In this document: positions 1-36,350 of the stretch, piece after piece | Numbering within the stretch: position 1 is the stretch's first letter | How the letters are laid out: each line of letters opens with the position of its first letter | Virus genome (UHGV): UHGV-0207457 | Reading direction: 5' to 3' (one strand) | DNA from: a virus | Length of the DNA stretch: 36,350 nt | Made by a program: the position numbers and the translations under genes | The notes under the pieces: model-generated | The model's input: only the letters and a program-made list of their open reading frames with translations | What the model was told of the DNA's origin: nothing | Database searches by the model: none

Positions 1-137
1 GTCATGATCACTTTATTGAAGTACCTTTGAGCGTCGCCTCTAAAGTATTGCTGTTAAATGCTTTTTTACAGTCAGAAATCACTCAGCAAGAGTTAGCCAG
101 GCGAATTGGCAACCCGAATGTAGTCAACCCAAAATAA
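1..137 (+). CDS. 3' end of an ORF running off the left edge; C-terminal fragment with an HTH-like segment (…QSEITQQELARRIGNPNVVNPK*)
   Basis: Frame 3 is open from position 3 to TAA at 135-137; ELARRIG resembles the first helices of an XRE-type HTH. Too short to assign. Confidence 0.3.
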   Translation, partial: HDHFIEVPLSVASKVLLLNAFLQSEITQQELARRIGNPNVVNPK

Positions 138-369
138 CTAAAAATTTTGCAATAAAAAGCCCCATCTCAAGGACAAGGCTTAGAAATCAACTAATTAACA
201 TAGTTTCCAGATCAAAGGGGTTATAATGAAATCCATAAAAGGTGATCTGTTAGCTGGGTGCTGTATATCTAAAATGTTACTTAATTAATATCGTTCTGGT
301 GGTTAGCTTTCATCGCATCCCACCATTTTTGAGTAATCTTCATGCTATTGAATTGCATCATTTCACCTC

Positions 370-1149
370 TTACTCTGCGTCTACCATGTCACATGCAAAT
401 TGAGTGTGTTTATATTCAGAATCAAATTTTGGTTCAATTACTTCAAGACGCATGTCACCTTTTTTGCTTACCCAGATGTTATAAGTGTTAACACGTCCAA
501 TAGCATCCTGTTTGGATTTACCTTCCATTGCGTTTGGATTCTCTTTAGATGGCTTGAGACTTGATTTATAAACATCATACTTGTCGGAATACACAAAAGA
601 TACAGGAACATCGTCTACCATTTTGATCTTAAGTTTACCGCCGTTATTATCAAAAGTTTTGTTTCCGTAGAGTTTATCTTTTACAGCTTCTGTTTCCTCA
701 CCATCGATAACTTTCCATGTAAATTTTGTAGTACATGCGTAAATCGCGGTAACATTCAGTTTCTTTACTTCTTCCTGTTTCGGTTGTTCTTCTTCAATCT
801 TCGCAGAAGTCTCTGAATCGCTCTCTGACGCGGTTTCTTCTTTAGATAATACATTCATCAAGTTTTGGATTTGAGCGTTGTATACAGCCTCCAGTGGCTG
901 AATCTGCCCGATATTGATCATTGTATCACGAACAGTTTTATTCCAGTTGCGTTGCTCTTGTTTAAGAGACGGATCAATCTTAACAGCCTTAACATATACT
1001 TCATGAAGTTTAGAATCCAGTGCGGAGATTGACTCATTAGCACAAATAAACTTCTCTGATTTGGTTATAGCCTTAGTGCAATCAAAGGACGCAGCATCAG
1101 CACCGAAAGCAGTAGCAGAAAGCACGATAGCAGCGATAATGTTTTTCAT
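370..1149 (-). CDS. Secreted DUF1311 (LprI/YecT-like) domain protein with a Cys-bounded C-terminal domain; possible periplasmic lysozyme-inhibitor-like moron
   Basis: ATG at 1149 with AGAGGT Shine-Dalgarno; N-terminal signal peptide MKNIIAAIVLSATAFGADA; DUF1311-type motif C-x-K-A-x-T-x-x-E-x-x-IC ... QRNW; C-terminal ~120 aa bracketed by Cys (YAC...FACD), reminiscent of an MliC-like fold. Confidence 0.65.
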   Translation of the reverse strand: MKNIIAAIVLSATAFGADAASFDCTKAITKSEKFICANESISALDSKLHEVYVKAVKIDPSLKQEQRNWNKTVRDTMINIGQIQPLEAVYNAQIQNLMNVLSKEETASESDSETSAKIEEEQPKQEEVKKLNVTAIYACTTKFTWKVIDGEETEAVKDKLYGNKTFDNNGGKLKIKMVDDVPVSFVYSDKYDVYKSSLKPSKENPNAMEGKSKQDAIGRVNTYNIWVSKKGDMRLEVIEPKFDSEYKHTQFACDMVDAE

Positions 1150-1304
1150 TTTATACCTCTTTTGGTATGGACTGACTTTTAGATGCTTACTTTATTGATT
1201 TTTGATATTTTTTCAATTATTGGGATGAGATTTAGTAATTAAATTAAGAAATTAATGCTTGACAAATTAAAAAGGTACTGTTCCACGGATGAAATAAAGG
1301 GAGT

Positions 1305-1390
1305 TTTCGGCACCCCGGTATTTGATACGCGGGCGGGATTCTGAAACGTGATCACTTCACTTATGGCGCGGTCGCTACGCGACTATTAAC
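1305..1390. promoter_or_regulatory. GC-rich segment with partial dyad symmetry upstream of the Nu1-like gene; candidate cos/packaging recognition region
   Basis: ACGCGGGCGGGATTCTG and GGTCGCTACGCGAC lie in an AT-rich context about 120-190 bp upstream of the Nu1-like ORF; loosely resembles lambda cosN (GGGCGGCGACCT). Weak. Confidence 0.2.
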
Positions 1391-1507
1391 CCACTTCCTA
1401 GCCCTTACCATTACTGGATCTTTCCCTTCGTTAGAATGCGATTTAGGCGCTTAGATTGTGCGTAAAACCAATAAATAAAATTACGCAAATTTAATGGAGG
1501 ATAACCA

Positions 1508-2062
1508 ATGAAAGAAGAATTAACCCTTACAGAAATTTCCCGTTTATATGGTTATACATTGAATGGTGGCGGTAAGCGATGGTTAGAAAGGGGATTGCCA
1601 TTTAACACCAATACCCGCCGCGTGCCAGCCAAAGAAGGAACAGAATGGGTCTTGAAAAATATTATCAACCCGCTTAAACAAACTTCTATCAAAGAACAAA
1701 TCGATGTAGAGAAATTACGCCGTGAGCGTGCTTTGGCAGATGCAGCCGAACGAGAGAACCAGGAAAAAATGAATCTCCTGATTCCTGTCGGGTATGTAGA
1801 ACAGGAACTAGCGGAATATTGCGGAAAGGTGAAACAGACTATTTTGCAGATCGCCACAATCGACGCTTTAGAAATTCTCGAATCTGCCACTGATCAGAAA
1901 ACATTGAAGAATAAGCTAAGGGAGATCATCGAGCGTCGTTTAAATGAAGTAGGGGACTTGTTCGAAAATGCGGATTTGGGAGAAGACGAGGAAGAAGAAT
2001 TAGCATTAATCGATGAACCGGAACAAGAACCAGAAGAAGACGATGAATTTGATGTGTCTTAA
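1508..2062 (+). CDS. Nu1-like small terminase / DNA-binding packaging protein candidate (184 aa) with acidic C-terminal tail
   Basis: Strong RBS GGAGG; N-terminal HTH-like segment, GGGK motif and EKLRRE motif as in lambda Nu1; acidic tail EDEEEELALIDEPEQEPEEDDEFD. Lies ~6.2 kb from the large terminase, which is atypical. Confidence 0.45.
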   Translation: MKEELTLTEISRLYGYTLNGGGKRWLERGLPFNTNTRRVPAKEGTEWVLKNIINPLKQTSIKEQIDVEKLRRERALADAAERENQEKMNLLIPVGYVEQELAEYCGKVKQTILQIATIDALEILESATDQKTLKNKLREIIERRLNEVGDLFENADLGEDEEEELALIDEPEQEPEEDDEFDVS

Positions 2063-2162
2063 AATTTCTATACTAAATATATACGTGAAGGATGTTGAGC
2101 TGGTCAACGTCTACGGGGGAGAACATCCCCCGCTAACCTTTTTCTTATTTGAGGATTTACCT

Positions 2163-2264
2163 ATGGTTGAATTTTTGATTTATCTGGCTGTAGGATTAAC
2201 TATCGTATATTCACTGGCACATATTGGCATTTCTACTTTGTGTAACGCTTTCAAGTATCATTAA
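2163..2264 (+). CDS. Small hydrophobic membrane peptide (33 aa)
   Basis: ATG at 2163 after GAGGA; MVEFLIYLAVGLTIVYSLAHIGISTL is one predicted TM helix. Confidence 0.3.
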   Translation: MVEFLIYLAVGLTIVYSLAHIGISTLCNAFKYH

Positions 2265-2317
2265 TTAAATCGATGAATTGAACTATAGATGATGGTCGTT
2301 TTCAAAGAGGATTATCT

Positions 2318-2491
2318 ATGGATCTTTTTGTCTACTTTGCTACTCTGCTGTTTTTGACTATCGTCGCTGGCATTAAATTGATTTTTATATCGCTGGTGGT
2401 GTTTTTCAAATTTCTAATCGGTACGCCTTACGGCTGGGTATGCTTCTTTTTGTTTATTCTTTTTAGTTGCTGTAAAAAGGATACTAAATAA
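2318..2491 (+). CDS. Small membrane protein (57 aa, two hydrophobic segments)
   Basis: ATG at 2318 after AAGAGG; MDLFVYFATLLFLTIVAGIKLIFISLVVFF...; followed by tandem intrinsic terminators. Confidence 0.4.
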   Translation: MDLFVYFATLLFLTIVAGIKLIFISLVVFFKFLIGTPYGWVCFFLFILFSCCKKDTK

Positions 2492-2650
2492 TAGTGTAAT
2501 CTGCCTTTTCTCCTTATGGTTATTAACAGGGGATCTTCTTTGAGGATTCCCGATTAAAAGCCATAAAAACACACTTCCAGTACAGTGTTTTCATAGTCAG
2601 GATCTATACAACATAAAAACATAACAAGTATAGATTGAGTATTAATCCTC

Positions 2651-2676
2651 CCGCCCTTCGGGGCGGTTATTTTTCT
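2651..2676 (+). terminator. Intrinsic terminator (UUCG-loop hairpin + T-tract)
   Basis: CCGCCC-TTCG-GGGCGG followed by TTATTTTTC. Confidence 0.6.
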
Positions 2677-2746
2677 GGCTTTAAAGAATAATGTAGCATT
2701 ATGTTCATTATAACCTCATCTTTGTTGTGCAAACCTAAACTTACTA

Positions 2747-2771
2747 GGGACTCTTCGGAGTCCCTTTTTTT
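2747..2771 (+). terminator. Intrinsic terminator (UUCG-loop hairpin + T7 tract), abutting the stop of the convergent 80-aa gene
   Basis: GGGACTC-TTCG-GAGTCCC followed by TTTTTTT. Confidence 0.65.
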
Positions 2772-3012
2772 ATGCAACAATTCGAAGTGTAAGTTTCTTA
2801 TGTTGTGTAGGTTTAGTTTCATTTCGCCACTCAGGGAATACATGATCCATCATAACCGCATTAGTCTCATCAATCAGCTTTAAGGACTTTCTCAACGCCT
2901 TATTATCAGCTTTAAGTGTTTTAATCTCTGATTCCATCGCTACCATTCTTTCTTTCATTTTGGTAATTTCTAACATCAGATTACCCAGAAATTCTTTGTT
3001 TTGATTCATCAT
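2770..3012 (-). CDS. Small coiled-coil protein (80 aa)
   Basis: ATG ATG at 3012/3009 with GGGGTGA RBS; heptad-like MLEITKMKERMVAMESEIKTLKADNKALRKSLKL; last gene of the leftward operon. Confidence 0.5.
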   Translation of the reverse strand: MMNQNKEFLGNLMLEITKMKERMVAMESEIKTLKADNKALRKSLKLIDETNAVMMDHVFPEWRNETKPTQHKKLTLRIVA

Positions 3013-3027
3013 AGATTCACCCCTCTA

Positions 3028-4023
3028 TTAAGCTGCGTATGCGTAGGCGCTGTAGTTGGTGTCGTAGATAGCGTCATGCAGTGCCATCTGTGCTTCGCGG
3101 ATCTCGTCTTCGTTTACTTCAATCTCTTCTTGTTCTTCTTCGGTATCTTCCCAAGTGGTTTTGAATTTAGCCATAAAGTTATTGCGCAGGGATTCAAAGT
3201 TAGTAACAGGTGCGGATTCTTTTTCAACTTCAACCGGAACAACTACCGGAGCAACTTCTTGTTCTACTTCTGCAACAACACCCCAGCGATAGTTAAGGAG
3301 TTCTTCCAGTTCTTCATCAATGGATTTTTCTTCAACTGCTTCAACTTCAACCGCTGCTACTTCGAAAGTGGTTTCCTGTGCTGCCAGTTCAGCTTTCAGA
3401 GATGCGTTTTCAGCTTCCAGTTCAGCAATGCGTGCTTTCAGTGCTTCAACTTCGGAAGATTCAACCACTGCAACTTCTTCTTTAACTTCTTCAACTACTA
3501 CCGGAGAAACTTCTTTCTGTGCTTCTTTTTTGCAGAAGAAGGAGGAAGTAACCTGTAATGCGTGGTTGTAGAAGGAACCGCCTTTAGCGGTGTTAACAGT
3601 ACCAGAAACATCCTTTACAGTGGATTCGGTAGCAACAGTACGGAAGCGTTTTGCGACTTCCTGGGTCTCTACGCCGTATTCGTTACGTTTGCTCTTGTGA
3701 TGCATTACAGCACGGAAGCCGGAAGCAGTTTTAACAACAGCCAGATAGTAAGTTTCATCAGCTTTAACAGCACGAGCGAAGCAATAAACGGATTCACCTT
3801 CTACCAGTGTAGGTTTAACGTGACGTTTGTCGAAACGGTTAGTGATCTGCCATTCAGCACCGTCTTTGATGCCAGCATTCTGACGCATTTCGGTCAGAGT
3901 CTTACCGGATACTACTTCAAAGGATTTGTCTTGTTTGCTTGCTTTACCTTCCATGACGGTAATGTTCAGTTTGCCGTTGGATTTAATAAACAGGTTGAAG
4001 GTGATGCGCTTAGAATTTTTCAT
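3028..4023 (-). CDS. Hypothetical early protein (331 aa): N-terminal globular domain plus strongly acidic E/V/A-rich coiled-coil C-terminal half
   Basis: ATG at 4023 with GGAG RBS; the antisense + strand ORFs here are Phe/Asn/Cys-rich low-complexity, so the - strand is the coding one. Function not recognised. Confidence 0.75.
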   Translation of the reverse strand: MKNSKRITFNLFIKSNGKLNITVMEGKASKQDKSFEVVSGKTLTEMRQNAGIKDGAEWQITNRFDKRHVKPTLVEGESVYCFARAVKADETYYLAVVKTASGFRAVMHHKSKRNEYGVETQEVAKRFRTVATESTVKDVSGTVNTAKGGSFYNHALQVTSSFFCKKEAQKEVSPVVVEEVKEEVAVVESSEVEALKARIAELEAENASLKAELAAQETTFEVAAVEVEAVEEKSIDEELEELLNYRWGVVAEVEQEVAPVVVPVEVEKESAPVTNFESLRNNFMAKFKTTWEDTEEEQEEIEVNEDEIREAQMALHDAIYDTNYSAYAYAA

Positions 4024-4074
4024 TTATAAATACTCCTGAATGCTCTGTGTTAGTTTTAATGTTTCATGCTAAAA

Positions 4075-4110
4075 GCCTCCTTGCGCCAACAGGGAGGCTT
4101 TTTTATTTTT
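4075..4110 (+). terminator. Strong rho-independent terminator on + strand, located between two genes of the leftward (-) operon
   Basis: GCCTCC-N11-GGGAGGC hairpin followed by TTTTTTATTTTT; on the - strand the same hairpin is followed only by UUUUAGC. Confidence 0.5.
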
Positions 4111-4142
4111 AAAGCCATCATATAATTCTCAGTGAAAGTGGA

Positions 4143-4322
4143 TTAACAAACTTGAACGTTAATCTTTATCTGAATTTCGTATTTCTTCATTAGCTTATAG
4201 AATCCGCTTCTATCAATTCCTTCCTTCTTAAAGAAATTCTCGCCGCCTCGTTCAGTATCGCCATAAAAGCGTTTAGCAATATCAACAATCATTTCACGAG
4301 TAAACTTAACAGGTCTAGCCAT
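4143..4322 (-). CDS. Small DNA-binding protein with Fis-type C-terminal HTH (59 aa)
   Basis: ATG at 4322 with GAGGA RBS (the track start at 4337 is TTG); EGIDRSGFYKLMKKYEI matches the Fis/NtrC-type HTH motif; first gene of the leftward operon, next to the operator palindromes. Confidence 0.55.
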   Translation of the reverse strand: MARPVKFTREMIVDIAKRFYGDTERGGENFFKKEGIDRSGFYKLMKKYEIQIKINVQVC

Positions 4323-4421
4323 AAGTAGATTCCTCAAATGTGGATTAATAAGGACAATAAAAAGAGCTTTTCGCCCTCGATACTTCTATTTATAAAATGA
4401 TTTTCAGAAAACCCTGTAAAA

Positions 4422-4443
4422 CCACTGTATATCCGATCAGTGG
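4422..4443. promoter_or_regulatory. 22-bp palindromic operator candidate CCACTG-N10-CAGTGG
   Basis: Perfect 6-bp inverted arms with a 10-bp spacer, ~100 bp upstream of the leftward operon start. Confidence 0.45.
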
Positions 4444-4506
4444 GAGCACGAATTGCTAAAGAGAAGATTAATAATTAATCAATTCGTACATTATTCAATC
4501 GAAAAA

Positions 4507-4543
4507 GCACTGTATGTTTAACCAGTGCTGTATGTGTTAACAG
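4507..4543. promoter_or_regulatory. Second palindromic operator GCACTG-N10-CAGTGC overlapping a LexA-box-like CTGT-N8-ACAG
   Basis: GCACTGTATGTTTAACCAGTGC at 4507-4528; CTGTATGTGTTAACAG at 4528-4543 fits the E. coli SOS-box core CTGT-N8-ACAG. Confidence 0.4.
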
Positions 4544-4887
4544 TGAATCAGGGGATTTTCAGAAGTGAACAATCATTTCATGCATGTATTTATACACGAA
4601 AAAATCTTGCTTATCATCAATATGGGGATTGTTTCGAAAATTTCAACCCCTACCAACGAGAAAAAGTATAAAATAATCCTTGATAGTTGTCAATACACTT
4701 GACCTAAGCGAGAAATGACTATCAAAATTTTTGTGTGAAAATGGCGGATAACGATTATCAACCTTTATAACCTATTATAGCACGGCGACCTTTTGATCAT
4801 TCCTTTTAAATCATTCGGTTACCGCGATTTTTGGTGATTTTATGATTAAATAATATACAAGAATTTTCTATCAAAATTTTTGATGAA

Positions 4888-5010
4888 AACCCTACACTAC
4901 AAACCTACACTTTAAAGGGATTGGCCTACACTACACTAGCCAGTAAACCTACACTATAACACCCTCAAACCTACGCTATGAAACCTACACACCTACACTA
5001 ACCCTACACT
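4888..5010. repeat. Iteron array: at least 8 direct copies of (A)ACCTACAC(T) with roughly helical phasing
   Basis: Copies start at about 4891, 4904, 4925, 4948, 4970 (variant CCTACGC), 4984, 4993, 5003; spacings 9-23 bp; sits in a 1.2 kb ORF-free region. Confidence 0.7.
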
Positions 5011-5349
5011 TCAATCTCATAAGTGTATGATCTTGAAAGACATTTAACCTCACAGACCATAGAATATAAAATTCGAACTAACGTTCTCCTTTTTGCTCGT
5101 TTTCTCTCACTACGTTCAAGAAAGATCTCGCAAAAAGAATACGGCGTAGCCGTGCGCGAAGCGCCCATCAACACCTTCTAAGACCTGCAAGCAGGATTCG
5201 AAAGGGATTGGATAGTTCGCTTCGCTCACGTTCACGCCTACGGCGTTCACTCACTTTTGAAAGGATTTTCTTAGAAAGGGATTTAATACTAGTTACTAAC
5301 TGATTCTAGTAAACGAACGAAGTGAGTAACAATCACTTTCTAGAAAGGT

Positions 5350-5390
5350 ATTGGTATCCCTTCGGGATTGCAACCTTCGGTTGCTAAATT
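5350..5390 (+). ncRNA. Tandem UUCG-tetraloop hairpins (ATCCC-TTCG-GGAT; GCAACC-TTCG-GTTGC) ending an ORF-free structured segment; candidate small RNA 3' end or processing site
   Basis: Two adjacent perfect stems with TTCG loops followed by an A/T-rich tract; no ORF of 60 aa or more anywhere in 4338-5583. Confidence 0.25.
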
Positions 5391-5583
5391 GCTTCCTGAT
5401 TATTATTTCTCCAAAAGAAAGATTCTTATATTCTAAAGATACTTCTTCGTTTTGATGATGATTTAATCAAAACTATGAAGGAGGGCTATGCCCGACTGAA
5501 TACAATCACCTTTCATAATAACAAGAATTTTCTCTTTATAAATAATATTAGATTGATTCACTTTCTTTTAGAGGATTTCCACT

Positions 5584-6051
5584 ATGAACCATAAAATGAC
5601 TACCACTACTCCTTTCATCCTGTTAGGTTTTGATGCTGATAGCTTCCACAATGACAAGTTAATGAAGATGTTCCGTGAACGTGGTTATAACATCCTTTTC
5701 AATTCCGATGAATCCCATTTCTCTAGTGCATGGTATGCGTTTTGCCGTAATAAGAAGCCGACCATTGTTGTTAACGTCTTCACCGATGAAGATCGCTTAA
5801 AGTACCAGAATCTACCAGCAATTATTGTTCGTGATGATCTGCCGTTTGAAGTCCGTTCCGGTGACATTGATCTGGGTAGCTTCGTTACTGTCTATGAACT
5901 GGATGAAGCAATGTTTAACTACGGCAAAGAAACCGCTCAGGAAGCCCCAGAACAAGATGAAGAAGATGAGGAAGACGAAGACTACGCTCCAATCTGTTTT
6001 TCTTCTCAGAATGGCTTCTACGGTTACGATGAAGGCTTAGATATGCTGTAA
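5584..6051 (+). CDS. Hypothetical protein (155 aa) with acidic C-terminal tail
   Basis: ATG at 5584 after AGAGGA; tail QEAPEQDEEDEEDEDYAPICF; function not recognised. Confidence 0.65.
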   Translation: MNHKMTTTTPFILLGFDADSFHNDKLMKMFRERGYNILFNSDESHFSSAWYAFCRNKKPTIVVNVFTDEDRLKYQNLPAIIVRDDLPFEVRSGDIDLGSFVTVYELDEAMFNYGKETAQEAPEQDEEDEEDEDYAPICFSSQNGFYGYDEGLDML

Positions 6052-6073
6052 GTTAGGTCAACCCTTTGGCGTC

Positions 6074-6114
6074 TTGTCAAGGTGTATTGACAAAAATTTC
6101 TGACTTTTTATGAT
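6074..6114 (+). promoter_or_regulatory. Sigma70-like promoter (TTGACA-16-TATGAT) whose -35 lies inside a palindrome TTGTCAA-N6-TTGACAA
   Basis: TTGTCAAggtgtaTTGACAA at 6074-6093; TATGAT at 6109-6114; a further TTGACA at 6124; upstream of the small basic ORF and the antirepressor gene. Confidence 0.45.
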
Positions 6115-6171
6115 TATCGCACTTGACAACTTTGATTATATTTGACCTAGATTTGTAAAGAGGATGTAAGC

Positions 6172-6351
6172 ATGAAAACCTTTACCCGTGAACGTGAACC
6201 AGGGGTGATCGAAACCCGCCGTCGTCGTTATGTTAAGGGCTTTGGTTGGGCTACCGAAACCGTGGATGTGGAATATAAAGACGAATCCAAAGCACCGAAA
6301 CCATCACCTTTGCAAATGGCTTTACGCGGATTGTGTGCTAACAACAAATAA
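6172..6351 (+). CDS. Small basic protein (59 aa)
   Basis: ATG at 6172 after AAGAGGATG; MKTFTREREPGVIETRRRRYVKGFGW...; below the ORF-track length cutoff. Confidence 0.4.
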   Translation: MKTFTREREPGVIETRRRRYVKGFGWATETVDVEYKDESKAPKPSPLQMALRGLCANNK

Positions 6352-6442
6352 GAAATAGCTCTTATAAATAAAATTGTTCCGGTGGTGATGCCGGAACAGG
6401 GAGGATTAAATCGCAAAACCGTTAATTAAGGGGAATTTTACT

Positions 6443-7258
6443 ATGAATACTGTTACTACTATGAATACTGCTGTTAAAACTGCTTCCGTGTCTCTGGTTG
6501 TTGATAACACCAAACCACTGACCATGTCTTCTCGTCAGATCGCTGAATTTACCGGAAAAGAACACAAAAACGTTAAAGCTGATATTGTTAAGATGTTTAA
6601 AGCACTTGAATTAGATGCGCTGAAATCTCAGCGTATCTATTTTGACCAATATGGACGCGAACAAACCGAATATCACCTTGACGAAGAAATGACGCTGACT
6701 CTTGTTACTGGTTACGATGTTAAACGTCGAATGATTGTTATTCAGGAATGGAAACGACTGAAAGAAGAAAATGAAAAACTGCGTCAGGAACGGTTAGCCG
6801 TTAACCCGTATGCAGACTTTGAAGAAACCGACTGGATCGAACTGGCGTTAAAGAAAACTCGCGAGAACAAGCAACTGATTACTCTACATCATCGCAAATC
6901 CGTAGATAGCCATTCAATGACGCGTTTGTTAGGTGCTAAAAAGGGCGCTACGAAGGTTAAAGAAGCACTGACGGCCTTACGTACTGCCGGATACATTGAG
7001 CGCGTCTATGATGAAAATAACAAGCCGTGTGGGTATGTTGCTAATGATTCCGCGATACCGTTTTGCAGCATGAACGCTCACTATCAACTTTCTTTCACTG
7101 TTGATGTGCTTCCGGTGCTGGTTGAATTGGGTGTTCTTGAAGAAGAACAAAAAGCAGCTTTGACACTGCCTAAACCGAATAACACGATCATGATTCAGAA
7201 TAAAGCGACTATCATGATTCGTCAGAATGTTGGATCGCTAGAACACTTCGGACTGTAA
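6443..7258 (+). CDS. Rha-family phage regulatory protein / antirepressor-like (271 aa)
   Basis: N-terminal TMSSRQIAEFTGKEHKNVKADIVKM matches the Phage_pRha motif; separate C-terminal domain; followed by an intrinsic terminator. Confidence 0.75.
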   Translation: MNTVTTMNTAVKTASVSLVVDNTKPLTMSSRQIAEFTGKEHKNVKADIVKMFKALELDALKSQRIYFDQYGREQTEYHLDEEMTLTLVTGYDVKRRMIVIQEWKRLKEENEKLRQERLAVNPYADFEETDWIELALKKTRENKQLITLHHRKSVDSHSMTRLLGAKKGATKVKEALTALRTAGYIERVYDENNKPCGYVANDSAIPFCSMNAHYQLSFTVDVLPVLVELGVLEEEQKAALTLPKPNNTIMIQNKATIMIRQNVGSLEHFGL

Positions 7259-7266
7259 TAATTTTT

Positions 7267-7292
7267 GCCCCTGAATTTCAGGGGCTTTTTTG
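7267..7292 (+). terminator. Intrinsic terminator after the antirepressor gene
   Basis: GCCCCTGAA-T-TTCAGGGGC followed by TTTTTT. Confidence 0.65.
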
Positions 7293-7304
7293 TATCTGTA
7301 GGTA

Positions 7305-7331
7305 TAAAAAAAGCCAACCCCGAAGGATTGG
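7305..7331 (-). terminator. Intrinsic terminator for the leftward 7341-8206 operon
   Basis: On the - strand: GGCCAATCC-TTCG-GGGTTGGC followed by TTTTTTT. Confidence 0.6.
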
Positions 7332-7340
7332 CCTAGAGAA

Positions 7341-7571
7341 TCAAATTCCTGTTGCTTCTACCATTTCACCGTCAACCTGAACAAAGAATTTCAAATCAAC
7401 TTTATGTAGGGATTTGTATAGCTGGGCTATAGATAAGCCATGCTCATTTAATACCCGTTCTTTGTTCTCTTTACCTTTCGGTGCTTGATAGTATGCTTTT
7501 ACAATCGCTGCCAGTTGTTCACGATTAAAACGGGCAGGGCGACCGCGAGTAGCTTTAGTAGTCATAGTCAT
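7341..7571 (-). CDS. Small HTH DNA-binding protein (76 aa)
   Basis: ATG at 7571 preceded by GGAGAAA (the track start at 7598 is GTG); TRGRPARFNREQL and HGLSIAQLYKSLHK look like an HTH. Confidence 0.5.
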   Translation of the reverse strand: MTMTTKATRGRPARFNREQLAAIVKAYYQAPKGKENKERVLNEHGLSIAQLYKSLHKVDLKFFVQVDGEMVEATGI

Positions 7572-7600
7572 TTTCTCCAAATTAAAGTGAATGTTCACCT

Positions 7601-8206
7601 TTATTTAGAGGACTTACATTTTATCGGAAAAAGTTCTCCATCGTCAACCGACATAAAGAACTCTGCCTTAATCCCGTACTTCTTCAACCGTGAATAATAT
7701 GTACCCCGACTAATATCAACCTTGCGCAGCACTTCGAAGAACTCTTTAGGATTCCTGTAATAGTGGCTATATCGCACGTTAGCGAGTTCTACAAACAATT
7801 CCCTTGAATCACCATAGCCTTTCTTGAAAGCCACGTTACGATAGCGTGTAATGGCATGATTCAATCTCTTCTGTTTAAGCACTTCCCTGATCGGCTTCCA
7901 CTGCAACCGATAGATTGGACCGTCATCCACTCGATAATAACGCTTGATATCAAAATCAAACCATTCACGGACTCGCTGAAACTCTGTCTGTGATGTGCGA
8001 TGCTTCTTAAAGAAGTTATGAATATCGGTATACCCATGATCGCGATACAACTCGATTAAAATCTGTTTCGCTTCCTCGCGACTAAAGCCGGATGTTGTGT
8101 AATCAGTCTTCTTGTGATGGTGCTTAACTGGCAAACGATATTCATGATCGGTACAACAAGAAAAGGCTAATTTTAATTCATCTCTTTGTTGCTGATTAAT
8201 TAGCAT
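7601..8206 (-). CDS. Hypothetical basic protein (201 aa) with Fis-type C-terminal HTH
   Basis: ATG at 8206; VDISRGTYYSRLKKYGIK matches the Fis/NtrC-type HTH; transcribed divergently from the large terminase. Confidence 0.6.
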   Translation of the reverse strand: MLINQQQRDELKLAFSCCTDHEYRLPVKHHHKKTDYTTSGFSREEAKQILIELYRDHGYTDIHNFFKKHRTSQTEFQRVREWFDFDIKRYYRVDDGPIYRLQWKPIREVLKQKRLNHAITRYRNVAFKKGYGDSRELFVELANVRYSHYYRNPKEFFEVLRKVDISRGTYYSRLKKYGIKAEFFMSVDDGELFPIKCKSSK

Positions 8207-8293
8207 ACAACCCCCTTAAATCTTAATACCCGTATTTATCAAAATATCAACAATTTAATAAATACCTTCATATTTCGTAATGAGGGTAATTAC

Positions 8294-10198
8294 ATGAAAC
8301 TGATTTCTAATAAGGCAAAATTAAAAAAGATTCTCAGAAATATCACTGCTGCAATTCGCCCACCTAAAGCAATGAAACCTAGCGAGTGGGTAGAGGCTAA
8401 CGTAGTGGCTACCGATGGTGTTAAAGCCGGATCTCTAATTAAATTGCATCCCTTCCAACGTGGAATGATGGACGCGATCACCGAAGACCGTAGAAAAATT
8501 GTGCTAAAGTGCTCGGCACAGTTGGGTAAAACTCTTGTGCTAAACGGTATTATCTTTCACAGGATCGCCAGTAACCCTACTAATATCGGTGTTTTGCAAG
8601 CGAACGTTCGAGAATTGAACTCATGGATTGCGGGTAAGGTGAAGCCAGTATTAGAGGCAACCCCAGAATTAAAGGCGATGATCACCGACAAATCAGATCG
8701 CAATGCCGTTAACAACTCATCGATTATTCAGCTTCGTAACGGATCATTCATGTATTTCATGTCGCTGAACAGTCCATCACACTTGCGCGGTAAGACACTG
8801 CCTTTGATTATTCTGGATGAAGTTGATGCGGCTGATGAGTCAGACGAAGGGAACCCGATCCAGCTAGCGGAACAACGCGCAACCACTTTCGGTGATGATG
8901 CAAGGATCGTAATTGCTTCTACTCCAACTTCGCGGGATGGGGCGATAAACCAACAATGGGAACTCTCGGATAAAAGAAAATACCACGTCGTTTGCCAGCA
9001 TTGCGGACACAAACACGTAATGGAATGGAGTAGAGTATTCTTTGATTGGCATGTAATCAATGGTAAATCACTGCCGAATCCAGACACAGCCGTTTACCGT
9101 TGCCCGTCATGTGAAACTGATTGGTCAGAACCAGATCGCCTCCGTGCTGTTGCTCAGGGAGAATGGGTCGCCACCGAACCAAATGCGGAAGTAATCGGTT
9201 TTCATGCTAACCGCCTTATGTCTCCGTTTAGTTCTATCCGTGCGTGTGTGGTGGACTTTGCTGATAGCTACGCGAATATGTCACTGGCAACGTTCTATAA
9301 TGTGGTGCTCGGTGAAACCTTCGATGATCTTAACGAAGACCGCACAGCCGACGAACTGGAAACGCTGAAAACTGACATTAGCTTAGATAATATTCCTGAT
9401 GATGTTCTGGCTCTGGTAGGTGGAGTTGACCAGCAAAAAGACCGTCTGGAATCTACCTTGCTGGGTATCTCTCGTAAGGGGATATGCGTAGTTGATCACC
9501 GATCATTCTATGATGTGAACTGCGAACGCCACGAATCGCCAGCATATGACCAGCTTTATAACTTCCTGAAAGCGAAATTCTATACCCGATCCGGTGAACG
9601 AATCCCGATGCTATCTGCTTTCGTGGACTCATCGAACGGACGAGCTACAAACGTGATCTACCGTTTTTGCACTAGGTGGCAAAACCTATGCGCCATTAAA
9701 GGCGCAAGTAATGCTGATGCTCCAATCCTTCCGGCTAAGGACACAAGAACGGGTGGTTTTACCCTTAAAATTCTGGGCGTAAACAACCTTAAAACGATGA
9801 TCCGTGAAATGATTAACCGGAACTTGAGAGATGGCGATCCTCACACTGTCTTCCAGATTGGCGACGTTCCTGATGACTATTGCGAGCAATTGCTTTCTGA
9901 ACAGTTGAAACGGCAGGGTAATACCACACGTTGGGTAAAAGTTGGTCAGCAACGAAACGAGGCGCTCGACTGCCTGGCTTATTCCTATGCTGCTTCTCGC
10001 CATGTACTCAATAAAATGTCATGGGAAAAACTCGAAGCCATCAAAGATAGTTTGAACCGTGAACCAGAAGAATCCGTAGAAGCTCCTAAATCGCAATCTG
10101 ACGAGAAAATAGAAGAAACTAAGCCAATCACACGACCACAACGTCAAAACATCGCCAGACGCCCAAATAGAGGCCGTGGCTGGGTAACATCGTTCTAA
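8294..10198 (+). CDS. Terminase large subunit, lambda gpA-like (634 aa)
   Basis: Walker A-like SAQLGKT, Walker B ILDEVD, zinc-finger-like CQHCGH...CPSC; size and position ahead of the portal. Confidence 0.85.
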   Translation: MKLISNKAKLKKILRNITAAIRPPKAMKPSEWVEANVVATDGVKAGSLIKLHPFQRGMMDAITEDRRKIVLKCSAQLGKTLVLNGIIFHRIASNPTNIGVLQANVRELNSWIAGKVKPVLEATPELKAMITDKSDRNAVNNSSIIQLRNGSFMYFMSLNSPSHLRGKTLPLIILDEVDAADESDEGNPIQLAEQRATTFGDDARIVIASTPTSRDGAINQQWELSDKRKYHVVCQHCGHKHVMEWSRVFFDWHVINGKSLPNPDTAVYRCPSCETDWSEPDRLRAVAQGEWVATEPNAEVIGFHANRLMSPFSSIRACVVDFADSYANMSLATFYNVVLGETFDDLNEDRTADELETLKTDISLDNIPDDVLALVGGVDQQKDRLESTLLGISRKGICVVDHRSFYDVNCERHESPAYDQLYNFLKAKFYTRSGERIPMLSAFVDSSNGRATNVIYRFCTRWQNLCAIKGASNADAPILPAKDTRTGGFTLKILGVNNLKTMIREMINRNLRDGDPHTVFQIGDVPDDYCEQLLSEQLKRQGNTTRWVKVGQQRNEALDCLAYSYAASRHVLNKMSWEKLEAIKDSLNREPEESVEAPKSQSDEKIEETKPITRPQRQNIARRPNRGRGWVTSF

Positions 10199-10270
10199 TA
10201 ACTCGCCGTCCTTCGGGGCGGCTTACTCCTAAATATTGTTAATCCAATAACAATTAAATAAGGGGTGATT

Positions 10271-10765
10271 ATGAGTTTAGAACTAATTCCCTTAGTAATT
10301 CGTAAAGGCGAAAAAATCACGCTGGCGAATGAAGAGGGTGTAACAATTCAGGTAGGAAATAGTAAAGGTATCATTTATCAGGTTGATGATACTCCGGCTA
10401 ATCACGAGATTAAAACCTTAGATTTTGCCGAGGGTAAATATACCATCGTAACCACTTTGGAAGAAGAACTGGTATCAATGCAGGAATTAACTGTATTGCC
10501 AGTATTCGCCAAACAATCCAAAAAAGAACATCTGCGGGAGACTATCGCCAAAATCGAGCAAGTTATTTTCGCCCGTTTATCTGGGGACGAAGCCGCATTA
10601 TCTCAAATGACCGTGAAAGGGAATACTTTCGCCTATGAGTCATTAGGTGTTCTCCAGCAATTAAAGACTGATTATGAACGTCAACTGTCTAAATTAATTC
10701 AAGCCGAACGACGTAAACAGGGAATTAGCCCGATTAAAAATATCAAATTACGTCTTACGCGATAA
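10271..10765 (+). CDS. Head morphogenesis / head-tail joining protein (164 aa), in the position of lambda gpW
   Basis: ATG at 10271 with AGGGG RBS (track start 10265 is GTG); between terminase and portal. Confidence 0.55.
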   Translation: MSLELIPLVIRKGEKITLANEEGVTIQVGNSKGIIYQVDDTPANHEIKTLDFAEGKYTIVTTLEEELVSMQELTVLPVFAKQSKKEHLRETIAKIEQVIFARLSGDEAALSQMTVKGNTFAYESLGVLQQLKTDYERQLSKLIQAERRKQGISPIKNIKLRLTR

Positions 10766-10775
10766 GGGGTAAATC

Positions 10776-12287
10776 ATGTTTAATCTTTTTCGACGCAATA
10801 AGGCGGTAGAAACTCCAGTTAAAACTAATCACCGCCAGCAACAACAAAAAATCTTTATCGACAAACAAGTAGAAAAATTCCAGAAAGATTTGTCTAAGCG
10901 TTCTTTGGGCTTAGTTGGTGATCGCATTGATGGATCGCTTCAACAAGATACTATCACAGGAACCTTCAATAAGGCTCTCAAATCGAATGGTAAGCGCCTT
11001 TATGACCAGGGTCGTACTCTGGCCTTAAACACTTCCGTAGGCAGTCGCTACACGCAATACATCACCGATATGGTGGTAGGTACTGGCCTAGATCCGAAGC
11101 CGTCAGTTGTTAAATCAAATGGAAAACTTGATAGCGCACTGAATAAGCAGATCGAGAATGCTTTCTGGAAGTGGGCGCAGAATGCTAAACGCTTCTCCCG
11201 CAATGGTCGTTTTAACTTCCGTGAACTGCTGGTAATGGCTGAACGTGAGCGCGTTATGGGTGGTGAGTGCTTCATCGTTTTAACCAAAGAAAACAATGAG
11301 TTAAATGTTTCTATCCTGTCTGCTGATAAGTGCGACTGGTCGCTAAACCGTGAAGTAAGCAAAGACCGTGCGATATATCAAGGTGTGGAGTATGACGTAG
11401 AGACGATGAAGCCCGTAGCATACTGGTTTCGTAAAATCAACCTACTGACTCAGACTTACACAGGTGATAACTATCGCGTAGATGCTTCGCAAGTATGCCA
11501 TTATTATCAACCACTTGCGGCTGAATCTCTGCGTGGTGTGACTGACTTCCTGCCAGTGATTAAGGATATCGCACATCAAGACGCATTCCGCGAAGCTGTA
11601 CTGGTCCAGAAACGAATTTCAGCTAGTAGCATGGCGTTCATCGAGCGTCCGAAAGATTCTGGTGACGATTTTGATACTGGTGAAGATGATGAACAATATC
11701 AAGCGCCGGAAGTTATTCACGATTTCGCGCCGGGTACTATTCAGGAATTGCCGGAAGGGGCAACGATCAAGAGTATTCAATCCACGCAAAGCGGCGATGA
11801 TTTCAATTCATTTAACGCTGGTATGTTCACTAGCATAGCAATGGGTCTTGGCGTGTTCAATCAGGGCTTAACTGGCGATACTAGCCAAATAAATTACAGC
11901 GCTGCACGCTACGGCGAATTACTTCAAAGAACGCGCGTTAAAGCACTGCAAAACAAATTAATTGAAACAGTGGTATTGCCAATTTTCGAAGCGTATCTGC
12001 GTCATTATTCCGCGCGTGGTATTGTTCCGATTCGTATTACTGCAATTCCGCATATTATCGATAACACTACTATTATTCGTCCGCGTTTTGAATCCGTCGA
12101 TCCATTTAAAGACGTAAGCGCCGAGATTGCTTTAATTGATAACGGACTTAAATCACGTACTGCCGTTATATTGGAACGTGGTGATGATCCTGAAAAAGTA
12201 TTCTCAGAGATTCAAGCCGAAAAAAGCGCACTAAATATTATCGTTGATGGCGAGGGTGAAGAAAAAAATTCCCCAGCCGATCCCTAA
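10776..12287 (+). CDS. Portal protein (503 aa), lambda gpB-like
   Basis: Size, acidic C-terminus and position between terminase and the protease-capsid gene; RBS GGGG. Confidence 0.75.
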   Translation: MFNLFRRNKAVETPVKTNHRQQQQKIFIDKQVEKFQKDLSKRSLGLVGDRIDGSLQQDTITGTFNKALKSNGKRLYDQGRTLALNTSVGSRYTQYITDMVVGTGLDPKPSVVKSNGKLDSALNKQIENAFWKWAQNAKRFSRNGRFNFRELLVMAERERVMGGECFIVLTKENNELNVSILSADKCDWSLNREVSKDRAIYQGVEYDVETMKPVAYWFRKINLLTQTYTGDNYRVDASQVCHYYQPLAAESLRGVTDFLPVIKDIAHQDAFREAVLVQKRISASSMAFIERPKDSGDDFDTGEDDEQYQAPEVIHDFAPGTIQELPEGATIKSIQSTQSGDDFNSFNAGMFTSIAMGLGVFNQGLTGDTSQINYSAARYGELLQRTRVKALQNKLIETVVLPIFEAYLRHYSARGIVPIRITAIPHIIDNTTIIRPRFESVDPFKDVSAEIALIDNGLKSRTAVILERGDDPEKVFSEIQAEKSALNIIVDGEGEEKNSPADP

Positions 12288-12333
12288 TAACCAACGGGGG
12301 GCGCAATGCCCCCAATTAATTAAAGGTGATTAA

Positions 12334-14340
12334 ATGCTTAAATTTCGCCGCGAACTTAACGGTTACGGTGGAGTTATTAACGAAGGGCATAACGATCAAT
12401 ACGAATTTGAAATTGCTTTCTCCAGTGAACAGCCTTATCAGCGCCAATTCTGGGATGAGCAAAATCAAGAAATGGTGGTATTAGATGAAATTCTGGTACA
12501 TACACCGGAAGCGGTTGATCTGTCTCGTCTGAATAATAACGCTCCGTTGCTGTTTAATCATAATTTCGATAATCATTTAGGTGTCGTTTGTAACGCTCGA
12601 ATCGATGCGGATAAAGTAGGCCGTGCGACCGTTAGATTCTCTAAGCATGGCACTTTGGCTAATGATATTCGTAATAAAGTCATTGAAGGTACGATGGAAA
12701 AAATTTCTGTCGGTTATGACATTAAAGAATATCACATCGATTATGCCAAAGGACAATTGATTGTTACTAAGTTTGTTCCTTTCGAATTAAGTTTTGTTAC
12801 GGTCCCGGCGGACGATTCGGTCGGTTTAAATCGCTCTCTAAATACTATCACAGTTAATTTGGAGGCTAAACGCGATATGACTAAAGAACAAATCGAAGAA
12901 ATCAAAGAAGAACAAGAACCCGCTCAGGTTGAAGAAACTCCGGTAGAAGAAAATAAAGAATCGGAAGTTGAAGAAACTCAAGAGCGCCAAGTTGAAGAGA
13001 ATAAAGAAGATGAAAATCTCGAAGACGGAAAAGACGCTGAACATCCTGAAAGTGTTGATGATGATAGTTCAACTGTTCGGGAAACAGAAGAAGTAAAAGA
13101 AGAACGTGAAGCCGTTCCGGTTGAAGAAGAAAAAACCGAGGAAGTGGCTGAACGTTCCGAAGAAGACGAATTAGAAATCCGCGAGATCGCGCGGGAACTA
13201 AATATTGACGACGAAGAATTAAAACGCGCATTGGCAATTAAAGACATGACGCCGGAAGCATTCCGCACTAAGGCACTAAATAACATTACCAATGCTCAAC
13301 GTATTAACGAACAAATTAATAAGGAACAAATCATGGAAAAAACTTTCGATCTTAATAACGTAATCCGCTCCCTGGTAGATGGCGACGTGCTCGGCGCTAA
13401 CGAAGCTGAATATTCCGCTATGGCTGCTGGTGCTGCAATGCAGCGTGGTCGTGCTGCTCGCGGTGGCTCTGTATTCGTTCCGGCTGCTGCTCTGCGTGCT
13501 GCTTCCGAAGGTAACACCAAAGCTACTCTGACCGCTGTTACTGATGAAAAACTGCTGACTGAATCCTACATCGAAATGCTGTTGCCTCAGAGTGTTTTAG
13601 GCCGCCTCGGTGTAACCGTTCTGTCTGGCCTGACTTCCCCGATCGCTGTTCCGAAAATGACCGCTTCCAGCGTCGAAGCCTTTGGTTTTGTTGACGAAAA
13701 TGGGGCTGCCCCCGAGTCACATGCGGAATTTTCGAACGTGAAAATGGCTCCTAAGACGTTCGCTGGTGGGAATCCGATCAGCAGAGCTAGCATAAAGCAA
13801 GTTCCCGGCATCGCTACCCTGATCACTGATCACATTAACAAATCTGTTCGGATCAAACTGGAACAACTGATTCTGTCTGACAAAGACAACGAGCGCGGTC
13901 CGGCTGGCCTGGTTAAGCAACTGGTAGACGCGGGTCGCGTTACTAAGAAAGCCGCTTTCTCTTACAAAGACTTCCTGAAAGAAATTGCAGCACTGACCGA
14001 CGCTGGCGTTCCTGCTCAGGCGATCAAGTTTGCGATGAGCGGTGCAACTGCTGCTGAACTGGAATCTACCCTGAAAGATAACGGCGTTTCCGGTTATATC
14101 ATCGAAAACGGCAAACTGGCTGGTTACGAAGTAGTTACTTCTGGTGTTATCCCGGCAGACCACATCGTTCTGGGCGCGTTTGACGGTATCACCATTGGTG
14201 AGTGGGGCGGTCTTGAACTGGATATGGACGACACTACCTACCGCGCACAGTCTGCTATCGTTCCGCGAATCTGGGTAGACCTGGATTATGTTGTTACTCA
14301 GCCGGAAGCTCTGAAAGTTCTTCACATCTCCGCTGAATGA
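12334..14340 (+). CDS. Fused prohead protease - scaffold-like acidic linker - HK97-fold major capsid protein (668 aa); ends in TGA
   Basis: N-terminal ~170 aa carry prohead-protease-like motifs (LLFNHNFDNHLG, ISVGY, ELSFVTVPAD); residues ~180-300 are Glu-rich; C-terminal ~340 aa is capsid-like. Confidence 0.85.
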   Translation: MLKFRRELNGYGGVINEGHNDQYEFEIAFSSEQPYQRQFWDEQNQEMVVLDEILVHTPEAVDLSRLNNNAPLLFNHNFDNHLGVVCNARIDADKVGRATVRFSKHGTLANDIRNKVIEGTMEKISVGYDIKEYHIDYAKGQLIVTKFVPFELSFVTVPADDSVGLNRSLNTITVNLEAKRDMTKEQIEEIKEEQEPAQVEETPVEENKESEVEETQERQVEENKEDENLEDGKDAEHPESVDDDSSTVRETEEVKEEREAVPVEEEKTEEVAERSEEDELEIREIARELNIDDEELKRALAIKDMTPEAFRTKALNNITNAQRINEQINKEQIMEKTFDLNNVIRSLVDGDVLGANEAEYSAMAAGAAMQRGRAARGGSVFVPAAALRAASEGNTKATLTAVTDEKLLTESYIEMLLPQSVLGRLGVTVLSGLTSPIAVPKMTASSVEAFGFVDENGAAPESHAEFSNVKMAPKTFAGGNPISRASIKQVPGIATLITDHINKSVRIKLEQLILSDKDNERGPAGLVKQLVDAGRVTKKAAFSYKDFLKEIAALTDAGVPAQAIKFAMSGATAAELESTLKDNGVSGYIIENGKLAGYEVVTSGVIPADHIVLGAFDGITIGEWGGLELDMDDTTYRAQSAIVPRIWVDLDYVVTQPEALKVLHISAE

Positions 14341-14469
14341 ACTCCTGTAGAACCATCTGAACCTTCCCCCGATTCGGGGGAAGAAAATCTGATTCCTAAA
14401 CCGGAAGAAGATTCCCAGACGGTTACGGCGAAAGCCACAGCTAAAAAACAGCGTAAAACTAAAGAATAA
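14341..14469 (+). other. In-frame 42-codon extension after the capsid gene TGA; candidate programmed readthrough tail
   Basis: No stop from 14341 to TAA at 14467-14469; encodes TPVEPSEPSPDSGEENLIPKPEEDSQTVTAKATAKKQRKTKE; 20-nt core 14422-14441 is identical to 20337-20356. Confidence 0.5.
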
Positions 14470-14474
14470 TAATT

Positions 14475-14502
14475 AGCCCTGCCTAACGGTGGGGCTTTTT
14501 TG
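14475..14502 (+). terminator. Intrinsic terminator after the capsid extension
   Basis: AGCCCTGCCTAACGGTGGGGCT followed by TTTTTT; near-identical copy at 20390-20418. Confidence 0.65.
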
Positions 14503-14531
14503 TATGTAAATACTCCATAAAGGGGGTAACT

Positions 14532-14822
14532 ATGTTCAAATTATCAGAATCACAATTAAATCGAATGTTTAAAAGTGCTCCTGTATTTGTGGTGGAAGGT
14601 GGTAAATCAATTCGTGCTTATCATGAAATTACTACTACCGACGAATCAGGGGTAATGACAGAAACAGAATTTCTATTCTGTCGTGAGGGAGACTTAAAGC
14701 AAGGTGATATTGTCACAGTAGAAAACCAGCGTTTCAAAGTTCAATACGTTAAGCGTAATGGTGATAATACAACTGATTGCTTTATTACTCTGGCAGGGGG
14801 TACACATGCTCGCTATCGTTAA
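14532..14822 (+). CDS. Head-tail connector/adaptor protein (96 aa)
   Basis: Strong RBS AGGGGG; position directly after the capsid gene. Confidence 0.55.
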   Translation: MFKLSESQLNRMFKSAPVFVVEGGKSIRAYHEITTTDESGVMTETEFLFCREGDLKQGDIVTVENQRFKVQYVKRNGDNTTDCFITLAGGTHARYR

Positions 14823-15228
14823 TAATATGCCTAGACTGAAAATCAAACGCGCCTTGCAAGATATTATCGAACAAGATTTAGGTCTGGCTTTAAACGTAGA
14901 ACAAACTCAGCAAGGCTTTAGTGATGACGTGGTTTGTTGGATTACTGGTATGAATGAGACTTACACTAGGGTCCGTGGTGGTAATGCAATGCAAGCTGAA
15001 TGCGTTATCGAAATGCAGTTATATTCTCAGATTCATGAAACGAAAATTCATGAGGGTATTTGCCAGATAATCCAGATTCAGCCGGATAACCCACGATTTA
15101 AAGATTTGGGCTTCTCTATTTCAGATATCACTCCAGTAGCCTCTAATACCGATTATGACGATGATTCTAGTGATGGGGGTATCGTTGGGACACTTAGCCT
15201 TAAATTTTCTTATCTAGCGCGTTTTTAA
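14806..15228 (+). CDS. Head-tail joining / tail completion protein (140 aa)
   Basis: ATG at 14806 after AGGGGG, overlapping the previous stop (track start 14758 is upstream in the same frame). Confidence 0.55.
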   Translation: MLAIVNNMPRLKIKRALQDIIEQDLGLALNVEQTQQGFSDDVVCWITGMNETYTRVRGGNAMQAECVIEMQLYSQIHETKIHEGICQIIQIQPDNPRFKDLGFSISDITPVASNTDYDDDSSDGGIVGTLSLKFSYLARF

Positions 15229-15237
15229 GGGGTAATA

Positions 15238-16071
15238 ATGAATATTACACAAGATAACTTAGATATTTTCACTGGATCACATGTTGAAGTGTCGATCTCT
15301 AACCAGATAGACAATCAGGTCGACTTTTTCGATCCTAGCTTTAGTTCTATGGAGAACATCGCAGCATTCCCTACGCTAACCGAATCCACAGAGATAGAAA
15401 CTCTGGAAGAGTACGATCAGGACGCTACGGGGAAACTTGCTGGTTATCGTAGACTGGAACCGACAACACTCACATTAAACCGTGTTCTTGACGATGAACA
15501 TCAAGCAATGTTGATGAAAGCGGTAGAGGATAAAACACCTTTACGCTTCCGTATGTTCTATGTTGTGAACTCTGGCTATAGTGCTGCTAACACTGGTTAC
15601 TATGTCATCTATGACGCTTATGTCACTAGTCACAAAACCCGTGGCGCAGATAACAAAGCTGTAACACTGGAATTTAAACTTGAACCAGATGGCGGGATTT
15701 TGGCAAGGGGTATAGCGACCGAGGGAAAAATTCTGCGACAAGGGGATTATGGCGTAGGTGCAGGTGTACATCCATTCACGGGTCCAATTGATAGTGATGC
15801 TTTAGCAGGAAACCGTTTCGTAACTTACAAGGGAACTGCTAGCGGTAATCCATACTCAGCCGACACATCATTAATTCACCTTCAAGCTAATGAGCATGGC
15901 GCATGGCAATTAACCTGTAATACTTCCGGTGCACCACGTTTACGTGTCCGAAATATTCAGGAAAACGGTCGCTCTGAATGGATCAAGGTATATTCCACCA
16001 ATGAGAAACCGACACCTAGCGAAATTGGCGCAGTGGCTAAGACTGATAGAATCGACTTCGGTGAGTATTAA
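15238..16071 (+). CDS. Structural protein (277 aa) whose C-terminus shares a KPTPxEIGA module with the tail fibre; possible fibre-attachment/collar protein
   Basis: RBS AGGGG; C-terminal YSTNEKPTPSEIGAVAK parallels the fibre's YHEGDKPTPAEIGAYTK, with ~80% nucleotide identity across the 27-nt core. Confidence 0.6.
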   Translation: MNITQDNLDIFTGSHVEVSISNQIDNQVDFFDPSFSSMENIAAFPTLTESTEIETLEEYDQDATGKLAGYRRLEPTTLTLNRVLDDEHQAMLMKAVEDKTPLRFRMFYVVNSGYSAANTGYYVIYDAYVTSHKTRGADNKAVTLEFKLEPDGGILARGIATEGKILRQGDYGVGAGVHPFTGPIDSDALAGNRFVTYKGTASGNPYSADTSLIHLQANEHGAWQLTCNTSGAPRLRVRNIQENGRSEWIKVYSTNEKPTPSEIGAVAKTDRIDFGEY

Positions 16072-16100
16072 GATTGCTTACCTAAATAAAACATGACGCG

Positions 16101-16134
16101 GGGAGGTTAACGCCTCCCTTATTCCTGTTTTATG
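16101..16134 (+). terminator. Intrinsic terminator
   Basis: GGGAGG-TTAACG-CCTCCC followed by a T-rich tract. Confidence 0.5.
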
Positions 16135-16146
16135 TGAGGTGATTAG

Positions 16147-19100
16147 ATGCAATCAATCCAATTTAAACGCACACAAACGGCTGGTAAAAAGCCGACGCCG
16201 GAACAATTATCACAGGGTGAGATCGCCTTACAACTGGCGGACCATGTGATTTACACCAAAGACAAAAATAATAACGTAGTCCAAATTAGTGTTTCTCCAG
16301 AAAAACACGCTGAACTTAACACTAAAGTAGACAATAACAAAACTAGCACTGACCGTGTTATTGCTTCCAACAAACAAGAGGCCGCTAATAATCTGGCTAG
16401 TGCTAAAGCTGAACTGAATCAGACTATTACCACTAAAGACACCGCAACCAATAAGCGCATTGATGCTACCAACACCACTGTTAGTAACTTAACCCAGACA
16501 GTTACGGCAAATAAAACCGATGCCGACACTAAGATCAATAACCTTACGGGGACCGTATCTGCGAATAAGACCGCAATTGAAAGAACCGTTGCCGCAAACA
16601 AATCTGATGCAGATAGCAAACATGCAGCTTTAACGAAAACGGTCACTGACAATAACACCGCGATTAACAACAAGGTTAATACCACTAACACCAACGTTAG
16701 CAACTTAACTAAAACTGTTACTGCAAATAAAACCGATGCAGATAACAAAATTTCTAGCTTAACTAGCACGGTTGCAGCTAACAAGACAGCGATCGAAAAG
16801 ACTGTTTCCGACAATAAGAAAGACGCGGATACTAAGATTACCAATCTTACTGGCACTGTTAACAGCAACCATACCGCAATTAACAACAAGGTAGACCAGA
16901 ATAAATCTTCTACTGATGCCGCAATTGCAGCCGCTAACAAACGAATTGATGGTATTGAAGGTAGCAATGATGCTCTTTACATCAAGAAGAATACCAATAC
17001 TAAGCATGGTGGGTATCTGTTAAGCAAGACAGCTAACTATTTGGAAGACCAGACAGCGAGAGATCTTAACTACTTTGGCGCTTTCCGTACCAATGGTCAA
17101 GATGGACTCATGGATCTAACTCTTAACGTTCCTCATTCTGCCGGTAAAGCGCACGGTCGCGGATTTACTTTCCGTTATGCGTCTGGTGGATCTCGTGTTG
17201 AAACCTATGGTTTTGATAGAGAAGGACAGAAGAACTTTAGCTATAAAATGTATCACGAAGGGGATAAACCGACTCCTGCTGAAATTGGCGCATATACCAA
17301 AGGCGAAATTGATAAGATGTTTATTAAAAATGTCACAATGTCTGTTCCTTCTGGTAGTGAATCCCGTGCTTATTTCAAGATTGCTACGGCTACGATCCCG
17401 CAAAATGGTCGTATGGTAATGCTTCGTATCTTCGGTGGTAACGGTTATAACGTTAACTCCTATGATCAGGTTGACTTTTTAGAAATTGTTATCCGTTCCG
17501 GTAACAATAACCCGAAAGGCGTTAGTATTGCTGCTTATCGTCGAAACTCTTTGAACGTTCATCAAGTATTTGCGGTTAATACTTCCGGTGATAACTACGA
17601 CATTTACGTTAACTACGGTCGTTATACTGATAACGTTATTGTCGAATATGGTAAGACTAGCGGTGTTTCACTGACTGTTCATGACACCCCAGCTATGACT
17701 AACGTTAAGCCGTCTACTGGTGTTACAGATGGACGTGTTATTACAATGTTCAACACCGAAAACAAAGCCGGAACATTGATGTTTGATAATAACGGACAGG
17801 GAACATATGATATTGTCAGTTTGAATAACGATTCAGGTACTGGAAAAAAATATCTTCGTAAATTCCGTAGTAAAGCCGCAGAAACAATCTGGCATGAAAC
17901 TGTTCAAGGTAACGTATATCGTTTAGCGACTGGCACTACCGATTCTAGCGAAGTTCTACGAATCACTGGTCGCACCATGTTTACTGGTAAAGGCGTATTG
18001 GATGCTGGACAAAACGTTCTTAGATTAGAACGTCCTAGTAACCAATCTAACTACATTGAATGGCAGGACCGCCGCAATGGTGCTGATGCTCGTCAAGGTT
18101 GGATCGGTTTTGGTAGTGCGGAAACAAATAACTTCATGTGGTATAGCGATCATGGGAAAAACTCATTTCAGCTAGAAGCTAACGGTCAATGTTCTATATC
18201 CACTGGTGCAAATAAACTTGTATATACCAATGGTGAATATTGCTCTGGCAACTCTAACGCATATCGTATGGCATTTGGTAACTATGGCGCATTCTGGCGT
18301 AATGATGGTGGTAAAGTTTATCTTCTGTCGACGGATGAAAACGATAAGTTGGGCGGCTGGAATACTTATCGACCATTCATTTACGATCTTACTTCCGGTA
18401 ACGTTCAATTAGGCGGTGATGGTAACGAAGATGCATTAACGTTAGAACGTGCTTCTCGTGCCGCTCGTTTTAGCAATAACGTTTACATTAAGAAAGGTTT
18501 TTTGACTTTTGATGCTGGTCGGTCTGGTTCTCGCGATTATATTCGATTTAATCATTGGGGCGATAGTAATAACGCCCGTGATAACGTCTTGTACATAGAA
18601 GATAGTCAAGGCCGACATTTTAGCACAGAGCGTGCGATGGGTACTGGTGCTCTTAAGGCAAACTTCTTAGGCGATCTTGAAGTCGGTGGTAAGTTTACCT
18701 GGGGTAAAAATACAGCTACATCCAGCTTTAATATTCGTGCATGGGGTAATGATTCTCGTAAGCAAGTATTAGAATGCGCGGATGAAAGTGGTTGGCATTG
18801 GTATACCCAACGTGCTGGCGGTCCGGGCACAAATGAAATTAACTTTAGTGTTAATGGCAGTATTCACTCACAAGGGATTGCAACTTCCGGTAATATTAAA
18901 ATAACTGGACCTGATATTGAATTTCGTCGCACTGGCAATAAGCATATCTGGTTTAGAGATCCGAACGGCTTAGAATTAGGTTTGATGTACTGCGATGATG
19001 CTGGTGTTATCCGCTTCCGTGGTCAGAAACAAGGTCAAACTTGGAAACTTGCTGATAAAATGATTCATCTTGAGGCGGGGACTGTCGGCGGGTCTGATAA

Positions 19101-19731
19101 AGGTTTGATTCGTGGTAATGTTGCTGGTGGTAGCTGGGCTAGCTGGCGTGATCGTTCTGCCGGAATCCTCGTAGACTGTCCGAACTCAACCGATTCCGCT
19201 CATAACATCTGGAAAGCTACTCATTGGGGTAAATATCACATTGCAGCAATGGGTGTGCACGTTCCTAGCGGTACTATCACCAATGCTTTAGCTCGCCTAA
19301 ACGTTCACGACGCCAACTTTGACTTTAACGCTGCGGGTGATTTTAGCGCAGGTCGTAACGGTAGCTTTAATGATGTTTACATTCGCTCTGACTCCCGTTT
19401 GAAGATTAACAAGGAAGAATTACAGGACGGCGCATTAGAGAAAGTAAACTCCCTGAAAGTCTACACCTACGATAAAGTTAAATCTCTTAAAGACCGTAGT
19501 GTGATTAAACGCGAAGTAGGTATTATTGCTCAGGATCTGGAAGAAGTATTGCCGGAAGCAGTAGGTATTCAATCCACCGAAGATCCAGAACAACCGGAAG
19601 CAATTAAGACTATTTCTAACTCTGCTGTTAATGCCTTGATTATTAAAGCTATTCAGGAAATGGACGCCAAATATCAAGCTAAGATTGAAGCATTGACTAA
19701 AGAGATTGCCGAACTCAAAGCAACTAAATAA
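16147..19731 (+). CDS. Side (long) tail fibre, T4 gp37 / lambda Stf-like, with tandem shaft repeats and C-terminal intramolecular chaperone (peptidase S74-type) domain (1194 aa)
   Basis: N-terminus MQSIQFKRTQTAGKKPTPEQLSQGEIALQL resembles T4 gp37; YLRKFRSKAAETIWHETV resembles gp37 YLRKVRAKSGGTIYHEIV; two ~72-aa tandem repeats (~16480-16910); C-terminal SDSRLKINKEE...AIQEMDAKYQAKIEALTKEIAELK is chaperone-like. Confidence 0.85.
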   Translation: MQSIQFKRTQTAGKKPTPEQLSQGEIALQLADHVIYTKDKNNNVVQISVSPEKHAELNTKVDNNKTSTDRVIASNKQEAANNLASAKAELNQTITTKDTATNKRIDATNTTVSNLTQTVTANKTDADTKINNLTGTVSANKTAIERTVAANKSDADSKHAALTKTVTDNNTAINNKVNTTNTNVSNLTKTVTANKTDADNKISSLTSTVAANKTAIEKTVSDNKKDADTKITNLTGTVNSNHTAINNKVDQNKSSTDAAIAAANKRIDGIEGSNDALYIKKNTNTKHGGYLLSKTANYLEDQTARDLNYFGAFRTNGQDGLMDLTLNVPHSAGKAHGRGFTFRYASGGSRVETYGFDREGQKNFSYKMYHEGDKPTPAEIGAYTKGEIDKMFIKNVTMSVPSGSESRAYFKIATATIPQNGRMVMLRIFGGNGYNVNSYDQVDFLEIVIRSGNNNPKGVSIAAYRRNSLNVHQVFAVNTSGDNYDIYVNYGRYTDNVIVEYGKTSGVSLTVHDTPAMTNVKPSTGVTDGRVITMFNTENKAGTLMFDNNGQGTYDIVSLNNDSGTGKKYLRKFRSKAAETIWHETVQGNVYRLATGTTDSSEVLRITGRTMFTGKGVLDAGQNVLRLERPSNQSNYIEWQDRRNGADARQGWIGFGSAETNNFMWYSDHGKNSFQLEANGQCSISTGANKLVYTNGEYCSGNSNAYRMAFGNYGAFWRNDGGKVYLLSTDENDKLGGWNTYRPFIYDLTSGNVQLGGDGNEDALTLERASRAARFSNNVYIKKGFLTFDAGRSGSRDYIRFNHWGDSNNARDNVLYIEDSQGRHFSTERAMGTGALKANFLGDLEVGGKFTWGKNTATSSFNIRAWGNDSRKQVLECADESGWHWYTQRAGGPGTNEINFSVNGSIHSQGIATSGNIKITGPDIEFRRTGNKHIWFRDPNGLELGLMYCDDAGVIRFRGQKQGQTWKLADKMIHLEAGTVGGSDKGLIRGNVAGGSWASWRDRSAGILVDCPNSTDSAHNIWKATHWGKYHIAAMGVHVPSGTITNALARLNVHDANFDFNAAGDFSAGRNGSFNDVYIRSDSRLKINKEELQDGALEKVNSLKVYTYDKVKSLKDRSVIKREVGIIAQDLEEVLPEAVGIQSTEDPEQPEAIKTISNSAVNALIIKAIQEMDAKYQAKIEALTKEIAELKATK

Positions 19732-19738
19732 TAAAAGT

Positions 19739-19757
19739 CGGGGGACTAGTTCCCCCG
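19739..19757 (+). terminator. Stable hairpin after the fibre gene (weak U-tract)
   Basis: CGGGGGA-CTAG-TCCCCCG. Confidence 0.4.
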
Positions 19758-19787
19758 TAATAACAATTTTAATTAAGGGGTAATTCT

Positions 19788-20258
19788 ATGTCTCAATTTA
19801 ATGATATTTTTACTGGTGGTCTGGTAAGTCTGTTCTATCACGCTGATACCACTAACACCGCTCTCGATCACTCCGGTTACGAAGAAATTAAAGAGTGCGC
19901 TGGCTTCCCTGAAACTGCTATCGAGCGCGGTACTGTAGAAGTTAAATCCTTCTCTTCTCAGTACAACCGTAAGCTGGTAGGTAAACTGAATGTTCCTGAT
20001 CTGACTCTTACGGTGAATTACATCCCCGGGGATAGTGTCCATGAGAAGCTCATAAAGGCTGCCGAAGACGGTACTCGAATCCAGATTAAAGTAGAGTATT
20101 ACGTATCAGCGGATAAGCAGACTGGTATTCGCACCGCTTTCAACGGCTTTATTTCTAAAGTTGCTATGAACGGTGGCGATGAAGAAGTTGTAACCAAAGA
20201 GTTTACCTTCGCGGTGGACGGAAAGCCGATCAAACAGGAAATCTTCACTGCCGGATGA
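19788..20258 (+). CDS. Major tail (tube) protein, lambda gpV N-domain-like (156 aa); ends in TGA
   Basis: DLTLTVNYIPGDSVHEKLIKAAEDGTRIQIK parallels lambda gpV [33 protein letters not shown]; placed ahead of the G/T chaperones and tape measure. Confidence 0.65.
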   Translation: MSQFNDIFTGGLVSLFYHADTTNTALDHSGYEEIKECAGFPETAIERGTVEVKSFSSQYNRKLVGKLNVPDLTLTVNYIPGDSVHEKLIKAAEDGTRIQIKVEYYVSADKQTGIRTAFNGFISKVAMNGGDEEVVTKEFTFAVDGKPIKQEIFTAG

Positions 20259-20384
20259 ACTAACGAAGAACTTCCTTTAATAGAACCGGAACCACTACCG
20301 GAACATGAAGCGGTGGTGATTCCAGAAGTAGAAGAAGTTACGGCGAAAGCCACAGCAAAACGAGGCCGCAAGGCTAAGAATTAA
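20259..20384 (+). other. In-frame 41-codon extension after the tube gene TGA; candidate programmed readthrough tail
   Basis: No stop from 20259 to TAA at 20382-20384; encodes TNEELPLIEPEPLPEHEAVVIPEVEEVTAKATAKRGRKAKN; shares the 20-nt core and terminator with the capsid extension. Confidence 0.5.
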
Positions 20385-20389
20385 TTTTA

Positions 20390-20418
20390 AGCCCTGCCTT
20401 AATGGTGGGGCTTTTTTA
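20390..20418 (+). terminator. Intrinsic terminator after the tube extension
   Basis: AGCCCTGCCTTAATGGTGGGGCT followed by TTTTTT. Confidence 0.65.
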
Positions 20419-20432
20419 TTGGAGTTATCAAA

Positions 20433-20939
20433 ATGGCAAATGTCGTTAAAGTTCCTGGCTGGATCGGGTCATCTGCTGTATCGGTGACGGGTAAGCGATG
20501 GATGAAAGAAGCACTAACAGCTTTAAAAGTTCCGGCTCCGCGTAATATGTCGGCAATGGCTGGTCGTGGTATGGATACGGTTGTAGCTACTGCTGCATGG
20601 TCTACTTCATTGGGTAATAACTGGGGTGTAACTGCTTCAAACTATCCGGTAACTGACATGCGCGGTAAAGGGTCAATGGAGAACCCCGAAAACGTGGGCG
20701 TAGGGCGTCTGATTGGCGTTATCGTTGGTCAATTCAATGGCGGTACTCCTACTATGGCTGTATATCTCCAGAACGGTAGAGCGGGGAATATAACCGTTAA
20801 TTTGGGTGGTGCTACTGTCACTGTTCCTTATAACAGTATGCAAAGTGGTTTTCATTACTATTGGTTAAGCAATCCTCCGGCTGCTTTCCTCAATAACATT
20901 AAGAAGACTGGCACTAAGCAGACTTTGAAAATCTCTTAA
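20433..20939 (+). CDS. Hypothetical tail-associated protein (168 aa)
   Basis: RBS GGAG; Gly/Ala/Thr-rich; between the tube gene and the chaperone genes. Confidence 0.55.
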   Translation: MANVVKVPGWIGSSAVSVTGKRWMKEALTALKVPAPRNMSAMAGRGMDTVVATAAWSTSLGNNWGVTASNYPVTDMRGKGSMENPENVGVGRLIGVIVGQFNGGTPTMAVYLQNGRAGNITVNLGGATVTVPYNSMQSGFHYYWLSNPPAAFLNNIKKTGTKQTLKIS

Positions 20940-20981
20940 ATTCTAAATAAACATATCGAATTAACTTAAGAGGAAACAAGA

Positions 20982-21290
20982 ATGAATATTAATGAAATGC
21001 TGAAAGCTCTTTCTCCGAAACGCGAATCTCTGACCATCGGTGGATTCACTTTCTATGCTCGCCCTATGTCAGTAAAAGAATTTAACGAACATGTTTTCAA
21101 TACCGATAAAGATGACCGTGATGAACGTTCGATTCTTCGTTGTATTGAAGATGAAGACGGTAAACCGGTATTTGAATCTATGGAACAAGTTAAGGCACTG
21201 TATACTAACGTCCGCAGTGAATTAATCGGTTTGGTTGCTCAAGCATCATTGATGCAAGATCCGGCGGTAATTGAAAACGAGGTAAAGTAA
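20982..21290 (+). CDS. Tail assembly chaperone, gpG-like (102 aa)
   Basis: RBS GAGGA; small acidic protein directly upstream of the tape measure with a downstream overlapping -1 frame ORF. Confidence 0.6.
   Translation: MNINEMLKALSPKRESLTIGGFTFYARPMSVKEFNEHVFNTDKDDRDERSILRCIEDEDGKPVFESMEQVKALYTNVRSELIGLVAQASLMQDPAVIENEVK
21282..21290 (+). other. Candidate -1 frameshift site GTA-AAG-TAA at the stop codon (tRNA-Lys AAG to AAA slip) giving a G-T fusion
   Basis: The -1 frame opens at 21275 and runs to 21661; its overlap with the G frame is only 16 nt and contains A-AAG immediately before TAA. Confidence 0.35.
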
Positions 21291-21319
21291 ACCCGCTTCT
21301 GTGTTTCTATTTCCGGCAA

Positions 21320-21661
21320 ATGATGAGATCGGGGCTTAGTAAAGATGAAATGGATAATATGCCAATCACTCTGTTTTGGAAATTATACATTTTCGACACC
21401 TACTTAGAACCACAAAGCCCCGCGTTTCATGATATGCAGAATGCGATGTTGCAATATTCCATGTATATGACGTCGCAAGGAATGACTCGAGAAACTGCAC
21501 GCAAACTCAAGCCTAGCCAATTCCAATTAATTAGAGAAGAAAAACTCTTTAAAACTAAAGAAGAACTGGAAGAACTTGCACGCAAGAAAGAAGAAGAACG
21601 TAAAGCGGCAATGCTGAACATGTTTGATACATCTTTGCTTGAGAAACTCAGAAGCGGTTAA
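21320..21661 (+). CDS. Tail assembly chaperone T-frame segment (113 aa from first ATG); probably made mainly as a G-T fusion
   Basis: In the -1 frame relative to the G gene; ends just before the tape measure start. Confidence 0.5.
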   Translation: MMRSGLSKDEMDNMPITLFWKLYIFDTYLEPQSPAFHDMQNAMLQYSMYMTSQGMTRETARKLKPSQFQLIREEKLFKTKEELEELARKKEEERKAAMLNMFDTSLLEKLRSG

Positions 21662-21672
21662 AGGGGTAATTT

Positions 21673-24105
21673 ATGACAAAACATATAGTAACAATAGAAG
21701 GGGATAATAAAGGTCTAAGGAGAAGTACCAATGAAGCCGCCGACCTTCTCGATAGTTTGTCCGAAAAGGCAAGTAATATTGATTTTGGTGGTGGCTTATC
21801 TGGTCTGACTGGATCTCTTCGTGGGATCGCTGGCTCTGCTGGTTTGGCTGCTGGTGGTATCGGCTTAGTTGCGACCGCAGTGGTTGCAGCCGCTAAAGCT
21901 GGCGCGGAATACGTTAAACAGTATTCAGAAGTATCTAAGGCGACCGGACTCTCGATTGAATCCCTTCAAAGACTGGAAAAGGAATTTTCTGGTACTGGCC
22001 TAACAGTTGAAAAATTCGGTGATATCAACAAAGACACCTTAGATAAGATGGGTGATGCATGGGCTAACGGTGGTGGTATTGCTGATGACTTAGAATCGGT
22101 TGGTCTTAAGTTAGAAAACTATGCTCACTTCATGACTGATCCGCAAGGTGGTATGAAAGCGGCGATCCAAGTGTTCTATGACATGAAGAAAGCCGGAAAA
22201 TCAATGGCTGAAATCAAGTTCATGATGGAATCTTTAGCCAGTGATTCAAGTCATATGACCAGCCAGCTTGAGAAATATAATAGTGCTCAAGAGGCGATGA
22301 TCGCTATTCAGAATCAATCTGTTAACGTCACCGAAGAAAACGCTAAAAAATATGATAAATTTTCTCAGAATATTAATAAGCTGGAAAATAACCTGAAAGG
22401 CGCAGCCATGACCATTTCTGGTCCTTTGGTTGATAGCTTAAACTGGTTATTTGACTGGTTTAATATTGATTGGGAAAAGAGTTCTCTATTCAGGGCATTA
22501 GATCGACTGAATAAAGAAGGCAAGACCGCAACTGGTGGTATTCTTAACGCCAACCATAAAGACGCTCAAAAGATTATTGACAAGTACAATAAAGAAAAGC
22601 GTTGGAATAATCTGGCAGATTGGGAAAAGGCCGCGATACGTGGTGCTGGTGTCGACCCTCGTACTGCTGGCTTTGATGTTGAAGGATTTAAGAAACGTTT
22701 TGGTGGGTCTTATAAAACTTCAAGTGGTGCTCTGATTGTCGTAGATGCAGGTGAACATCTAACACGCAAGGCAGATCCTAACACTGATTTGACTATACCA
22801 AATAAACCAGTAAGACCAGAATCATTGGGTAAATCTGGCAACGAGAAGAAAGCCGAGGAAGAAGCCAAAAAGAAAGCGGAAGAGGCAGCTAAAAAGGCTA
22901 AGGAAGCCGCAGAAAAAGCACAGAAAGCACGCGAGGATGCAATCAAGCGACTGAATGCACTTGATGTTAAATTGCAAGGGCAAGTTGCAGCGTCTATCAC
23001 TTCTCAAAATAGCCAGTTGCAAAACAGCTTAAAAGATGTGAACGACGCGTTAGCTCTGGGCTTAATCTCTCAGGAAGACGCAGCCGCGAAACGCCAGGCG
23101 CTAATCGATCAGAATACTGAAAACGTTTATAAAATGATGTTGGGTGCTGATCCGATTGATGCTCTGAATGCTTTAACACAATTGCAACAAATCAGGGACA
23201 ACGAGCTAGAAAGCCATAAACGTTTACTTGATGGTAAAGCTATCTCCTACGAAGAATATATGCGTCGTGTGAACGATACCGAGCAAAACTATTCTCAGAT
23301 TGAAAATTCTTTACAGGGAATGGATGGTTATAAAACCAATCAATTAACTAGTGGTTATGATTATCAAGACTCAAATAATCCGTTTGCTAAATTTAATGCA
23401 ATCGATAAAGAGAAATCGGATGCTGAACAAGATTATAAGACCGATAAACTCAAGATTGACGGTATTAATGATCCGGCTAAACGGATGGCTGCATTAGAAA
23501 AACTCAATGAAAACCATCAAAAACGGATGGCTGCAATTGAAAAGAAATATGCTGATGCTCGTCAGTCAATAGCTGATGATATGTATGGCGGTTTTGCTGC
23601 TGCAATGACTCTCTTCGGGCAGGAAAACACTAAAGCTATGCAGATGGCTTTCAATGCTCATAAGGCATTCTCCATTGGACAAGCGACGGTGAACATGTGG
23701 ACGGCTGCTACCGATGCATGGAACGATCCGACCAACGTCACCACAGGTCAAAAAATTGCTGCTGCTGCATTGGCTGTTTCTCAGAACATGGGGAACATCG
23801 CAAACATCAAGTCTACTAACGTTAGCGGTATGGCTCATGATGGTATCGATAACATCCCTCGTGAGGGTACATGGTTGCTTGATAAGGGTGAACGAGTAGT
23901 TGATCAGCGTACTAACGGTGATTTGAAAGACTTCTTATCTGCTCAAAAATCAGGCGGTGGTAACTCTCAGCCGATTGAAGTTAATGCGCCTTTGAACATT
24001 AACGGCAATGTTAATAGCTCAGACAAGATGGTTATGGATGCTATCAAACGTCACGCTAAGTTAGTTGCTCAGGCGGTAGAAGACGCACAGCGTCGTAAGA
24101 TGTAA
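21673..24105 (+). CDS. Tail tape measure protein (810 aa)
   Basis: Size; Gly/Ala-rich hydrophobic N-terminal region; K/E/A-rich coiled-coil (KKAEEEAKKKAEEAAKKAKEAAEKAQKARE); follows the G/T chaperones. Confidence 0.85.
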   Translation: MTKHIVTIEGDNKGLRRSTNEAADLLDSLSEKASNIDFGGGLSGLTGSLRGIAGSAGLAAGGIGLVATAVVAAAKAGAEYVKQYSEVSKATGLSIESLQRLEKEFSGTGLTVEKFGDINKDTLDKMGDAWANGGGIADDLESVGLKLENYAHFMTDPQGGMKAAIQVFYDMKKAGKSMAEIKFMMESLASDSSHMTSQLEKYNSAQEAMIAIQNQSVNVTEENAKKYDKFSQNINKLENNLKGAAMTISGPLVDSLNWLFDWFNIDWEKSSLFRALDRLNKEGKTATGGILNANHKDAQKIIDKYNKEKRWNNLADWEKAAIRGAGVDPRTAGFDVEGFKKRFGGSYKTSSGALIVVDAGEHLTRKADPNTDLTIPNKPVRPESLGKSGNEKKAEEEAKKKAEEAAKKAKEAAEKAQKAREDAIKRLNALDVKLQGQVAASITSQNSQLQNSLKDVNDALALGLISQEDAAAKRQALIDQNTENVYKMMLGADPIDALNALTQLQQIRDNELESHKRLLDGKAISYEEYMRRVNDTEQNYSQIENSLQGMDGYKTNQLTSGYDYQDSNNPFAKFNAIDKEKSDAEQDYKTDKLKIDGINDPAKRMAALEKLNENHQKRMAAIEKKYADARQSIADDMYGGFAAAMTLFGQENTKAMQMAFNAHKAFSIGQATVNMWTAATDAWNDPTNVTTGQKIAAAALAVSQNMGNIANIKSTNVSGMAHDGIDNIPREGTWLLDKGERVVDQRTNGDLKDFLSAQKSGGGNSQPIEVNAPLNINGNVNSSDKMVMDAIKRHAKLVAQAVEDAQRRKM

Positions 24106-24109
24106 TTAA

Positions 24110-24156
24110 AAGCCCTCATAGTGATAAATAATCATAAAACTATGGGGGCTTTTTCT
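24110..24156 (+). terminator. Hairpin/terminator after the tape measure gene, overlapping the next gene's RBS
   Basis: AGCCCTCATAG ... CTATGGGGGCT followed by TTTTT. Confidence 0.45.
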
Positions 24157-24717
24157 ATGTTCAAATCCAAGAATATTAAAATCACAGATTTTACTCTTAA
24201 ATCAAAACAACCTTTCTTCAAGGCGCAATCTATCTCCGGTAAGTTCCAGCGTCGCTTTACTGGCATCCATTTTTACGAAGCAGAATTTACCGCGAATTAC
24301 ATGGCTCAGGATATTAACGAAGTAAAAGAATTTGTAGCACGTCACCTTTTTGGTCGTCCTTTTAGTGTGCCACTGTCTTACTTTTCAAAATATACAGGTG
24401 ATGTACGCCAGATGGTAACGGCTGCTGCTGGTACTGCTCGCGGTGGGCGTAAGGTGAGAATCTCCAACTTCACCGGAACACTGAAAGCGGGAACTGTCAT
24501 CCAGTTTGAGAACCACAAGAAAATCTACACGATCACCGAAGACGTGAAATCAGGTGGTGAAATGAAACTCTTCCCTAACTTGCGTCAGAACGTCCTGGCG
24601 GGTGAGGTGATCAAGTATCAGAACGTAGAAGGTGAATTTGTTCTCAAAACTGAAAATATCGATTGGAAGATCGCCCAGATTGGCAAGATGAAATTCGAAT
24701 TAGTGGAGAATGTATAA
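24157..24717 (+). CDS. Minor tail protein, gpM/distal-tail-like (186 aa)
   Basis: ATG at 24157 (track start 24121 is GTG inside the hairpin); first of the M-L-K-I/J series. Confidence 0.55.
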   Translation: MFKSKNIKITDFTLKSKQPFFKAQSISGKFQRRFTGIHFYEAEFTANYMAQDINEVKEFVARHLFGRPFSVPLSYFSKYTGDVRQMVTAAAGTARGGRKVRISNFTGTLKAGTVIQFENHKKIYTITEDVKSGGEMKLFPNLRQNVLAGEVIKYQNVEGEFVLKTENIDWKIAQIGKMKFELVENV

Positions 24718-25370
24718 TGGCAACTATTCAGGAATCATTCAGCAAACTATGCACTAATCTTGACTTCATCGAGGTCTACAACGACCAGACAGGTCAGAAC
24801 GTGTCTAGATTGACGCTACCGCAGCTTTTTTCCACTGGATCGATGTTTCACATTATCGAAGTGATTACAGCGTCAGGGGACGTTCTACGGCTTACTGATG
24901 GGTATTTCGATTTGGACTATAACGGATTTACGTATCTCGCAACGGGTGATTTTCTTCAAATCTCATCGAATACCGAAGAGAAGGAGATCAACAACAACGG
25001 GATCAACGTAACCGTTTCTAACGTTCGCGAAGAATACATTACTCTCATTCGAAACAAGCAATTCGATAAATCAGATGTGAAAATCGAGATGGTGTTCCTG
25101 AACCCCAACACGGGCAAAGTTGAAACCACTTACCCTGTTTTCCGTGGGGTAGTCGATTCCATCGGGATTAACATCGAACATGAAGATGATGAGTGTAAAA
25201 ACGAATCAGAATTTCAGCTTAATAGTATCTGGGAAGTTCTAGATAAAAACGCTCGTAGTCATGCCTCCGATGGTATCCACCGGTCCTATGTTGGAAACGA
25301 GAACGATCTATTCTTCTCTCGTGCCGGGAAGTGGCAAAGCGAGTCGAAGTGGTTTAGCTCTAAGAAATAA
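24717..25370 (+). CDS. Minor tail protein, gpL-like (217 aa)
   Basis: ATG at 24717 overlapping the previous stop (TAATG); position and size. Confidence 0.55.
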   Translation: MATIQESFSKLCTNLDFIEVYNDQTGQNVSRLTLPQLFSTGSMFHIIEVITASGDVLRLTDGYFDLDYNGFTYLATGDFLQISSNTEEKEINNNGINVTVSNVREEYITLIRNKQFDKSDVKIEMVFLNPNTGKVETTYPVFRGVVDSIGINIEHEDDECKNESEFQLNSIWEVLDKNARSHASDGIHRSYVGNENDLFFSRAGKWQSESKWFSSKK

Positions 25371-25416
25371 TCCCTTCTCCCTAAGCCTAGTAAATAACAG
25401 CATGGAGGTATTCAAC

Positions 25417-25836
25417 ATGCTAAAAACTAGGCTTATCACCGATTACATCAATTCTTTAATAGGTCAGGAGTTCGTTCAGGGTGAGAATGATTGCAATCTC
25501 ATTGCATGTAAGATCATCGATATTCTCGCTGGTACTGACCTATATAATTCTCTTTATAAAAAATATTCAACTAAAGAAGAAGGCTTGAAAATCTGCAAAG
25601 AATTAAGCGGGTATTCAAACATCCTTCAACCAATTAAGAAACATTTCAAATTAGTCACTGATGATTTACAGGACGGCGACTTACTGGTCACAGCCCACAA
25701 ATTAGGAAACCGTAATTATTATTCCGTAGTTCCTCATTATTCCGGTTATGGCCTCGTTGAAGAAGATGGTATCTGGATGACCATTCCTGTTTCAGACATT
25801 GACTATGAACAAGTTTATAGATTCGGGGGTGAATAA
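25417..25836 (+). CDS. Tail assembly protein gpK-like with NlpC/P60-type Cys/His motif (139 aa)
   Basis: ATG at 25417 after GGAGG; GENDCNLIACKI (Cys) and VVPHYSGYG (His) resemble the NlpC/P60 catalytic pair; stop overlaps the J start (TAATG). Confidence 0.6.
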   Translation: MLKTRLITDYINSLIGQEFVQGENDCNLIACKIIDILAGTDLYNSLYKKYSTKEEGLKICKELSGYSNILQPIKKHFKLVTDDLQDGDLLVTAHKLGNRNYYSVVPHYSGYGLVEEDGIWMTIPVSDIDYEQVYRFGGE

Positions 25837-28800
25837 TGGGATTTGAAATATTAGTAGGCGCGGTTATTGCTGGTGCGTCTGCTGGGATGGCTGCTGCTGC
25901 AACATTTTCTGTTATGACCGCAGTCGCTATCGGTATGGCTGCTGGTGCAATGACCTTGATCGCTTCCACTGTAGGCGCACCAAAAACACCGAAAGTACAA
26001 AGCCCAGATAATGCGGTGACACTAGGAACATCAAACGATCCGAAGACAGTATTACCCGTTCTTTTCGGTACTACCCGCACGGGTGCAATCTGCGTTTACA
26101 AGGCAATTTCTAAGCAAGAAAACAATAAGTTAGTGCAAATCTTCGCTATTGCCGAGGGTGAAATCGACCATTACAAAGCACTGTTTATCGATAACAAAAA
26201 TGTTCTTGTTGGTAAGAACATGACGATCCGTGATGGTGTACTGGACAAAGGCAACATTAAAGAAGAATACCGGAAAGTTTTAGAGGTTGAGTTCCGCACT
26301 GGTAAGAATCCTAACACCGCTTTGTCACTGGCAAAACGTCACTTAGGGTCAGACTGGAACGACAACTACAAAGGCAATGGTATTGCGACCATGTGTATTG
26401 TGTTACGTCGTGATGACAAATCTTTGGCTGCTGGTGTTGATATTCTTCAGCCAAATAGCCAGGTAGCAGTAGACGTTTGCGGCCTTAAAATCCGTAACCT
26501 TGAAACCAATGCTATTGAGGCTAGCACTAACGGCGTGGATCAGATTTTCCACTACCTAACAAATGAAAAATATGGCTTATCCGTACCAATTGAAAACATT
26601 AACGTTGATTCATTCCTGAAAGTACGTAAACAAGTACGCCAGATGGATCTACATTCAAACGGTGCATGTGATCCGAACGCCAGCTTTAAAGAGAACTTGA
26701 CTAATCTTATGCAGACTTTCGGCGGGGTGATGTTCGAATCCTTTGGAAGAATTACCCTGAAACTGGATGCTCCTGATATTGTTAAGCATACCTTCAATGA
26801 AGACAATATCATGATGGGTAAGGTATCACTGAAAACAGGTGGCACTAACGGTTATTTCAATACCATTAACGCGATGTATCAAGAACCATCAATCGACTAT
26901 TCAGAGCAAATGCTACGTTATCCGGCTGATGCTGAAAACGATGCTACTATTCGTCAAGATGGTCGAATTATCGCTAAAGATATTGAATATCGTTTTGTTA
27001 AGTCTAAAGCCCAGATTGATAAACTTGCGAGTATTGAACGAAATAAATCTCGTATCACTCAGGTTATCAGCTTTATGACTACTGACGCATTCACTGCCGA
27101 AGTTTGGGACGTTATCAGCGTAACCTATGATGAATTGAAGCTGAATAATTCCTTATGGCGTATTACTGCAATTGATCGCTCGATTGATTCTGGTATTGCT
27201 GGGATGATGACTATCACCGCCACAGAATATAATTCTCAGGTTTATACTGACCTGAACTATGCGGCAACTCCAGACAATAGACCAAGTGGTTTACCGGATT
27301 CAATGACAGTACAGAAGCCTACTAATTTCAGAATTAAGGCAACTGGTGAAACCATCTATGGCAAAAACGTTACTTTGACATGGGATGCACCGGAAGATTT
27401 TAACCGCTACGGCTTCCAGATTGATTACCGTGTAAGCGGATCACCTAACTGGATTAAGCTCGGTCAGACTTCACAGCAAATTTTCAGTGTCAATGCACTG
27501 GCTAAAGATCGTTCCTACGATTACCGAGTTTGTGCTTTCGGTATCATCGCTCGATCCGATTGGGTAGAACTGGTTAACCAGAATCCGACTGTTACCTATG
27601 AATTGCCGACTCCGGTTATTCGAATCAAAAATCAGGGTAGCACGCCTGGTACTTTCGAAGGTAATGATCTGATTATCGAATGGGAAAACCAGCAACAATT
27701 AGATGTGATGATCAACGGTGAAACTAACAAGTTTAGTGACCTGTTTGAAGCATACATTATCAAGGTTACTAACAAGGCTGGTAAGTCTATTCAGTACCGT
27801 ACCCGCGATCCTGAATCATGGACTTATACGCTTGATATGAACCAGTTTAACGGCCTTTCGCGTCAACTTACGGTAGAAGTATCAGCTAAGGGCTATAACA
27901 ACTCAGAGAGCGCCCCAGCGCGTTTAGTGGCTATCAACCCACAACATAAGCCAATGAAAGGTTTTAGTGCGCGTGGTGGCTTTAATACTGCGTTTGTTAG
28001 CTGGGCGGATGACGTAGAACATGACTATGCAGGGTCAATCATCCAGTATGCAACCGACAACACTTTCTCAGATGCAAGGGCAGTAAGCACGAATAGTGTT
28101 AGCCATACTTCCTTTGATATTGCTGACGGTGATTATTATATCCGTGGTGCTCACTACGATATTTTCGGTATGGATGATGCTGTTTGGTCTGAACCGTATT
28201 TCATGCAAATGAAGTCTACGATTAGTTGGGACGATCAGGACAAAGAAGCACTGGAAGACCTGATCGGTTTACAAGATCGCTTAGATGAAACTATCGCGGA
28301 TGCTATTAAGCAAGCTGGCGCTAATGCCGATGCTAAAATTGATGCAATGCATAAGCAAATCACTACCGAGACGGGTAAAACTGTTCAAGCCTCAGCCGAT
28401 ACCTTAAAGAGTCTGATTGCTTCTGGTGATAAGGCAAGTTCAACTAAGATTGATCAGGTTAAAGCTGAACTGAAAGGCGATATCACCAAAGAAGTTAGCG
28501 CCTCCGCTACAACCCTGAAACAAGCAATTGCAACCAGTGAGGCAGCAAGCGCAAGTAAGATTGATCAAGTTCGGGTAGAAATGGATGGCAAGATTGCTGG
28601 TGTGAATCAGGAAGCGGACGTTAAGATCGATGCTTTGAAAGGAACCATTAACAGCAAATACAATCTAGCGGTTAATGCAGATGGTCGCGTGGCTGGTATT
28701 CACATGAGCGCAACTAACGATCCGGCACAACCGACTAAAATCATCTTTACGGCTGATAAAATTGCTGTAGCTCCGCAGAACGGGACCGATGTTTGCCCGT

Positions 28801-29612
28801 TTGGTATCGAAGGTAACAAGGTTTATCTCGATAATGCGATGATTCGTAATGCTGCAATTGGCACAGCCCAGATTAATGATGCGGCAATTACTACCGCTAA
28901 GATCGGCAATGCTGCAATTAACAGCGCGAAGATTCAGGACGGGGCGATCACCAATGCGAAGATCGTAAACGGTGCTATTGATAACGCCAAAATTGGTAAC
29001 TATATCCAGTCTTCCAACTGGAACGGATCAACCGGATGGCATATCAACAAGAACGGGTCCGCTACGTTCATGAACGCTACCGTTAAAGGTAATATCACGG
29101 CTGATTCTGGTACTCTGAACAACGTCACGATTAACTCTAGCTGTGTTATTAAGGGTATGCTTGAAGCTACTCAGGTTAAGGGTGATTTCGTTAAGGTGAT
29201 TGGTCGTAAGTTCCCACACCGTGATGTTAACGTTGATAATGGTTATGGCGGCTATCCGCAAGGTACAGTAACCGTTCGCGTTGAAGATGATCACAAGTTC
29301 GATCGTCAAATCGTTATTCCGGCGATTAGTTTTGGTGGATTGCGAGCGCGTGAAGGATCGAACAATAATACCTATTACGACACCTGTCGCCTGATTGTTC
29401 GTAAGAATGGGTCAGAGTTGTATAATAGGGCGTATGGCGGTAATACTGGTCTTTACTCAGGTGTTATTGATATGCCAGCGGGTAAGGGTGCTGTAACATT
29501 GACCTTTGAAGTACACTCAAGCGCAATCAACAACTGGACGCCTAGCACATGGATCAGTGATTTAACTGTAATGGTAACTAAAAAAGCCACTACGGGTATT
29601 ACTGTTTCTTAA
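25836..29612 (+). CDS. Tail tip host-specificity protein, lambda gpJ-like, with gpI-like hydrophobic N-terminus (1258 aa)
   Basis: C-terminal ~150 aa align closely with lambda J (DDHKFDRQIVIPAISFGG vs DDHPFDRQIVVLPLTFRG; VIDMPAGKGAVTLTFEV vs IVDMPAGRGNVILTFTL; DLTVMVTKK vs DVQVMVIKK); N-terminal MGFEILVGAVIAGASAGMAAAATF. Confidence 0.85.
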   Translation: MGFEILVGAVIAGASAGMAAAATFSVMTAVAIGMAAGAMTLIASTVGAPKTPKVQSPDNAVTLGTSNDPKTVLPVLFGTTRTGAICVYKAISKQENNKLVQIFAIAEGEIDHYKALFIDNKNVLVGKNMTIRDGVLDKGNIKEEYRKVLEVEFRTGKNPNTALSLAKRHLGSDWNDNYKGNGIATMCIVLRRDDKSLAAGVDILQPNSQVAVDVCGLKIRNLETNAIEASTNGVDQIFHYLTNEKYGLSVPIENINVDSFLKVRKQVRQMDLHSNGACDPNASFKENLTNLMQTFGGVMFESFGRITLKLDAPDIVKHTFNEDNIMMGKVSLKTGGTNGYFNTINAMYQEPSIDYSEQMLRYPADAENDATIRQDGRIIAKDIEYRFVKSKAQIDKLASIERNKSRITQVISFMTTDAFTAEVWDVISVTYDELKLNNSLWRITAIDRSIDSGIAGMMTITATEYNSQVYTDLNYAATPDNRPSGLPDSMTVQKPTNFRIKATGETIYGKNVTLTWDAPEDFNRYGFQIDYRVSGSPNWIKLGQTSQQIFSVNALAKDRSYDYRVCAFGIIARSDWVELVNQNPTVTYELPTPVIRIKNQGSTPGTFEGNDLIIEWENQQQLDVMINGETNKFSDLFEAYIIKVTNKAGKSIQYRTRDPESWTYTLDMNQFNGLSRQLTVEVSAKGYNNSESAPARLVAINPQHKPMKGFSARGGFNTAFVSWADDVEHDYAGSIIQYATDNTFSDARAVSTNSVSHTSFDIADGDYYIRGAHYDIFGMDDAVWSEPYFMQMKSTISWDDQDKEALEDLIGLQDRLDETIADAIKQAGANADAKIDAMHKQITTETGKTVQASADTLKSLIASGDKASSTKIDQVKAELKGDITKEVSASATTLKQAIATSEAASASKIDQVRVEMDGKIAGVNQEADVKIDALKGTINSKYNLAVNADGRVAGIHMSATNDPAQPTKIIFTADKIAVAPQNGTDVCPFGIEGNKVYLDNAMIRNAAIGTAQINDAAITTAKIGNAAINSAKIQDGAITNAKIVNGAIDNAKIGNYIQSSNWNGSTGWHINKNGSATFMNATVKGNITADSGTLNNVTINSSCVIKGMLEATQVKGDFVKVIGRKFPHRDVNVDNGYGGYPQGTVTVRVEDDHKFDRQIVIPAISFGGLRAREGSNNNTYYDTCRLIVRKNGSELYNRAYGGNTGLYSGVIDMPAGKGAVTLTFEVHSSAINNWTPSTWISDLTVMVTKKATTGITVS

Positions 29613-29631
29613 AAATTTAATTCTAATAATT

Positions 29632-29672
29632 AATCCCGCTTAATTCTTTTGAGTTAGGCGGGATTATTTTTA
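29632..29672 (+). terminator. Intrinsic terminator after J
   Basis: AATCCCGCT ... AGGCGGGATT followed by ATTTTTAT. Confidence 0.6.
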
Positions 29673-29718
29673 TCTAAATAATTTTGCCATTAAACTATAT
29701 AAAAATATCGGGGGCGTA

Positions 29719-29997
29719 ATGACTGAAATTATATATGGCGGTATCGGTGTTATCGCCTTAATTTGCGGTGGTCTTTGGAGACTTCACCGAAATCAATTAG
29801 CAACTGAAAATAGGTTATCTAAATTGGAATCCAGCGACGCATTGTTAAACCAGAAGTTTGAGACGATGCAGAATAACCATACTCAGATTGCTGAACGTGT
29901 TTACCAAATGGAACAAACACTACACGGTATAGAGAAGAAAGTGGTTGCGATGGACGCCAAATTTGACCAAGTTCTCGACATACTCAAACAAAAATAA
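29719..29997 (+). CDS. Membrane-anchored coiled-coil protein (92 aa); lysis-associated candidate (holin/antiholin or spanin-like)
   Basis: RBS GGGGG; N-terminal TM helix IIYGGIGVIALICGGLW followed by a predicted coiled coil. Confidence 0.5.
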   Translation: MTEIIYGGIGVIALICGGLWRLHRNQLATENRLSKLESSDALLNQKFETMQNNHTQIAERVYQMEQTLHGIEKKVVAMDAKFDQVLDILKQK

Positions 29998-30015
29998 TAA
30001 TAAAGGGGTGAATAT

Positions 30016-30186
30016 ATGAAGAATAAACTTAAGAAATATTTTGGTTATCTCTTGATTGTCGCCCTCACTTATAACGTAGCTATTAGACCTCTGCTAACGT
30101 CCTTTGGGCTTGAACTCCCGGCTATGACCGTGGATGAACAATTGCTAAGGACACTGGCGGGGGTCTTTTCGTTATTAGGGGGCTAA
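30016..30186 (+). CDS. Small membrane protein (56 aa); holin-like candidate
   Basis: RBS AAAGGGGTG; hydrophobic segments YFGYLLIVALTYNVAI and LAGVFSLLGG; stop abuts the next start. Confidence 0.4.
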   Translation: MKNKLKKYFGYLLIVALTYNVAIRPLLTSFGLELPAMTVDEQLLRTLAGVFSLLGG

Positions 30187-30187
30187 C

Positions 30188-30871
30188 ATGGCAACCAGTA
30201 CCAATAAACGAAACGCTCTAAGGACTAAGAAAGCGTTGCGGCAATGGTCTGAAAAGGCAACTGATACATTCGAAAGGGCGATAGGGGAAGGGGCGATCTT
30301 TGCTTCCAGAGCACTCCAGAAGAAGATCAACAAGAATGTTGATAGACCTACTCGCTGGACTCAGCAAGCTGTAGGTAATACCAACTACAAGAACCGATCA
30401 GGGACCAGACACCAAATCTTCATCAAGGGCGCAAGGGATAAGGACAAGAAGATCGGCAGTCAGGATGACTATCTGAAACACTATTTCGATGGTGGCAAAA
30501 TCAATAAGCTAGTGCCAATCGCCAACGGCAAGGTCTTAGACTCCCACGGGAACATTAAGGCCATTAAAGGCGGTAAGATGATGCGTAACATCGAAAACGG
30601 CAACTTCATCAAGGTAGAGAACAAGGAAGGGACTTTTATCATGAAGAAGTACAAGCCTAAGAAATCCCGAACCAAACGCGCTAGGAATGGATCTGCGGTG
30701 GCAAAACGTCGCTTAGAGAAACGCATACAGAAACAGAGTAAGCGAATTGTTGCCGTTAAGTCGGATAAAATTTCTACTCGTTATTCGACGCTAGGATCGT
30801 GGGAAAGCAACGAAGCAATGATGCTTGAAAACATCAATAAGCACATTAAATCGCGCATGAAATACGTTTAA
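30188..30871 (+). CDS. Highly basic hypothetical protein (227 aa)
   Basis: K/R-rich throughout (KKYKPKKSRTKRARNGSAVAKRRLEKRIQKQSKR); function not recognised. Confidence 0.6.
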   Translation: MATSTNKRNALRTKKALRQWSEKATDTFERAIGEGAIFASRALQKKINKNVDRPTRWTQQAVGNTNYKNRSGTRHQIFIKGARDKDKKIGSQDDYLKHYFDGGKINKLVPIANGKVLDSHGNIKAIKGGKMMRNIENGNFIKVENKEGTFIMKKYKPKKSRTKRARNGSAVAKRRLEKRIQKQSKRIVAVKSDKISTRYSTLGSWESNEAMMLENINKHIKSRMKYV

Positions 30872-30909
30872 TCAATAAATACCCTCATAGAATCTTATGG
30901 GGGTATAAC

Positions 30910-31257
30910 ATGGCTAAAAATATTTTCACTGAATTTCCTACTTATCCGGTTGATCAGCTTTCCGGTATTTTTATTAATGGCATTAGCCCAGAATCAATGA
31001 CCTATGATTTTGAGGCGAAGAGAGTTAAACATAAACAATATAAAGAATGTATCCGTGACCATGAAAAGGGGACCGTGTTTTGTGTCGCTACATTGGCTAA
31101 ACGTCCTAAGTATCGTTTTCGTGTCGGGCAAGAAGTCGATGTAGTTAATCCTTATAGCTTTAATTGTCTGGGCGATGCACGCGCGGTGTGTGTAGGTACT
31201 GCTCCTTATTATATCAAGGGTATGCGCTTTATTGGTTATATCTTCGAAATGATCTAA
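30910..31257 (+). CDS. Hypothetical protein (115 aa)
   Basis: ATG at 30910; no TM segment; directly upstream of the endolysin. Confidence 0.55.
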   Translation: MAKNIFTEFPTYPVDQLSGIFINGISPESMTYDFEAKRVKHKQYKECIRDHEKGTVFCVATLAKRPKYRFRVGQEVDVVNPYSFNCLGDARAVCVGTAPYYIKGMRFIGYIFEMI

Positions 31258-31266
31258 GGGGGTAAT

Positions 31267-31620
31267 ATGTTAAGCAAACATTTTTCTCGCAAGGAATTTA
31301 AATGTAAATGCGGAAAATGTGATTATGATACAATCGACGCTGAATTACTGGTAATTCTTGAGGATGTACGAGAGCACTTCGGTAAACCAGTGATTATTAA
31401 CAGTGGCAACCGTTGCCCGACTCATAACAAGAATGTAGGCGGGGCAGCCAATAGCTATCACGTTCGAGGCCGTGCGGCTGACATTGTTATCAAGGGTGTC
31501 TCACCTGATATTGTTCATGCTTATCTTGATGGGAAATATCCTACTCAATACGGCTTGGGAAAATATAAAACATTTACGCATATCGATTCCAGATCAAAAA
31601 AATCACGGTGGAATGGATAA
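31267..31620 (+). CDS. Endolysin, zinc metallopeptidase M15 family (117 aa)
   Basis: RBS GGGGG; SGNRCPTHNKNVGGAANSYHVRGRAADI matches the M15 motif (SGYR..HN..VGG..S.H..G.A.D); followed by a terminator. Confidence 0.8.
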   Translation: MLSKHFSRKEFKCKCGKCDYDTIDAELLVILEDVREHFGKPVIINSGNRCPTHNKNVGGAANSYHVRGRAADIVIKGVSPDIVHAYLDGKYPTQYGLGKYKTFTHIDSRSKKSRWNG

Positions 31621-31626
31621 AACAAA

Positions 31627-31651
31627 AGCGCCTCTGGTGGGCGCTTTTTTG
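31627..31651 (+). terminator. Intrinsic terminator after the endolysin
   Basis: AGCGCC-TCTGGTG-GGCGCT followed by TTTTTT. Confidence 0.65.
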
Positions 31652-31831
31652 TTAGAATATGCTGGCGACGTTAGCTATATTTCTGACCATTTTTTCATTA
31701 TAGACAAATATACCGCAGACGATAAAGTCGTTTTTGACGAAGTAGATCCGTCTCTGGTTGAAGTAATGAAAGAACCGGAAGACCTAGAGCTTGATTTAAG
31801 CCAATTATAGACTCTCTAACGCAATTAAATT

Positions 31832-31860
31832 AAAAAGGGGTACAGATGTACCCCTTAAAG
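31832..31860. terminator. Bidirectional hairpin between convergent late and integrase-side transcripts
   Basis: Perfect palindrome GGGGTACA-GA-TGTACCCC flanked by A-run and T-containing tract. Confidence 0.5.
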
Positions 31861-31892
31861 CGTTTGGTTCGTTATACGGCGATTTAGGCCGC

Positions 31893-32150
31893 CTATGATT
31901 TATTTTCTTGTTCTATGAAAATCTTTCTCACCTCATCAGAATAAATGTCTAGTGATTCCTCATAACATTTTCTGTATTCATCGTAAGTACTGGTGGTCTT
32001 TTGACATAGCAATTTCAATGTCTTATGTGCTCCATCAATGAAAGCATCTTCTCTATAGGTTAGCGGTCTACGCATTTCTTGGTCTACGGTTGCCAATGCC
32101 AAGCAAGAATTCATAGATAAAATTAAACCTAAAATCTTAATCATCTTCAT
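31893..32150 (-). CDS. Small exported protein, possible lipoprotein (85 aa); lysogenic-conversion or superinfection-exclusion candidate
   Basis: ATG at 32150 directly after the integrase stop; signal peptide MKMIKILGLILSMNSCLALA with Cys near the cleavage region; four further Cys. Confidence 0.45.
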   Translation of the reverse strand: MKMIKILGLILSMNSCLALATVDQEMRRPLTYREDAFIDGAHKTLKLLCQKTTSTYDEYRKCYEESLDIYSDEVRKIFIEQENKS

Positions 32151-32154
32151 TAGC

Positions 32155-33834
32155 TTAAATTCCAAATTCTTGTAATGGACCTGGTATTTCTTCTTCTGGT
32201 TTCCAGTTCTTATCTGTCAGCATGTCTAAACATGGATGCAGAACAAGCCCGTTACTCTCCAGAATCTGCCTATCATTGATAGTCTTCAAATCAACGAAGA
32301 TCCGGCCTTTCCTCGGTCCTCTTGAATTTTCTATTACAACTCTCTGGGTCTTGCCATCGATGTATTCCAGTACAAACAAGTTTTTGTACTTGTCAATCCT
32401 GCTGCACCCGATCCGTTTTAGAGCTTGCTTAATCTTAAACCGGACCTTAATGCGATCCTCGTTGTAAACATCTTCTAAATCAAATTCTGCGAGCTTCTCC
32501 CAGCCTTGAGAGTCAACAGAATACATTTCCTCTTCTGCCATCTTAAGTTGATTGTAGAGTGTTTCACGCTCGCTATTGAGGGTAGTAATCTGATCGGCTA
32601 GCTCCTTCGTTGCTCCTGTCATAGCAGAAAGGGTAATCAGGTTATCAATCTTGCGTGATATTTCATCAATCTGTACTTTCAAAGCCGGAACCGGATTAGC
32701 CTTATCTTCAGCAATCCAGATTTTATCAGCCAGCAATTGCAATACAGCTTTCTCTAATTGGTCGCCGCGAAAACTCCAGTTTGTATGCACACATTCAATA
32801 CGACTAGAGCGCATTGCATCGCATGAATAACGATATTGGTTAGGCCGTCTGTTTGTTCCTTTCACCTTAACCATAGCGGAACCGCAATGTTCACATTTCA
32901 ATAGACCAACACCACTAAGCAAGGGAATAGGTTTAACTTCTTCTTTGTCTCCAAAGTTACATGCTCTAACACCAATGCTTTTCTTAAGGTGATAAAACTC
33001 AGCGTCATCTAGCACACGAGGATAATAATCCTTTAACTCATACTTAACGCCATCTACAGAGATTTCCTTGATACCAATCAAAGCGCGGGTATGGAACAAC
33101 CTTTCAATCATTGCCCGTGACCAGTTTGAATGCCTCTTGTGACTTGCGGCTGGTGGTGGTGTGTATGTCGCGTTAAGGTGATCCAGTATCTCGGCGGTTG
33201 ACCGTCCATTCCTGCGTAATTCCACAACTTCCTGAACAATAGGGAAGAAGACCGGATGAGGAAGCACATAACCAGATGTGGTATCAGTCCACCACATATT
33301 CTTTCCAATTTCCTCGATTGCAACAGCCGGATTTTGTGGATTTTCTTGATGAGCTTTAATCTTAATCAGTGCGCTTGAGTTAGTACGATTGCGCTTAGTC
33401 TGGCTTTCCTCATTACCACGGATGAATAAAAGGATGGAGAACATCAGGTCCATCGGGTTAGCGGTAACAGTATCAAGCGAGTAGATCTTGTTATCCATGC
33501 CAGTAACAATGGTTATCCCCCTACGGATGATTGAAAGGAATAACTCCTGCGCACTGACAATATCGGCACGGGATAAACGGTCCAAGTTTTCGATGAATAG
33601 CCAGCTACCAACAGGAACGGATCTACCTATTGCATCAAGGAAACGAGATAGCGCCCCTGTTTTGGAGTTAGCACCCTTAAACGCAGATACACCCAGATCC
33701 TGATAATCATTTACCAGTTCAAGGTCATACTTTACCGCAATCTCTCTAGCCATCCTGATTTGTCGTTCATAACTCGAACCATCATTCTGACGCATAGACG
33801 AGAAGCGAATATACGAATACAGTTTAGTTTTCAT
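32155..33834 (-). CDS. Large serine recombinase (integrase), 559 aa
   Basis: N-terminal resolvase catalytic domain (YSYIRFSSMRQ ... SYERQ ... ENLDRLSR), central recombinase domain, zinc-ribbon-like CEHCGS...YRYSC, C-terminal coiled coil; ATG at 33834 (track start 33849 is TTG). Confidence 0.85.
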   Translation of the reverse strand: MKTKLYSYIRFSSMRQNDGSSYERQIRMAREIAVKYDLELVNDYQDLGVSAFKGANSKTGALSRFLDAIGRSVPVGSWLFIENLDRLSRADIVSAQELFLSIIRRGITIVTGMDNKIYSLDTVTANPMDLMFSILLFIRGNEESQTKRNRTNSSALIKIKAHQENPQNPAVAIEEIGKNMWWTDTTSGYVLPHPVFFPIVQEVVELRRNGRSTAEILDHLNATYTPPPAASHKRHSNWSRAMIERLFHTRALIGIKEISVDGVKYELKDYYPRVLDDAEFYHLKKSIGVRACNFGDKEEVKPIPLLSGVGLLKCEHCGSAMVKVKGTNRRPNQYRYSCDAMRSSRIECVHTNWSFRGDQLEKAVLQLLADKIWIAEDKANPVPALKVQIDEISRKIDNLITLSAMTGATKELADQITTLNSERETLYNQLKMAEEEMYSVDSQGWEKLAEFDLEDVYNEDRIKVRFKIKQALKRIGCSRIDKYKNLFVLEYIDGKTQRVVIENSRGPRKGRIFVDLKTINDRQILESNGLVLHPCLDMLTDKNWKPEEEIPGPLQEFGI

Positions 33835-33897
33835 ACCATTTCCAAACAAAAACGCCCCTACCGCGTATTATAACGATAGGGGCTAGGTGATTAAAGA

Positions 33898-34317
33898 TTA
33901 AAGAATTTCACGGCAGCTAATCAGGGAATAAGACGTATCACCTTTTTTAACATCAAATATAGGCGCGCCATCTACAGAATGCAGATATTTGATGTAAGAC
34001 TTACCATCTTCGGAACCATAATATTCTTCTTTCTCGTTCTTATCTTCTTTCAGTTTCGGGCTTTTGATTGTTTTATCAAATACCGGATCGTTGAAAGCAA
34101 ATTGACTATTATCATCATTCACTCGAACCTTTACACCGATAAAACCACGGTATTTGCCAGACGGCGCATGATAATAACGGTCGCCATCACTCAGGTAGCG
34201 TGTATCATCTCCTTTATATTCGAAGTAGGAATTGCACACATAATAGGTATAGGTATTAGCATTCGCAGCACCAACCAAACCCAGAGCAAGAACAACACCA
34301 GCGATAATCTTTTTCAT
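33898..34317 (-). CDS. Secreted hypothetical protein (139 aa)
   Basis: RBS AGGAAA; signal peptide MKKIIAGVVLALGLVGAANA; two Cys; AT-rich cargo region. Confidence 0.6.
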   Translation of the reverse strand: MKKIIAGVVLALGLVGAANANTYTYYVCNSYFEYKGDDTRYLSDGDRYYHAPSGKYRGFIGVKVRVNDDNSQFAFNDPVFDKTIKSPKLKEDKNEKEEYYGSEDGKSYIKYLHSVDGAPIFDVKKGDTSYSLISCREIL

Positions 34318-34362
34318 AGTAGAATTTCCTCTTGTTGTTTGAATTACGATATATTTATATCA

Positions 34363-34485
34363 TTAAAAGTTAATGCTAATAATCAGACCAAACACAACCG
34401 CACCAATCAAATCAATCCAGTTAATACACAGCGAATATTCTTTCTTGAATGTCTTAGATGAAATGCCATCATGAAATTGTTTCAT
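34363..34485 (-). CDS. Small membrane peptide (40 aa, C-terminal TM helix)
   Basis: ATG at 34485 after GGGGTGAG; MKQFHDGISSKTFKKEYSLCINWIDLIGAVVFGLIISINF. Confidence 0.3.
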   Translation of the reverse strand: MKQFHDGISSKTFKKEYSLCINWIDLIGAVVFGLIISINF

Positions 34486-34488
34486 TGC

Positions 34489-34569
34489 TCACCCCATACT
34501 AACGACAATATAAGAAAGACTAATCATGGTTGTGAGACTACCTCCCACGAATGAGATAAAAGCTAACAT
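34489..34569 (-). CDS. Tiny hydrophobic peptide (26 aa)
   Basis: ATG at 34569 with GGAGA 8 nt upstream; MLAFISFVGGSLTTMISLSYIVVSMG. Confidence 0.3.
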   Translation of the reverse strand: MLAFISFVGGSLTTMISLSYIVVSMG

Positions 34570-34625
34570 GTTTGATTCTCCATTTAAAAAGCGGTGGGAA
34601 TTACACCCACCAAATTAGAAATTAA

Positions 34626-35063
34626 TTAAGCGCGAACGATGGTCAGAGTATCCAGCAAACCTTTTTCGTATAATTCGAAACACGTTTTATATTGCTCAAT
34701 CTTCCAACCGTAGCGGGTGATCTTATTCAGTAGAATAATCACGGTATTCTCATCTAGGTATTGTCCTTGCTTACCAATTACATATGACTCGCGGGATAGT
34801 CTCAGCTTACTGAAACCTTTAACACCTAATTCCTTAGCCACCGCTTTAACCTCGTTAATCTCACCTTCTGCGGCTACATATTCAGCGTCGATAATCTCAG
34901 TTGATGATCTCAGTGCTACCAGAACTAAGGCCATTGCTTCTTCTTCGGTACGAGCAACACCAGCTTTCTCGAAAGTCATCTCACCAAATTTACGAGTCAT
35001 AATATTGAACATTGTCTGTATTCCGTTTAAATCGGCGGGAATAGTACCCGCCAAATTAGACAT
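34626..35063 (-). CDS. Hypothetical protein (145 aa), second gene of a translationally coupled pair
   Basis: ATG at 35063 overlaps the upstream stop (TAATG); no recognised domain. Confidence 0.6.
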   Translation of the reverse strand: MSNLAGTIPADLNGIQTMFNIMTRKFGEMTFEKAGVARTEEEAMALVLVALRSSTEIIDAEYVAAEGEINEVKAVAKELGVKGFSKLRLSRESYVIGKQGQYLDENTVIILLNKITRYGWKIEQYKTCFELYEKGLLDTLTIVRA

Positions 35064-35335
35064 TACTTCTTGCTGATAAACTCTTTAGCGATAAAGTTGA
35101 TTACTTCTTTCAGCTTCTTGTCTGTATCGATGCACGCTGGTAATTCTTCTTTAATATCCTGCGGCAGATACACATTGCCTTTAAAGTGGAGGAAACCATC
35201 ATTACCAATCATGTAGGAGAACATCCATTCACAATCGTTATCCGCTTCCCAGAACGCCAAGGTCTCATCCCCAATCAAGGTAATGTCCATGTTGCGACGC
35301 GCTGCGTAGTTGATGATTGCTTTACCGATGTTCAT
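35063..35335 (-). CDS. Hypothetical protein (90 aa), first gene of the coupled pair at the prophage edge
   Basis: ATG at 35335 with GAGGGGG RBS lying inside a GTACCC/GGGTAC inverted repeat; no recognised domain. Confidence 0.6.
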   Translation of the reverse strand: MNIGKAIINYAARRNMDITLIGDETLAFWEADNDCEWMFSYMIGNDGFLHFKGNVYLPQDIKEELPACIDTDKKLKEVINFIAKEFISKK

Positions 35336-35339
35336 TGTT

Positions 35340-35365
35340 GTACCCCCTCGTGTTATTGTGGGTAC
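35340..35365. promoter_or_regulatory. Inverted repeat GTACCC-N14-GGGTAC covering the RBS of the 90-aa gene, at the AT-rich to GC-rich transition; candidate translational-control hairpin or att-associated sequence
   Basis: Seen directly in sequence; on the mRNA the GGGGGUAC of the Shine-Dalgarno can pair with the upstream GUACCC. Confidence 0.3.
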
Positions 35366-35410
35366 ATGATATTTGGCAAACCTAAACAGGAGATTACTCG
35401 CCTATTTAAC

Positions 35411-35445
<35 letters not shown>

Positions 35446-35569
35446 TGCGGCAAAGGCGCTTGGCAAAGAGTTATCGCTGGTGATGGTTTAATTACAGTTA
35501 ACGAAAAGTTGTCATTTTTAACAACTGATATAGACTGCCGAATCATCTGCACATAATTACGATTCGATA

Positions 35570-36350
35570 ATGAAAAAATACCAGCAGCTTGCAGAACAAT
35601 TACGCGAGCAGATTGCGTCGGGTATCTGGCAACCCGGCGATCGTTTGCCTTCGTTGCGTGACCAGGTGGCGCTTTCAGGCATGAGCTTTATGACTGTCAG
35701 CCATGCCTATCAGTTGCTCGAAAGTCAGGGATATATTATCGCACGACCGCAGTCGGGTTATTACGTTGCGCCACAGGCAATAAAAATGCCGAAAGCGCCA
35801 GTCATTCCAGTCACTCGAGATGAAGCAGTCGATATCAACACTTATATTTTTGATATGTTGCAGGCCAGTCGCGATCCGTCGGTCGTTCCGTTTGCCTCGG
35901 CCTTTCCCGACCCGCGACTTTTCCCCCTCCAACAACTAAACCGCTCGCTGGCGCAGGTAAGCAAAACCGCCACGGCGATGAGCGTGATTGAAAACTTACC
36001 GCCAGGAAACGCAGAACTGCGTCAGGCTATTGCTCGTCGCTATGCCTTACAGGGCATCACCATTTCTCCTGATGAAATTGTCATTACTGCCGGGGCGTTA
36101 GAGGCATTAAACCTCAGTTTGCAAGCGGTAACTGAACCGGGCGATTGGGTGATAGTAGAGAATCCTTGTTTCTATGGCGCGTTGCAGGCGCTGGAACGGC
36201 TACGGCTGAAAGCGTTATCGGTGGCGACGGATGTTAAAGAAGGGATAGATCTTCAGGCGTTGGAACTGGCGTTGCAGGAGTATCCGGTGAAAGCGTGCTG
36301 GCTGATGACTAATAGCCAGAATCCACTCGGATTTACCTTAACGCCGCAAA
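35570..36350 (+). CDS. yjiR: Host MocR/GntR-family regulator (N-terminal HTH plus start of the aminotransferase-like domain), YjiR-like; runs off the right edge
   Basis: ATG at 35570; MKKYQQLAEQLREQIASGIWQPGDRLPSLRDQVALSGMSFMTVSHAYQLLESQGYIIARPQSGYYVA is a typical MocR N-terminus and matches my recollection of E. coli YjiR; GC content is clearly higher than the prophage. Confidence 0.6.
   Translation, partial: MKKYQQLAEQLREQIASGIWQPGDRLPSLRDQVALSGMSFMTVSHAYQLLESQGYIIARPQSGYYVAPQAIKMPKAPVIPVTRDEAVDINTYIFDMLQASRDPSVVPFASAFPDPRLFPLQQLNRSLAQVSKTATAMSVIENLPPGNAELRQAIARRYALQGITISPDEIVITAGALEALNLSLQAVTEPGDWVIVENPCFYGALQALERLRLKALSVATDVKEGIDLQALELALQEYPVKACWLMTNSQNPLGFTLTPQ

Follow-up and report, generated by a model that had tools for sequence, protein, structure and literature searches.

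The gene at the left prophage end of the window (the whole 36,350-nucleotide stretch, UHGV virus genome UHGV-0207457) raises the question of what an exported protein of the LprI type does at the edge of a prophage. A preliminary description had taken it for a possible lysozyme inhibitor with an MliC fold. The product, WP_097739977, is already named "lysozyme inhibitor LprI family protein" by NCBI PGAP. This name claims more than is known and over-states the case, because it covers a domain without demonstrated lysozyme inhibition and an inhibitor-like barrel without the functional motif.

An accessory gene at the end of the prophage

The prophage, about 35 kb in size, is integrated in the hicB gene of Escherichia coli by a large serine recombinase. 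No prophage gene lies further out than this one: some 250 bp separate it from the junction with hicB, a host gene that the insertion disrupts and that is annotated as truncated beside the prophage; the 5′ flank was found in 5323 of 5426 genomes. The gene itself is carried by 26 of the 5426 complete E. coli genomes and is an intact, annotated CDS in every one of the 26. A megablast of the prophage region from terminase to capsid (terL, portal and major capsid) returned no close relatives among isolated phages.

On its inner side, the gene adjoins a 184-aa ORF (1508-2062) that matches the terminase small subunit family PHROG 57 (E=1.6e-10), and it lies on the opposite strand immediately to the left of this ORF, as had been described. 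The large terminase gene (8294-10198) follows some 6 kb further on. Neither an effector gene nor a T6SS island was found next to the gene, its prophage neighbours being the hicB stump and the terS-like gene. The endolysin of the prophage (31267-31620) had been read as an M15 peptidase, and this identification holds (Peptidase_M15_3, E=8.8e-28).

The gene is probably an independently signalled accessory gene, or moron, at the prophage end, a character that the preliminary description had suggested and that is supported by its place at the terminus, its opposite orientation, its origin in Krischvirus phages and its own promoter-like (9/12) and terminator-like sites, the last two being predicted from sequence. 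The promoter candidate is located about 40 nt upstream of the ATG and is specific to the prophage, since the homology to phage RB49 begins only 6 nt before the ATG. The terminator scan returned five terminator-like sites against 1.0 expected. Base composition was also considered as a sign of foreign origin and was set aside as not discriminating (36-40% GC in the gene vs 41.8% in the prophage).

Table 1. Features at the left prophage end, in positions of the window.
Feature	Position	Strand	Basis
Left prophage/hicB junction, core TTGGCAA	106..112		Sequence read; same core at the right junction, 35374-35380
Intrinsic-terminator-like hairpin, 10-pair stem followed by TTTTTATT	157..181	-	Scan; 3′ of the gene and barely within the prophage
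26-codon remnant, MMQFNSMKITQKWWDAMKANHQNDIN then stop, of the next Krischvirus gene (RB49p261, 95 aa), RBS included	281..361	-	DNA alignment; blastn 82.7% over 81 nt
Segment exchanged among Krischvirus genomes and among prophages that are 97-98% identical elsewhere	359..768	-	blastn breakpoints vs L002-L005
Secreted DUF1311-linker-barrel protein, complete CDS, 259 aa + stop (ATG at 1149, TAA at 370-372)	370..1149	-	ORF list; PHROG 14799; PGAP WP_097739977
Eight-stranded β-barrel (modelled), aa 132-259, the hypervariable "cassette" part	373..756	-	Clamp: Cys139 in first strand, Cys253 in last strand
Acidic E/K/S/Q-rich disordered linker, aa 106-131	757..834	-	pLDDT < 50 for residues 105-129
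DUF1311/LprI helical module, aa 20-105, with Cys24 and Cys36, the near-invariant "constant" part	835..1092	-	PF07007; AF2
Predicted signal peptide, aa 1-19, MKNIIAAIVLSATAFGADA, cleaved before AS	1093..1149	-	Read from sequence; AF2 pLDDT < 50 for residues 1-18
Shine-Dalgarno sequence GAGG	1156..1159	-	Read from sequence; 6 nt 5′ of the ATG
Sigma-70-like promoter candidate, TTGAAA-16-TAAAGT	1189..1216	-	Consensus scan, 9/12, consensus match only

Predicted anatomy of the protein

The protein matches PHROG 14799 over its full length (8.5e-114). No match was found in NCBIfam or among the PADLOC defence models, and a PDB sequence search with the protein found nothing. Its N-terminus reads as a Sec signal peptide with a predicted SPase-I cleavage site between ADA and AS. 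No lipobox is present in this signal peptide, as read from the sequence, and an MliC-type lipoprotein anchor is thus missing. The product is predicted to be a soluble, Sec-exported protein of the periplasm.

The exported protein had been assigned to the DUF1311 family, and the profile search upholds this: Pfam PF07007 (LprI/DUF1311) matches residues 24-76 with E=3.2e-5 and 24.7 bits, a small margin over the curated gathering threshold of 22 bits, and the match is limited to profile positions 1-71 of 106, the leading two thirds. The homologues score 22.4-26.4 bits against the same profile. In the AF2 model, residues 30-105 form four helices (pLDDT ~80), consistent with the all-helical DUF1311 fold. 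A PDB profile search with a five-sequence DUF1311 profile gave only spurious matches to designed TPR-like repeats and no solved relatives.

Across the 22 sequences of the family, residues 1-125 are nearly unchanging. The protein has four cysteines, two in the DUF1311 part (24 and 36) and two (139 and 253) that give the C-terminal domain the bracketing noted before; C24, C36 and C253 are invariant in the family and C139 is present in at least 90% of its members. The two parts are joined by a linker (pI 4.4 for residues 102-131) that differs in length among alleles through indels of EEQPKQEEKVVEEPKVE-type repeats in the family alignment. AF2 gives a confident two-domain model with a disordered linker in between, and the barrel is confidently modelled. 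The architecture is thus modelled as a constant four-helix DUF1311/LprI module, a flexible acidic tether and a disulfide-clamped, eight-stranded β-barrel.

The barrel has some 125 residues, among them a long excursion that follows strand 1. A fold search returned periplasmic inhibitor-type barrels, PhiA, PliC and ACP, among its matches, with PhiA showing the lowest rmsd and the highest coverage. The match is generic: AlkL, Cap15, OmpW, TbpB and NHBA score equal to or above the inhibitor barrels, and sequence identity to the PhiA, PliC, MliC and ACP barrels (PDB 7DPY, 4MIR, 3OE3 and 6GQ4) is only 12-16%. Structure prediction, one of the checks that had been proposed, gives eight strands with PhiA and PliC among the matches, and the equal or higher scores of other barrels leave the fold match non-specific.

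Sequence relatives of the barrel are confined to its own gene family, the only family recovered by an exhaustive profile search of 1.84 billion representative proteins; the other hits of this search (aRib, FMN_bind and other repeat proteins) are unrelated according to Pfam. A fold search of BFVD yielded the homologue of RB49 and small phage barrels without annotation, and nothing else. At the opposite end of the prophage, a second secreted protein with bracketing cysteines (33898-34317) was considered as a stand-alone copy of the barrel and rejected (hhalign probability 0.6%). Within the family, only the two cysteines and one glycine of the barrel are invariant, and almost all other positions vary. 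A hot spot of variability in binding loops was looked for and dismissed, since per-column entropy is 1.31 in strands and 1.30 outside them (p=0.79).

Origin of the gene and exchange of its barrel

The two most informative features of the locus, namely that it stems from Krischvirus and that its barrel is hypervariable in the manner of a cassette, had been missed by the preliminary description. The N-terminal half of the gene has 95-97% nucleotide identity to an early gene of the lytic Krischvirus (RB49-like) phages, present in 59 records. In these phages, the homologue belongs to the small early genes in the interval from gene 52 to holin gene t, about 3 kb from the distal tail-fibre gene and a few kb from t and rIIB; RB49 has a sigma-70-type promoter candidate, TTGACA-17-TAAGAT, directly upstream. 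The closest barrel allele (P0004) is also found in Krischvirus synteny. In the prophage, a stump of the downstream Krischvirus gene has been retained, and the cassette therefore came from a T4-like phage. Judging from the alignments, the temperate phage captured the gene from the lytic, T4-like Krischvirus pool. The gene documents a transfer of very recent date from virulent Straboviridae into a temperate prophage, with dS about 0.13-0.19.

The two halves of the gene have different histories. Exchange breakpoints are sharp, one in the linker and the other just past the stop codon, as mapped by blastn. The N module shows dS of 0.06-0.23 and dN/dS of 0.03-0.2, vs saturated dS (>1.3) and dN of 0.37-1.8 for the barrel when allele classes are compared with each other. 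Within a class, dN/dS of the barrel is 0.2-0.34 in two comparisons (the window vs EC42405 and PI7 vs JSE), and the barrel is therefore functional and not junk. Allele classes are common to prophages and lytic phages: that of PI7 and P0015 is also found in JSE, and that of the window in P0004. In these comparisons, the barrel comes in several anciently diverged alleles that are exchanged as a cassette on a young, purified N module in lytic and temperate genomes alike. The contrast between barrel and N module, the sharp breakpoints, the shared allele classes and the intact CDS are taken together as a signature of an arms race or of balancing selection.

Possible function and known systems

A swapped barrel on a constant half points to defence against envelope attackers from outside, rather than to a classical lysozyme inhibitor. 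The reading preferred here, tentatively and at a little less than even chances, is that the protein binds or inhibits, in the periplasm, an incoming protein that acts on the envelope, with a role in exclusion or immunity and with the barrel allele setting the target. It would act stoichiometrically in the periplasm, and its most plausible target would be a peptidoglycan-degrading enzyme, for instance a hydrolase on the tail of a superinfecting phage, a T6SS effector directed at the cell wall or, possibly, a lysozyme. The DUF1311 module might serve for conserved contact or anchoring and the barrel allele for target specificity, with exclusion or immunity for the infected cell or lysogen as the outcome.

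This reading agrees with the anatomy of the protein, the Krischvirus origin, the diversity of alleles, the intact CDS in all carriers and the precedent of DUF1311 immunity proteins to T6SS effectors described below. For the blocking of a second phage in particular, the indirect signs are the early-type promoter candidate in RB49, the predicted export and the allelic diversity. It has to be set against the generic fold match, the lack of an adjacent effector, variability that is even over strands and loops, the lack of a PADLOC match, a barrel without sequence relatives outside its family, the absence of direct in vitro inhibition by PhiA and the action of ScwA on endogenous hydrolases. A more specific version, which we consider rather doubtful, is an allele-swapping periplasmic immunity or exclusion module in a gene pool to which T4-like virulent phages and the temperate prophages of their host both have access. 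The DUF1311 half and the stump would be homology arms by which resident prophages trade barrels with infecting Krischvirus phages, and each allele would neutralise a different envelope attacker, for example a tail hydrolase of a phage or a T6SS effector. On this version, the DUF1311-linker-barrel design would found a class of periplasmic inhibitors encoded by phages that is programmable and has not been described before.

Among the alternatives, an unlikely one is that the protein modulates the host's own cell-wall enzymes, binding or stabilising endogenous lytic transglycosylases or endopeptidases and so tuning envelope remodelling, lysis timing or lysis inhibition. ScwA of Salmonella is a soluble periplasmic DUF1311 protein with disulfides that raises MltD and causes lysis when overproduced (PMC7933661), and the Krischvirus gene is close to holin t and rIIB. 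Conserved peptidoglycan enzymes of the host, however, leave several ancient barrel alleles in one host species unexplained, and the domain order of ScwA differs, with LprI at the C-terminus.

A canonical lysozyme inhibitor, in which a divergent MliC/PliC barrel would plug the active site of a c-type or phage lysozyme as in M. tuberculosis LprI, is quite improbable. The domain order, DUF1311 and then a small barrel, is that of LprI (PMC7933661), and the predicted periplasmic location and the PhiA-like clamp disulfide also agree with it. However, the MliC search that had been proposed came back empty: PF09864 did not match the full protein or any of 15 barrel alleles at E<=10, and neither did any other lysozyme-inhibitor Pfam family match these alleles at that level. 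The lysozyme-contacting motif SGxxY, as well as YxxxTKG, was found by regular-expression search in none of the 22 family members, and the extreme allele diversity is hard to square with one conserved target such as c-type lysozyme. Of the MliC-fold reading in the preliminary description, the DUF1311 domain, the predicted export and the Cys-bracketed C-terminal domain stand, and the MliC assignment itself finds no support. Inhibition of c-type lysozyme by the canonical MliC/PliC mechanism is not predicted.

Superinfection exclusion by receptor masking, as by Cor and Llp, has a similarly slim chance of being correct. The barrel would then bind a receptor of the outer membrane on its periplasmic side, or else a component of DNA entry in the inner membrane, with different alleles for different receptors, which is consistent with the moron position, the predicted export, the allelic diversity and the proximity of the Krischvirus gene to the distal tail-fibre gene. 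Cor and Llp are lipoproteins, unlike the present protein, which has no lipobox. Moreover, the barrel allele was not found to co-vary with the tip of Krischvirus gp37, which argues against a self-receptor type of exclusion. JSE has the gp37 tip class of TB34, SAP and GoldenSnicker, yet a different barrel allele, and the same holds for GEC-3S and JK32; the RB49-type allele accompanies gp37 tips that are 54-100% identical to that of RB49. The same allele classes also occur in a prophage whose tail genes are unrelated.

About equally improbable is that the gene is passenger DNA, brought in when the prophage recombined, illegitimately or homologously, with a Krischvirus infecting the cell, and without a role in the lysogen. 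The truncated stump of the neighbouring gene came along, few genomes carry the gene and the promoter match is weak. On the other hand, the ORF has remained intact in all of these genomes, dN/dS is below 1 in both halves and at least three barrel allele classes are found at the same prophage position, which implies repeated, selected exchange. The least probable is a small-molecule or lipid-binding barrel of lipocalin, YceI or AlkL type that would carry or sequester an envelope lipid or signal molecule on the DUF1311 module. Barrels of this kind are normally conserved in the surroundings of the pocket, and the present one varies at nearly all positions; a Pfam search of the barrel alleles gave neither a lipocalin nor a YceI signal.

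If the preferred reading of an envelope-directed binder is correct, the DUF1311-linker-barrel protein would represent a periplasmic factor of defence or exclusion that is modular, with a specificity domain swapped as a cassette. Its constant module and its natural barrel alleles, five or more in number, would offer a tractable system for how phages and lysogens block the envelope-degrading enzymes of their competitors.

Several known systems offer comparisons. The gene resembles lambda bor and other lysogenic-conversion morons in being an accessory gene of opposite orientation next to the packaging functions and in carrying promoter-like and terminator-like signals. The product of bor, a lipoprotein of the outer membrane, serves in serum resistance. 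Unlike bor, the present gene is situated at the prophage terminus beside the attachment site and comes from a virulent phage.

A candidate functional analogue is Sp (spackle) of T4, which, like Imm, is an early superinfection-exclusion protein and which inhibits the gp5 tail lysozyme in the periplasm. Both Sp and the Krischvirus homologue are small exported proteins of T4-type phages (export being predicted for the latter), encoded in an early-gene region with an early-type promoter candidate; a sequence relationship to Sp was not detected. No spackle homologue was found at the RB49 61-41 locus or in the 34 kb of RB49 examined, which is weak evidence. In Klebsiella phage Marfa, a DUF1311 gene lies close to a gene annotated as spackle, and the two proteins are therefore not simple substitutes for each other.

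Proteins consisting of a signal peptide and DUF1311 serve as cognate or orphan immunity proteins to lysozyme-like and peptidoglycan hydrolase T6SS effectors that act in the periplasm, and are proposed or shown to neutralise these toxins from outside (PMC9796082, PMC8867033, PMC12981562, PMC12135965). Etsi4 of EHEC, SED_RS06230 of Salmonella Dublin and the orphan genes of Pantoea share with the phage protein a Sec signal peptide, PF07007 and a periplasmic location, the latter predicted in the phage case. They are single-domain proteins of about 146 aa encoded beside their effectors, whereas the phage protein adds a linker and a barrel and has no adjacent effector.

ScwA comes close to the phage protein: it carries DUF1311, is soluble and periplasmic, contains structural disulfides and is connected with hydrolases of the cell wall. 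It confers no lysozyme resistance and regulates endogenous rather than exogenous hydrolases, and its authors regard the "lysozyme inhibitor" label of PF07007 as lacking direct experimental support (PMC7933661). Unlike the phage protein, ScwA is chromosomal, all-helical and 275 aa long, with its LprI domain at the C-terminus.

The barrel itself is most easily compared with the PhiA, PliC, MliC and ACP barrels, which are soluble, periplasmic, flattened, eight-stranded and antiparallel, as is predicted for it. In MliC-type inhibitors, SGxxY (SxSGAxY) contacts lysozyme and plugs its active site; PhiA of Brucella abortus has a single clamp disulfide, lacks SGxxY and does not inhibit lysozyme in vitro (PMC8334348). 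The modelled phage barrel shares with PhiA the missing motif and, by prediction, the one stabilising disulfide, and differs from all of these barrels in its size, its excursion after strand 1 and its fusion to DUF1311.

The closest parallel in domain order is LprI of M. tuberculosis (Rv1541c), described as a DUF1311 and MliC lipoprotein that inhibits lysozyme (Sethi et al. 2016, as cited in PMC7933661). Both are exported and place PF07007 at the N-terminus ahead of a small β-barrel, export and barrel being predicted in the phage case. LprI is a lipoprotein with a barrel recognisable as MliC (PF09864), whereas the phage protein has a predicted SPase-I site in place of a lipobox, and its barrel has neither an MliC match nor SGxxY. 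It is further set apart from LprI by being phage-borne and by its long acidic linker and hypervariable barrel.

The prophage and the place of the DUF1311 gene

The window holds an E. coli prophage of ~35.3 kb, inserted within the antitoxin gene hicB. Its first ~110 nt are hicB 5′ sequence, present in 5323 of 5426 complete genomes, and the 3′ part of hicB picks up again at ~35380. All lysogens examined have hicB annotated as truncated. The hicA toxin gene is intact upstream beside the disrupted hicB, which is notable in itself. A large serine recombinase near the right end is likely the integrase. At the left end, no gene lies further out than the DUF1311 gene, which has promoter-like and terminator-like signals of its own (see table). 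It is carried by only 26 of the 5426 genomes, and is intact in all of them.

The small-subunit-like and large-subunit terminase genes are unusually far apart for a packaging module, and the gap between them contains minus-strand ORFs, a Rha-family regulator (6443–7258) and unknown genes. The endolysin matches Peptidase_M15_3, as the preliminary description had proposed. No megablast match to terL, portal or major capsid genes (8294–14340) was found in 50,697 deposited phage genomes; the temperate lineage has apparently been neither isolated nor described, though ~26 sequenced E. coli strains carry the prophage.

A second small exported protein is predicted at the opposite prophage end (33898–34317, minus strand), with 139 aa, a signal peptide and Cys residues close to either end of the mature chain. 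It falls in no Pfam or PHROG family, matches only PADLOC PDC-M63A weakly (E = 0.005), and shows no detectable relation to the C-terminal barrel of the DUF1311 protein (hhalign probability 0.6%).

Features of the prophage, including the DUF1311 gene
Feature	Position	Strand	Remarks
Heptamer TTGGCAA	106–112 and 35374–35380		both junctions
Terminator-like hairpin	181 to 157	−	strong; flanks the DUF1311 gene
Stump of RB49p261 homologue	281–361	−	26 codons (MMQFNSMKITQKWWDAMKANHQNDIN, then stop), RBS kept; full RB49p261 is 95 aa
DUF1311-protein CDS	ATG 1149 to TAA 370–372	−	259 aa; single clean ORF
Ribosome-binding site GAGG	6 nt upstream of the ATG	−
Promoter-like site	1216 to 1189	−	9/12; flanks the DUF1311 gene
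Terminase-small-subunit-like ORF	1508–2062	+	184 aa; PHROG 57; 358-nt gap from the DUF1311 gene
gpA-type large terminase	8294–10198	+	~6 kb beyond the small-subunit-like gene
Large serine recombinase	32155–33849	−	564 aa

The DUF1311 protein and its barrel

Residues 1–19 of the DUF1311 protein (MKNIIAAIVLSATAFGADA↓AS) resemble a Sec/signal-peptidase-I signal peptide in their n-h-c layout and AXA site, and there is no lipobox. Pfam assigns residues 24–76 to PF07007 (LprI/DUF1311) at 24.7 bits, just clearing the curated cut-off of 22 bits; homologues from other phages score 22.4–26.4 bits on the same model. The full protein belongs to phrog_14799, a family of unknown function, and has no match in NCBIfam or PADLOC. 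Two of its four Cys residues (24 and 36) are in the N domain, and two (139 and 253) bracket the C domain. ORF, Pfam assignment and Cys positions thus agree with the architecture first described, namely a signal peptide, a DUF1311 N domain and a Cys-bracketed C domain.

AlphaFold2, run on a 22-sequence family alignment, models the N domain as four helices (residues 30–105, pLDDT ~80), followed by a disordered linker (105–129, pLDDT below 50) and an all-beta C domain. Modeled alone, the C domain reaches a pLDDT of 90.9 and a pTM of 0.84, with eight main strands, Cys139 on the first and Cys253 on the last. The linker is acidic (pI 4.4 for residues 102–131). By sequence and model, this is a two-module protein predicted to be exported and soluble. 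In the linker columns of family alignment A1, the linker (757–834, minus strand) owes its differences in length to E/K/P/Q/V-rich repeat units (EEQPKQEEKVVEEPKVE...). These recall the periplasm-spanning Pro/Glu/Lys linkers of proteins such as TonB, and linker length may govern how far one module can reach from the other.

The preliminary description suggested a relation between the C domain and the MliC/PliC lysozyme inhibitors. PhiA is a periplasmic protein with a flattened, eight-stranded barrel of this fold held by a single disulfide (C76–C154); it lacks the SGxxY motif and showed no inhibition of HEWL or SagA in vitro (PMC8334348). A likeness of the modeled barrel to MliC/PliC is possible at the level of shape, but by every sequence criterion there is none. 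PF09864 gave no match at E ≤ 10 for the DUF1311 protein or any of 15 barrel alleles. SGxxY and YxxxTKG are absent from all 22 family members, and a profile search against 1.84 billion representative proteins recovered only the family itself. Foldseek with the C domain returned only weak matches (E ~2e-3), to the barrels of NHBA, fHbp and TbpB. Since the fold is compatible, but homology is at most putative and the motif needed for function is missing, the C domain is neither cleanly related nor cleanly unrelated to MliC/PliC.

The LprI label as such is undercut by the literature. ScwA, a periplasmic LprI-domain protein, confers no lysozyme resistance, and its authors credit the MliC domain for inhibition by LprI and find no experimental basis for the PF07007 label (PMC7933661). 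PGAP's existing name for the protein, “lysozyme inhibitor LprI family protein”, is probably misleading.

Krischvirus origin and barrel exchange

The DUF1311 gene is a phage early gene reused as a prophage-edge accessory gene that exchanges barrel cassettes. Nucleotides 769–1155, which extend from the RBS through the signal peptide and the DUF1311 domain across most of the linker, match a hypothetical gene of 59 Krischvirus genomes (virulent RB49-like Straboviridae) at 95–97% identity. The RB49 copy is RB49p262 (alias ORF260c), whose marginal DUF1311 match was flagged in 2006 (PMC1524935). The Krischvirus gene belongs to the early region, where it lies between gene 52 (topoisomerase) and gene t (holin), and has its own candidate promoter (TTGACA-17-TAAGAT). 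The similarity collapses inside the linker; over their full length the proteins share only 55–67% identity, and the C domains 12–44% outside the window's class. Directly past the stop codon, homology returns for ~80 nt as a stump of the neighboring gene, RB49p261. This molecular fossil indicates transfer from a T4-like genome to the temperate phage, and the stump could serve as a second homology arm in cassette exchange.

Prophages in hicB with both flanks 97–98% identical differ in their barrel, which is of the window, PD23 or PI7 type, with breakpoints at about 768 and 359. The PI7/P0015 class is also found in Krischvirus phage JSE, and the window class in family members P0002–P0004, with P0004 in rIIB-52-...-t-gp37 synteny. 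In a more distantly related T4-like contig, the DUF1311 module at the same locus has diverged (~45–55% identity to that of the window) and is joined to a helical C domain that is unrelated. Signal peptides and DUF1311 modules with other C-terminal domains also occur in Klebsiella, Aeromonas and lambdoid phages; they are widespread in the T4-like Klebsiella and Aeromonas phages, and the lambdoid case, ev099, lies between recombination genes and xis-int.

By Nei–Gojobori estimates, the N module (codons 1–101) has a dS of 0.06–0.23, a dN of 0–0.019 and a dN/dS of 0.03–0.2, even between prophage and Krischvirus, and is therefore young and under purifying selection. Between allele classes, barrel dS is saturated (1.3 to >2.7, or incalculable) with a dN of 0.37–1.8; within classes, dN/dS is 0.34 (window versus EC42405) and 0.20 (PI7 versus JSE). 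The barrel alleles are thus old, functional lineages, which have been recombined again and again onto a homogeneous N module. Barrel diversity stems neither from a recent substitution burst nor from decay. Variability is not focused on loops (entropy 1.31 in strands versus 1.30 elsewhere).

The early cluster that harbors the DUF1311 gene in a Krischvirus metagenomic contig also includes a small ORF with a weak Tad2-like (anti-Thoeris) Pfam match (L012 8511–8759; same cluster in L013 and L014), raising the possibility that this cluster collects counter-defense or host-takeover genes.

Candidate functions and known systems

The DUF1311 protein would bind or inhibit, stoichiometrically and in the periplasm, something variable among competitors. 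The likeliest class, though at less than even odds, is an inhibitor of an incoming envelope-acting protein. Precedents are the signal-peptide–DUF1311 immunity proteins against periplasm-acting T6SS effectors of the lysozyme-like or PG-hydrolase type, and a possible likeness in shape between the barrel and PliC/PhiA would fit this too. A further precedent is T4, whose early periplasmic protein Sp blocks the tail lysozyme of a superinfecting phage. No Sp homologue was found in RB49 at the syntenic 61-41 locus. Klebsiella phage Marfa has both genes, one annotated as a spackle (Sp) homologue, the other for a signal-peptide/DUF1311 protein with a helical C-terminal domain (L007 144–425 and 2501–3259), at most 2.5 kb apart near primase gene 61.

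Modulation of host hydrolases in the manner of ScwA is improbable. Within the class of incoming-protein inhibitors, the canonical inhibition of c-type lysozymes is quite unlikely. Receptor masking has a similarly low probability, and masking of the phage's own receptor is unlikely because the barrel allele shows no co-variation with the gp37 tip and the same alleles are found in a prophage with unrelated tails. That the gene is passenger DNA is doubtful to the same degree, and ligand binding by the barrel is the least likely.

No description was found, in the papers retrieved, of a DUF1311 module joined by an acidic tether to a hypervariable barrel with a clamp disulfide, in a gene common to virulent and temperate phages and with barrel cassette exchange. 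By its Pfam score, the protein is a genuine member of PF07007, though by a narrow margin. It is not demonstrable as a member of MliC/PliC, and its likeness to LprI is at most architectural.

Follow-up and report, generated by a model that had tools for sequence, protein, structure and literature searches.

A prophage in the hicB gene of E. coli carries a Nu1-type small terminase gene (TerS) whose stop codon lies 6,231 nt from the start of the gpA-type large terminase gene (TerL). The comparisons reported below establish the homology of TerS with lambda Nu1, the conservation of the split, the canonical gene order of a sister clade and the presence of a single-copy cis element linked to TerS. 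The split is a clade-wide, conserved gene-order variant of the lambda scheme, with no new mechanism. All coordinates refer to the window, i.e. the whole stretch of 36,350 nt that was analysed.

Organization of the packaging region

An earlier note on this DNA had described a packaging module split over about 6.2 kb, with leftward operons, iterons and an antirepressor in between and with no plus-strand gene immediately preceding TerL. Every feature of the packaging region was found where that note had placed it in the window, and both statements hold. The main features are as follows.

1–118 and about 35376–36350: host flanks of the prophage
119–35375, no strand: prophage in hicB of E. coli (hicB is broken at about 118 and picks up again at about 35375)
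1508–2062, plus strand: Nu1-type small terminase TerS, 184 aa (phrog_57, E = 1.6e-10), with a ribosome-binding site GGAGGA at 1496–1501
2013–2491, plus strand: small hydrophobic ORFs between TerS and TerL
2651–2666, plus strand: terminator-like hairpin CCGCCCTTCGGGGCGG followed by a T run, end of the short TerS operon
2770–4337, minus strand: leftward three-gene operon (80 aa; 331 aa, coiled coil; 64 aa, HTH-like)
4888–5014, plus strand: iteron array, 7 copies of CCTACAC(T), within a 1.25-kb non-coding stretch
6443–7258, plus strand: Rha/Ant-type regulator (Phage_pRha, E = 2.7e-11; phrog_63)
7341–8206, minus strand: second leftward operon (85 aa and 201 aa), divergent from TerL, no family match
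8294–10198, plus strand: gpA-type large terminase TerL, 634 aa (phrog_15, E = 3.7e-142)
10265–10765, plus strand: head-tail joining protein (phrog_5774)
10776–12287, plus strand: portal (orthologues with Phage_portal_2)
32155–33849, minus strand: large serine recombinase (Resolvase, Recombinase and Zn_ribbon_recom domains)

TerL has the two domains of the gpA type, an N-terminal GpA_ATPase (PF05876, E = 1.4e-59) and a C-terminal GpA_nuclease (PF20454, E = 2.6e-46), and the head-tail joining and portal genes (10265–12287) extend the lambda-like head module. The 6.2 kb between TerS and TerL looks like an early, regulatory and iteron module. The first leftward operon is part of it; its 331-aa and 64-aa genes have counterparts in Salmonella and Proteus relatives and its 80-aa gene in Salmonella only. 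The 85-aa protein of the second leftward operon is a paralogue of the 64-aa protein of the first. The Rha/Ant-type gene is accessory, since it is missing from the Proteus relative.

The ORFs of positions 1–8300 were searched for another small terminase with Pfam, PHROG and NCBIfam, and none resembling one was found besides 1508–2062. No plus-strand gene is present in the 87 nt before TerL. The two proteins encoded beside TerL were ruled out as alternative TerS candidates: the 201-aa protein has no family match and an hhalign probability of 0.1% against the Nu1-family profile, and the 85-aa protein shows no similarity.

Homology of the 1508–2062 product with lambda Nu1

The earlier description of 1508–2062 as Nu1-like is confirmed by profile comparison, according to which the ORF is a remote yet real homologue of lambda Nu1. 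With hhalign, a profile of 18 close homologues (A1) matched lambda Nu1 over residues 5–94 (93%, E = 2.8e-7), and the wider profile of 60 distant representatives (A3) matched it over residues 4–128 (99%, E = 2.3e-18), residues 60–128 aligning with the Nu1 helical region. Among 60 TerS relatives, all match phrog_57 (TerS), 42 match phrog_141 (TerS) and 25 match Pfam Phage_Nu1 (PF07471); phrog_57, "terminase small subunit", is the sole PHROG matched by the window protein. Its N-terminus also gave weak matches to three different TerS structures (6hn7, 1j9i and 7lw0), and the homologue in ETEC1739 carries the PGAP name "terminase small subunit". An AF2 model of moderate confidence (pLDDT 68.7) suggests a winged HTH at the N-terminus, followed by long helices, and a disordered acidic tail at residues 158–184. 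With its 184 aa and Nu1-type helical region, the protein does not fit the short, single-winged-HTH proteins of the excisionase/MerR-like kind.

The protein itself matched no Pfam family at E ≤ 0.1, did not reach the gathering score of Phage_Nu1 (PF07471) and had no meaningful match in NCBIfam. Foldseek with the TerS model returned no significant match, the top ones being MerR/BldC folds, and tblastn against the phage collection gave nothing at E = 1e-5 and DCP80 alone at E = 5e-4. Searching genome contigs with the close-homologue alignment (A1) yielded no confirmed locus.

Conservation of the split among relatives

Synteny was compared in relatives whose fetched stretch included both TerS and TerL (E. 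coli, Salmonella, Proteus and IMG/VR contigs). The two genes are split in 37 of 37 such relatives, with TerL identity down to 45%; the gap of 4.8–8.6 kb measures 5.7–8.6 kb in 30 close relatives and 4.8–6.1 kb in 7 P0076-type relatives. Since the arrangement recurs in every relative examined, it is beyond chance. Among the fetched loci, every relative bearing this TerL also has the TerS gene. Of 5,426 complete E. coli genomes, 64 carry the prophage group, which is also present in Salmonella and Proteus. In the next clade out (7 P0079-type relatives; TerS 33% and TerL 39% identical), TerS overlaps TerL (gap of −28 to −73).

A single-copy element upstream of TerS

The region upstream of TerS contains the following cis features.

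1259–1507, plus strand: conserved non-coding leader of TerS (alignment of 27 upstream regions)
1271–1360, plus strand: best cos candidate, roughly 90 nt with a GC-rich core (conserved pattern upstream of TerS)
1361–1455, plus strand: variable GC-rich stretch with the palindrome GTCGC-TAC-GCGAC at 1371–1383, diverging with the TerS N-terminal half
1459–1487, no strand: inverted repeat TGCGTAA-N15-TTACGCA with an AT-rich centre, 21 nt ahead of the start codon and unique in the window

In the alignment of 27 upstream regions, conservation starts at 1259 whichever cargo gene sits upstream, and in a variant without cargo (L050) about 125 nt separate the phage-side att arm from the conserved element. 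The element reads AA-AGGTWCT, about 21 nt, GCGnnnTTTC and the GC-rich core CGGCACCCCGG (1308–1318), followed by TnTTT, about 13 nt, TTTTnAAA and then GGTTnAGTTA. Positions 1305–1460 have 50% G+C, against 24–28% in flanking intergenic DNA and 41.8% in the prophage. The window holds one copy of the element where 0.08 are expected by chance. Across all fetched loci the strict pattern occurs on the plus strand upstream of TerS only, 101–322 nt from the ATG, except in L029, where it lies about 2 kb upstream of a fragmentary TerS match. Both the sister clade, in which TerS and TerL overlap, and the split clades that were examined show the element, the exception being the P0074-type loci (L034/L035), which lack it upstream of TerS. 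As expected of a lambda-type cos, the element is a single site in the window, upstream of TerS, and it is TerS-linked in most clades examined.

On sequence grounds, the element has about an even chance of being cos, with the GC core as a putative cosN-like part; it might just as well serve as a promoter or activator site. The cos-like feature of the earlier note remains plausible as a candidate cos: a conserved, single-copy, GC-core element does travel with TerS, but GGGCGGG (1333–1339) was rejected as a lambda-like cosN, since relatives with 98–99% identical terminases do not conserve it. We found no dyad symmetry in the GC core, no clear R-site triplet or IHF consensus, and, near TerL, no repetition of the leader motifs that would indicate a shared late promoter. 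Across the 27 aligned regions, differences in the leader do not follow the two TerL types; this is less telling because both types share the nuclease half. The leader was also rejected as a structured RNA (no Rfam match; fold z-score −0.85), and the ends of phage-sized Logan contigs (L050–L052) as virion termini, because each ends at the att junction or at a variant or assembly branch point.

In ETEC1739 (L002), TerS residues 1–90 and the sequence of 1361–1455 are both different, and the C-terminal half of TerS is identical. Because it diverges together with the DNA-binding half of TerS, the stretch 1361–1455 is a candidate cosB-like TerS binding region, although physical linkage alone could account for the co-divergence too. 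The inverted repeat at 1459–1487 was matched in 0 of 100 shuffles, is conserved in E. coli and Salmonella types and probably marks an operator or promoter that serves the TerS operon. The iterons were rejected as TerS binding sites because they do not track the TerS DNA-binding type: they are identical in L002 despite its different type, and the Salmonella and Proteus relatives have in common another iteron, ATCCCTAG, though their TerS N-termini differ. The array at 4888–5014 is probably an origin or regulatory site instead. Another GC-rich non-coding island, at about 5088–5260, is not conserved in Salmonella or Proteus relatives.

Interpretation of the split arrangement

The explanation that we favour as a whole, and consider probable, is a true Nu1-type TerS split from TerL, with the recognition site beside TerS. 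The 1508–2062 product would be the phage's small terminase, recognising phage DNA through its N-terminal winged HTH, self-associating through its central helices and recruiting TerL (8294–10198) through its C-terminal part. TerS and its adjoining recognition site would sit next to attP in these temperate enterobacterial phages with a serine integrase, with the early, regulatory and iteron module between TerS and TerL; because this module separates the two genes, TerS would have a short operon of its own with an operator-like inverted repeat. The stretch 1361–1455 may be cosB-like, and packaging would start at the candidate cos and run towards TerS.

The earlier note had left two options, an unusually distant small subunit or a Nu1-like regulator with the true TerS unrecognised. 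The first is supported by the Nu1 homology, by the overlap with TerL in the sister clade and by the lack of any other candidate in 1–8300. The second, in which the protein would be a DNA-binding regulator with the Nu1 fold or else a recombination directionality factor serving the serine integrase, and the real TerS an unrecognised ORF or dispensable, could draw on the position of the gene (0.1–1.4 kb from attL, far from TerL), on the missing Pfam match, on the non-significant MerR/BldC Foldseek matches and on 17 of 60 relatives whose HTH part also matches phrog_66, "excisionase and transcriptional regulator". It is nevertheless very improbable: the homology reaches past the HTH into the self-association helices, sister-clade orthologues overlap the TerL start, the gene accompanies this TerL in every relative, and no alternative candidate exists in 1–8300. 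That the split is a scar without functional meaning in a defective prophage seems hardly credible. Several relatives do have IS, ISApl1 or mcr-1 insertions or truncated genes, but the same order recurs with intact ORFs, over a range of 45–100% TerL identity, in E. coli, Salmonella, Proteus and IMG/VR viral contigs, and it is also seen in the phage-derived record DCP80.

A more serious alternative, though clearly the less probable one, accepts the true TerS and places cos elsewhere (in the 1.25-kb non-coding region with its GC island at about 5088–5260, or near TerL), leaving 1271–1360 as a promoter or activator site of the TerS operon. In favour of this reading, a separate promoter is required for the TerS operon, as the gene upstream of it is encoded on the opposite strand; the element has no dyad symmetry, the leader and the TerL type do not co-vary, and a second GC-rich island does exist. 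However, that island is not conserved in Salmonella or Proteus relatives, and the 87 nt before TerL have only 28% G+C. The element is single-copy and therefore not common to the TerL/late operon. In the sister clade, too, it lies immediately upstream of TerS, the position of cos in lambda-like phages; there TerS is preceded by same-strand genes, so that read-through is possible.

Returning to a split TerS with its site alongside, mosaics were seen in which the TerS DNA-binding half is swapped with the leader, or the TerL ATPase half is swapped. It is conceivable, if rather unlikely, that TerS, beside attP in an operator-controlled operon, doubles as a regulator or directionality factor coupling serine-integrase excision to packaging, and that separation lets DNA-recognition types (TerS N-terminus and leader) and motor types (TerL ATPase half) reassort independently, as the mosaics hint. 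With these mosaics, terminase specificity can be studied in the group as a natural experiment. In most genomes of this widespread prophage group TerS is labelled "hypothetical protein", and annotation tools seeking TerS beside TerL would miss it. The current view of packaging is unchanged, and as a gene-order variant the arrangement is of modest interest. Its sister clade, with canonical order and shared cis landmarks, offers a clean case for how a lambda-type module splits, the recognition site (candidate cos) staying with TerS and not with TerL.

Comparison with known systems

No specific description of this split arrangement was found in the literature. Established non-adjacent terminase genes are those of P2/186 (gpM, small, and gpP, large) and T7 (genes 18 and 19), whose protein families differ from the Nu1/gpA type. 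The separation consists of capsid genes in divergent late operons in P2 and of about 1 kb of lysis genes in T7; to our knowledge, neither has a whole early or regulatory module between its terminase genes. In the phage collection, the TerL most similar to ours (43% identity) is in the small-phage part of PQ671644, "Escherichia phage DCP80", where the TerS homologue (32%, E = 5e-4) is likewise remote from TerL, immediately behind the endolysin and ahead of a leftward operon. The true TerS–TerL distance and the ends are uncertain there because the record looks chimeric with a T4-like genome. Unlike our prophage, DCP80 shows no integrase in the stretch examined.

The sister clade (L043–L049, IMG/VR; P0079-type TerS) shares with the window homologous TerS (33%) and TerL (39%), the order TerL, 166-aa protein, portal, protease-capsid, and the element with AGGTWCT and GC core upstream of TerS. 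It differs by its canonical, overlapping TerS and TerL, by the position of the element (101–141 nt from the ATG) and by having no operator-like inverted repeat. As in lambda (cos, Nu1, A), the TerS of the window is homologous to Nu1 and probably begins with a winged HTH, TerL is of the gpA type and combines ATPase and nuclease domains, a unique GC-containing site precedes TerS by a few hundred nt, and a head-tail joining gene and lambda-B-type portal come after TerL. In contrast to lambda, where nu1 (191–736) and A (711–2636) overlap, the genes here are 6.2 kb apart, and TerS forms a short operon of its own, with an operator-like inverted repeat. The window also differs in that the TerS protein scores below the Phage_Nu1 threshold of Pfam, no conserved form of the lambda cosN sequence is present, and integration is by a serine recombinase.

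Separation of the terminase genes

The gene order claimed in the earlier note, with a Nu1-like gene about 6.2 kb from the large terminase gene, was borne out. The small terminase candidate (TerS) is encoded by ORF 1508-2062 (+, 184 aa, strong RBS) and the gpA-type large terminase (TerL) by 8294-10198 (+), leaving 6,231 nt between them; as also noted earlier, no + strand gene immediately precedes TerL. TerL contains GpA_ATPase and GpA_nuclease domains, both full-length. The following features lie between the two genes:

small hydrophobic ORFs
2651-2666, terminator-like hairpin
2770-4337, leftward operon
1.25 kb of non-coding DNA, holding seven CCTACAC(T) iterons at 4888-5014
155-aa gene and 59-aa gene
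6443-7258, Rha/Ant regulator
7341-8206, second leftward operon

The leftward operons flank the early region, and each encodes one of two paralogous proteins (64 aa, 4143-4337, -; 85 aa, 7341-7598, -; E 3e-7). A 201-aa protein (7601-8206, -) has motifs resembling this pair as judged by eye, and none of the three proteins matched a known family. In the chromosomal relatives H46 (E. coli PE15) and H48 (HeN100), ISApl1/mcr-1.1 and other IS are found between the TerS and TerL genes. Elsewhere in the window, a single 668-aa ORF (12334-14340, +) encodes both a prohead serine protease (Peptidase_S78) and an HK97-type major capsid domain (Phage_capsid). The 91-nt tRNA-Glu called by ARAGORN at 14993-15083 (-) lies within the + strand ORF 14758-15228 and is probably a false positive.

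Probable identity of the 184-aa protein as TerS

The earlier note had left two readings, a distant small subunit or a Nu1-like regulator. Alone, the 184-aa protein had no match in Pfam or NCBIfam; it matched PHROG 57 'terminase small subunit' (E 1.6e-10). A word-indexed search retrieved close relatives only, in E. coli, Salmonella and Proteus. A profile of 18 relatives, run against 1.84 billion representatives, recovered 232 proteins at E <= 0.001, mostly of 150-200 aa. Among 60 full-length representatives, all 60 matched phrog_57, 42 matched phrog_141 (also TerS) and 25 matched Pfam Phage_Nu1 (best E 6.4e-20). The lambda Nu1 sequence (from NC_001416) aligned with the close-homologue profile at 93% probability (E 2.8e-7, residues 5-94) and with the wide profile at 99% probability (E 2.3e-18, residues 4-128 against Nu1 2-144), the latter alignment extending from the winged HTH through the helices that follow. 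The AF2 model (pLDDT 68.7) displays a helix-helix-strand-helix arrangement, long helices and a disordered acidic tail; fold searches added nothing. A rival TerS was sought among the ORFs in 1-8300 and those flanking TerL, none of which resembled a TerS family.

Some 50-odd loci were fetched, and TerS and TerL were positioned in each by tblastn. In 30 loci from close relatives (E. coli, Salmonella L004, Proteus L006 and IMG/VR contigs), the two genes are separated by 5.7-8.6 kb, with identities of 52-100% for TerS and 53-100% for TerL. The gap is 4.8-6.1 kb in seven more distant viral contigs, the P0076-type clade (TerS ~37%, TerL 45-51% identity). In the next clade out (P0079-type, L043-L049, seven loci; TerS 33%, TerL 39% identity), TerS and TerL overlap (gap -28 to -73), resembling nu1/A in lambda, and head genes follow TerL in the same order as in the window prophage. 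DCP80, whose TerL is the closest among the phage records, has its TerS homologue far from TerL, between the endolysin gene and a leftward operon. This record (L003/L054, GenBank PQ671644, 'Escherichia phage DCP80', classified as Straboviridae) looks chimeric with a T4-like genome: its first ~29 kb have the look of a small gpA-terminase phage, a relative of the window prophage, and the remainder carries the T4-like genes motA, ndd and rIIA.

We consider this synteny the strongest argument for the TerS identity of the 184-aa protein. On this basis, the protein is the orthologue of canonically placed Nu1-type TerS, and the separation from TerL is a derived feature, stably inherited in the lineage. 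Nu1 profile homology, conserved synteny and the lack of any other TerS-like ORF in 1-8300 thus favour the distant small subunit, and ORF 1508-2062 probably encodes TerS.

A candidate cos site upstream of TerS

The GC-rich stretch reported upstream of TerS was found again (1305-1460, 50% G+C versus 24-28% in surrounding intergenic DNA). When this upstream DNA was aligned among 27 close relatives, conservation started abruptly at ~1259, regardless of the upstream cargo gene. One element, located at 1271-1360 in the window, recurs upstream of TerS in a wider range of clades, the canonically ordered sister clade among them. Its pattern is:

AA-AGGTWCT, ~21 nt, GCGnnnTTTC, 9-11-nt GC-rich core, TnTTT, ~13 nt, TTTTnAAA, GGTTnAGTTA

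The distance from the element to the TerS ATG is 230-322 nt in split clades and 101-141 nt in the canonical clade. The strict pattern occurs once in the window (0.08 expected by chance) and, in all fetched loci, only on the + strand upstream of TerS, at 101-322 nt from the ATG. L029 is the exception to this distance: there the TerS match is fragmentary and the pattern precedes it by ~2 kb. The 95 nt that follow (1361-1455) contain the palindrome GTCGC-TAC-GCGAC and differ between relatives whose TerS proteins have unlike N-terminal halves and identical C-terminal halves. Such divergence would be expected of a cosB-like region, but simple linkage would give the same result. An inverted repeat unique in the window, TGCGTAA-N15-TTACGCA (1459-1487), occupies the place where the promoter/operator of the TerS operon should be.

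Several observations count against a cos assignment: the GC core lacks dyad symmetry, the lambda-like GGGCGGG varies among relatives, and the element is absent upstream of TerS in one related clade (P0074-type). A second GC-rich non-coding island (~5088-5260, 50-55% G+C) also lies beside the iterons, although its conservation does not extend to the Salmonella or Proteus relatives. The element could have a promoter function instead. The assignment of cos to the element is a plausible argument, with about even chances of being correct.

The iterons were considered as TerS sites and rejected, because iteron type does not follow TerS N-terminal type: the iterons are constant while the TerS DNA-binding type changes, and they change to ATCCCTAG in both the Salmonella and the Proteus relatives, which have unlike TerS N-termini. 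The arrays thus show two specificities at one map position, CCTACACT in E. coli relatives (7 copies in the window) and 9-13 copies of the other type in Salmonella (L004 ~13430-13690) and Proteus (L006 ~12940-13220). The 331-aa and 155-aa proteins are candidates for reading them.

Prophage setting and probable modular exchange

The E. coli prophage (~35.3 kb) is inserted in hicB, with host sequence at window 1 to ~118 and again from ~35376. It is integrated there by a large serine recombinase (32155-33849, -; Resolvase, Recombinase and Zn-ribbon domains). Both junctions (~108-138 and ~35360-35380) contain 'TGGCAA', and the phage-side att arm CCCGAAYGTAGTCAACCC is conserved. Of 5,426 complete E. 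coli genomes, 64 carry a related prophage, in every case on the chromosome. Relatives are inserted in hicB (strain C325) and, since others occupy ycdX (ETEC1739) or adjoin phnI (another assembly), the lineage uses several chromosomal sites. The phage collection contained no close isolated phage (best TerL match 43% identical).

The cargo gene (370-1149, -) encodes an LprI-family (lysozyme-inhibitor-like) lipoprotein. Cargo at this position varies among relatives and is missing from L050. The 5' 380 nt of the LprI-family gene (769-1155) share 95-97% DNA identity with a hypothetical gene found in RB49-like T-even phages (Krischvirus), which suggests that virulent phages and a temperate prophage exchanged this sequence recently.

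On the circular map that we propose, attP would be followed by the optional cargo gene, the cos candidate, the TerS operon and the early/regulatory/iteron module, then by TerL, head, tail and lysis genes and the integrase, back to attP. In the cargo-less relative, the phage-side att arm is only ~125 nt from the element. In this arrangement the putative recognition site has stayed with TerS.

TerS proteins 92-100% identical occur with two TerL types, which differ in the ATPase part only (window 8342-9352). This part is replaced in 12 of the 30 close relatives fetched (~40%; L008, L010, L013 and others), giving ~58% overall protein identity, and the first 16 codons and the nuclease half are kept (~87% identical in DNA). 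Replaced variants occur alongside identical TerS proteins. The separation of TerS and TerL seems to permit their independent reassortment.

The lineage differs from lambda and from the sister clade in having the early module between the terminase genes. Non-adjacent terminase genes are known in the P2 and T7 phage families, and the split therefore represents a new variant of gene order in the lambda-type module, carried by an uncharacterised prophage lineage, rather than a new kind of system.

Follow-up and report, generated by a model that had tools for sequence, protein, structure and literature searches.

Three LexA-type sites ahead of the leftward early operon of an Escherichia coli prophage are probably SOS boxes, to which the host LexA would bind and through which the operon would come under SOS control. 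They lie in the window, i.e., the whole stretch of 36,350 bp that was analysed, and comprise box 1, a weak site, at 4423-4442 (CACTGTATATCCGATCAGTG), box 2, the best site, at 4508-4527 (CACTGTATGTTTAACCAGTG), and box 3 at 4526-4545 (TGCTGTATGTGTTAACAGTG), none of them assigned to a strand. A preliminary description of the same DNA had reported two palindromic phage operators, about 85 bp apart and upstream of the leftward operon, together with one LexA-like box CTGT-N8-ACAG overlapping the second of them, and these elements were recovered exactly where it had placed them: the palindromes at 4422-4443 (CCACTGTATATCCGATCAGTGG, of the form CCACTG-N10-CAGTGG) and 4507-4528 (GCACTGTATGTTTAACCAGTGC, of the form GCACTG-N10-CAGTGC), and the LexA-like element at 4528-4543 (CTGTATGTGTTAACAG), which has one base in common with the second palindrome. 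The LexA-like box proved to be real, but the palindromes carry the LexA core as well, so that there are three sites of one kind rather than two operators and one box. The distance from box 1 to box 2 is 85 bp start-to-start, boxes 2 and 3 are in tandem (18 bp start-to-start), and the ATG (4322) of the first gene in the operon, which encodes a protein of 59 aa, lies 101-223 nt downstream of the group. All three sites carry CTG-N10-CAG and begin with CTGTAT; box 3 matches CTGT-N8-ACAG perfectly, and boxes 1 and 2 have one mismatch each, with TCAG and CCAG, respectively, replacing ACAG. The exact motif CACTG-N10-CAGTG occurs in two places only in the window, namely in both palindromes, and, with one mismatch allowed, three matches were found versus 0.61 expected, at least three being reached in one of 100 shuffles.

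The enterobacterial LexA box is the 20-bp sequence TACTG(TA)5CAGTA with the invariant core CTG-N10-CAG, and, since E. coli is the host, the E. coli consensus is the right yardstick for the sites. They were scored by a heterology index (HI) with the Berg-von Hippel/Lewis formula, using a matrix derived from 18 E. coli boxes (PMC3009722, Table 4). On this matrix, which is our own and not that of Lewis 1994, so that its scores are not directly comparable with the published HI thresholds, the values were 6.7 for box 2, 8.6 for box 3 and 11.5 for box 1, all inside the range of 0.6-12.8 obtained for the real boxes by leave-one-out scoring, with box 1 borderline at the edge of it. The match of box 1 is marginal, and its spacer contains G and C. 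Box 2 is identical to the published dinB box (CACTGTATACTTTACCAGTG) at 16 of 20 positions, and the CCAG half is also found in several published boxes, including those of recN, dinI, uvrD and dinB (PMC3009722). In the whole window, HI values of 13 or lower were obtained for the three boxes and for three much poorer or incomplete sites only. Among 300 first-order Markov simulations of 36-kb windows, sites scoring as well as box 3 numbered 0.06 on average, and three sites with HI of 11.6 or lower within 125 bp were encountered in none (0/300). A cluster of boxes is normal for SOS genes under tight repression; lexA has two boxes, and the colicin genes have two overlapping ones. Like the multi-box operators of recN, lexA and the colicin genes and like the dinB box, the present sites combine the CTG-N10-CAG core with CTGTAT half-sites in a cluster, with the difference that the third box is located 85 bp from the pair. 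In the published table, recN contains three LexA boxes spaced by 18 and 22 bp.

Homologous intergenic regions were taken from E. coli genomes, IMG/VR contigs, metagenomes and contigs encoding the 331-aa protein of the same operon, and two types of cassette were found between the 59-aa gene and an array of iterons. The window and 24 further haplotypes, all distinct, make up type A, and the three sites are present in all of them. In these 25 haplotypes the CTG/CAG trinucleotides are the least variable element, with a mean minor-allele count of 0.39 versus 2.0 for the N10 spacers and 1.5 for the rest, that is, they vary approximately 4-5 times less than the spacers and surroundings (permutation P about 0.02-0.04). 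Box 2 retains an HI of 4.8-9.6 in all 13 site combinations tabulated, and its CTG/CAG is intact in further metagenome variants. The outer arms, in contrast, are not kept: the variants AACTG, TACTG (twice), CAGAG, CAGCG and CAGTT occur without compensation, and altogether 10 different uncompensated arm changes were counted against no compensated one, two of the changes being shifts toward the TACTG of the LexA consensus. Such uncompensated changes argue against an RNA or cruciform stem and, equally, against a protein reading CACTG. The cores themselves are occasionally lost. Box 1 has CAG changed to CAT in a single locus, L009, whose copy of the 155-aa gene g155 is a partial match over 24% of the length, and box 3 has CTG changed to CCG in two groups, one formed by L021, L157, L162, L164 and L167 and the other by L032, with an additional CAG to CAA change in box 3 of L164. 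These losses of the CTG of box 3 and of the CAG of box 1 mean that not every box is indispensable. Moreover, the entire segment 4409-4500 is highly conserved, beyond the boxes alone, and the haplotypes are related to each other and not independent, so that the argument from conservation is a modest one. Taken with the core motif, the matrix scores and the excess over chance, the conservation of CTG/CAG nevertheless makes direct LexA control, at which the preliminary description had hinted, the best-supported reading of the sequence.

The second type of cassette, type B, contains TGTTA five times as a direct repeat, together with an AGCAC-N4-TGCT palindrome present in a second copy, and has no LexA-like site; neither was a LexA-like site found in any intergenic region of a complete type-B prophage. 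The comparison of the two types bears on the proposal of the preliminary description that the palindromes are tandem operators of a lysogeny switch, i.e., the targets of a phage-encoded repressor, their LexA likeness being a coincidence or mimicry. This is quite unlikely, even though symmetric elements of 20-22 bp, two adjacent and one 85 bp off, in a strongly conserved part of the early regulatory region are what such a switch would display, and a prophage needs some means to keep its early genes silent, for which no repressor was recognised here, while three small HTH-like paralogues (the 59-aa protein, p74 and p201) are encoded. With a phage repressor acting at the sites, a difference between types A and B would be expected in at least one phage gene, and none was seen among the genes compared. 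Identical alleles of the 59-aa protein (types b and c) are found with both types of cassette, which led to the rejection of this protein as the site binder. In the type-B locus L020, the 59-aa protein, Rha, p74 and p201 are identical to those of the window, so that the right arms of the two do not differ; and no association with the cassette type was seen for p74, p201, Rha, g155 or the cargo genes near the integrase. A type-B-specific repressor was also sought among the cargo genes, from the lysis genes to the integrase, and dismissed, the cargo being present with both cassettes. No match to HTH_3/S24 (CI-like) or any other repressor family was obtained with Pfam among the 20 unassigned ORFs scanned, in agreement with the earlier remark that no CI-like repressor is visible, and no conserved ORF was found in the 1.26-kb intergenic region. 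A phage operator is further disfavoured by the conservation of CTG-N10-CAG without the longer CACTG arms, by the asymmetric CTGTAT half, typical of LexA boxes, in all three sites, and by the absence of overlap with the strong early promoters described below. In view of the lack of a co-varying phage gene, the binder of the type-A cassette would most simply be a host protein, and the sequence of the sites points to LexA.

Promoters were predicted by two scans, one based on the consensus and the other on a position weight matrix (PWM) of our own. Both scans agree on a divergent pair as the only strong predicted promoters. The leftward one, P_L, at 4665-4693 on the minus strand (TTGACA-17-TATACT), matches the consensus in 11 of 12 positions, has the top PWM score and a predicted start near 4658; it scores 12.7-14.3 in 27 of 27 type-A haplotypes, and every other candidate is weak or unstable. 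The rightward candidate, P_R, at 4699-4728 on the plus strand (TTGACC-18-CAAAAT), is a consensus match only, faces the iterons and has its -10 element covered by an IHF-like sequence, TATCAAAATTTTT. The boxes thus correspond to +114 to +236 of the predicted P_L transcript. No convincing promoter overlapping boxes 2 and 3 was seen on either strand, by eye or with the PWM, and no box overlaps a strong predicted promoter; just one weak leftward candidate, P_mid, at 4471-4498 on the minus strand (TTGAAT-16-AATTAT, PWM score of 5.7), is bracketed by the boxes, between box 2 and box 1. Of 27 type-A haplotypes, 24 retain its pattern TTGAAT-16-AAT(T/A)(A/G)T. If P_mid is real, boxes 2 and 3 would be at approximately -44 to -81 and box 1 at approximately +22 to +41. 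LexA boxes normally overlap the promoter that they regulate, at the -35, the -10 or the start site, as in the SOS operators of E. coli, in contrast to the present boxes, 114-236 nt downstream of the only strong leftward promoter predicted. Since they are away from convincing sigma-70 promoters, repression would need either a roadblock to transcription or the weak P_mid, and we know of no precedent for LexA acting by roadblock.

Next to box 1, with a gap of 3 bp, there is a palindrome AGCAC-N4-TGCT (AGCA-N5-TGCT, 4445-4457, AGCACGAATTGCT, strandless), a candidate operator for a conserved phage protein. It exists in one copy in type A, where it is invariant in the 25 haplotypes, and in two copies in type B, the second copy standing roughly where type A has box 2. 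The spacing of 40 bp from the P_mid -35 block to this downstream palindrome is identical in the two types, and the block with the palindrome forms the sole long segment common to both types at the same spacing. Closer to the operon, at 4359-4378 on the minus strand and just before the RBS of the 59-aa gene, a short hairpin with a U-run resembles a terminator or attenuator; in the relatives, three different stem sequences are found at this place, all with a 5-6 bp stem followed by T5-6 and energies of -6.7 to -8.8 kcal/mol. The hairpin and U-run directly before the RBS are kept in types A and B, and in type B one or two leftward promoters matching the consensus precede the 59-aa gene by 420-480 nt. 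The features kept in both types suggest a conserved design of a strong promoter, a long leader, a terminator-like hairpin and the operon.

Such a design raises the question of RNA. It is very improbable that the palindromes act as RNA hairpins or alternative pairings in the P_L leader, serving attenuation, antitermination or a P4/N15-style RNA immunity that ends at the 4378-4359 hairpin. The predicted leader does include the sites, with a consensus promoter on one side of them and a terminator-like hairpin on the other, and a long leader follows a consensus promoter with both cassettes; the leader also has a more stable predicted fold than its shuffled versions (-81.1 kcal/mol, z = -4.0), and the cassette-flanking GAAAAUCCCCUG and CAGGGUUUUC can pair. 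However, palindromes inflate any folding z-score by construction, the stem would be conserved in just 3 bp, CUG/CAG, around a loop of 10 nt, too little for a credible RNA helix, and all 10 of the arm changes lack compensation, for which reason the palindromes were rejected as RNA hairpins. No RNA family was found in 4000-6000 with Rfam. A small LexA-regulated protein or toxin, encoded by an ORF of 45-48 codons beside the boxes (4525-4702), was likewise considered and set aside, with frame-breaking indels found in the relatives.

The operon downstream of the boxes is composed of three genes on the minus strand. The first one (4143-4322) encodes the 59-aa protein, HTH-like by eye; the label of a Fis-type HTH given to it in the preliminary description received no support, no family match being obtained in sequence searches of Pfam, PHROGs, NCBIfam or PDB. 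The protein has three allelic types, 45-60% identical, which assort independently of the cassette type. The second gene (3028-4023) encodes the 331-aa acidic protein, an orphan with no match in Pfam, NCBIfam or PDB and with homologues found only in Escherichia and Salmonella. The third (2770-3012) encodes an 80-aa coiled-coil protein, with weak coiled-coil matches only; loci of the other iteron type gave no match to it, and the sequence of two P-type loci ends before the gene. The iteron array, a putative origin at 4888-5014 (strandless), contains about nine copies of AACCTACACT with 11/22-bp phasing, and is replaced by other iteron families in the relatives. In 33 of 33 loci, the 331-aa protein and the iterons change type together, and the protein is therefore a likely iteron-binding replication initiator, as judged from this sequence association; no other recognisable replication gene was found in the prophage.

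The array is situated approximately 350 bp from the boxes and belongs to their context, not to the LexA cassette. This proximity, together with the odd position of the boxes relative to promoters, could speak for inverted repeats associated with the origin or for boxes that are LexA-like by descent, as a captured SOS cassette, and now non-functional; both are covered by one reading, which is unlikely. In its favour, boxes 3 and 1 are decaying in some lineages, and the cassette is a swappable block, the blocks X, Y and Z being arranged in permuted order in type A versus type B. Against the relic stand the good box 2 in all variants and the lower variability of CTG/CAG than of the surroundings. 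As to the origin, type A occurs with the iteron types P, Q and a third one, and type B with P and Q, and this independence of the cassette type from the iteron type argues against an origin-specific role.

With functional SOS boxes as the preferred reading, the leftward operon is most likely DNA-damage inducible through the predicted LexA boxes, and the following scheme can be proposed, in which the binding of LexA to the boxes, the way in which control is exerted and its direction, and the function of the operon are inferred. The operon would be read from P_L through a leader of approximately 300-335 nt, in which boxes 3 and 2 (4545-4508), the inner palindrome (4445-4457), box 1 (4442-4423) and the hairpin (4378-4359) would follow one another. 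In the undamaged lysogen, LexA dimers on the boxes would restrain leftward expression, either as a block to the RNA polymerase that has started at P_L or through occlusion or bracketing of P_mid, possibly with the help of a phage protein on the AGCACGAATTGCT palindrome; if P_mid is real, a conserved phage factor on this palindrome would be placed over the start site, in a CTXphi-like manner. Upon DNA damage, the RecA-stimulated self-cleavage of LexA would leave the boxes empty, the operon would be expressed, and replication from the iteron origin and lytic development would ensue, so that both would be tied to the SOS response.

LexA-box control of prophage genes is already well known. The LexA-controlled functions include the tum promoter of coliphage 186, the antirepressors of Gifsy and Fels-2, and the antC operon of N15, a scheme in which induction is coupled to SOS without an SOS-cleavable phage repressor. 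The present prophage would resemble them, by analogy, as a temperate enterobacterial phage with host LexA boxes before the genes that start induction; however, those phages have a classical CI-type repressor, with an antirepressor as the LexA target, while the genes behind the predicted boxes here include those for an HTH-like protein and a putative iteron-binding initiator, and no CI-like repressor was detected. In another group, LexA is a direct co-repressor of the prophage early genes, as with RstR at PrstA of CTXphi and with gp7 in the Bacillus phage GIL01. The predicted LexA sites would likewise be placed directly in the early regulatory region, an operator for a phage factor may also exist here, in the form of the AGCA-N5-TGCT palindrome 3 bp from box 1, and GIL01 also has no CI-like repressor. 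Nevertheless, neither in its phage type, which is siphovirus-like with a serine integrase, nor in its proteins is the prophage related to CTXphi and GIL01, no partner such as RstR or gp7 was recognised, and the present phages have type-B sisters without LexA boxes altogether. As in the lambdoid OL/OR operators, a temperate phage has here three symmetric sites, similar in length and set in its early control region; the differences are the lack of an adjacent repressor gene and of operator-repressor co-variation, the location of the sites off the divergent promoters, and the spacing, which is 3-7 bp in OL/OR, whereas the present sites are an adjacent pair with a third one 85 bp off.

Two features of the system are unusual, namely the location of the boxes, far downstream of the promoter, and the natural exchange of cassettes, which leaves the sister phages without them. 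They could be joined in a bolder proposal, which is doubtful, that these phages have no repressor of their own for the leftward operon and delegate its silencing to an exchangeable host-factor cassette in the leader. The cassette may then act within the long leader, downstream of a constitutive consensus promoter, with the three LexA boxes of type A as elongation roadblocks or loop-forming brackets around a weak promoter, and the TGTTA direct repeats of type B may serve a different host sensor responding to another signal. If this is true, LexA would be the de facto prophage repressor of a coliphage, and in an unusual, promoter-downstream position. For the SOS-box reading itself, should LexA occupy the boxes, a widespread family of E. 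coli prophages would be directly SOS-controlled at the replication/early operon, and the type-B sister lineages would not be, which would provide a natural matched pair for the study of how induction signals are swapped among phages that are otherwise identical. The question bears on whether the SOS-inducing antibiotics mobilise these prophages, and the position of the boxes makes them a useful test of LexA as a transcriptional roadblock.

The element itself is an E. coli prophage of approximately 36 kb with about 41% G+C. It encodes a large serine recombinase (32155-33849), a large terminase of the lambda GpA type (8294-10198) and a Rha/Ant-like gene without a LexA box (6443-7258), and also contains the portal, protease-capsid, tail and lysis genes. 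In the NCBI annotation, the Rha-family regulator is the sole named gene among the other early genes, the rest being "hypothetical". Megablast and blastn searches of 50,697 phage records and of 72,556 plasmids gave no relevant relative of the region; a 16-mer search, with a query that is too short, gave chance matches in unrelated phyla only, and a TerL scan of the genome contigs gave no match. No prior description was found in the literature searched by sequences, protein accessions and ycdX prophages. Many E. coli chromosomes encode the 331-aa protein together with the same neighbours. Matches to the 1.6-kb region, with identities of 85-99.6%, were found in 58 of 5,426 complete E. coli genomes and always in the chromosome; the insertion is in ycdX or beside hicAB/yncJ. 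Many of the genomes with the region are from pigs and from ETEC-named strains, and the region is also present in gut and food metagenomes.

The type of protein encoded by the second gene of the leftward early operon was found to track the family of the iterons (window 4888-5014) in all 33 loci of related prophages and contigs compared (L001-L033). The 331-aa protein (3028-4023), an orphan, accompanies the AACCTACACT iterons, along with the 80-aa protein in every locus whose sequence extends that far. With the TTTTTGCCCCTGAA iterons, a protein of about 313 aa is found that is unrelated to it; the locus L032, with a third iteron type, CCAATATACCTACA, contains neither the 331-aa nor the ~313-aa protein. 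By this covariation across sequences, the 331-aa protein is probably the iteron-binding replication initiator. Two copies of TATCAAAATTTTT, in agreement with the IHF consensus WATCAANNNNTT, are located at 4720-4732 and 4869-4881, each inside a 23-bp direct repeat; one covers the -10 element of the predicted rightward promoter P_R, and the other immediately precedes the iterons. A conserved, G+C-rich series of small hairpins at 5130-5520, upstream of the 155-aa gene, includes ATCCC-TTCG-GGAT, GCAACC-TTCG-GTTGC, and GGGC-TAT-GCCC versus GGC-GAA-GCC, with the loops UUCG, UGCG and GAA. The region has no Rfam match, and covariation by RNAalifold is nearly absent because the region is too conserved. 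The hairpins may belong to an ncRNA or a structured 5' UTR, or they may act as a single-strand priming signal of the origin.

In the sister prophages of type B (L015-L018, L020, L022, L026, L028, L031, L033, L035, L160, L163, L165 and L168), another cassette takes the place of the one with the LexA-type boxes in the ~300 nt that immediately precede the 59-aa gene. This cassette contains five TGTTA direct repeats with 8-13 bp spacing, which we take to be reminiscent of ArcA half-sites, and a second copy of the AGCAC-N4-TGCT palindrome. The blocks common to both cassettes, namely the GGGGATTG..CAACCCC hairpin, ATGTATTTATACACGA and the palindrome, occur in permuted order. A short hairpin with a U-run (4359-4378, minus strand), directly 5' of the site where ribosomes would bind to translate the 59-aa protein, is retained in all relatives, with stem sequences of three kinds; it looks like an attenuator or a terminator closing a leader of 335-480 nt behind a consensus promoter. 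Such a promoter-leader-hairpin design recalls the P4/N15-type termination control or processive antitermination.

The 59-aa protein (4143-4322), the 74-aa protein (7341-7565) and, in its C-terminal part, the 201-aa protein (7601-8206) look like paralogous small HTH domains with the common pattern R-P-x-K/R-F-x-R-E ... G-I/L-x-x-S/A-x-F/L-Y-K-L. None of the three had matches in Pfam, PHROG or NCBIfam, and they may be the prophage family's own regulators.

A 91-nt tRNA-Glu(ttc) was predicted by ARAGORN at 14993-15083 (minus strand), within the plus-strand ORF 14758-15228, which is part of the block of plus-strand ORFs that directly follows the capsid gene. Judging by its length and position, the tRNA call is likely to be a false positive. 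The early and origin region separates the sole terminase small-subunit-like gene (1508-2062; phrog_57, E = 1.6e-10) from the gene for the large terminase (8294-10198), the distance between the two being about 6 kb.

Follow-up and report, generated by a model that had tools for sequence, protein, structure and literature searches.

The DNA analysed here, a stretch of 36,350 bp that is referred to as the window, was found to be an Escherichia coli prophage of about 35 kb. Besides a lambda gpA-type large terminase (TerL) and a large serine recombinase, the prophage encodes a lambda-family portal, a protease-capsid fusion and an M15 endolysin, and the tail genes include T4 gp34/gp38-like fibre domains. 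The left end of the prophage matches the truncated hicB flank of two related loci (L002 and L003) and other relatives are integrated in ycdX, the family thus using at least two sites. A search of the literature on the ycdX prophage returned nothing relevant. In the related locus L001 (NZ_CP038857.1, 21950-22647), the PigCaeca_2 prophage copy is broken by IS1 and the terminase-to-head region is lost. The gene for the Nu1-like protein p184 is located 6 kb upstream of the large terminase gene, with a leftward early operon in between. It is preceded by a very AT-rich intergenic stretch (1150-1507), a candidate cos site.

The ORF-free region that is the subject of this work was detected in 58 of 5,426 complete E. 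coli genomes (about 1%). Among sequenced phages and plasmids no related DNA was found apart from two segments similar to Krischvirus (RB49-like) phages, and the best TerL match among sequenced phages, phage DCP80, showed 43% identity. A TerL-profile scan of species-representative genomes revealed one relative only, in Atlantibacter, where a T4 endonuclease VII homologue is encoded just upstream of the large terminase gene (L031, 9351-9806). One Krischvirus-like segment (769-1155) comprises half of an LprI-like gene (370-1149, minus strand) and shares 95-97% nucleotide identity with a Krischvirus hypothetical gene. This indicates a recent exchange between a temperate siphovirus and lytic T4-like myoviruses of the RB49 group. 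The other segment (5396-5476) is about 78% identical to an intergenic element found two to three times per Krischvirus genome; in RB49 it is found between genes 3 and 2, ahead of the small inserted ORF RB49p130. This element may be a mobile promoter/stem-loop cassette.

Between positions 4338 and 5583 (1.25 kb) only short ORFs with GTG or TTG starts were present, and no CDS is annotated in RefSeq across the corresponding array-bearing region in four related prophages, in agreement with the 1.2 kb ORF-free region of the original prediction. Within it, eight copies of the heptamer CCTACAC lie on the same strand, seven of them exact and one reading CCTACGC; at least eight direct copies within about 120 bp had been proposed, and this count holds. 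The start-to-start spacings are 13, 21, 23, 22, 14, 8 and 11 bp, and an overlapping half copy (ACTACAC) begins at 4930. The window contains 10 copies of the heptamer, where shuffled sequences predict 2.25 ± 1.5; just three of the 10 lie outside the array, and none of 100 shuffles matched this enrichment. The motif had originally been written as ACCTACAC. This 8-mer is also in excess (7 matches against 0.52 expected); while the repeats as such exist, the exact 8-mer accounts for just four of the array copies, the remaining ones reading C/G-CCTACAC, and the extended consensus of the iteron was determined as AAACCTACACTA. The coordinates of the array and of the surrounding features are collected in Table 1.

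Table 1. Features of the array region and of the prophage genes discussed in the text (positions in the window)
Feature	Position	Strand	Remarks
p184, Nu1-like small terminase	1508-2062		phrog_57; weak Phage_Nu1 match in L035
p80, small coiled-coil protein, same variable gene cassette as p331	2770-3012	-	C-terminus TLRIVA
p331, candidate cognate iteron-binding protein (family 1), 331 aa	3028-4023	-	perfect covariation with the array
p64, small HTH-like protein	4143-4337	-	first gene of the leftward p64-p331-p80 operon
Three LexA-box-like sites (CTGT-N9-CAG)	4425-4440, 4510-4525, 4528-4543		between the array and the p64-p331 operon
Strong leftward sigma-70-like promoter	4665-4693	-	TTGACA-17-TATACT; faces the p64-p331-p80 operon
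AT-rich stretch left of the array, candidate DNA-unwinding element	4830-4890		conserved across types
Conserved 23-bp repeat, copy 2	4860-4882	+	holds palindrome TCAAAATTTTTGA; copy 1 at 4711-4733
Type-specific DNA cassette (array and about 240 bp)	4886-5250		blastn homology boundaries against type B
Iteron array	4891-5009	+	core starts 4891, 4904, 4925, 4948, 4970 (CCTACGC), 4984, 4992, 5003; all others exact CCTACAC
Degenerate inverted copy CATACACT	5022-5029	-	closes the array; read from the sequence
Putative promoter Px, -10-like TAGAAT	5060-5065	+	about 50 bp past the last iteron, then a small hairpin
Type-specific structured segment	5089-5238		hairpin arms 5089-5107/5119-5137 and 5143-5163/5218-5238; GCGAAGC-type mini-hairpins
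Two adjacent hairpins with UUCG loops	5356-5384	+	invariant in most relatives; UGCG loop in two loci
Large terminase, lambda gpA-type	8294-10198
Large serine recombinase	32155-33849

The copies had been expected to lie on one face of the DNA. The array is indeed periodic at about 11 bp (R = 0.83 at 11.2 bp, p about 0.02 after scanning periods from 9.5 to 12), but it is out of phase at 10.5 bp (R = 0.17). The best periods of other arrays, from the relatives described below, were 10.8 bp for the type A array of a Providencia prophage (p = 0.006), 10.7 bp for type B (p = 0.015) and 10.6 bp for type C (p = 0.10). Lone CCTACAC heptamers also occur on the coding strand inside the p331 (3807-3813, minus) and p80 (2805-2811, minus) genes and are kept in all type A contigs fetched via the N-terminal domain of p331. 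They could be due to chance or to autoregulation.

On its left side the array adjoins DNA whose AT content over 40 and 60 bp is the joint highest of the window (top 0.04%). This DNA includes an IHF-like site (4868-4882), one mismatch away from the IHF consensus, in the second copy of the 23-bp repeat. Strong divergent, back-to-back promoter-like hexamers are located at 4665-4728, and the LexA-box-like sites are conserved in the E. coli relatives of types A to C and absent from the loci L015 and L027 and from the Providencia prophage. No CI-like repressor was recognised in the prophage. The LexA boxes suggest SOS control, and this control of the prophage may be direct. GC skew was uninformative, being confounded by the switch in the direction of transcription.

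On its right side the array is followed by Px, a weak promoter-like site spanning 5037-5065. Its -10-like element does not vary within type A and is conserved in Providencia; its -35 element is weak and not conserved, and one repeat copy is placed near the -35 position. Beyond Px, about 500 bp are densely filled with GC-rich mini-hairpins with GAA, TTC or UUCG loops (5089-5505 in the window, 8360-8760 in L031 and 4414-5070 in L036), and CGAAG/CTTCG is 3- to 12-fold over-represented in most relatives, including those from Atlantibacter and Providencia, L035 being the exception. The fold z-scores of the structured segment (5070-5400) were -5.7 for the minus strand and -2.6 for the plus strand. 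No Rfam match was obtained for 4000-6500 at E ≤ 1, and RNAalifold analysis of 29 sequences of the conserved right part gave almost no covariation, these sequences being too similar. At 5474-5505, a hairpin with a variable loop and stem length (GGGC-TTT-GCCC or GGC-GAA-GCC) is enclosed by two invariant motifs of non-coding sequence, TATGAAGGAGG and CCGACTGAAT; the hairpin keeps its structure while its sequence has changed.

Comparison with related prophages revealed that both flanks are kept and that a different repeat array occupies the same position. Four types were found. Type A consists of CCTACAC units, as in the window, and type B of TTGCCCCTGAA in nine direct copies and one inverted copy. 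In type C, TCCCCG is repeated 14 to 17 times and followed by three copies of ATACCTACA, and type D contains about eight copies of TCCCCCGGTATTAG followed by about 13 of GATGTACAAGG. A single terminal inverted copy, read from the sequence, was also observed in types B and C. Likewise, a -10-like element (TATTAT or TATATA in types B, C and D, as read from the sequence) and a hairpin follow the last repeat at a distance of 25-50 bp in all four types, in cassettes that are otherwise non-homologous. The proposal of a multi-site protein-binding platform, for example of origin iterons, is strongly supported by these arrays. The original prediction had counted absence of the motif from related phages against a function. 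The motif is indeed absent from types B, C and D, yet since each of these carries its own array in the same place, its absence becomes positive evidence.

The boundaries of the exchanged DNA were located by pairwise blastn. Between types A and B homology is lost in two segments only, namely 2771-4024, which comprises p80 and p331, and 4886-5250, while the approximately 860 bp between them stay about 81% identical. Homology to type C is lost over 4888-5342. In types C and D a second array is found together with a second protein of about 335-365 aa (6885-6935 and 3634-4635, respectively, in the type C locus L004; 5900-6140 and 8364-9455 in the type D locus L035). Two loci are hybrids in which two A-type units lie directly upstream of a type B array (L015, 1670-1745; L027, 416-500). 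There, the inverted pair GTGTAG-N9-CCTACAC overlaps promoter-like hexamers, and these phages, which have no LexA boxes, encode the B-type protein. The A-type units could be a recombination scar or an operator.

The type of array agreed with the allele type of p331 in all 31 contigs in which both were visible (15 of type A, 13 of type B, two of type C and one of type D), with no discordant case. The Providencia locus, which combines a p331 homologue with a CCTACAC array, is an additional concordant case, and the 12 viral contigs found via the N-terminal domain of p331 all carry the array 0.9 kb upstream. Moreover, the number of arrays per type equals that of proteins with such a domain, one in types A and B and two in types C and D. 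None of p64, p155, Rha, p201, the TerS-like p184 and TerL tracks the array type. The protein p184 is 88-100% identical across types A to C, and TerL occurs as two alleles (58% or 98% identity), each of them with both A and B arrays. As these neighbouring genes assort independently, the region recombines freely, while the link between p331 and the array stays unbroken. The array is therefore very probably the DNA partner in an exchangeable cassette for protein-DNA recognition, in which p331 would be the protein partner, and it can be proposed with similarly high confidence that p331 recognises the array via its N-terminal domain and assembles on it co-operatively. We infer direct binding of p331 to the array from this pattern.

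A cognate gene had been described as not evident in the window, a view that the covariation of p331 overturns. The small HTH proteins had been named as possible binders. Among them p64, whose Atlantibacter counterpart matches HTH_28/HTH_23, exists as two alleles within type A (54% identical in the type A loci L019 and L022) and is excluded by covariation as the binder or determinant of specificity.

The array was also examined for traces of selection. In the Providencia prophage, whose p331 homologue is 58-66% identical, eight perfect CCTACAC cores are present and the spacers have diverged, with core spacings of 13, 20, 20, 23, 11, 22 and 11 bp. Its control region differs, being devoid of LexA boxes and of p80. 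Among the 12 distinct type A sequences, indels measure exactly 22 bp (twice) or 11 bp (once) and hence correspond to whole repeat units, and the four independent core substitutions all affect position 6 (CCTAC[A]C to G, G, C and T). Such a pattern is the one expected of base-specific protein contacts in what would be a helically ordered array. The copy number varies from six to nine among relatives. The repeats are real and under purifying selection.

The protein p331 consists of an N-terminal domain of about 175 aa, mostly beta in a structure model, an acidic coiled-coil middle part (about 190-230) and a C-terminal part that is likewise acidic and has YAYAA as its last residues; in the type C counterpart the end is LGLAA, similar to an ssrA tag. 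Comparison with Pfam, PHROGs and PDB sequences, also with a six-sequence profile, gave coiled-coil noise alone. When 1.84 billion cluster representatives were searched exhaustively with HMMER, five matches were returned, all to close relatives or fragments, and a profile search of a 5.8-billion-protein set found only entries annotated as 'hypothetical protein', from Escherichia, Shigella and one Providencia. The structure models were too poor for a fold to be assigned, and no ATPase, helicase, primase or recognisable winged-helix domain was found. The first proteins of the four types (p331, B, C1 and D1) are distant homologues (E 1e-5 to 1e-10), while the second proteins of types C and D (C2 and D2) form a separate family 2 (E = 1e-29). 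The C-terminal tail of p80 matches that of the family-2 proteins (TLRLVA in types C and D), and the tail is the only part they have in common. The small protein p80 is probably a remnant or an adaptor.

Tentatively, and at slightly less than even probability, we favour a role of the array and p331 as the lytic replication origin. The eight sites, all in one orientation and with a period near 11 bp, are most likely bound by the N-terminal domain of p331, whose central coiled coil would mediate oligomerisation into a nucleoprotein complex beside the AT-rich stretch. As a lambda-O-like initiator or organiser, p331 could then open the AT-rich flank and recruit host replication proteins, possibly assisted by transcription from the promoter-like element near 5060. 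An origin is favoured because of the number of sites, their 11/22-bp geometry and the adjacent AT-rich stretch; because binder and sites are exchanged as a module, as in lambdoid O/ori, plasmid Rep/iterons and satellite rep-ori; and because p331 has an O-like three-part layout in a phage otherwise lacking a candidate origin or initiator. No initiator, helicase, loader, primase or polymerase gene was recognised with Pfam or PHROGs among the approximately 30 ORFs scanned across the prophage, most of at least 80 aa, which leaves the roles of origin and initiator unfilled. With respect to the usual features of origins, eight direct repeats are present, apparently specific to their own initiator in view of the covariation, and an AT-rich element that could serve for unwinding adjoins them. 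Neither a DnaA box (TTWTNCACA) nor an exact IHF site (WATCAANNNNTTR), both common at origins and not universal, was found in 4300-5600.

Several observations speak against an origin. In p331 neither an enzymatic domain nor one of an established initiator family was found (Rep_3/RepA winged helix, lambda O, RepA_N and primase-helicase were looked for). The Atlantibacter relative keeps the ORF-free hairpin region, with a Rha/ANT-type regulator at the position of p331, and neither a p331-like protein nor a short iteron array was found in it. The combination of two different binders and two arrays that types C and D show is unusual for an origin, and a conserved -10-like element follows shortly after the array, an arrangement equally apt for a transcription factor.

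A close parallel is provided by the lambdoid phages, where lambda, phi80, 82 and P22 (gene 18) combine different iterons with matching N-terminal DNA-binding domains of their initiators. In these modules, an AT-rich segment flanks the iterons, and the initiator is composed of an N-terminal binder, a flexible linker and a C-terminal part that binds its partner. Here too, direct repeats and binder are swapped among relatives, the flank is AT-rich and the protein is tripartite. In contrast, lambda has four iterons of 18-19 bp inside the O gene, whereas here 8 to 17 cores of 7-8 bp are placed in an ORF-free region, 0.9 kb away from the gene across a promoter region; no P-like helicase loader was recognised among the scanned ORFs, and no similarity of sequence or fold was found between p331 and O. 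In phage P4, type I iterons (TGTTCACC) in ori and crr are bound by the alpha protein. The many octamer-sized cores in a non-coding, here putative, origin are alike, but alpha is a primase-helicase and p331 has no enzymatic domain.

The iteron plasmids of the theta type (pSC101, R6K, F, P1, RK2) are similar in having five to eight direct repeats about 22 bp apart and an AT-rich unwinding element. Their Rep proteins often bind an inverted copy for autoregulation, and incompatibility follows from the iterons. They differ in the length of the iterons (17-22 bp), in their Rep_3/winged-helix initiators and in the usual DnaA boxes, none of which was found here. SaPI/PICI Rep-ori and the Vibrio satellite PLE also resemble the present locus, since their non-coding repeats are specific to the element's own initiator. 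However, p331 shows neither the helicase nature of the SaPI Rep nor the RepA_N fold of PLE RepA, and the element described here is a complete phage and not a satellite. The PLE RepA, which acts on repeats of a non-coding region, was recognised by structure only and not by sequence (PMC7145576), and this precedent implies that an initiator acting on non-coding repeats can escape sequence recognition.

Alternatively, the array and its inverted copy would form a transcription-control platform on which p331, as an activator or a heteroimmunity-style repressor, controls the leader and p155-p59-Rha via Px. The exchange of cassettes would then be a swap of specificity, as in repressor-operator modules. 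Short, asymmetric, helix-phased sites that are bound co-operatively are known from the Mu repressor operators O1-O3, the P2 Cox boxes and the 186 Apl sites. The Mu repressor is built from an N-terminal DNA binder, a coiled-coil region and a ClpXP-sensitive C-terminal tail, and heteroimmune relatives exchange binder and sites together. The array is like these regulators in its many sites of this kind, and the layout of p331 is Mu-repressor-like. On the other hand, the Mu, P2 and 186 sites overlap early promoters or attP, Cox and Apl have about 90 aa, and homology of p331 to these proteins was not detected. Transcriptional control would account for the -10-like element and hairpin that follow the arrays of types A to D despite non-homologous cassettes, for the conservation of the Px -10-like element in type A and Providencia, and for the repeat copy near its -35 position. 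It would also suit the Rha/ANT regulator that replaces p331 in Atlantibacter and the promoter-like hexamers under the A-type inverted pair of the two hybrid loci, and for promoter control it would be natural to have a pair of regulators with a pair of arrays, the situation of types C and D. Yet 8 to 17 sites over 120-290 bp are far above what an activator or repressor typically needs, and the -35 element of Px is weak and not conserved. The array adjoins the extreme AT-rich stretch instead of overlapping the strong divergent early promoters, from which it is 160-200 bp away, and only the weak Px site is near; moreover, the phage would be left with no candidate origin or initiator. Control of transcription, the main rival of the origin, is considered possible but rather unlikely. 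It is compatible with the origin that we favour, the two not being mutually exclusive, and it is common for iteron initiators to autoregulate and for origins to be activated by transcription.

The remaining explanations are far less probable. The units could act at the RNA level: like a CsrB-type sponge RNA, a rightward transcript would use its CCUACAC copies to bind or titrate an RNA-binding factor, be it p331 or a different one. All copies are on one strand of an untranslated region that leads into highly structured sequence with UUCG-loop hairpins, and covariation with p331 fits RNA binding as well as DNA binding. This is nevertheless very unlikely, given that the period of about 11 bp and the indels of whole 11- or 22-bp units point to double-helix geometry, that an inverted copy ends each array type, that Rfam gave no match and that the neighbouring segment folds more stably on the opposite strand. 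A packaging site (cosB or pac) for the terminase small subunit or an accessory protein, one of the original options, is highly improbable. In lambda cosB, repeated gpNu1 sites are combined with an IHF site, and the present phage likewise possesses repeated sites, an adjoining IHF-like site and a gpA-type large terminase. However, p184 does not co-vary with the array, and as it is conserved across types A to C its sites should not differ by type; both TerL alleles occur with A and B arrays, and the array is 3.3 kb away from terL and 2.8 kb from terS instead of being adjacent to them.

A centromere of the parS/parC type with a centromere-binding adaptor, which had also been suggested, is just as improbable as packaging. 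Centromeres such as those of ParR/parC and TubR/tubC consist of around ten short direct repeats, but this prophage is integrated and encodes a serine recombinase, no ParA-, ParM- or TubZ-type NTPase was found among the scanned ORFs of the window, and related DNA is present on no plasmid. Non-functional repeats, generated by slippage or by chance, would be in line with the variable copy number of six to nine. This explanation is the least credible of all and is, from the comparative data, effectively refuted: the enrichment was unmatched in 100 shuffles, the cores are perfect across genera while the spacers have diverged, substitutions are limited to one core position, and arrays are replaced type for type with the matching protein. 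An array for Cox, Apl or Xis, directionality factors of about 70-100 aa with sites at attP, was rejected: some 4.8 kb separate the array from the end of the prophage, the protein that co-varies with it has 331 aa, and the integrase is a serine recombinase.

For the lineage as a whole, a more far-reaching and rather doubtful, though possible, picture would be that of widespread temperate siphoviruses of enterobacteria with no canonical replication gene that replicate from a 1.2-kb non-coding origin, the specificity of which is set by exchangeable cassettes of an iteron array and an orphan protein (p331-like or C2/D2-like). At least four specificities would exist in E. coli, LexA cleavage might directly turn on the entire early region, with the initiator operon, in most of the E. 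coli members, and the proteins would constitute a new class of phage replication initiators.

The combination of short iterons with a swappable specificity domain is, by analogy, the classical logic of lambdoid O/ori, plasmid Rep/iterons and SaPI/PLE rep-ori. What is new here are the proteins, two orphan families with at least four specificities in a common but unstudied lineage of E. coli prophages. If the array is an origin, these would represent new initiator families and four orthogonal protein-site pairs. Such pairs could serve as orthogonal replicons or DNA-binding parts and would explain the compatibility of co-resident relatives. If it is a platform for a regulator, the array would be co-operative and of unusual size, its specificity being modular in the same way. 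Either way, an unannotated 1.2-kb gap is turned into a testable protein-DNA pair.

Follow-up and report, generated by a model that had tools for sequence, protein, structure and literature searches.

Candidate UGA readthrough cassettes at the major capsid and tail tube genes of an enterobacterial prophage

The major capsid gene of the prophage described here ends in a TGA, and behind it the same reading frame stays open. The gene lies downstream of the portal gene in the window, by which we mean the whole stretch of DNA that was analysed (virus genome UHGV-0207457, 36,350 nucleotides; Table 1). Its single ORF carries both a Peptidase_S78 domain (Pfam, 1.6e-10) and a Phage_capsid domain (2.7e-24), the arrangement of HK97-type heads with a fused prohead protease. 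The product is identical to a 668-aa E. coli protein recorded as phage major capsid protein, and its capsid domain matches by sequence the major capsid protein of PDB 8GTA (7 chains). The TGA, the A at position +4, the 42 open codons, the closing TAA and the terminator, all reported in an earlier note on this DNA, are seen directly in the sequence. The extension consists of an acidic, Pro-rich linker (net -7) followed by a basic tail, TAKATAKKQRKTKE (net +5), and its 42 residues give zero Pfam domain matches. The terminator hairpin that closes the cassette folds at -15.9 kcal/mol (z -3.3).

Table 1. Positions in the window of the capsid and tube genes and of the features that follow them
Feature	Position	Strand	Basis
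Prohead protease, acidic scaffold and HK97-type major capsid fusion, 668 aa	12334..14340	+	Pfam domains; stop TGA
Candidate leaky stop TGA-A, capsid gene	14338..14341	+	Sequence; TGA at 14338-14340, then ACT
In-frame capsid extension, 42 codons, TPVEPSEPSPDSGEENLIPKPEEDSQTVTAKATAKKQRKTKE	14341..14466	+	Open frame, no stop in any allele
RNA domain P1, enclosing hairpin P2 (14363-14383)	14351..14424	+	Folding, covariation
GNRA hairpin GGC-GAAA-GCC, coding part of TAKA	14427..14436	+	Folding, covariation
Tandem in-frame TAATAA closing the capsid extension	14467..14472	+	Sequence
Intrinsic terminator-like hairpin and T-run, capsid cassette	14475..14502	+	9 pairs, 6 of them G-C, then TTTTTT
Major tail tube protein, 156 aa	19788..20258	+	phrog_158; stop TGA
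Second candidate leaky stop TGA-A, tube gene (TGA ACT)	20256..20259	+	Sequence; relatives
In-frame tube extension, 41 codons, TNEELPLIEPEPLPEHEAVVIPEVEEVTAKATAKRGRKAKN	20259..20381	+	Homologous to capsid extension
Tube-cassette RNA: P1, GNRA hairpin and third hairpin	20269..20375	+	RNAalifold consensus
Intrinsic terminator-like hairpin and T-run, tube cassette	20389..20419	+	10 pairs; top match in 12-22 kb

The same arrangement recurs behind the gene for the tail tube protein. This gene precedes the tail assembly chaperones and the tape measure, as in lambda-like tails, and its product matches the phrog_158 major tail protein (2.3e-21). The Pfam match to the lambda-like tube protein is weak; an AlphaFold model (pLDDT 72.8) finds its best PDB matches in the lambda gpV tail tube (8K36 and 7T4F, TM ~0.6). 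The tube extension has a linker of net charge -9 and a tail of +6. It closes with a TAA at 20382-20384, and another in-frame TAA follows at 20388-20390. Its terminator folds at -17.4 kcal/mol (z -3.6), and the capsid-cassette and tube-cassette terminators, each a stem followed by a T-run as in intrinsic terminators, are the two best terminator matches within 12-22 kb (matched at 14475-14496 and 20389-20413). A core of 20 nt is identical between the two extensions (capsid 14422-14441, tube 20337-20356). The tube cassette is a homologue of the capsid cassette, and the prophage carries two copies of one cassette, each directly behind a gene for one of its two most plentiful structural proteins.

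Which stop codons does this phage use elsewhere? Among the 36 ORF stops tallied in the window, 33 are TAA and three are TGA. The three belong to the capsid gene, the tube gene and a minus-strand ORF (35675-35935) that looks non-coding; the earlier note's claim that the capsid TGA is unique is thus wrong. Of the genes in the window that lack a cassette, 33/35 use TAA, mostly as TAA-T. In Salmonella relatives 15/16 and 17/17 of the genes without a cassette end in TAA, as do nearly all other genes across this phage group. The group appears to keep TGA-A for readthrough. At the capsid stop the hexamer is TGAACT, just as where the coat gene of Qbeta ends in its leaky stop (RefSeq record), which bears out a likeness that had been drawn to Qbeta. 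In E. coli, UGA followed by A at +4 is the context most prone to misreading by tRNA-Trp (PMC5289835), and a UGA reporter in K-12 gave readthrough of ~2-4% (PMC10570021).

Taken by themselves, 42 open codons say little, because about one in eight random frames would be open. The comparison says more. Genomes of E. coli, IMG/VR and metagenomes, together with Salmonella and Providencia relatives, supplied 80 copies of the cassette, of which 43 are unique. TGA followed by A is present in all 80 while the flanking codons vary, the alleles being related, so that independent observations number far fewer than 80. The tube TGA-A is likewise invariant in 24 IMG/VR cassettes (the window included) and 6 metagenome cassettes. 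Conservation, among related prophages, of the frame behind the stop had been proposed as a check on readthrough, and the frame is indeed conserved: TGA-A and the open frame are retained in prophages of three genera, E. coli/Shigella, Salmonella and Providencia, with capsids only 41-49% identical.

Frame 0 is free of stops in 38/38 unique alleles, and frames +1 and +2 hold 1-7 stops each. Extensions of 25 (Providencia), 27, 28, 33 (Salmonella), 36 and 39-45 codons occur, every one in frame. These length changes imply at least ~9 indel events, each a multiple of 3, and among at least 99 substitution events none created a stop (P ~0.012). Nucleotide divergence in the extension reaches ~15-20% with many indels and zero frame-breaking changes. 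The distances from the TGA to GTTACGGCGAAAGCC and to the terminal stop vary widely, and the GTTACGGCGAAAGCC motif itself is conserved. The value of pN/pS is 0.24 for the 3' end of the capsid gene and 0.42 for the tube extension; for the capsid extension it is 0.73, a figure confounded by RNA pairing constraints, and amino-acid constraint there is weak. Extension pS is similar to that of the flanking genes. The alleles thus show what is expected of a readthrough gene: a stop in a context favouring near-cognate decoding and, behind it, an ORF in the same frame that relatives keep as coding sequence.

Not every relative carries the cassette. It is absent from one E. coli tube allele and from the tubes of Salmonella, Providencia and Edwardsiella, all of which end in TAA. 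The sole relative in the collection of isolated phages, DCP80 (capsid 39% identical), has TAA and no extension; the same holds for Mangrovibacter (32% identity), the sole relative in a scan of one genome per species. Some lineages can dispense with the cassette.

The RNA that encodes the extension is structured. In the capsid cassette a stem, P1, begins 10 nt past the TGA, where 14351-14358 (AACCATCT) pairs with 14417-14424 (AGACGGTT). The P1 domain folds better than synonymous resamples (z -3.5), as do the capsid extensions (z -2.6 to -4.5). The first nucleotide of P1 is nt 14 in all alleles, the same position in each allele class, although its stem ranges over 6-12 bp and encloses 4-60 nt. 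It covaries: 91.6% of cells are paired against 81.7% after shuffling (0/500 shuffles as high), 6 pairs have changed on both sides, and slid controls are 21-48% paired. The GNRA hairpin becomes GGA-GAAA-UCC in allele L005 and in Providencia, a compensatory change. In the tube cassette P1 pairs 20269-20274 with 20334-20339 and shows two compensatory UA-to-AU pairs (RNAalifold); the GNRA hairpin (20342-20351) and a third hairpin (20364-20375) follow. The hairpin tops differ fully between alleles, as a GAAA tetraloop, a AAGAACCG loop or a multibranch domain. A conserved stem, a short fixed spacer and compensatory changes are the marks of readthrough stimulated by structure. Part of the conservation of the extension lies at the RNA level, because some nonsynonymous changes follow base pairing; in allele L019, for example, an L-to-S change together with VV-to-VI is better explained by RNA pairing.

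A pattern of charge is nevertheless kept at the protein level. An acidic linker (-3 to -9) and a basic tail (+5 to +7) are found in all alleles, across differing nucleotide sequences, and the Pro/Glu-rich spacer with a Lys/Arg-rich tip described for the capsid extension in the window survives in every allele as an acidic, Pro-rich linker and basic tail. Some relatives carry short basic tails as ordinary C-termini at these same capsid and tube ends. The capsid of Salmonella L095 directly encodes ...ASE-TRVKK; in the metagenome sequence L090 the capsid ends ...KAKAPAGK and the tube ...VVTAKP, again directly encoded; the Edwardsiella tube ends ...NVIPEAVAAKEK, which can be aligned with the extension. 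These directly coded tails, the tube cassette and the covarying stem 10 nt past the stop are all additions to the earlier note.

We think it probable, on the strength of these sequence comparisons, that selected readthrough of UGA by tRNA-Trp yields minor, C-terminally extended forms of the capsid and tube subunits. This was the reading first offered for the capsid gene, and the conserved TGA-A, frame and charge pattern argue for it. The cassette has five parts: UGA with its following A; the 10-nt spacer; structured RNA, made up of stem P1, the GNRA hairpin and usually a third hairpin; the in-frame extension; and one or more TAA stops with an intrinsic terminator. Most ribosomes would end at the UGA and make the ordinary capsid or tube subunit. 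A few percent would presumably decode the UGA with tRNA-Trp and go on for 25-45 more codons, giving the junctions VLHISAE-W-TPVEPSEPSPDSGEENLIPK in the capsid and QEIFTAG-W-TNEELPLIEPEPLPEHEAVVIPEVEEVTAK in the tube. Natural E. coli isolates may terminate better at UGA than K-12 does (RF2 Thr246 variant); in that case the yield could fall well below 1%. The stem may tune the rate.

Readthrough would add to such subunits a flexible, acidic, Pro-rich linker with a Lys/Arg-rich tail at its end. Where would these tails lie? The C-terminus of the lambda-type tube domain would project outward, and that of an HK97-type capsid probably does too. Each virion might then bear roughly ten polycationic tethers on its head and a handful on its tail. 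We infer an accessory, adhesion-type role for them, as for the C-terminal domains that frameshifting adds in other phages. The fuller form of this idea, in which P1 genuinely stimulates or tunes near-cognate readthrough on bacterial ribosomes and a family of enterobacterial siphoviruses carries the cassette as a portable device that fixes how many polycationic tethers head and tail display, is tentative and may well prove wrong.

Several features of the region would also suit a structured 3' untranslated RNA, an mRNA stabiliser, processing site or terminator accessory that sits downstream of the two late genes with the highest expression, with the open frame as a by-product and the peptide functionless. 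The structure is clearly under selection by the test against synonymous resamples, P1 and the GNRA hairpin covary, and certain amino-acid changes track pairing. The pN/pS of the capsid extension is high, and strong terminators close both cassettes. We nevertheless consider this explanation unlikely. An untranslated element need not begin exactly at the upstream stop, nor does it call for that stop to be TGA-A when the phage uses TAA elsewhere. It does not require that one frame stay stop-free or that length change in multiples of 3. It leaves unexplained a basic tail that persists although the nucleotides encoding it are unrelated and a hairpin may be present or absent, and that relatives encode as an ordinary C-terminus.

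Readthrough could instead be selected for the act of translation itself: ribosomes passing the UGA would melt P1 and the GNRA hairpin and so modulate termination, late-gene expression or mRNA decay. The spacing allows it, with 2 nt (14473-14474) between the capsid TAATAA and the terminator stem and 4 nt (20385-20388) between the first tube TAA and its stem. That the entire extension is structured, with its amino acids weakly constrained, also fits. But a few percent of ribosomes could shift termination only marginally, the three-fold variation in linker length is easier to reconcile with a tether than with a device for spacing, and the charge pattern and the directly coded tails of relatives point to a role for the protein. 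We regard this reading as quite improbable.

It is more improbable still that the cassette is a decaying relic, an ancestral fused C-terminal tail cut off by a nonsense mutation whose frame has yet to degrade. Relatives with directly fused short tails do exist, and the Edwardsiella capsid region looks degraded: it has TGA-T, meets a stop 9 codons on and keeps a CGGTCGAAAGCC remnant out of frame. Decay would have to freeze the same nonsense codon and the same +4 base at two genes in three genera, through the divergence and many indels described above without one break of frame, and it does not account for the fixed distance from stop to stem.

Least credible of all is that the UGA encodes selenocysteine and the downstream hairpin is a bacterial SECIS element that recruits SelB. 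There is a likeness, in that a UGA is followed by a hairpin at a fixed short distance within a frame that continues. In bacteria the SECIS element follows the UGA directly, and 16-37 nt separate that codon from the apical loop (PMC10778597). The ~22-25 nt measured in the short allele are compatible with that geometry. Rfam scans that included the SECIS families gave no relevant match, at E up to 10 in one and up to 1 in another, and a disordered, redox-inactive linker is an implausible site for selenocysteine. What SelB binds is a particular loop together with a bulged U (fdhF); the apical part of the hairpin differs completely between our alleles, which share no SelB-binding loop.

Some further candidates were tried and set aside. 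A separate small gene in the extension would lack a conserved start codon or Shine-Dalgarno sequence; the ATG that overlaps the stop (GAATGA) opens an ORF of only 7 codons and is absent from alleles with GAG, GAC or GGA before the TGA. As to a suppressor tRNA encoded by the phage, the one ARAGORN prediction is a doubtful tRNA-Glu that lies within an opposite-strand gene. A 'fused' tube protein of 198 aa, P0121, has W at the stop position and looked like a natural sense-codon variant; its DNA carries TGA, so the protein comes from gene calling under code 4, on a contig of 842 nt. None of the top 120 capsid matches is a homologue longer than 670 aa. The internal hairpin is not followed by a T-run on either strand, as a terminator would be.

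Selected readthrough, if it is the right account, bears on several fields. To our knowledge, minor extended virion proteins of tailed phages arise only by frameshifting, and readthrough of a coat-gene stop in E. coli is known only for Qbeta-like RNA phages. Searches of full-text literature, a scope outside which most subscription journals fall, turned up no paper that describes capsid or tail genes of tailed phages being read through at UGA. What is new here is an in-frame UGA cassette in a dsDNA prophage, on capsid and tube genes and in three enterobacterial genera. For annotation, the extensions are missed in all the annotated records examined. For the evolution of stop codons, the group offers near-total use of TAA with TGA-A apparently reserved for readthrough. 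For the mechanism of translation, it offers a covarying stem at a fixed spacing from a bacterial stop, open to reporter testing. To phage engineers the cassette would offer a natural means of low-copy C-terminal display on head and tail.

How does the cassette compare with known systems? Frameshifting in Listeria A118, A500 and PSA, T3/T7 (10B), Lactobacillus A2 and SPP1 (gp17.1*) likewise gives a major and a minor, extended virion product. In the Listeria phages the coat and major tail genes are both recoded (PMC5009743). SPP1 can do without its extended tube protein (PMC8718954), in keeping with the patchy occurrence of the cassette. In these systems a -1 or +1 shift leads into another frame and usually adds an Ig-like or FN3 domain. 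Here a short charged tether is encoded in frame 0 behind a stop and a slippery site is not needed; the extension lies in no other frame, +1 and +2 being closed, and Pfam finds no folded Ig-like or FN3 piece in it.

A UGA, a short spacer and a closing stem around a variable 'loop', with compensatory changes, also recall the extended 3' stem-loops of eukaryotic viruses and Drosophila. Firth et al. (2011) describe UGA, spacers of 7-12 nt, stems of 10-14 bp and loops of ~100-270 nt (PMC3159437). In the cassette the spacer is 10 nt, the stem 6-12 bp and the enclosed sequence 4-60 nt, and the ribosomes are bacterial rather than eukaryotic. We know of no downstream structure that stimulates readthrough on bacterial ribosomes other than for selenocysteine, and the full-text literature searched contained no signal of this stem-loop type from bacteria or phages. 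Should P1 prove a stimulator, it would be the first prokaryotic counterpart of these signals.

The closest likeness is to the A1 protein of Qbeta (Qubevirus). Both have an E. coli host, a UGA ACU at the end of the major coat gene that is leaky in Qbeta and probably so here, and a Pro-rich linker that opens the extension; the RefSeq Qbeta record annotates ~5% readthrough, and in the prophage, to judge from sequence alone, a minor fraction of coat subunits would likewise be extended. Qbeta, however, belongs to the ssRNA leviviruses and its coat fold is unrelated; its A1 extension is ~200 aa long, contains a folded domain and is essential. The prophage is that of a tailed dsDNA phage, with an apparently disordered extension of 25-45 aa on two genes, each accompanied by a covarying stem 10 nt past the stop.

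Prophages of the window's kind (about 42% G+C) occur in 54 of 5426 complete E. coli genomes, or about 1%. Behind the capsid gene the window sequence bears out what the earlier note described: a TGA followed by A, an open frame of 42 codons, TAATAA and a terminator. That note was mistaken, however, in calling this TGA unique. Thirty-three of the 36 ORFs tallied end in TAA and three in TGA. One of the three, on the minus strand, is probably no gene, its translation being implausible. Another is the major tail tube gene, whose product gives an AlphaFold model (pLDDT 72.8) that best matches lambda gpV tail tube structures. After its TGA come 41 in-frame codons (TNEELPLIEPEPLPEHEAVVIPEVEEVTAKATAKRGRKAKN), a TAA and a terminator resembling that of the capsid gene. 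The two extensions have an identical 20-nt core, GTTACGGCGAAAGCCACAGC, found nowhere else in the window. Because TGA-A, extension, stop and terminator are homologous at both genes, we regard them as a single cassette placed in frame behind the two most abundant virion genes. We think it likely that this cassette is selected for readthrough of UGA by tRNA-Trp, yielding minor C-terminally extended capsid and tube subunits.

Features of the window that bear on the two cassettes or lie near them
Feature	Coordinates	Strand	Remarks
Large terminase	8294-10198		Late operon, first of the genes listed
Lambda-type portal	10776-12287		Late operon, after terminase
Prohead protease, very acidic scaffold and HK97-type major capsid fusion	12334-14340		668 aa; Pfam
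Scaffold (delta-like) segment of the fusion	12870-13250		Capsid residues about 180-300; extremely acidic, Glu-rich; AT skew up to +0.46
Capsid domain	13300-14350		G+C 50-53% vs 37-42% in flanking genes; could reflect codon bias of a highly expressed gene, or mosaic origin
Capsid stop TGA	14338-14340		Next base A
Capsid extension	14341-14466		42 open in-frame codons, closed by TAATAA
20-nt core, capsid copy	14422-14441
Terminator of capsid cassette	14475-14502		Hairpin and T-run
tRNA-Glu(UUC) call	14993-15083	minus	ARAGORN, 91 nt; within a plus-strand coding gene; probably a false positive
Second tube-like paralogue	15238-16071		277 aa; N-terminal half of phrog_158 family; upstream of side-fibre gene
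T4-type long tail fibre protein	16147-19731		Gp34 trimerisation domain, S74 intramolecular chaperone; with the adhesin, inserted into an otherwise lambda/T5-like siphovirus tail module
Major tail tube protein	19788-20258		156 aa; phrog_158 match 2e-21; ends TGA ACT
20-nt core, tube copy	20337-20356
gp38-like adhesin	20433-20939
Tail assembly chaperone, first ORF	20982-21290		Phage_TAC_13 and Phage_tail_T matches for the pair; ends ...GTA AAG TAA
Tail assembly chaperone, second ORF	21320-21661		In -1 frame of the first; the pair is probably the usual G/GT frameshift
Third ORF ending in TGA	35675-35935	minus	Probably no gene

How well is the cassette kept among E. coli prophages? Five complete genomes, exact-pattern scans of IMG/VR and a scan of metagenomes yielded 80 copies, 43 of them unique. 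The TGA and the A at +4 are invariant in all 80; the last sense codon before TGA varies (GAA, GAG, GAC, GAT, GGA, GGT, TCT or GCT), as does the second codon after it. Capsid-gene extensions have 27, 28, 42, 43, 44 or 45 codons, and those of the tube gene 36, 39, 40 or 41. Copies were found by reading in frame from either the conserved 3' motif or the closing TAATAA, so that in every length variant the upstream stop shares its frame with the conserved 3' part. Frame 0 is free of stops in 38 of 38 unique alleles, and frames +1 and +2 contain one to seven each. A second E. coli capsid allele, its protein 41% identical, has the same TGA and extension, with the stop codon as homology breakpoint. 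The allele exchange lies at 14334: in three E. coli prophage loci (L002, L017 and L064) DNA homology to the window restarts at the stop codon, and matches H50-H54 start at query base 435. It seems that the cassette moves together with the module behind it or serves as a recombination joint. One candidate sense-codon variant was rejected. P0121, a 'fused' tube protein of 198 aa that has Trp in place of the stop, is a code-4 gene call on an 842-nt contig (L084, ENA contig k141_243218) whose DNA reads TGA; calls made with genetic code 4 can mimic such variants.

Several regularities suggest that the extension is read as protein. At least seven distances separate TGA from the conserved motif (12, 14, 19, 22, 25, 27 and 28 codons), and the part after the motif has at least four lengths. 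These values imply roughly nine or more indels, all multiples of three; in a non-coding region the chance of this is about (1/3)^9. About 4.4% of possible single-base changes in the extension would create an in-frame stop, and no such change is found in the 99 or more substitution events (P about 0.012). The charge pattern is invariant: a linker with two to six prolines and a net charge of -3 to -9 precedes a tail of +5 to +7, and the tails are coded by quite different sequences (KKQRKTKE, KKERKTKAK, KKVGRPPKAK, KRGRKAKN and KRRKSK). The tube extension has a pooled pN/pS of 0.42 and the capsid extension one of 0.73, against 0.24 for the last 150 capsid codons and 0.25 for the next gene, with similar pS. 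Constraint on amino acids is thus weak, as expected of a disordered linker, and would not by itself convince. The whole case is one of sequence comparison among related alleles, which form perhaps five or six independent classes.

The tube protein, used as query, reached syntenic prophages in other genera. The downstream frame, whose conservation the earlier note had proposed checking, is kept open in E. coli, Salmonella and Providencia.

Ends of the capsid and tube genes in relatives of the window
Relative	Identity	Capsid end	Tube end
Salmonella L087/L088	capsid 49%	TGA ACT and 33 in-frame codons, TPVEPSEPLPDNGESETPSVTAKATKRGRKPKE	TAA-T; short coded tail ...GLMGRK
Providencia L089	capsid 44%	TGA ACT and 25 in-frame codons, TNEELPEEEPLPVATEKSTKRRKSK	TAA-T; ...ASARK
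Salmonella L095		L087-type capsid without TGA; directly coded short basic tail ...KAASE-TRVKK, then TAA-T	TAA-T; ...VVGSRK
Metagenome L090		...KAKAPAGK, TAA	...VVTAKP, TAA-T
Edwardsiella L085		TGA-T, stop after 9 codons; looks degraded	Directly coded tail ...NVIPEAVAAKEK; BLASTP aligns it with E. coli extension ...AVVIPEVEEVTAK
E. coli alternative tube allele	72%	Capsid gene with cassette	TAA TAA, without extension
DCP80	39-40%	TAA, without extension
Mangrovibacter relative	32%	TAA, without extension

Because some relatives code the basic tail as an ordinary C-terminus, we take it to be a protein feature of this phage group; the cassette is accessory, since some lineages have lost or never gained it. 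Behind the TGA-T capsid stop of the Edwardsiella tarda prophage (L085, 2789-2932) lies an out-of-frame CGGTCGAAAGCC that resembles the GNRA hairpin of the cassette, possibly a degraded copy. DCP80 (L061, PQ671644, region 5285-9286) is an Escherichia phage in a 141-kb record labelled Straboviridae, and its head module (portal and protease-capsid fusion) is 39-40% identical to that of the present siphovirus-type prophage; the record may be chimeric, or the module horizontally acquired. A small separate ORF, MSLGAEALDAAPVKKSKSASG, follows its capsid gene.

Stop-codon usage, which is extremely skewed, points the same way. TAA ends 33 of the 35 credible genes in the window, often as TAA-T or TAATAA, and most genes in the relatives (15/16 and 17/17 in Salmonella, 13/15 in Providencia). 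In the cassette-bearing Salmonella (L087) and Providencia (L089) relatives the only TGA-A is the capsid stop; L095, which lacks the cassette, has TAA in 17/17 genes. TAA-T is described as giving the strongest termination in bacteria, and UGA with a following A as the E. coli context most open to misreading by tRNA-Trp (PMC5289835). The group thus seems to reserve the leakiest possible stop for exactly the cassette sites.

The RNA is also structured. Compared with same-peptide sequences resampled with phage codon usage, the capsid extension folds much better (z -2.6 to -4.5) and the tube extension shows a smaller excess (z -0.2 to -2.0). In every allele class (long and short capsid, tube, Salmonella, Providencia) UGA and a 10-nt spacer make up an unpaired stretch of 13 nt, after which a stem, P1, starts at nt 14. 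It ends just before a GGC-GAAA-GCC hairpin, which a third hairpin usually follows. P1 differs in sequence by class with pairing kept, its arms being AAUUGCCG/CGGUAGUU, AAUCGCCG/CGGUGAUU, AACUUC/GAAGUU, AACAACC/GGUUGUU and AGUUGCCGGAAG/CUUCCGGUAGCU. In a trimmed alignment of 25 unique sequences, 91.6% of P1 cells hold a standard pair, against 81.7% in shuffles and 21-48% when partners are slid by 1-3 columns; six pairs changed on both sides, against 3.6 in shuffles. None of 500 shuffles attained the observed values. Some compensating changes are nonsynonymous and so account for part of the elevation in pN/pS. When UGA occupies the A site, a stem beginning 10 nt after the stop should meet the leading edge of the ribosome.

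Could the region be purely a 3' UTR element? That would account for the RNA conservation, but it leaves unexplained the TGA-A, the frame, the in-frame indels, the charge pattern and the relatives' directly coded tails, and we consider it unlikely. That translation matters and the peptide does not, readthrough ribosomes acting on a terminator that begins 2-4 nt past the extension's stop, fits the protein-level regularities poorly and is quite improbable. A decaying relic of a fused tail, having diverged by 15-20%, should hardly have escaped every frame-breaking change in two genes and in three genera; we give this very little credence. Selenocysteine insertion is the least credible: the UGA-hairpin geometry would permit it (PMC10778597), but the hairpins lack both conserved tops and anything like a SelB site, and an Rfam scan of the cassette matched no family, SECIS families included.

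On the readthrough model, most ribosomes would terminate at UGA through RF2, and a minority would take up Trp-tRNA and continue as far as the strong stop or stops. The same hexamer, UGA ACU, stands at the coat stop in the RefSeq Qbeta record, where readthrough is annotated at about 5%. In K-12, readthrough of a UGA reporter was about 2% at 37 C and 4% at 25 C (PMC10570021). The capsid domain has a relative in 8GTA, a T=7 capsid structure whose asymmetric unit contains seven chains. On a head of about 415 subunits, readthrough at these rates would give about ten extended copies, with a handful on the tube. HK97-fold shells generally have their C-termini on the outside; T7 10B display and encapsulins are examples. 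The tube domain of lambda gpV comprises residues 1-156, followed by an outward-facing Ig-like domain (PMC8718954), and the 156-aa tube protein ends at the point where gpV attaches that domain. The tethers would therefore be external. Least securely, the polycationic tip might provide accessory adhesion to anionic surfaces (LPS, capsule, mucin or DNA), by analogy with frameshift-added Ig-like and FN3 domains.

The full-text literature, in the incomplete coverage available, contains no described case of a tailed phage reading through the stop of a capsid or tail gene, and none of a bacterial readthrough signal associated with a structure. The outcome has parallels. Listeria phages A118, A500 and PSA likewise make C-terminally extended minor products of their coat and major tail genes, and T3/T7 10B, Lactobacillus phage A2 and SPP1 gp17.1* are similar in outcome; all of these, however, use frameshifting (PMC5009743, PMC8718954). 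Qbeta A1 shares the decoding event, but the virus is unrelated and the extension here is far smaller. The extended stem-loop readthrough signals of eukaryotic viruses have the same layout, in which UGA is followed by a spacer (about 10 nt here, 7-12 nt in those viruses; PMC3159437) and then by a stem that closes around a variable interior.

Follow-up and report, generated by a model that had tools for sequence, protein, structure and literature searches.

[quoted passage not shown] Judged by its domains and its relatives, this gene belongs almost certainly to a known family of head genes. The fusion itself is ordinary, and the point added here is probably a second start past the protease domain, which is conserved in the family. 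Direct support comes from domain identities, conserved active-site residues, the fold, and the conserved combination of a Shine-Dalgarno (SD) sequence with an ATG. Taken as a whole, an explanation that combines the known fusion family with two co-terminal products and self-processing appears fairly probable. The gene is composed of the following elements:

12322..12329, + strand: SD-like sequence of the outer start, AAAGGTGA, recognized by reading the sequence; anti-SD duplex energy -4.3 kcal/mol
12334..14340, + strand: fusion open reading frame with protease, acidic linker, helical scaffold-like domain and HK97-fold capsid domain
12394..12837, + strand: prohead serine protease domain, residues 21-168
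12559-12561, 12706-12708 and 12784-12786, + strand: codons for His76, Ser125 and Glu151 of the protease domain, respectively
12838..13143, + strand: acidic linker, predicted to be disordered, residues 169-270; pI 4.1, pLDDT <50
13144..13509, + strand: helical scaffold-like (delta-domain-like) region, residues 271-392
13510..13560, + strand: low-confidence hinge GNTKATLTAVTDEKLLT, residues 393-409; pLDDT <50; zone in which the maturation cleavage and the beginning of the N-arm are predicted
13561..14337, + strand: HK97-fold major capsid domain, residues 410-668, recognized by PF05065, PDB 8gta and Foldseek

The open reading frame extends from an ATG to a TGA without interruption between the domains and specifies 668 amino acids (73.7 kDa). 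With Pfam domains detected at both ends, the proposal of the initial annotation that protease, acidic scaffold-like linker and capsid protein are fused in a single reading frame was confirmed. A separate protease or scaffold gene was found neither between the portal gene (10776-12287) and the fusion gene nor among the larger open reading frames of the window that were scanned. A sequencing artefact as the origin of the fusion was ruled out by NCBI entries of E. coli and Shigella, which include the identical protein as well as over 100 variants with 93-98% identity, and by abundant full-length relatives. Among complete E. coli genomes, a prophage with this gene occurs in about 1%, carrier strains including 14EC017 and UTME-9.

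The N-terminal part had been described as prohead-protease-like, and this description was borne out. Residues 40-162 match Peptidase_S78 (PF04586; E 1.6e-10; 41.8 bits, cut-off 21). A search of PDB sequences with the N-terminal profile produced no match, and a fold comparison was therefore needed; it revealed an Assemblin / T4 gp21-like fold. In hhalign alignments, H76 and S125 are placed opposite H65 and S114 of HK97 gp4, respectively, which are reportedly the catalytic residues of that protease. The Glu is aligned too. H76 and S125 are invariant in all 87 relatives compared (87/87).

The initial annotation had placed a Glu-rich segment of about 120 residues behind the protease. Its acidity is evident, as residues 171-300 contain 33% Glu and carry a net charge of -36, but it is not a single segment. 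It consists of two parts, the disordered linker 169-270 and the helical region 271-392, for which AF2 predicts helices at 276-288, 293-301, 307-337, 340-349, 355-370 and 384-392 with a pLDDT of about 90. Motifs in the helical region are kept across the fusion family. A scaffold function of residues 271-392 is suggested by their position and their likeness to the delta domains of HK97 and T5.

Residues 410-664 match Phage_capsid (PF05065; E 2.7e-24), and the comparison of the capsid domain with PDB 8gta resulted in an E-value of 9e-26. The best Foldseek matches were the capsids of R4C, phiXacJX1, RcGTA and HK97, with a probability of 1.00 to R4C, HK97 and GTA. The solved virion capsid of the relative R4C appears to contain only the C-terminal part of its precursor: chain 8gta comprises 268 residues of a 629-aa precursor and begins at the equivalent of about residue 396-397, although it may list modelled residues only, in which case the true mature N-terminus would be uncertain.

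Within the disordered linker, a possible start site for a second, shorter product was detected:

12861..12865, + strand: GGAGG, SD sequence belonging to the predicted inner start; spacing to the ATG 11 nt; -9.3 kcal/mol
12877..12879, + strand: predicted inner in-frame start codon, Met182; SD plus ATG enriched family-wide

The predicted product would consist of residues 182-668 (487 aa, 53.0 kDa) and lack the protease. Met182 occurs without exception in 120 close variants. The GGAGG is kept in six of seven E. coli copies, the seventh having GGGGG, and is made up of rare codons (TTG, 6 of 51 for Leu; GAG, 9 of 81 for Glu). The relatives phiHAP-1 (CGA) and VP882 (AGA) differ in the Arg codon, and GAGG is retained in both.

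The significance of this arrangement becomes apparent from the family. Sixty-three non-redundant representatives were compared using MAFFT column anchors, and a strong SD (-5 kcal/mol or lower) followed by an in-frame ATG was searched within 45 residues past the protease domain. Such a combination is present in 51 of 63 representatives, but in only 10.9% of the 753 windows that served as controls. When the 63 sequences were resampled synonymously, a mean of 22.7 resulted (sd 2.9, maximum 32), so that the observed 51 is about 10 sd higher. The mean of 22.7 itself reflects the acidic and Gly/Arg-rich linkers, which favour GAG and GGA strings. Considering individual codons, 52 of 77 ATGs past the protease domain are preceded by a strong SD, but only 89 of 860 control ATGs (odds ratio 18), and the proportion is 64-73% at +1 to +40 residues past the protease versus 4-20% elsewhere in the reading frame. 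Median SD strengths across the family are -6.2 for the inner and -6.0 for the outer gene start. At the site in the window, the SD-ATG spacing of 11 nt is above the optimum, and single-site synonymous resampling resulted in only P=0.07. The search for sigma-70-like promoters inside the gene revealed three, with 4.0 expected, and therefore an internal transcript is not indicated.

From these comparisons it appears rather likely that the inner start at 12877 is in functional use. The initial annotation had concluded that the fusion implies a 1:1 stoichiometry of protease and capsid protein. This is probably wrong, as the conserved SD and ATG at Met182 predict a protease-less product. The ratio of the two proteins is not inferable from the start sites, because the family medians of SD strength hardly differ and, in 39 of 51 cases, the outer start overlaps the portal open reading frame.

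In the mechanism we propose, one gene would specify two co-terminal proteins, a 74-kDa protein from 12334 and a protease-less 53-kDa protein from 12877. The latter would be the equivalent of HK97 gp5, comprising delta/scaffold and capsid domain, and would provide most procapsid subunits. The full-length protein would co-assemble via its own scaffold-capsid part and thereby carry the protease into the shell, a task that falls to the C-terminal tail of gp4 in HK97 or to the Nu3 portion contained in C in lambda. In the assembled particle, the protease with Ser125 and His76 would then trim off all that precedes about residues 393-409, and the mature capsid protein would have a size of about 29 kDa. 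Four parts of this scheme we infer: that the inner start is used, in which ratio the two products are made, that the protein processes itself, and where the cleavage falls.

The simplest competing explanation is a polyprotein with a single product, in which only the 668-aa protein is made, each capsid subunit brings one protease, and all subunits digest themselves after assembly. The gene is one unbroken reading frame with a normal SD at its outer start, database entries, like the publications on Miki and MD8, assign one gene product to it, and the strong inner SD with ATG is missing from the test region in 12 of the 63 representatives. If the inner site were unused, however, its conservation at the nucleotide level in the other 51, far beyond the resampling expectation, would be hard to explain, and known systems hold the copy number of the protease low by nested starts. 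A single product is therefore regarded as unlikely. Alternatively, the inner SD and ATG could be the relic of an ancestral gene boundary, or an SD-like pause site aiding the folding of the protease, without being a working start. The protease and capsid genes of HK97 adjoin with 2 nt between them, and loss of the stop codon would give the layout seen here; SD-like motifs also arise easily in coding sequences rich in Glu, Gly and Arg, as the resampling mean indicates. Yet a relic should have decayed at 24-45% protein identity, whereas the SD was kept together with the Met, which occurs past the protease domain in 59 of 63 representatives versus 66% of control windows (P 2e-7, a value that, like the other P values, overstates independence since the representatives are mutually related). 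A pause site would have no need for an ATG at start-like spacing, and the inner SD sequences are as strong as those of real gene starts. Relic or pause site is thus less probable still than a single product.

Another inner start had been suggested by the initial annotation near 13,332, as a source of free capsid protein:

13333..13335, + strand: Met334 ATG, start of MEKTFDLNN; AAGGA 7 nt upstream

Several local features are in line with initiation at this ATG. The AAGGA is located 7 nt upstream, the mRNA is predicted to be more accessible (mean unpaired probability 0.76, versus 0.35 at the Met182 site), each of 120 close variants has Met334, and even divergent alleles of the E. coli clade retain the AAGGA. 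In the family, by contrast, a strong SD with ATG within six residues of the Met334 column is found in only 5 of 63 representatives, DCP80 has Leu at this position, and single-site resampling resulted in P=0.13. A protein starting at Met334, 35 kDa in size, would be missing two thirds of the conserved helical domain 271-392, with the cut falling in helix 307-337. Nor would it represent free capsid protein, as about 63 residues absent from the mature capsid would be kept. That a start at Met334 yields protease-free capsid protein in this phage is consequently very doubtful, the least probable of the alternatives considered, while a minor, clade-specific use of this ATG is conceivable.

Downstream of the capsid domain, two further elements were noted:

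14341..14472, + strand: in-frame open extension of 42 codons after the TGA, possible readthrough; ends TAA TAA
14475..14502, + strand: hairpin followed by a T-run, resembling an intrinsic terminator, 3' of the capsid gene

In 14 of 14 copies, representing eight distinct alleles, the stop reads TGA-A, after which 28, 42 or 43 codons remain open in frame, and the other two frames are closed. Insertions/deletions of 48, 3 and 3 nt occur in the extension. No signal of purifying selection on the extension was obtained, with five synonymous versus 22 non-synonymous codon differences. The in-frame extension may reflect readthrough of the UGA; the layout of a possibly leaky stop and a conserved open extension matches that of the A1-type coat readthrough of Qbeta. 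The resulting tail would be acidic and Pro-rich in its first part and basic thereafter, and would constitute an unusual capsid decoration for a dsDNA phage, for which the evidence is weak. Among the E. coli copies the hairpin is conserved, the loop region being variable, and the HK97 record has a putative terminator annotated at the same place, after gp5.

All elements can be combined, tentatively and with little likelihood of being correct in every part, into one nested co-terminal set. The inner start would give the main scaffold-capsid block, the full-length protein would only deliver the protease, and in the E. coli clade UGA readthrough would add a tail of 28-43 residues to a minority of the subunits. 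If so, up to four isoforms of the capsid protein would originate from one gene, and the principle of lambda C/Nu3 and herpesvirus UL26/UL26.5 would be extended through the capsid protein itself. The nested start, if true, would resolve the apparent paradox of one protease per capsid subunit and represent a third layout for controlling the ratio of protease, scaffold and capsid protein in tailed phages and herpesviruses. Hundreds of database entries of the family would then miss a second gene product.

The novelty of the fusion implied by the initial annotation could not be upheld, since a large annotated family exists and such genes are already in print. Residues 21-663 match positions 24-621 of the 626 in the profile of phrog_617 (E 3.6e-89), phrog_4523 bears the name 'major head and protease protein', and 'major capsid protein and protease' is the annotation of one of the 75 phage records in the family. 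The family also comprises at least 581 stretches on viral contigs. A clustering at 50% identity gave at least 411 clusters with E<=1e-30, nearly all of 560-700 aa. The order TerL, gpW, portal, fusion gene is the same in DCP80, R4C, Murka, phiHAP-1, VP882 and ep3. Identity of the window protein to proteins of characterised phages is only 23-43%, and the closest record, the DCP80 homologue, is unannotated. Its acidic disordered insert (169-270) is unusually long, and most relatives are without it. Two candidates for comparison were rejected: Stx2 phage Sp5 lacks a protease and its capsid is of a different type, and P0147 (297 aa), considered as a natural split version with a separate protease gene, turned out to be a copy cut short by insertion of an IS3-family element. 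In the literature, no experimental mapping of processing or of an inner start was found for R4C, YuA-type phages, AXL1, Stx2 phage Sp5 or 7-7-1, the structure paper on R4C does not mention processing, and the published descriptions of fusion genes cited below do not mention an inner start.

The same three-in-one gene has been described in Miki, MD8 and actinophages (PMC13611946, PMC8508860, 10.1101/2020.01.10.891226). Like the protein from the window, the published fusions begin with a Peptidase_S78 domain (about 160 aa), continue with a scaffold region and end in an HK97 fold, and the neighbourhood of TerL(gpA), a gpW-like protein, a lambda-type portal and the fusion gene is also the same. 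Gp5 of Pseudomonas phage MD8, however, has a protease of the ClpP/lambda-C type and not S78, indicating an independent fusion event (PMC8508860).

With HK97 gp4/gp5 the gene has in common the protease family, the capsid fold and a scaffold function in the N-terminus of the capsid protein. There, two genes are present, whereas here no stop codon intervenes and the protease would reach its target by being covalently linked to a capsid subunit. In the HK97 protease, a C-terminal tail of its own reportedly directs it to the prohead. In lambda C/Nu3, HSV-1 UL26/UL26.5 and HFTV1 gp17/gp17.5, an in-frame start lies directly after the protease domain, and an abundant protease-less product is co-terminal with a rarer protease-bearing one. 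These nested systems share the scaffold only, the capsid protein being specified by a separate gene, whereas with the start predicted here the shared part would comprise scaffold and capsid protein.

A single ORF of 668 amino acids with an ATG start and a TGA stop is present in the ORF listing at 12334..14340 (+). It is preceded immediately by a stop codon, and the Shine-Dalgarno (SD) sequence AAAGGTGA lies 4 nt ahead of the outer ATG. Pfam searches revealed two domains: Peptidase_S78 ('Caudovirus prohead serine protease'), which spans residues 40-162 and reaches 41.8 bits vs. a curated cut-off of 21, and Phage_capsid at residues 410-664 (E 2.7e-24). Residues 171-300 contain 33% Glu and carry a net charge of -36. 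The genes 5' of the fusion gene specify a large terminase (gpA-type), a gpW-like protein and a portal protein of the lambda family, and the window ORFs that were scanned include neither a stand-alone protease gene nor a stand-alone scaffold gene. The portal and fusion genes are 46 nt apart, and this gap contains a GC-rich hairpin that lacks a T-run, GGGGGGCGCAATGCCCCC, at 12295-12314; among 51 relatives, 39 have an outer start that overlaps the portal ORF instead of such a gap. An AlphaFold2 prediction drawing on 103 diverse members of the family (mean pLDDT 82.7) showed five zones:

Residues 21-168: beta-rich globular domain, pLDDT >90
Residues 169-270: acidic disordered stretch, pLDDT <50
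Residues 271-392: six-helix region, pLDDT ~90
Residues 393-409: hinge, pLDDT <50
Residues 410-668: capsid domain, pLDDT >90

The C-terminal domain matches solved HK97-fold capsids in Foldseek, the best being roseophage R4C (8gta), phiXacJX1, RcGTA and HK97. Profile comparison with HK97 gp4 placed His76, Ser125 and Glu151 opposite His65, Ser114 and Glu142; His65 and Ser114 are presumably the active-site residues of gp4. Since His76, Ser125, Glu151, Ser153, Asp160 and Arg167 are invariant across 87 family members (MAFFT), strong purifying selection on the protease domain is indicated by the sequences, and the domain is very likely active. Both domains reside in one ORF, as stated in the initial annotation, and the N-terminal part is a prohead protease rather than some other fold. 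The acidic insert (window 12838-13143, ~100 residues, pI 4.1) far exceeds in length its counterpart in most of the family, where the alignment shows gaps, and its length differs by small indels between E. coli variants.

The fused architecture is already known and common. NCBI holds an identical protein under the title 'phage major capsid protein [Escherichia coli]', along with more than 100 variants of 93-98% identity from E. coli and Shigella; one of these variants was named 'HK97 family phage prohead protease' by JGI. The locus is carried by 49 of 5426 complete E. coli genomes. The profile phrog_617 covers the fusion protein end to end, and phrog_4523 bears the name 'major head and protease protein'. 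Both halves were matched by tblastn in 75 phage records, among them phiHAP-1, VP882, R4C, RcCronus, Xanthomonas FoX/Murka, ep3, Mica and S-CBS1/3, and the Murka homologue carries the annotation 'major capsid protein and protease'. The gene order TerL, gpW-like, portal, fusion is shared by six of the phages. At least 581 related stretches were found in a viral-contig collection, and when 1.84 billion cluster representatives were searched exhaustively, 411 clusters matched at E<=1e-30, almost all of 560-700 aa. Pseudomonas phage MD8 is organised in the same way, with a protease of the ClpP type (PMC8508860).

The closest relative in the phage database (~40-43% identity) is found in Escherichia phage DCP80 (PQ671644.1, 1-13786). 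This 141-kb record, listed as T4-like and classified as Straboviridae/Tevenvirinae, opens with a lambda-like head module (TerL, gpW-like, portal, fusion) annotated mostly as 'hypothetical protein', and may be chimeric or misclassified. A 'protease-only' relative of 297 aa (P0147) was rejected as a separate protease, being a fusion-gene copy from a decayed prophage truncated by an IS3-family insertion; it is carried by at least 11 contigs, for example at 3501-5564 of locus L098 (E. coli GCA_020887765.2). The window itself is a complete prophage of siphovirus type. Its 564-aa integrase (32155-33849, minus strand), a large serine recombinase at the prophage end, replaces a lambda-type tyrosine integrase. 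Two 'major tail protein' paralogues, both phrog_158 (15238-16071 and 19788-20258), flank a T4-like long-tail-fibre gene (1194 aa, 16147-19731), with an adhesin gene at 20433-20939; according to an actinophage preprint, a duplicated major tail protein likewise co-occurs with a capsid-protease fusion.

From the full fusion, one protease per capsid subunit had been deduced, with an internal start near 13,332 (Met334) as a possible source of free capsid protein. Met334 is not conserved in the alignment with six annotated phages, and a strong SD plus ATG within 6 residues of its column occurs in only five of 63 non-redundant relatives. All seven aligned proteins contain a methionine a short way downstream of the protease domain, and in six of them it is preceded by an SD-like motif at start-like spacing. 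In the window this methionine is Met182:

12861-12865 (+): GGAGG, followed by ATG at 12877; reads TTG GAG GCT AAA CGC GAT ATG

To avoid picking sites by eye, all in-frame ATGs of 63 representatives (<70% identity) were scanned for hybridisation of nt -17 to -4 to the anti-SD sequence, <=-5 kcal/mol being considered strong, with positions counted from the Arg167 equivalent. A strong SD precedes 64% of ATGs at +1 to +20 residues and 73% at +21 to +40, vs. 4-20% in the other intragenic bins and 13% across all codon positions. Strong SD plus ATG within 45 residues was found in 51 of 63 representatives, vs. 10.9% of the 753 control windows taken within these ORFs, and was not seen in 12; the representatives are related sequences and not phylogenetically independent, and the statistics are to be read accordingly. 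Synonymous resampling with the codon usage of each individual ORF gave 22.7 +/- 2.9 (maximum 32 in 1000 trials) vs. the 51 observed. Methionine itself is enriched in the post-protease window (59/63 vs. 66% of control windows, P 2e-7), and strong-SD ATGs number 52/77 there vs. 89/860 elsewhere (odds ratio 18). Inner and outer SDs are alike in strength (medians -6.2 and -6.0 kcal/mol).

In the window, the energies are -9.3 kcal/mol at Met182 and -4.3 at the outer start. The Met182 SD site is made up of rare codons and is retained in E. coli copies; its spacing to the ATG is long (11 nt), resampling of this single site gave P 0.07, and predicted mRNA accessibility is lower than at Met334. The Met334 start is probably the wrong one, and the conserved, unannotated start predicted at 12877 is the better-supported route to protease-free subunits. 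The SD and ATG conserved behind the protease domain also point against the 1:1 stoichiometry, which is probably wrong. The predicted inner product comprises residues 182-668 (53.0 kDa).

Regarding maturation, the solved capsid chain of the R4C virion has 268 residues vs. 629 aa encoded, although the deposited chain may contain modelled residues only. Because this chain starts at the equivalent of residues ~396-397 in the window protein, within the low-confidence hinge, the ~395 N-terminal residues (protease, linker and helical domain) are expected by homology to be missing from the mature capsid protein, which should be roughly 29 kDa.

Immediately past the TGA stop, frame 0 remains open for 42 codons (TPVEPSEPSPDSGEENLIPKPEEDSQTVTAKATAKKQRKTKE) without an ATG, GTG or TTG start (14338-14472), ending in TAA TAA directly 5' of a strong terminator-like hairpin:

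14475-14502, 3' of the capsid gene: AGCCCTGCC-TAAC-GGTGGGGCT, then a T-run; intrinsic-terminator-like

Each of the 14 copies compared between E. coli prophages (8 distinct alleles) has TGA-A at the stop and an extension open for 28, 42 or 43 codons, the remaining two frames being closed; indels between copies measure 48, 3 and 3 nt. RefSeq contains no annotation in this stretch. The pattern fits leaky UGA readthrough, which may place a C-terminal tail on some capsid subunits, but no signal of purifying selection was seen in the extension (5 synonymous vs. 22 non-synonymous codon differences), and most other members of the family have a TAA stop without extension. The hairpin is conserved in E. 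coli copies with a variable loop region, and the HK97 record has a putative terminator annotated at the same place, after gp5.

The predicted inner start and the possible readthrough tail confer a modest residual interest on the locus. In a limited literature search, no publication stating a nested start for this fusion family was found. The inner product would be laid out like HK97 gp5, with a scaffold or delta part and a capsid domain. Lambda C/Nu3 and HSV-1 are established cases of nested in-frame starts, which yield abundant scaffold and a less abundant protease-scaffold; a nested start was recently shown by ribosome profiling in the archaeal virus HFTV1. On the favoured explanation, this fusion family would follow the same principle, with a shared part that extends through the capsid protein.

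Follow-up and report, generated by a model that had tools for sequence, protein, structure and literature searches.

The window analysed here, a stretch of 36,350 nucleotides of the virus genome UHGV-0207457, contains a fibre gene that lies between head-completion genes and the gene for the major tail tube protein (Table 1). As described from the sequence earlier, small ORFs and an endolysin gene come after the J-like gene (25836-29612), and the fibre gene sits in the middle of the morphogenesis module. That description saw in this position the result of a modular rearrangement. The suggestion was not supported: The position is shared by the relatives from E. coli, by Buttiauxella and Atlantibacter, and by the module with which the DCP80 record begins, and each time the fibre gene comes immediately after the gene for a tube paralogue whose C-terminus is gp36-like. 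The position within the module is the normal architecture of this lineage. No phage that has been isolated and sequenced belongs to this lineage; a tblastn search of 50,697 records with the 277-residue paralogue gave a single match, to a record that is probably chimeric, and a megablast search with positions 6000-30000 gave, apart from the fibre gene, no match to any phage record. No member of the Tfa family was found among the neighbours of the fibre, and the fibre gene is not located downstream of J.

Table 1. Genes, protein segments and signals at the fibre locus (positions in the window).
Feature	Position	Strand	Basis or remark
Tail-tube paralogue with gp36-like C-terminal module, 277 aa	15238..16071	+	proposed fibre socket/adaptor
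Fibre ORF, gp37 homologue, 1194 aa	16147..19731	+	gp37 homology, Pfam domains
gp37-type N-terminal anchor, residues 1-55	16147..16311	+	motif IQFKR..AG..P....L..GE.A..L.D..IYTKD
Asn/Thr/Ala/Lys-rich shaft, residues 56-289	16312..17013	+	composition, hydrophobic periodicity
Repeat copy 1, residues 108-179	16468..16683	+	self-alignment
Repeat copy 2, residues 180-251	16684..16899	+	self-alignment
RB49 gp37-homologous shaft, residues 290-919	17014..18903	+	73% identity to RB49 gp37
Gp34_trimer domain, residues 645-746	18079..18384	+	Pfam PF21446, 1.4e-26
Distal tip, exchangeable cassette, residues 920-1080	18904..19386	+	comparison with RB49 and relatives
S74 intramolecular chaperone, residues 1081-1194	19387..19728	+	Pfam PF13884
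Major tail tube gene, 156 aa	19788..20258	+	phrog_158, 2e-21; separates fibre from gp38-like gene
Intrinsic-terminator-like hairpin	20389..20413	+	10-pair stem followed by T run; between tube and gp38-like genes
Short gp38-type protein, 168 aa, proposed tip adhesin	20433..20939	+	Gp38_N and ~120-aa non-polyglycine domain

The fibre ORF is real, intact and under purifying selection. Homologues are present in many genomes of E. coli, Shigella and E. albertii, with at least 120 protein clusters at 80-100% identity, and the NCBI records for E. coli include a protein that is 100% identical to the 1194-residue fibre. The dN/dS values range from 0.1 to 0.25, both for every segment in comparison to the prophage alleles and, for the homologous segments only (residues 290-1194), in comparison to RB49 gp37. 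Judged by its sequence, this tail-fibre gene of an E. coli prophage is related over nearly its full length to the gene for gp37 of RB49, the distal long-tail-fibre protein of a virulent T4-like phage: Residues 290-1191 are 75% identical to residues 71-977 of RB49 gp37 over 911 residues, and the gene shares 75-82% nucleotide identity with RB49-like phages. The likeness goes far beyond the internal gp37-like blocks that had been noticed earlier. The gp37 ancestry also holds for the N-terminus, as had been proposed: Residues 1-51 share 37% identity with residues 4-54 of RB49 gp37, and nine positions are invariant in an alignment of the fibre with gp37 of RB49, PEi20, JK1 and CHI14. Across the alternative fibres found in this family of prophages, the anchor remains 73-100% conserved, whereas the more distal segments are replaced.

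Behind the anchor, residues 56-289 probably form a trimeric alpha-helical coiled coil. Residues 55-275 contain no proline, four glycines and no aromatic residue, the hydrophobicity has a period of 3.6 residues (power of 111 versus a shuffle maximum of 44.5 +/- 11), a sub-repeat structure is visible at offsets of 29, 43, 72 and 101 residues, and related fibres give weak matches to the Pfam families Apolipoprotein and Filament in this region. In RB49 gp37, the place of this coiled-coil-like repeat shaft is taken by only about 16 residues. The insert after the anchor comprises roughly 235 residues of probable coiled coil and includes an old duplication of 72 residues; with a rise of 0.15 nm per residue, some 220 residues would, if all were helical, extend the fibre by about 30 nm relative to RB49 gp37. 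The sequence-only reading had reported the duplication as two tandem repeats of about 216 nucleotides with about 75% nucleotide identity. The duplication is present, but the identity does not reach this value: 140 of the 216 nucleotides are identical (64.8%), with 69% in the best window of 150 nucleotides, and Tandem Repeats Finder did not report the duplication at 16468-16899. At the protein level, 51 of 72 residues (71%) are identical, as compared to an in-frame background identity of 28.7 +/- 3.6% within the fibre gene. The idea that the repeats are a ready substrate for length variation was not supported: The longest exact run in register is 17 nucleotides, 31 of the 52 codons that differ between the copies are synonymous and 21 non-synonymous, and the same two units are found in 108 of 120 homologues, nearly all of which have lengths of 1190-1204 residues. 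The copy number of the repeats is essentially fixed.

The RB49-like core, which matches T4 gp34 (4UXE) and the Mu fibre (5YVQ) among PDB entries, is followed by a tip with a history of its own. Identity to the RB49 tip amounts to 92% over residues 920-1078, and dS relative to RB49 is 0.42 in the tip and 0.93 in the core. In the relative CE0007a, the tip is of unrelated sequence and shares 91% identity with that of Cognac49 gp37, and twelve relatives fall into five tip types. In our reading, the tip cassette and the other distal parts have repeatedly been exchanged with virulent phages of the genera Krischvirus and Tequatrovirus and with P2-like phages.

The C-terminal domain is of the S74 chaperone type, as the sequence-only reading had recognized. 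Pfam Peptidase_S74 (PF13884) matches residues 1081-1139 (E value 1e-13; 51.7 bits versus a cutoff of 22), and a profile of the domain finds gp37 of S16 (6F45_A, 3.3e-17), MYRF (7DC3, 5e-8), 8JOV (1e-7) and gp12 of phi29 (3GUD, 4e-4) in the PDB. In S74 domains of the endosialidase type, the catalytic Ser-Lys dyad lies at the beginning of the domain and has the spacing S-x4-K, which is also present in the fibre (Ser1081/Lys1086). Ser1081, Asp1082 and Lys1086 are invariant in nine diverse fibres that share 25-70% identity. Autocleavage is thus predicted to occur before Ser1081. The AlphaFold2 model of tip and chaperone (residues 881-1194) had a mean pLDDT of 35.5 and was confident in the terminal helix only. 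Taken together, the evidence supports a side tail fibre that is derived from gp37 and combines a repeat shaft with an intramolecular S74 chaperone, as had been described. The fibre probably works, however, together with the products of two neighbouring genes that had been missed, a tube paralogue and a small gp38-type adhesin.

The gene directly upstream encodes the paralogue of the tail tube protein. Its residues 9-163 share 29% identity with the tube protein of the window (E value 7e-13), which itself falls just below the cutoffs of the lambda-like Pfam families Phage_TTP_11 (26.6 versus 28.4 bits) and Phage_TTP_12 (25.7 versus 26.1 bits). AlphaFold2 modelled the N-terminal domain with block means of pLDDT between 74 and 91 over most of residues 11-160, with dips to about 50 near residues 51-70 and to 59 near residues 111-120, and Foldseek identified gpV of lambda as its best match (7e-9). 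For the C-terminal domain, the confidence of the model was low. This part has a modest similarity to the C-terminal end of gp36 of RB49, to which gp37 is joined: Residues 180-277 align with it end to end (31% identity over 105 residues, pairwise E value 1e-5), both proteins end with IDFG-x-aromatic, and the DFG-x-aromatic terminus is common to the paralogue family and to all four gp36 sequences examined. A profile of the family matches RB49 gp36 at 1.3e-11, and the reciprocal BLAST search covers all 105 residues. A Pfam search with the paralogue gave no gp36 match, and hhalign of the family against the four gp36 sequences recovered nothing beyond the generic fibre motif Y..NKPT..D.GA (78% probability). 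Weaker matches of the module to the C-termini of gp34 proteins show that it is a recurrent fibre element.

These data can also be read in another way, to which we assign about one chance in three: The 277-residue protein may be a decorated tube protein, or a protein in the position of the tail terminator, that carries a knob on its surface, much like the Ig-like domain in gpV of lambda, and the fibre may attach elsewhere, e. g. at a distal collar as in the case of lambda Stf or T5 p132/pb1. The plain tube fold of the N-terminal domain, the tube-plus-extra-domain layout shared with gpV, and the modest similarity to gp36 that includes a motif common in fibres are all compatible with such a role. 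Moreover, the known side fibres of siphoviruses attach via collars at the junction of the tube and the distal tail protein (PMC12617516), and a gene after the tape-measure gene in the window encodes another protein, a candidate for the distal tail protein, that gives a weak match to a pb9-type domain. Three observations, however, argue for a function of the paralogue in fibre attachment. First, the N-terminus of the fibre is of the gp37 type, which continues from gp36 in the T-even phages (PMC5537660, subunit order), and searches of Pfam, PHROG and PDB sequences with the fibre revealed no similarity to a collar of the Stf type. Second, in a set of 1820 ORFs only the paralogue family matches the last 105 residues of RB49 gp36 over the full length. 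Finally, in all relatives examined the gene that lies directly 3' of the paralogue gene encodes a fibre whose N-terminus is of the gp37 type. This adjacency is kept at 37-39% identity in Buttiauxella and Atlantibacter and at 33% in the module of the DCP80 record, and the paralogues of these three, with 468-699 residues, have retained the same extreme C-terminus.

The second proposed partner is encoded two genes downstream of the fibre, behind the tube gene and a strong terminator-like hairpin that is nearly the same in sequence as the one found after the capsid gene (14475-14496). The 168-residue protein contains the Gp38_N domain (PF21721; 4.2e-15, 55.9 bits versus a cutoff of 25), matches phrog_1121 'tail fiber adhesin' over its full length (3.2e-35), and shares 14 invariant positions within residues 1-44 with gp38 of JK1, CHI14 and PEi20 and with ORF66 of an Stx phage. 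It lacks glycine-rich motifs and aligns with the short gp38 proteins, but not with the polyglycine region of JK1. Its closest homologues in sequenced phages are ORF66 of the Stx podophage (45-47%) and gp38 of PEi20 and CHI14 (about 35%), and in the Stx phage P13374 and the T4-like phages PEi20 and CHI14 the homologous gene lies directly 3' of a fibre gene with an S74 domain. The suggestion that the S74 chaperone stands in place of a separate assembly gene is at odds with the presence of this gene: The RB49 and S16 fibres have both a self-cleaving chaperone and a gp38 cap (PMC9569957, PMC6851490), thus the chaperone does not replace the partner gene. In RB49, one gp38 monomer attaches to gp37 once its C-terminal chaperone has cleaved itself off (PMC9569957), and short gp38 proteins of the architecture found here are proven determinants of the host range in RB42 and RB43 (PMC3157838).

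It is less probable, though worth considering, that the fibre is self-sufficient, i. e. that the S74 domain folds it and receptor binding is a task of its own tip (residues 920-1080), as with pb1 of T5, whereas the gp38-like gene is an unrelated moron, a remnant, or encodes a cap for another structure. The gene is indeed located behind a terminator-like hairpin, it is absent from E275a and from four relatives that have S74 fibres (Z0117EC0005, DEC5A, EC416 and 14EC017), and the tip is exchanged more often than any other cassette, as one would expect of a part that binds the receptor. Moreover, the three N-terminal alleles of the gp38-like protein do not track the tip type, with the same tip occurring with allele A or C. 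S16 gp38 docks with three conserved tryptophans at the apices of its attachment helices (PMC6851490). When these positions were mapped onto the gp38 alignment by homology, Trp10 and Trp23 were conserved, whereas the third position is occupied by Asn38 in all three prophage alleles and by methionine in ORF66. On the other hand, RB49 and Cognac49 likewise pair similar gp38 proteins with different gp37 tips, and in RB49, with its 92% identical tip, the host-range mutations map to gp38, the tip adhesin (PMC9569957). Gp38_N has no known role beyond attachment to the gp37 tip (PMC6851490). Finally, among 5426 complete E. coli genomes the gp38-like gene was detected in 19, always in this prophage family and beside a fibre with an RB49-type core, an association that is confounded with a linked tube allele. 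The gene is absent from five relatives with other fibres; it has been kept in the relative 14EC029, in which the fibre ends in a P2 gpH-like segment and lacks the S74 domain.

On balance, we consider it somewhat better than an even chance that the fibre, the gp36-like paralogue and the gp38-type tip protein constitute a three-gene side-fibre system of T-even ancestry in a lambda-like siphovirus prophage. In such a system, we infer that the fibre docks to the paralogue and is capped by the gp38-like protein: (i) By homology to RB49-type gp37, the fibre would trimerise with the help of its chaperone, which would then cut itself off by means of the Ser1081/Lys1086 dyad to leave a mature chain of 1080 residues. 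(ii) The gp37-type N-terminus may plug into the gp36-like module of the paralogue, and the latter may form a tube-type ring in the tail and play the part that gp36 has in the T-even fibre. (iii) With the chaperone gone, the 168-residue protein would cap the tip and serve as the actual receptor-binding protein, as is the case in RB49, S16 and RB43. That the element is a defective or cryptic prophage, whose fibre never reaches infectious particles and which serves as a reservoir of fibre modules, is improbable: The element of about 35 kb has no recognisable replication or CI-type repressor genes, the lineage has no isolated phage in the phage collection, and several relatives carry IS insertions in the fibre slot, but the genes for head, tail, lysis and integration in the window form a complete set and are intact, strong purifying selection acts on each segment of the fibre, and many intact alleles exist across many strains.

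Among the known systems, gp37 of RB49 (Krischvirus, Straboviridae) is the closest counterpart: It is colinear with the fibre from the N-terminal motif through the C-terminal chaperone, the S74 domain has the same Ser/Lys dyad, and the gp38-type gene is not adjacent to the fibre gene in either case (PMC3157838). In contrast to RB49, the fibre described here belongs to the prophage of a lambda-like siphovirus, whose non-contractile tail is encoded by genes for tube, G/T, tape measure and J. These tail genes are of the lambda type; homologues of gp34, gp35 or a free-standing gp36 were not found among the ORFs scanned in the window, and gp36 would be represented only by the C-terminal module fused to the tube paralogue. 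With the gp37-gp38 tip of the S16/T2 type (PDB 6F45), the system shares the combination of an S74 chaperone on the fibre and a separate small Gp38_N protein; however, this protein has neither the polyglycine sandwich domain nor one of the three docking tryptophans, and no sequence similarity could be detected between the tip upstream of the chaperone and the part of S16 gp37 that binds gp38. [quoted passage not shown] Here, the fibre gene is not located 3' of J, its product has a gp37-type N-terminus in place of an Stf collar domain, folding would depend on the intramolecular chaperone instead of Tfa, and attachment is proposed to occur via the tube paralogue instead of a dodecameric collar. 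Finally, the L-shaped fibre of T5, consisting of pb1 and the p132 collar, is likewise the side fibre of a siphovirus, has an S74 chaperone that cleaves itself off and relies on a dedicated anchor protein, as proposed here; in T5, however, the tip of pb1 itself binds the receptor and gp38 is absent, and the anchor is an Ig-like collar protein, whereas in the prophage a tube paralogue with a gp36-like end may fulfil this function.

Three genes in the window, encoding the fibre, the tail tube paralogue upstream of it and a gp38-like protein, probably form a T-even-derived half-fibre system that has been grafted on a siphovirus tail; we infer that the tube paralogue provides the attachment. The sequence-only reading had recognized both the fibre and its C-terminal chaperone correctly, and both are ordinary in kind. 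The best PHROG families for the fibre are annotated as 'long tail fiber protein distal subunit' (1.4e-147), and Pfam assigns residues 645-746 to Gp34_trimer (1.4e-26, above threshold). In a megablast comparison of the fibre gene with 50,697 phage records, the only matches were gp37 genes of RB49-like T4-type myoviruses (Krischvirus), with 75-82% identity over nucleotides 868-3516 of the ORF; outside the fibre gene, the region 6000-30000 had no match to any record of this phage collection. The protein alignment with RB49 gp37 gives 75% identity between fibre residues 290-1191 and gp37 residues 71-977 and 37% between fibre residues 1-51 and gp37 residues 4-54; the N-terminal motif is common to gp37 of PEi20, JK1 and CHI14. 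Because both the core and the N-terminus are conserved in this way, the fibre is a full-length RB49-type gp37 with an insertion of about 235 residues (56-289) behind the N-terminal anchor (residues 1-55). The protein has 100% identical E. coli entries at NCBI (an identical fibre is encoded, for instance, in assembly GCA_035787035.1), and its relatives form at least 120 clusters at 80-100% identity in E. coli, Shigella and E. albertii, with lengths almost all within 1190-1204 amino acids. The dN/dS values are 0.1-0.25 for every segment of the fibre as compared to the prophage alleles, and likewise for the homologous segments as compared to RB49 gp37.

Positions of the half-fibre genes and of associated sequence features in the window
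Feature	Coordinates	Strand	Description
Tube paralogue ORF	15238-16071	+	277 aa
Fibre ORF	16147-19731	+	1194 aa, single long ORF
Repeat copy 1	16468-16683	+	fibre residues 108-179
Repeat copy 2	16684-16899	+	fibre residues 180-251
Terminator-like hairpin	20389-20413		ahead of gp38-like gene
gp38-like ORF	20433-20939	+	168 aa, just past tube gene (19788-20258)

Proline and aromatic residues are absent from the insertion, which has four glycines. A 3.6-residue periodicity of its hydrophobicity stands out well above shuffled sequences, and the insertion is built on a sub-repeat of 18+11 residues. It thus probably forms a trimeric α-helical coiled coil; with a rise of 0.15 nm per residue, about 220 residues would, if fully helical, extend over roughly 30 nm. 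The two tandem repeat copies within it are identical at 140 of 216 nucleotides (64.8%) and at 51 of 72 residues, as compared to 28.7 ± 3.6% for other 216-nt segments of the fibre gene aligned in frame with copy 1. The copies differ in 52 codons, 31 of them synonymously, and the longest in-register identical run is 17 nt. The tandem duplication is therefore real, but the nucleotide identity of about 75% originally attributed to it is wrong, and the duplication is hence older than first thought. Since the copies are so diverged, Tandem Repeats Finder did not report the 216-nt duplication in the region 15500-20500, and it was detected by offset identity instead. The expectation that the repeat would vary in copy number across relatives did not hold: both units are found at the same positions in 108 of 120 homologues, and with the nearly uniform protein lengths this means that the copy number is stable rather than polymorphic. 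On these grounds we dismissed the possibility that the 72-aa repeat is simply polymorphic in copy number. Nor does the spacing of exactly -216 nt in 39EVA reflect the neat removal of a single unit, as the whole shaft is only 53% identical and differently organized.

The C-terminal chaperone (residues 1081-1194) contains a Peptidase_S74 domain at residues 1081-1139 (Pfam, 1e-13, above threshold), and nine aligned fibres, which share 25-70% identity, all have Ser1081, Asp1082 and Lys1086. The profile of the domain identifies S16 gp37 in the PDB (6F45, 3.3e-17) and also matches the autoprocessing domain of MYRF (7DC3), the 8JOV fibre and the phi29 gp12 appendage (3GUD); the AF2 model of residues 881-1194, calculated from a shallow alignment, has a pLDDT of 35.5. 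Cleavage is predicted to occur before Ser1081, and this would result in a mature chain of 1080 residues. According to Efimov et al. (PMC9569957), RB49 gp37 bears a self-cleaving domain of the S74-chaperone kind.

It had been proposed that this chaperone is present in place of a separate assembly gene. In fact, the window does encode a putative gp38-type partner adhesin, and since S74 chaperones and gp38 normally coexist, as in S16 and RB49, the chaperone is no substitute for the partner gene. Pfam finds a Gp38_N domain (4.2e-15) in the gp38-like protein, and the match to phrog_1121 'tail fiber adhesin' (3.2e-35) extends from one end of the protein to the other; for some homologues, the RefSeq name is 'receptor recognizing protein Gp38'. 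Fourteen positions in the first 44 residues are invariant among this protein, gp38 of the T2-like phage JK1 and of CHI14 and PEi20, and ORF66 of the Stx phage P13374; the remaining about 120 residues are devoid of polyglycine motifs. The same architecture is found in the 174-aa gp38 of RB43 and RB42, in which mutations in the C-domain alter the host range (PMC3157838). In S16, the gp37 trimer is capped by one gp38 via an N-terminal helical bundle (PMC6851490), and capping works in the same way in RB49, in which g38 is likewise displaced from g37 (PMC9569957, PMC3157838). In P13374, PEi20 and CHI14, short gp38 homologues are encoded directly 3' of S74-bearing fibres. A homologue search with the gp38-like protein gave six matches, all from close E. 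coli/Shigella relatives. Among 5426 complete E. coli genomes, 19 have the gene, always in this prophage family and beside a fibre with an RB49-type core, and five relatives with other fibres are without it. The gp38-like protein thus probably caps the fibre tip. Several observations weaken this link: A terminator-like hairpin stands ahead of the gene, the presence of the gene is linked to the tube allele, and the S16-type third docking tryptophan is replaced by Asn38. In searches of the PDB with the full fibre and with a tip-plus-chaperone profile, S16 gp37 aligned with the chaperone only, and its gp38-binding part did not resemble the tip. Moreover, among 12 prophages no covariation was detected between the allele of the gp38-like N-domain and the type of fibre tip; three N-terminal alleles are shuffled independently of five tip types. 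The missing covariation is not decisive because RB49 and Cognac49 also combine similar gp38 proteins with unrelated gp37 tips (see also PMC9569957). About 10-12 residues among the first 45 distinguish the alleles, and the C-domain is almost invariant (window 20433-20600; loci L001, L003, L004 and L023-L030); 14 of 50 sites are variable in the N-domain and 12 of 118 in the rest (p = 0.005). This pattern is opposite to that described for gp38 of RB43 and RB16.

Residues 920-1080 of the fibre, the tip, constitute an exchangeable cassette. The tip is 92% identical to that of RB49, with a dS of 0.42 (window 18904-19386 versus 7918-8394 of the RB49 locus L002), and the corresponding values are 0.93 for the shaft core and 2.1 for the chaperone. 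Since the dS of the tip is much lower than that of the shaft core or the chaperone, these values indicate that the tip cassette alone was exchanged with a Krischvirus phage more recently. In E. coli CE0007a, the tip is unrelated to that of the window and 91% identical to the tip of Cognac49. As two tip alleles match different Krischvirus phages at more than 90% each, the comparison suggests that lytic myoviruses have swapped tip cassettes with resident prophages of E. coli repeatedly. Further relatives have fibre ends of the 39EVA type, the VTB type or similar to P2 gpH. In E. coli 14EC029 (L004, 6916-10191), the anchor, the repeats and the gp37 core are as in the fibre of the window, and the P2 gpH-like end shares 53-70% identity with P2-like phages; there is neither an S74 domain nor a Tfa-type gene. 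Despite this S74-less fibre, the gp38-like gene is retained.

Relatives (L005, L006, L007, L008 and L013) differ strongly in what lies between the tube paralogue and the tube gene: this hypervariable fibre slot can contain a pyocin-knob S74 fibre, three additional small ORFs or a set of three genes, among them one for a 'head spike fiber domain' protein. Different strains have insertions of IS2, IS421 and IS3-family elements in the slot, and a fourth strain has an ISKpn26-family element within the 14000-21000 region.

How might a myovirus half-fibre be held on this tail? The 277-aa tube paralogue has no match in Pfam or NCBIfam; Pfam gave nothing for its family at E values up to 1, and NCBIfam no match for any of nine proteins. 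The N-domain (residues 9-163) shares 29% identity with the tube protein of the window itself, and its AF2 model, with block-mean pLDDT values of 74-91 over most of residues 11-160 and lower ones near 51-70 and 111-120, is nearest to lambda gpV (7e-9). The C-terminal part resembles gp36: the last 100 residues of RB49 gp36 align end to end with residues 180-277 (31% identity, pairwise E 1e-5), and both proteins end in IDFG-x-aromatic, a DFG-x-aromatic end that the 277-aa family shares with four of four gp36 sequences examined. An HMM of the last 113 residues of the family retrieved RB49 gp36 from a set of 1820 ORFs at 1.3e-11, the best domain covering positions 16-113 and reaching the end of the protein; in the reverse search, the last 105 residues of gp36 matched the paralogue family over their full length and fibres only across a 17-residue motif. 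With hhalign, the family and the four gp36 sequences shared only a generic fibre motif; the module is also weakly similar to gp34 C-termini, and its AF2 model is of low confidence. In T-even fibres, the C-terminus of gp36 meets the N-terminus of gp37. The gp36 trimer is located between the knee and gp37 (PMC5537660). In every E. coli relative examined, the paralogue gene is immediately followed by the fibre gene, the first 55 residues of the fibre are 73-100% conserved, and the rest sometimes consists of unrelated modules. In Buttiauxella, two Atlantibacter genomes and a module in the DCP80 record, the paralogue (33-39% identity, 468-699 aa) has the same C-terminal end and precedes a fibre with a gp37-type N-terminus and then the tube gene. 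As this order is conserved from E. coli to Buttiauxella and Atlantibacter, the mid-module position, first thought to reflect a modular rearrangement, is the normal layout of the lineage. We tentatively suggest, at rather less than an even chance, that the tube paralogue is built into the tail as a ring whose gp36-like module continues into a T-even-type distal half-fibre, a siphovirus attachment not described so far. Because the gene occupies the position of the lambda tail terminator gene (synteny FII, Z, U, V), the ring could be at the head-proximal end of the tail. From there, the extra coiled coil of about 30 nm would bring a fibre of about 100 nm closer to the distal end of the tail, whose length would be about 120 nm (rough estimates; 810-aa tape measure). 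The idea that the 277-aa protein is the distal tail protein was rejected, as a candidate with a weak pb9-type domain is located after the tape-measure gene.

The window is essentially one prophage of about 35 kb, with a lambda gpA-like terminase, a portal and a protease-capsid fusion, followed by tail genes for an FII-like protein, the tube paralogue, the fibre, the tube, the gp38-like protein, G/T-like chaperones, the 810-aa tape measure and a distal tail protein. The J-like protein has a lambda J receptor-binding domain, and further genes encode an endolysin and, at 32155-33849 on the minus strand, a large serine recombinase. In the 668-aa product of the capsid gene (12334-14340), a prohead protease (Peptidase_S78) is fused to a Phage_capsid domain. 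Besides its complete set of virion and lysis genes, the element has a Rha/Ant-like regulator (window 1-8200 and 32155-35335; L001). The copy of the element in CE0007a lies between hicA and ydcR and disrupts hicB. No replication or CI-type repressor gene is recognizable in the element of about 35 kb, and the phage collection contains no isolated phage of the lineage. The 141-kb record of 'Escherichia phage DCP80' (L014, GenBank PQ671644), filed under Gaprivervirus (T4-like), has a siphovirus-type module of the window's lineage at 1-18560 (terminase-portal-capsid-tube paralogue-fibre-tube-tape measure) and looks like a chimeric assembly. The hairpin ahead of the gp38-like gene is nearly identical to one at 14475-14496; both are strong and terminator-like (AGCCCTGCC..GGTGGGGCT, then a T run) and stand after the tube gene and the capsid gene, respectively, the genes expected to be most highly expressed. 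The frame of the tube gene stays open directly beyond its TGA for 42 sense codons (20259-20387), up to a TAA just ahead of the terminator hairpin; the encoded peptide, with a Glu/Pro-rich start and a Lys/Arg-rich end, could extend the tube protein by readthrough, or the open frame could be due to chance (about 13% for 42 stop-free codons).

Mosaicism of tail fibres between unrelated phages is classical, and the fibre itself is thus no surprise. What is new is the extent of the exchange, about 900 residues that are 75% identical to gp37 of a virulent T4-like genus. The exchange of tips is relevant to host-range prediction and to the ways in which T-even phages used in therapy might gain new specificities. 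The three genes are not presented as one unit in current annotation: RefSeq labels are 'tail fiber domain-containing protein' and 'hypothetical protein', and the name gp38 is used in some genomes only. Possibly new is also the tube paralogue with its gp36-like end, which suggests how a myovirus half-fibre became compatible with a siphovirus tail. If this is true, the whole distal half-fibre (gp37 and gp38) would be interchangeable between virulent myoviruses and temperate siphoviruses, and the ring would be a third solution for fibre attachment besides the collar of lambda Stf and the p132 collar of T5.
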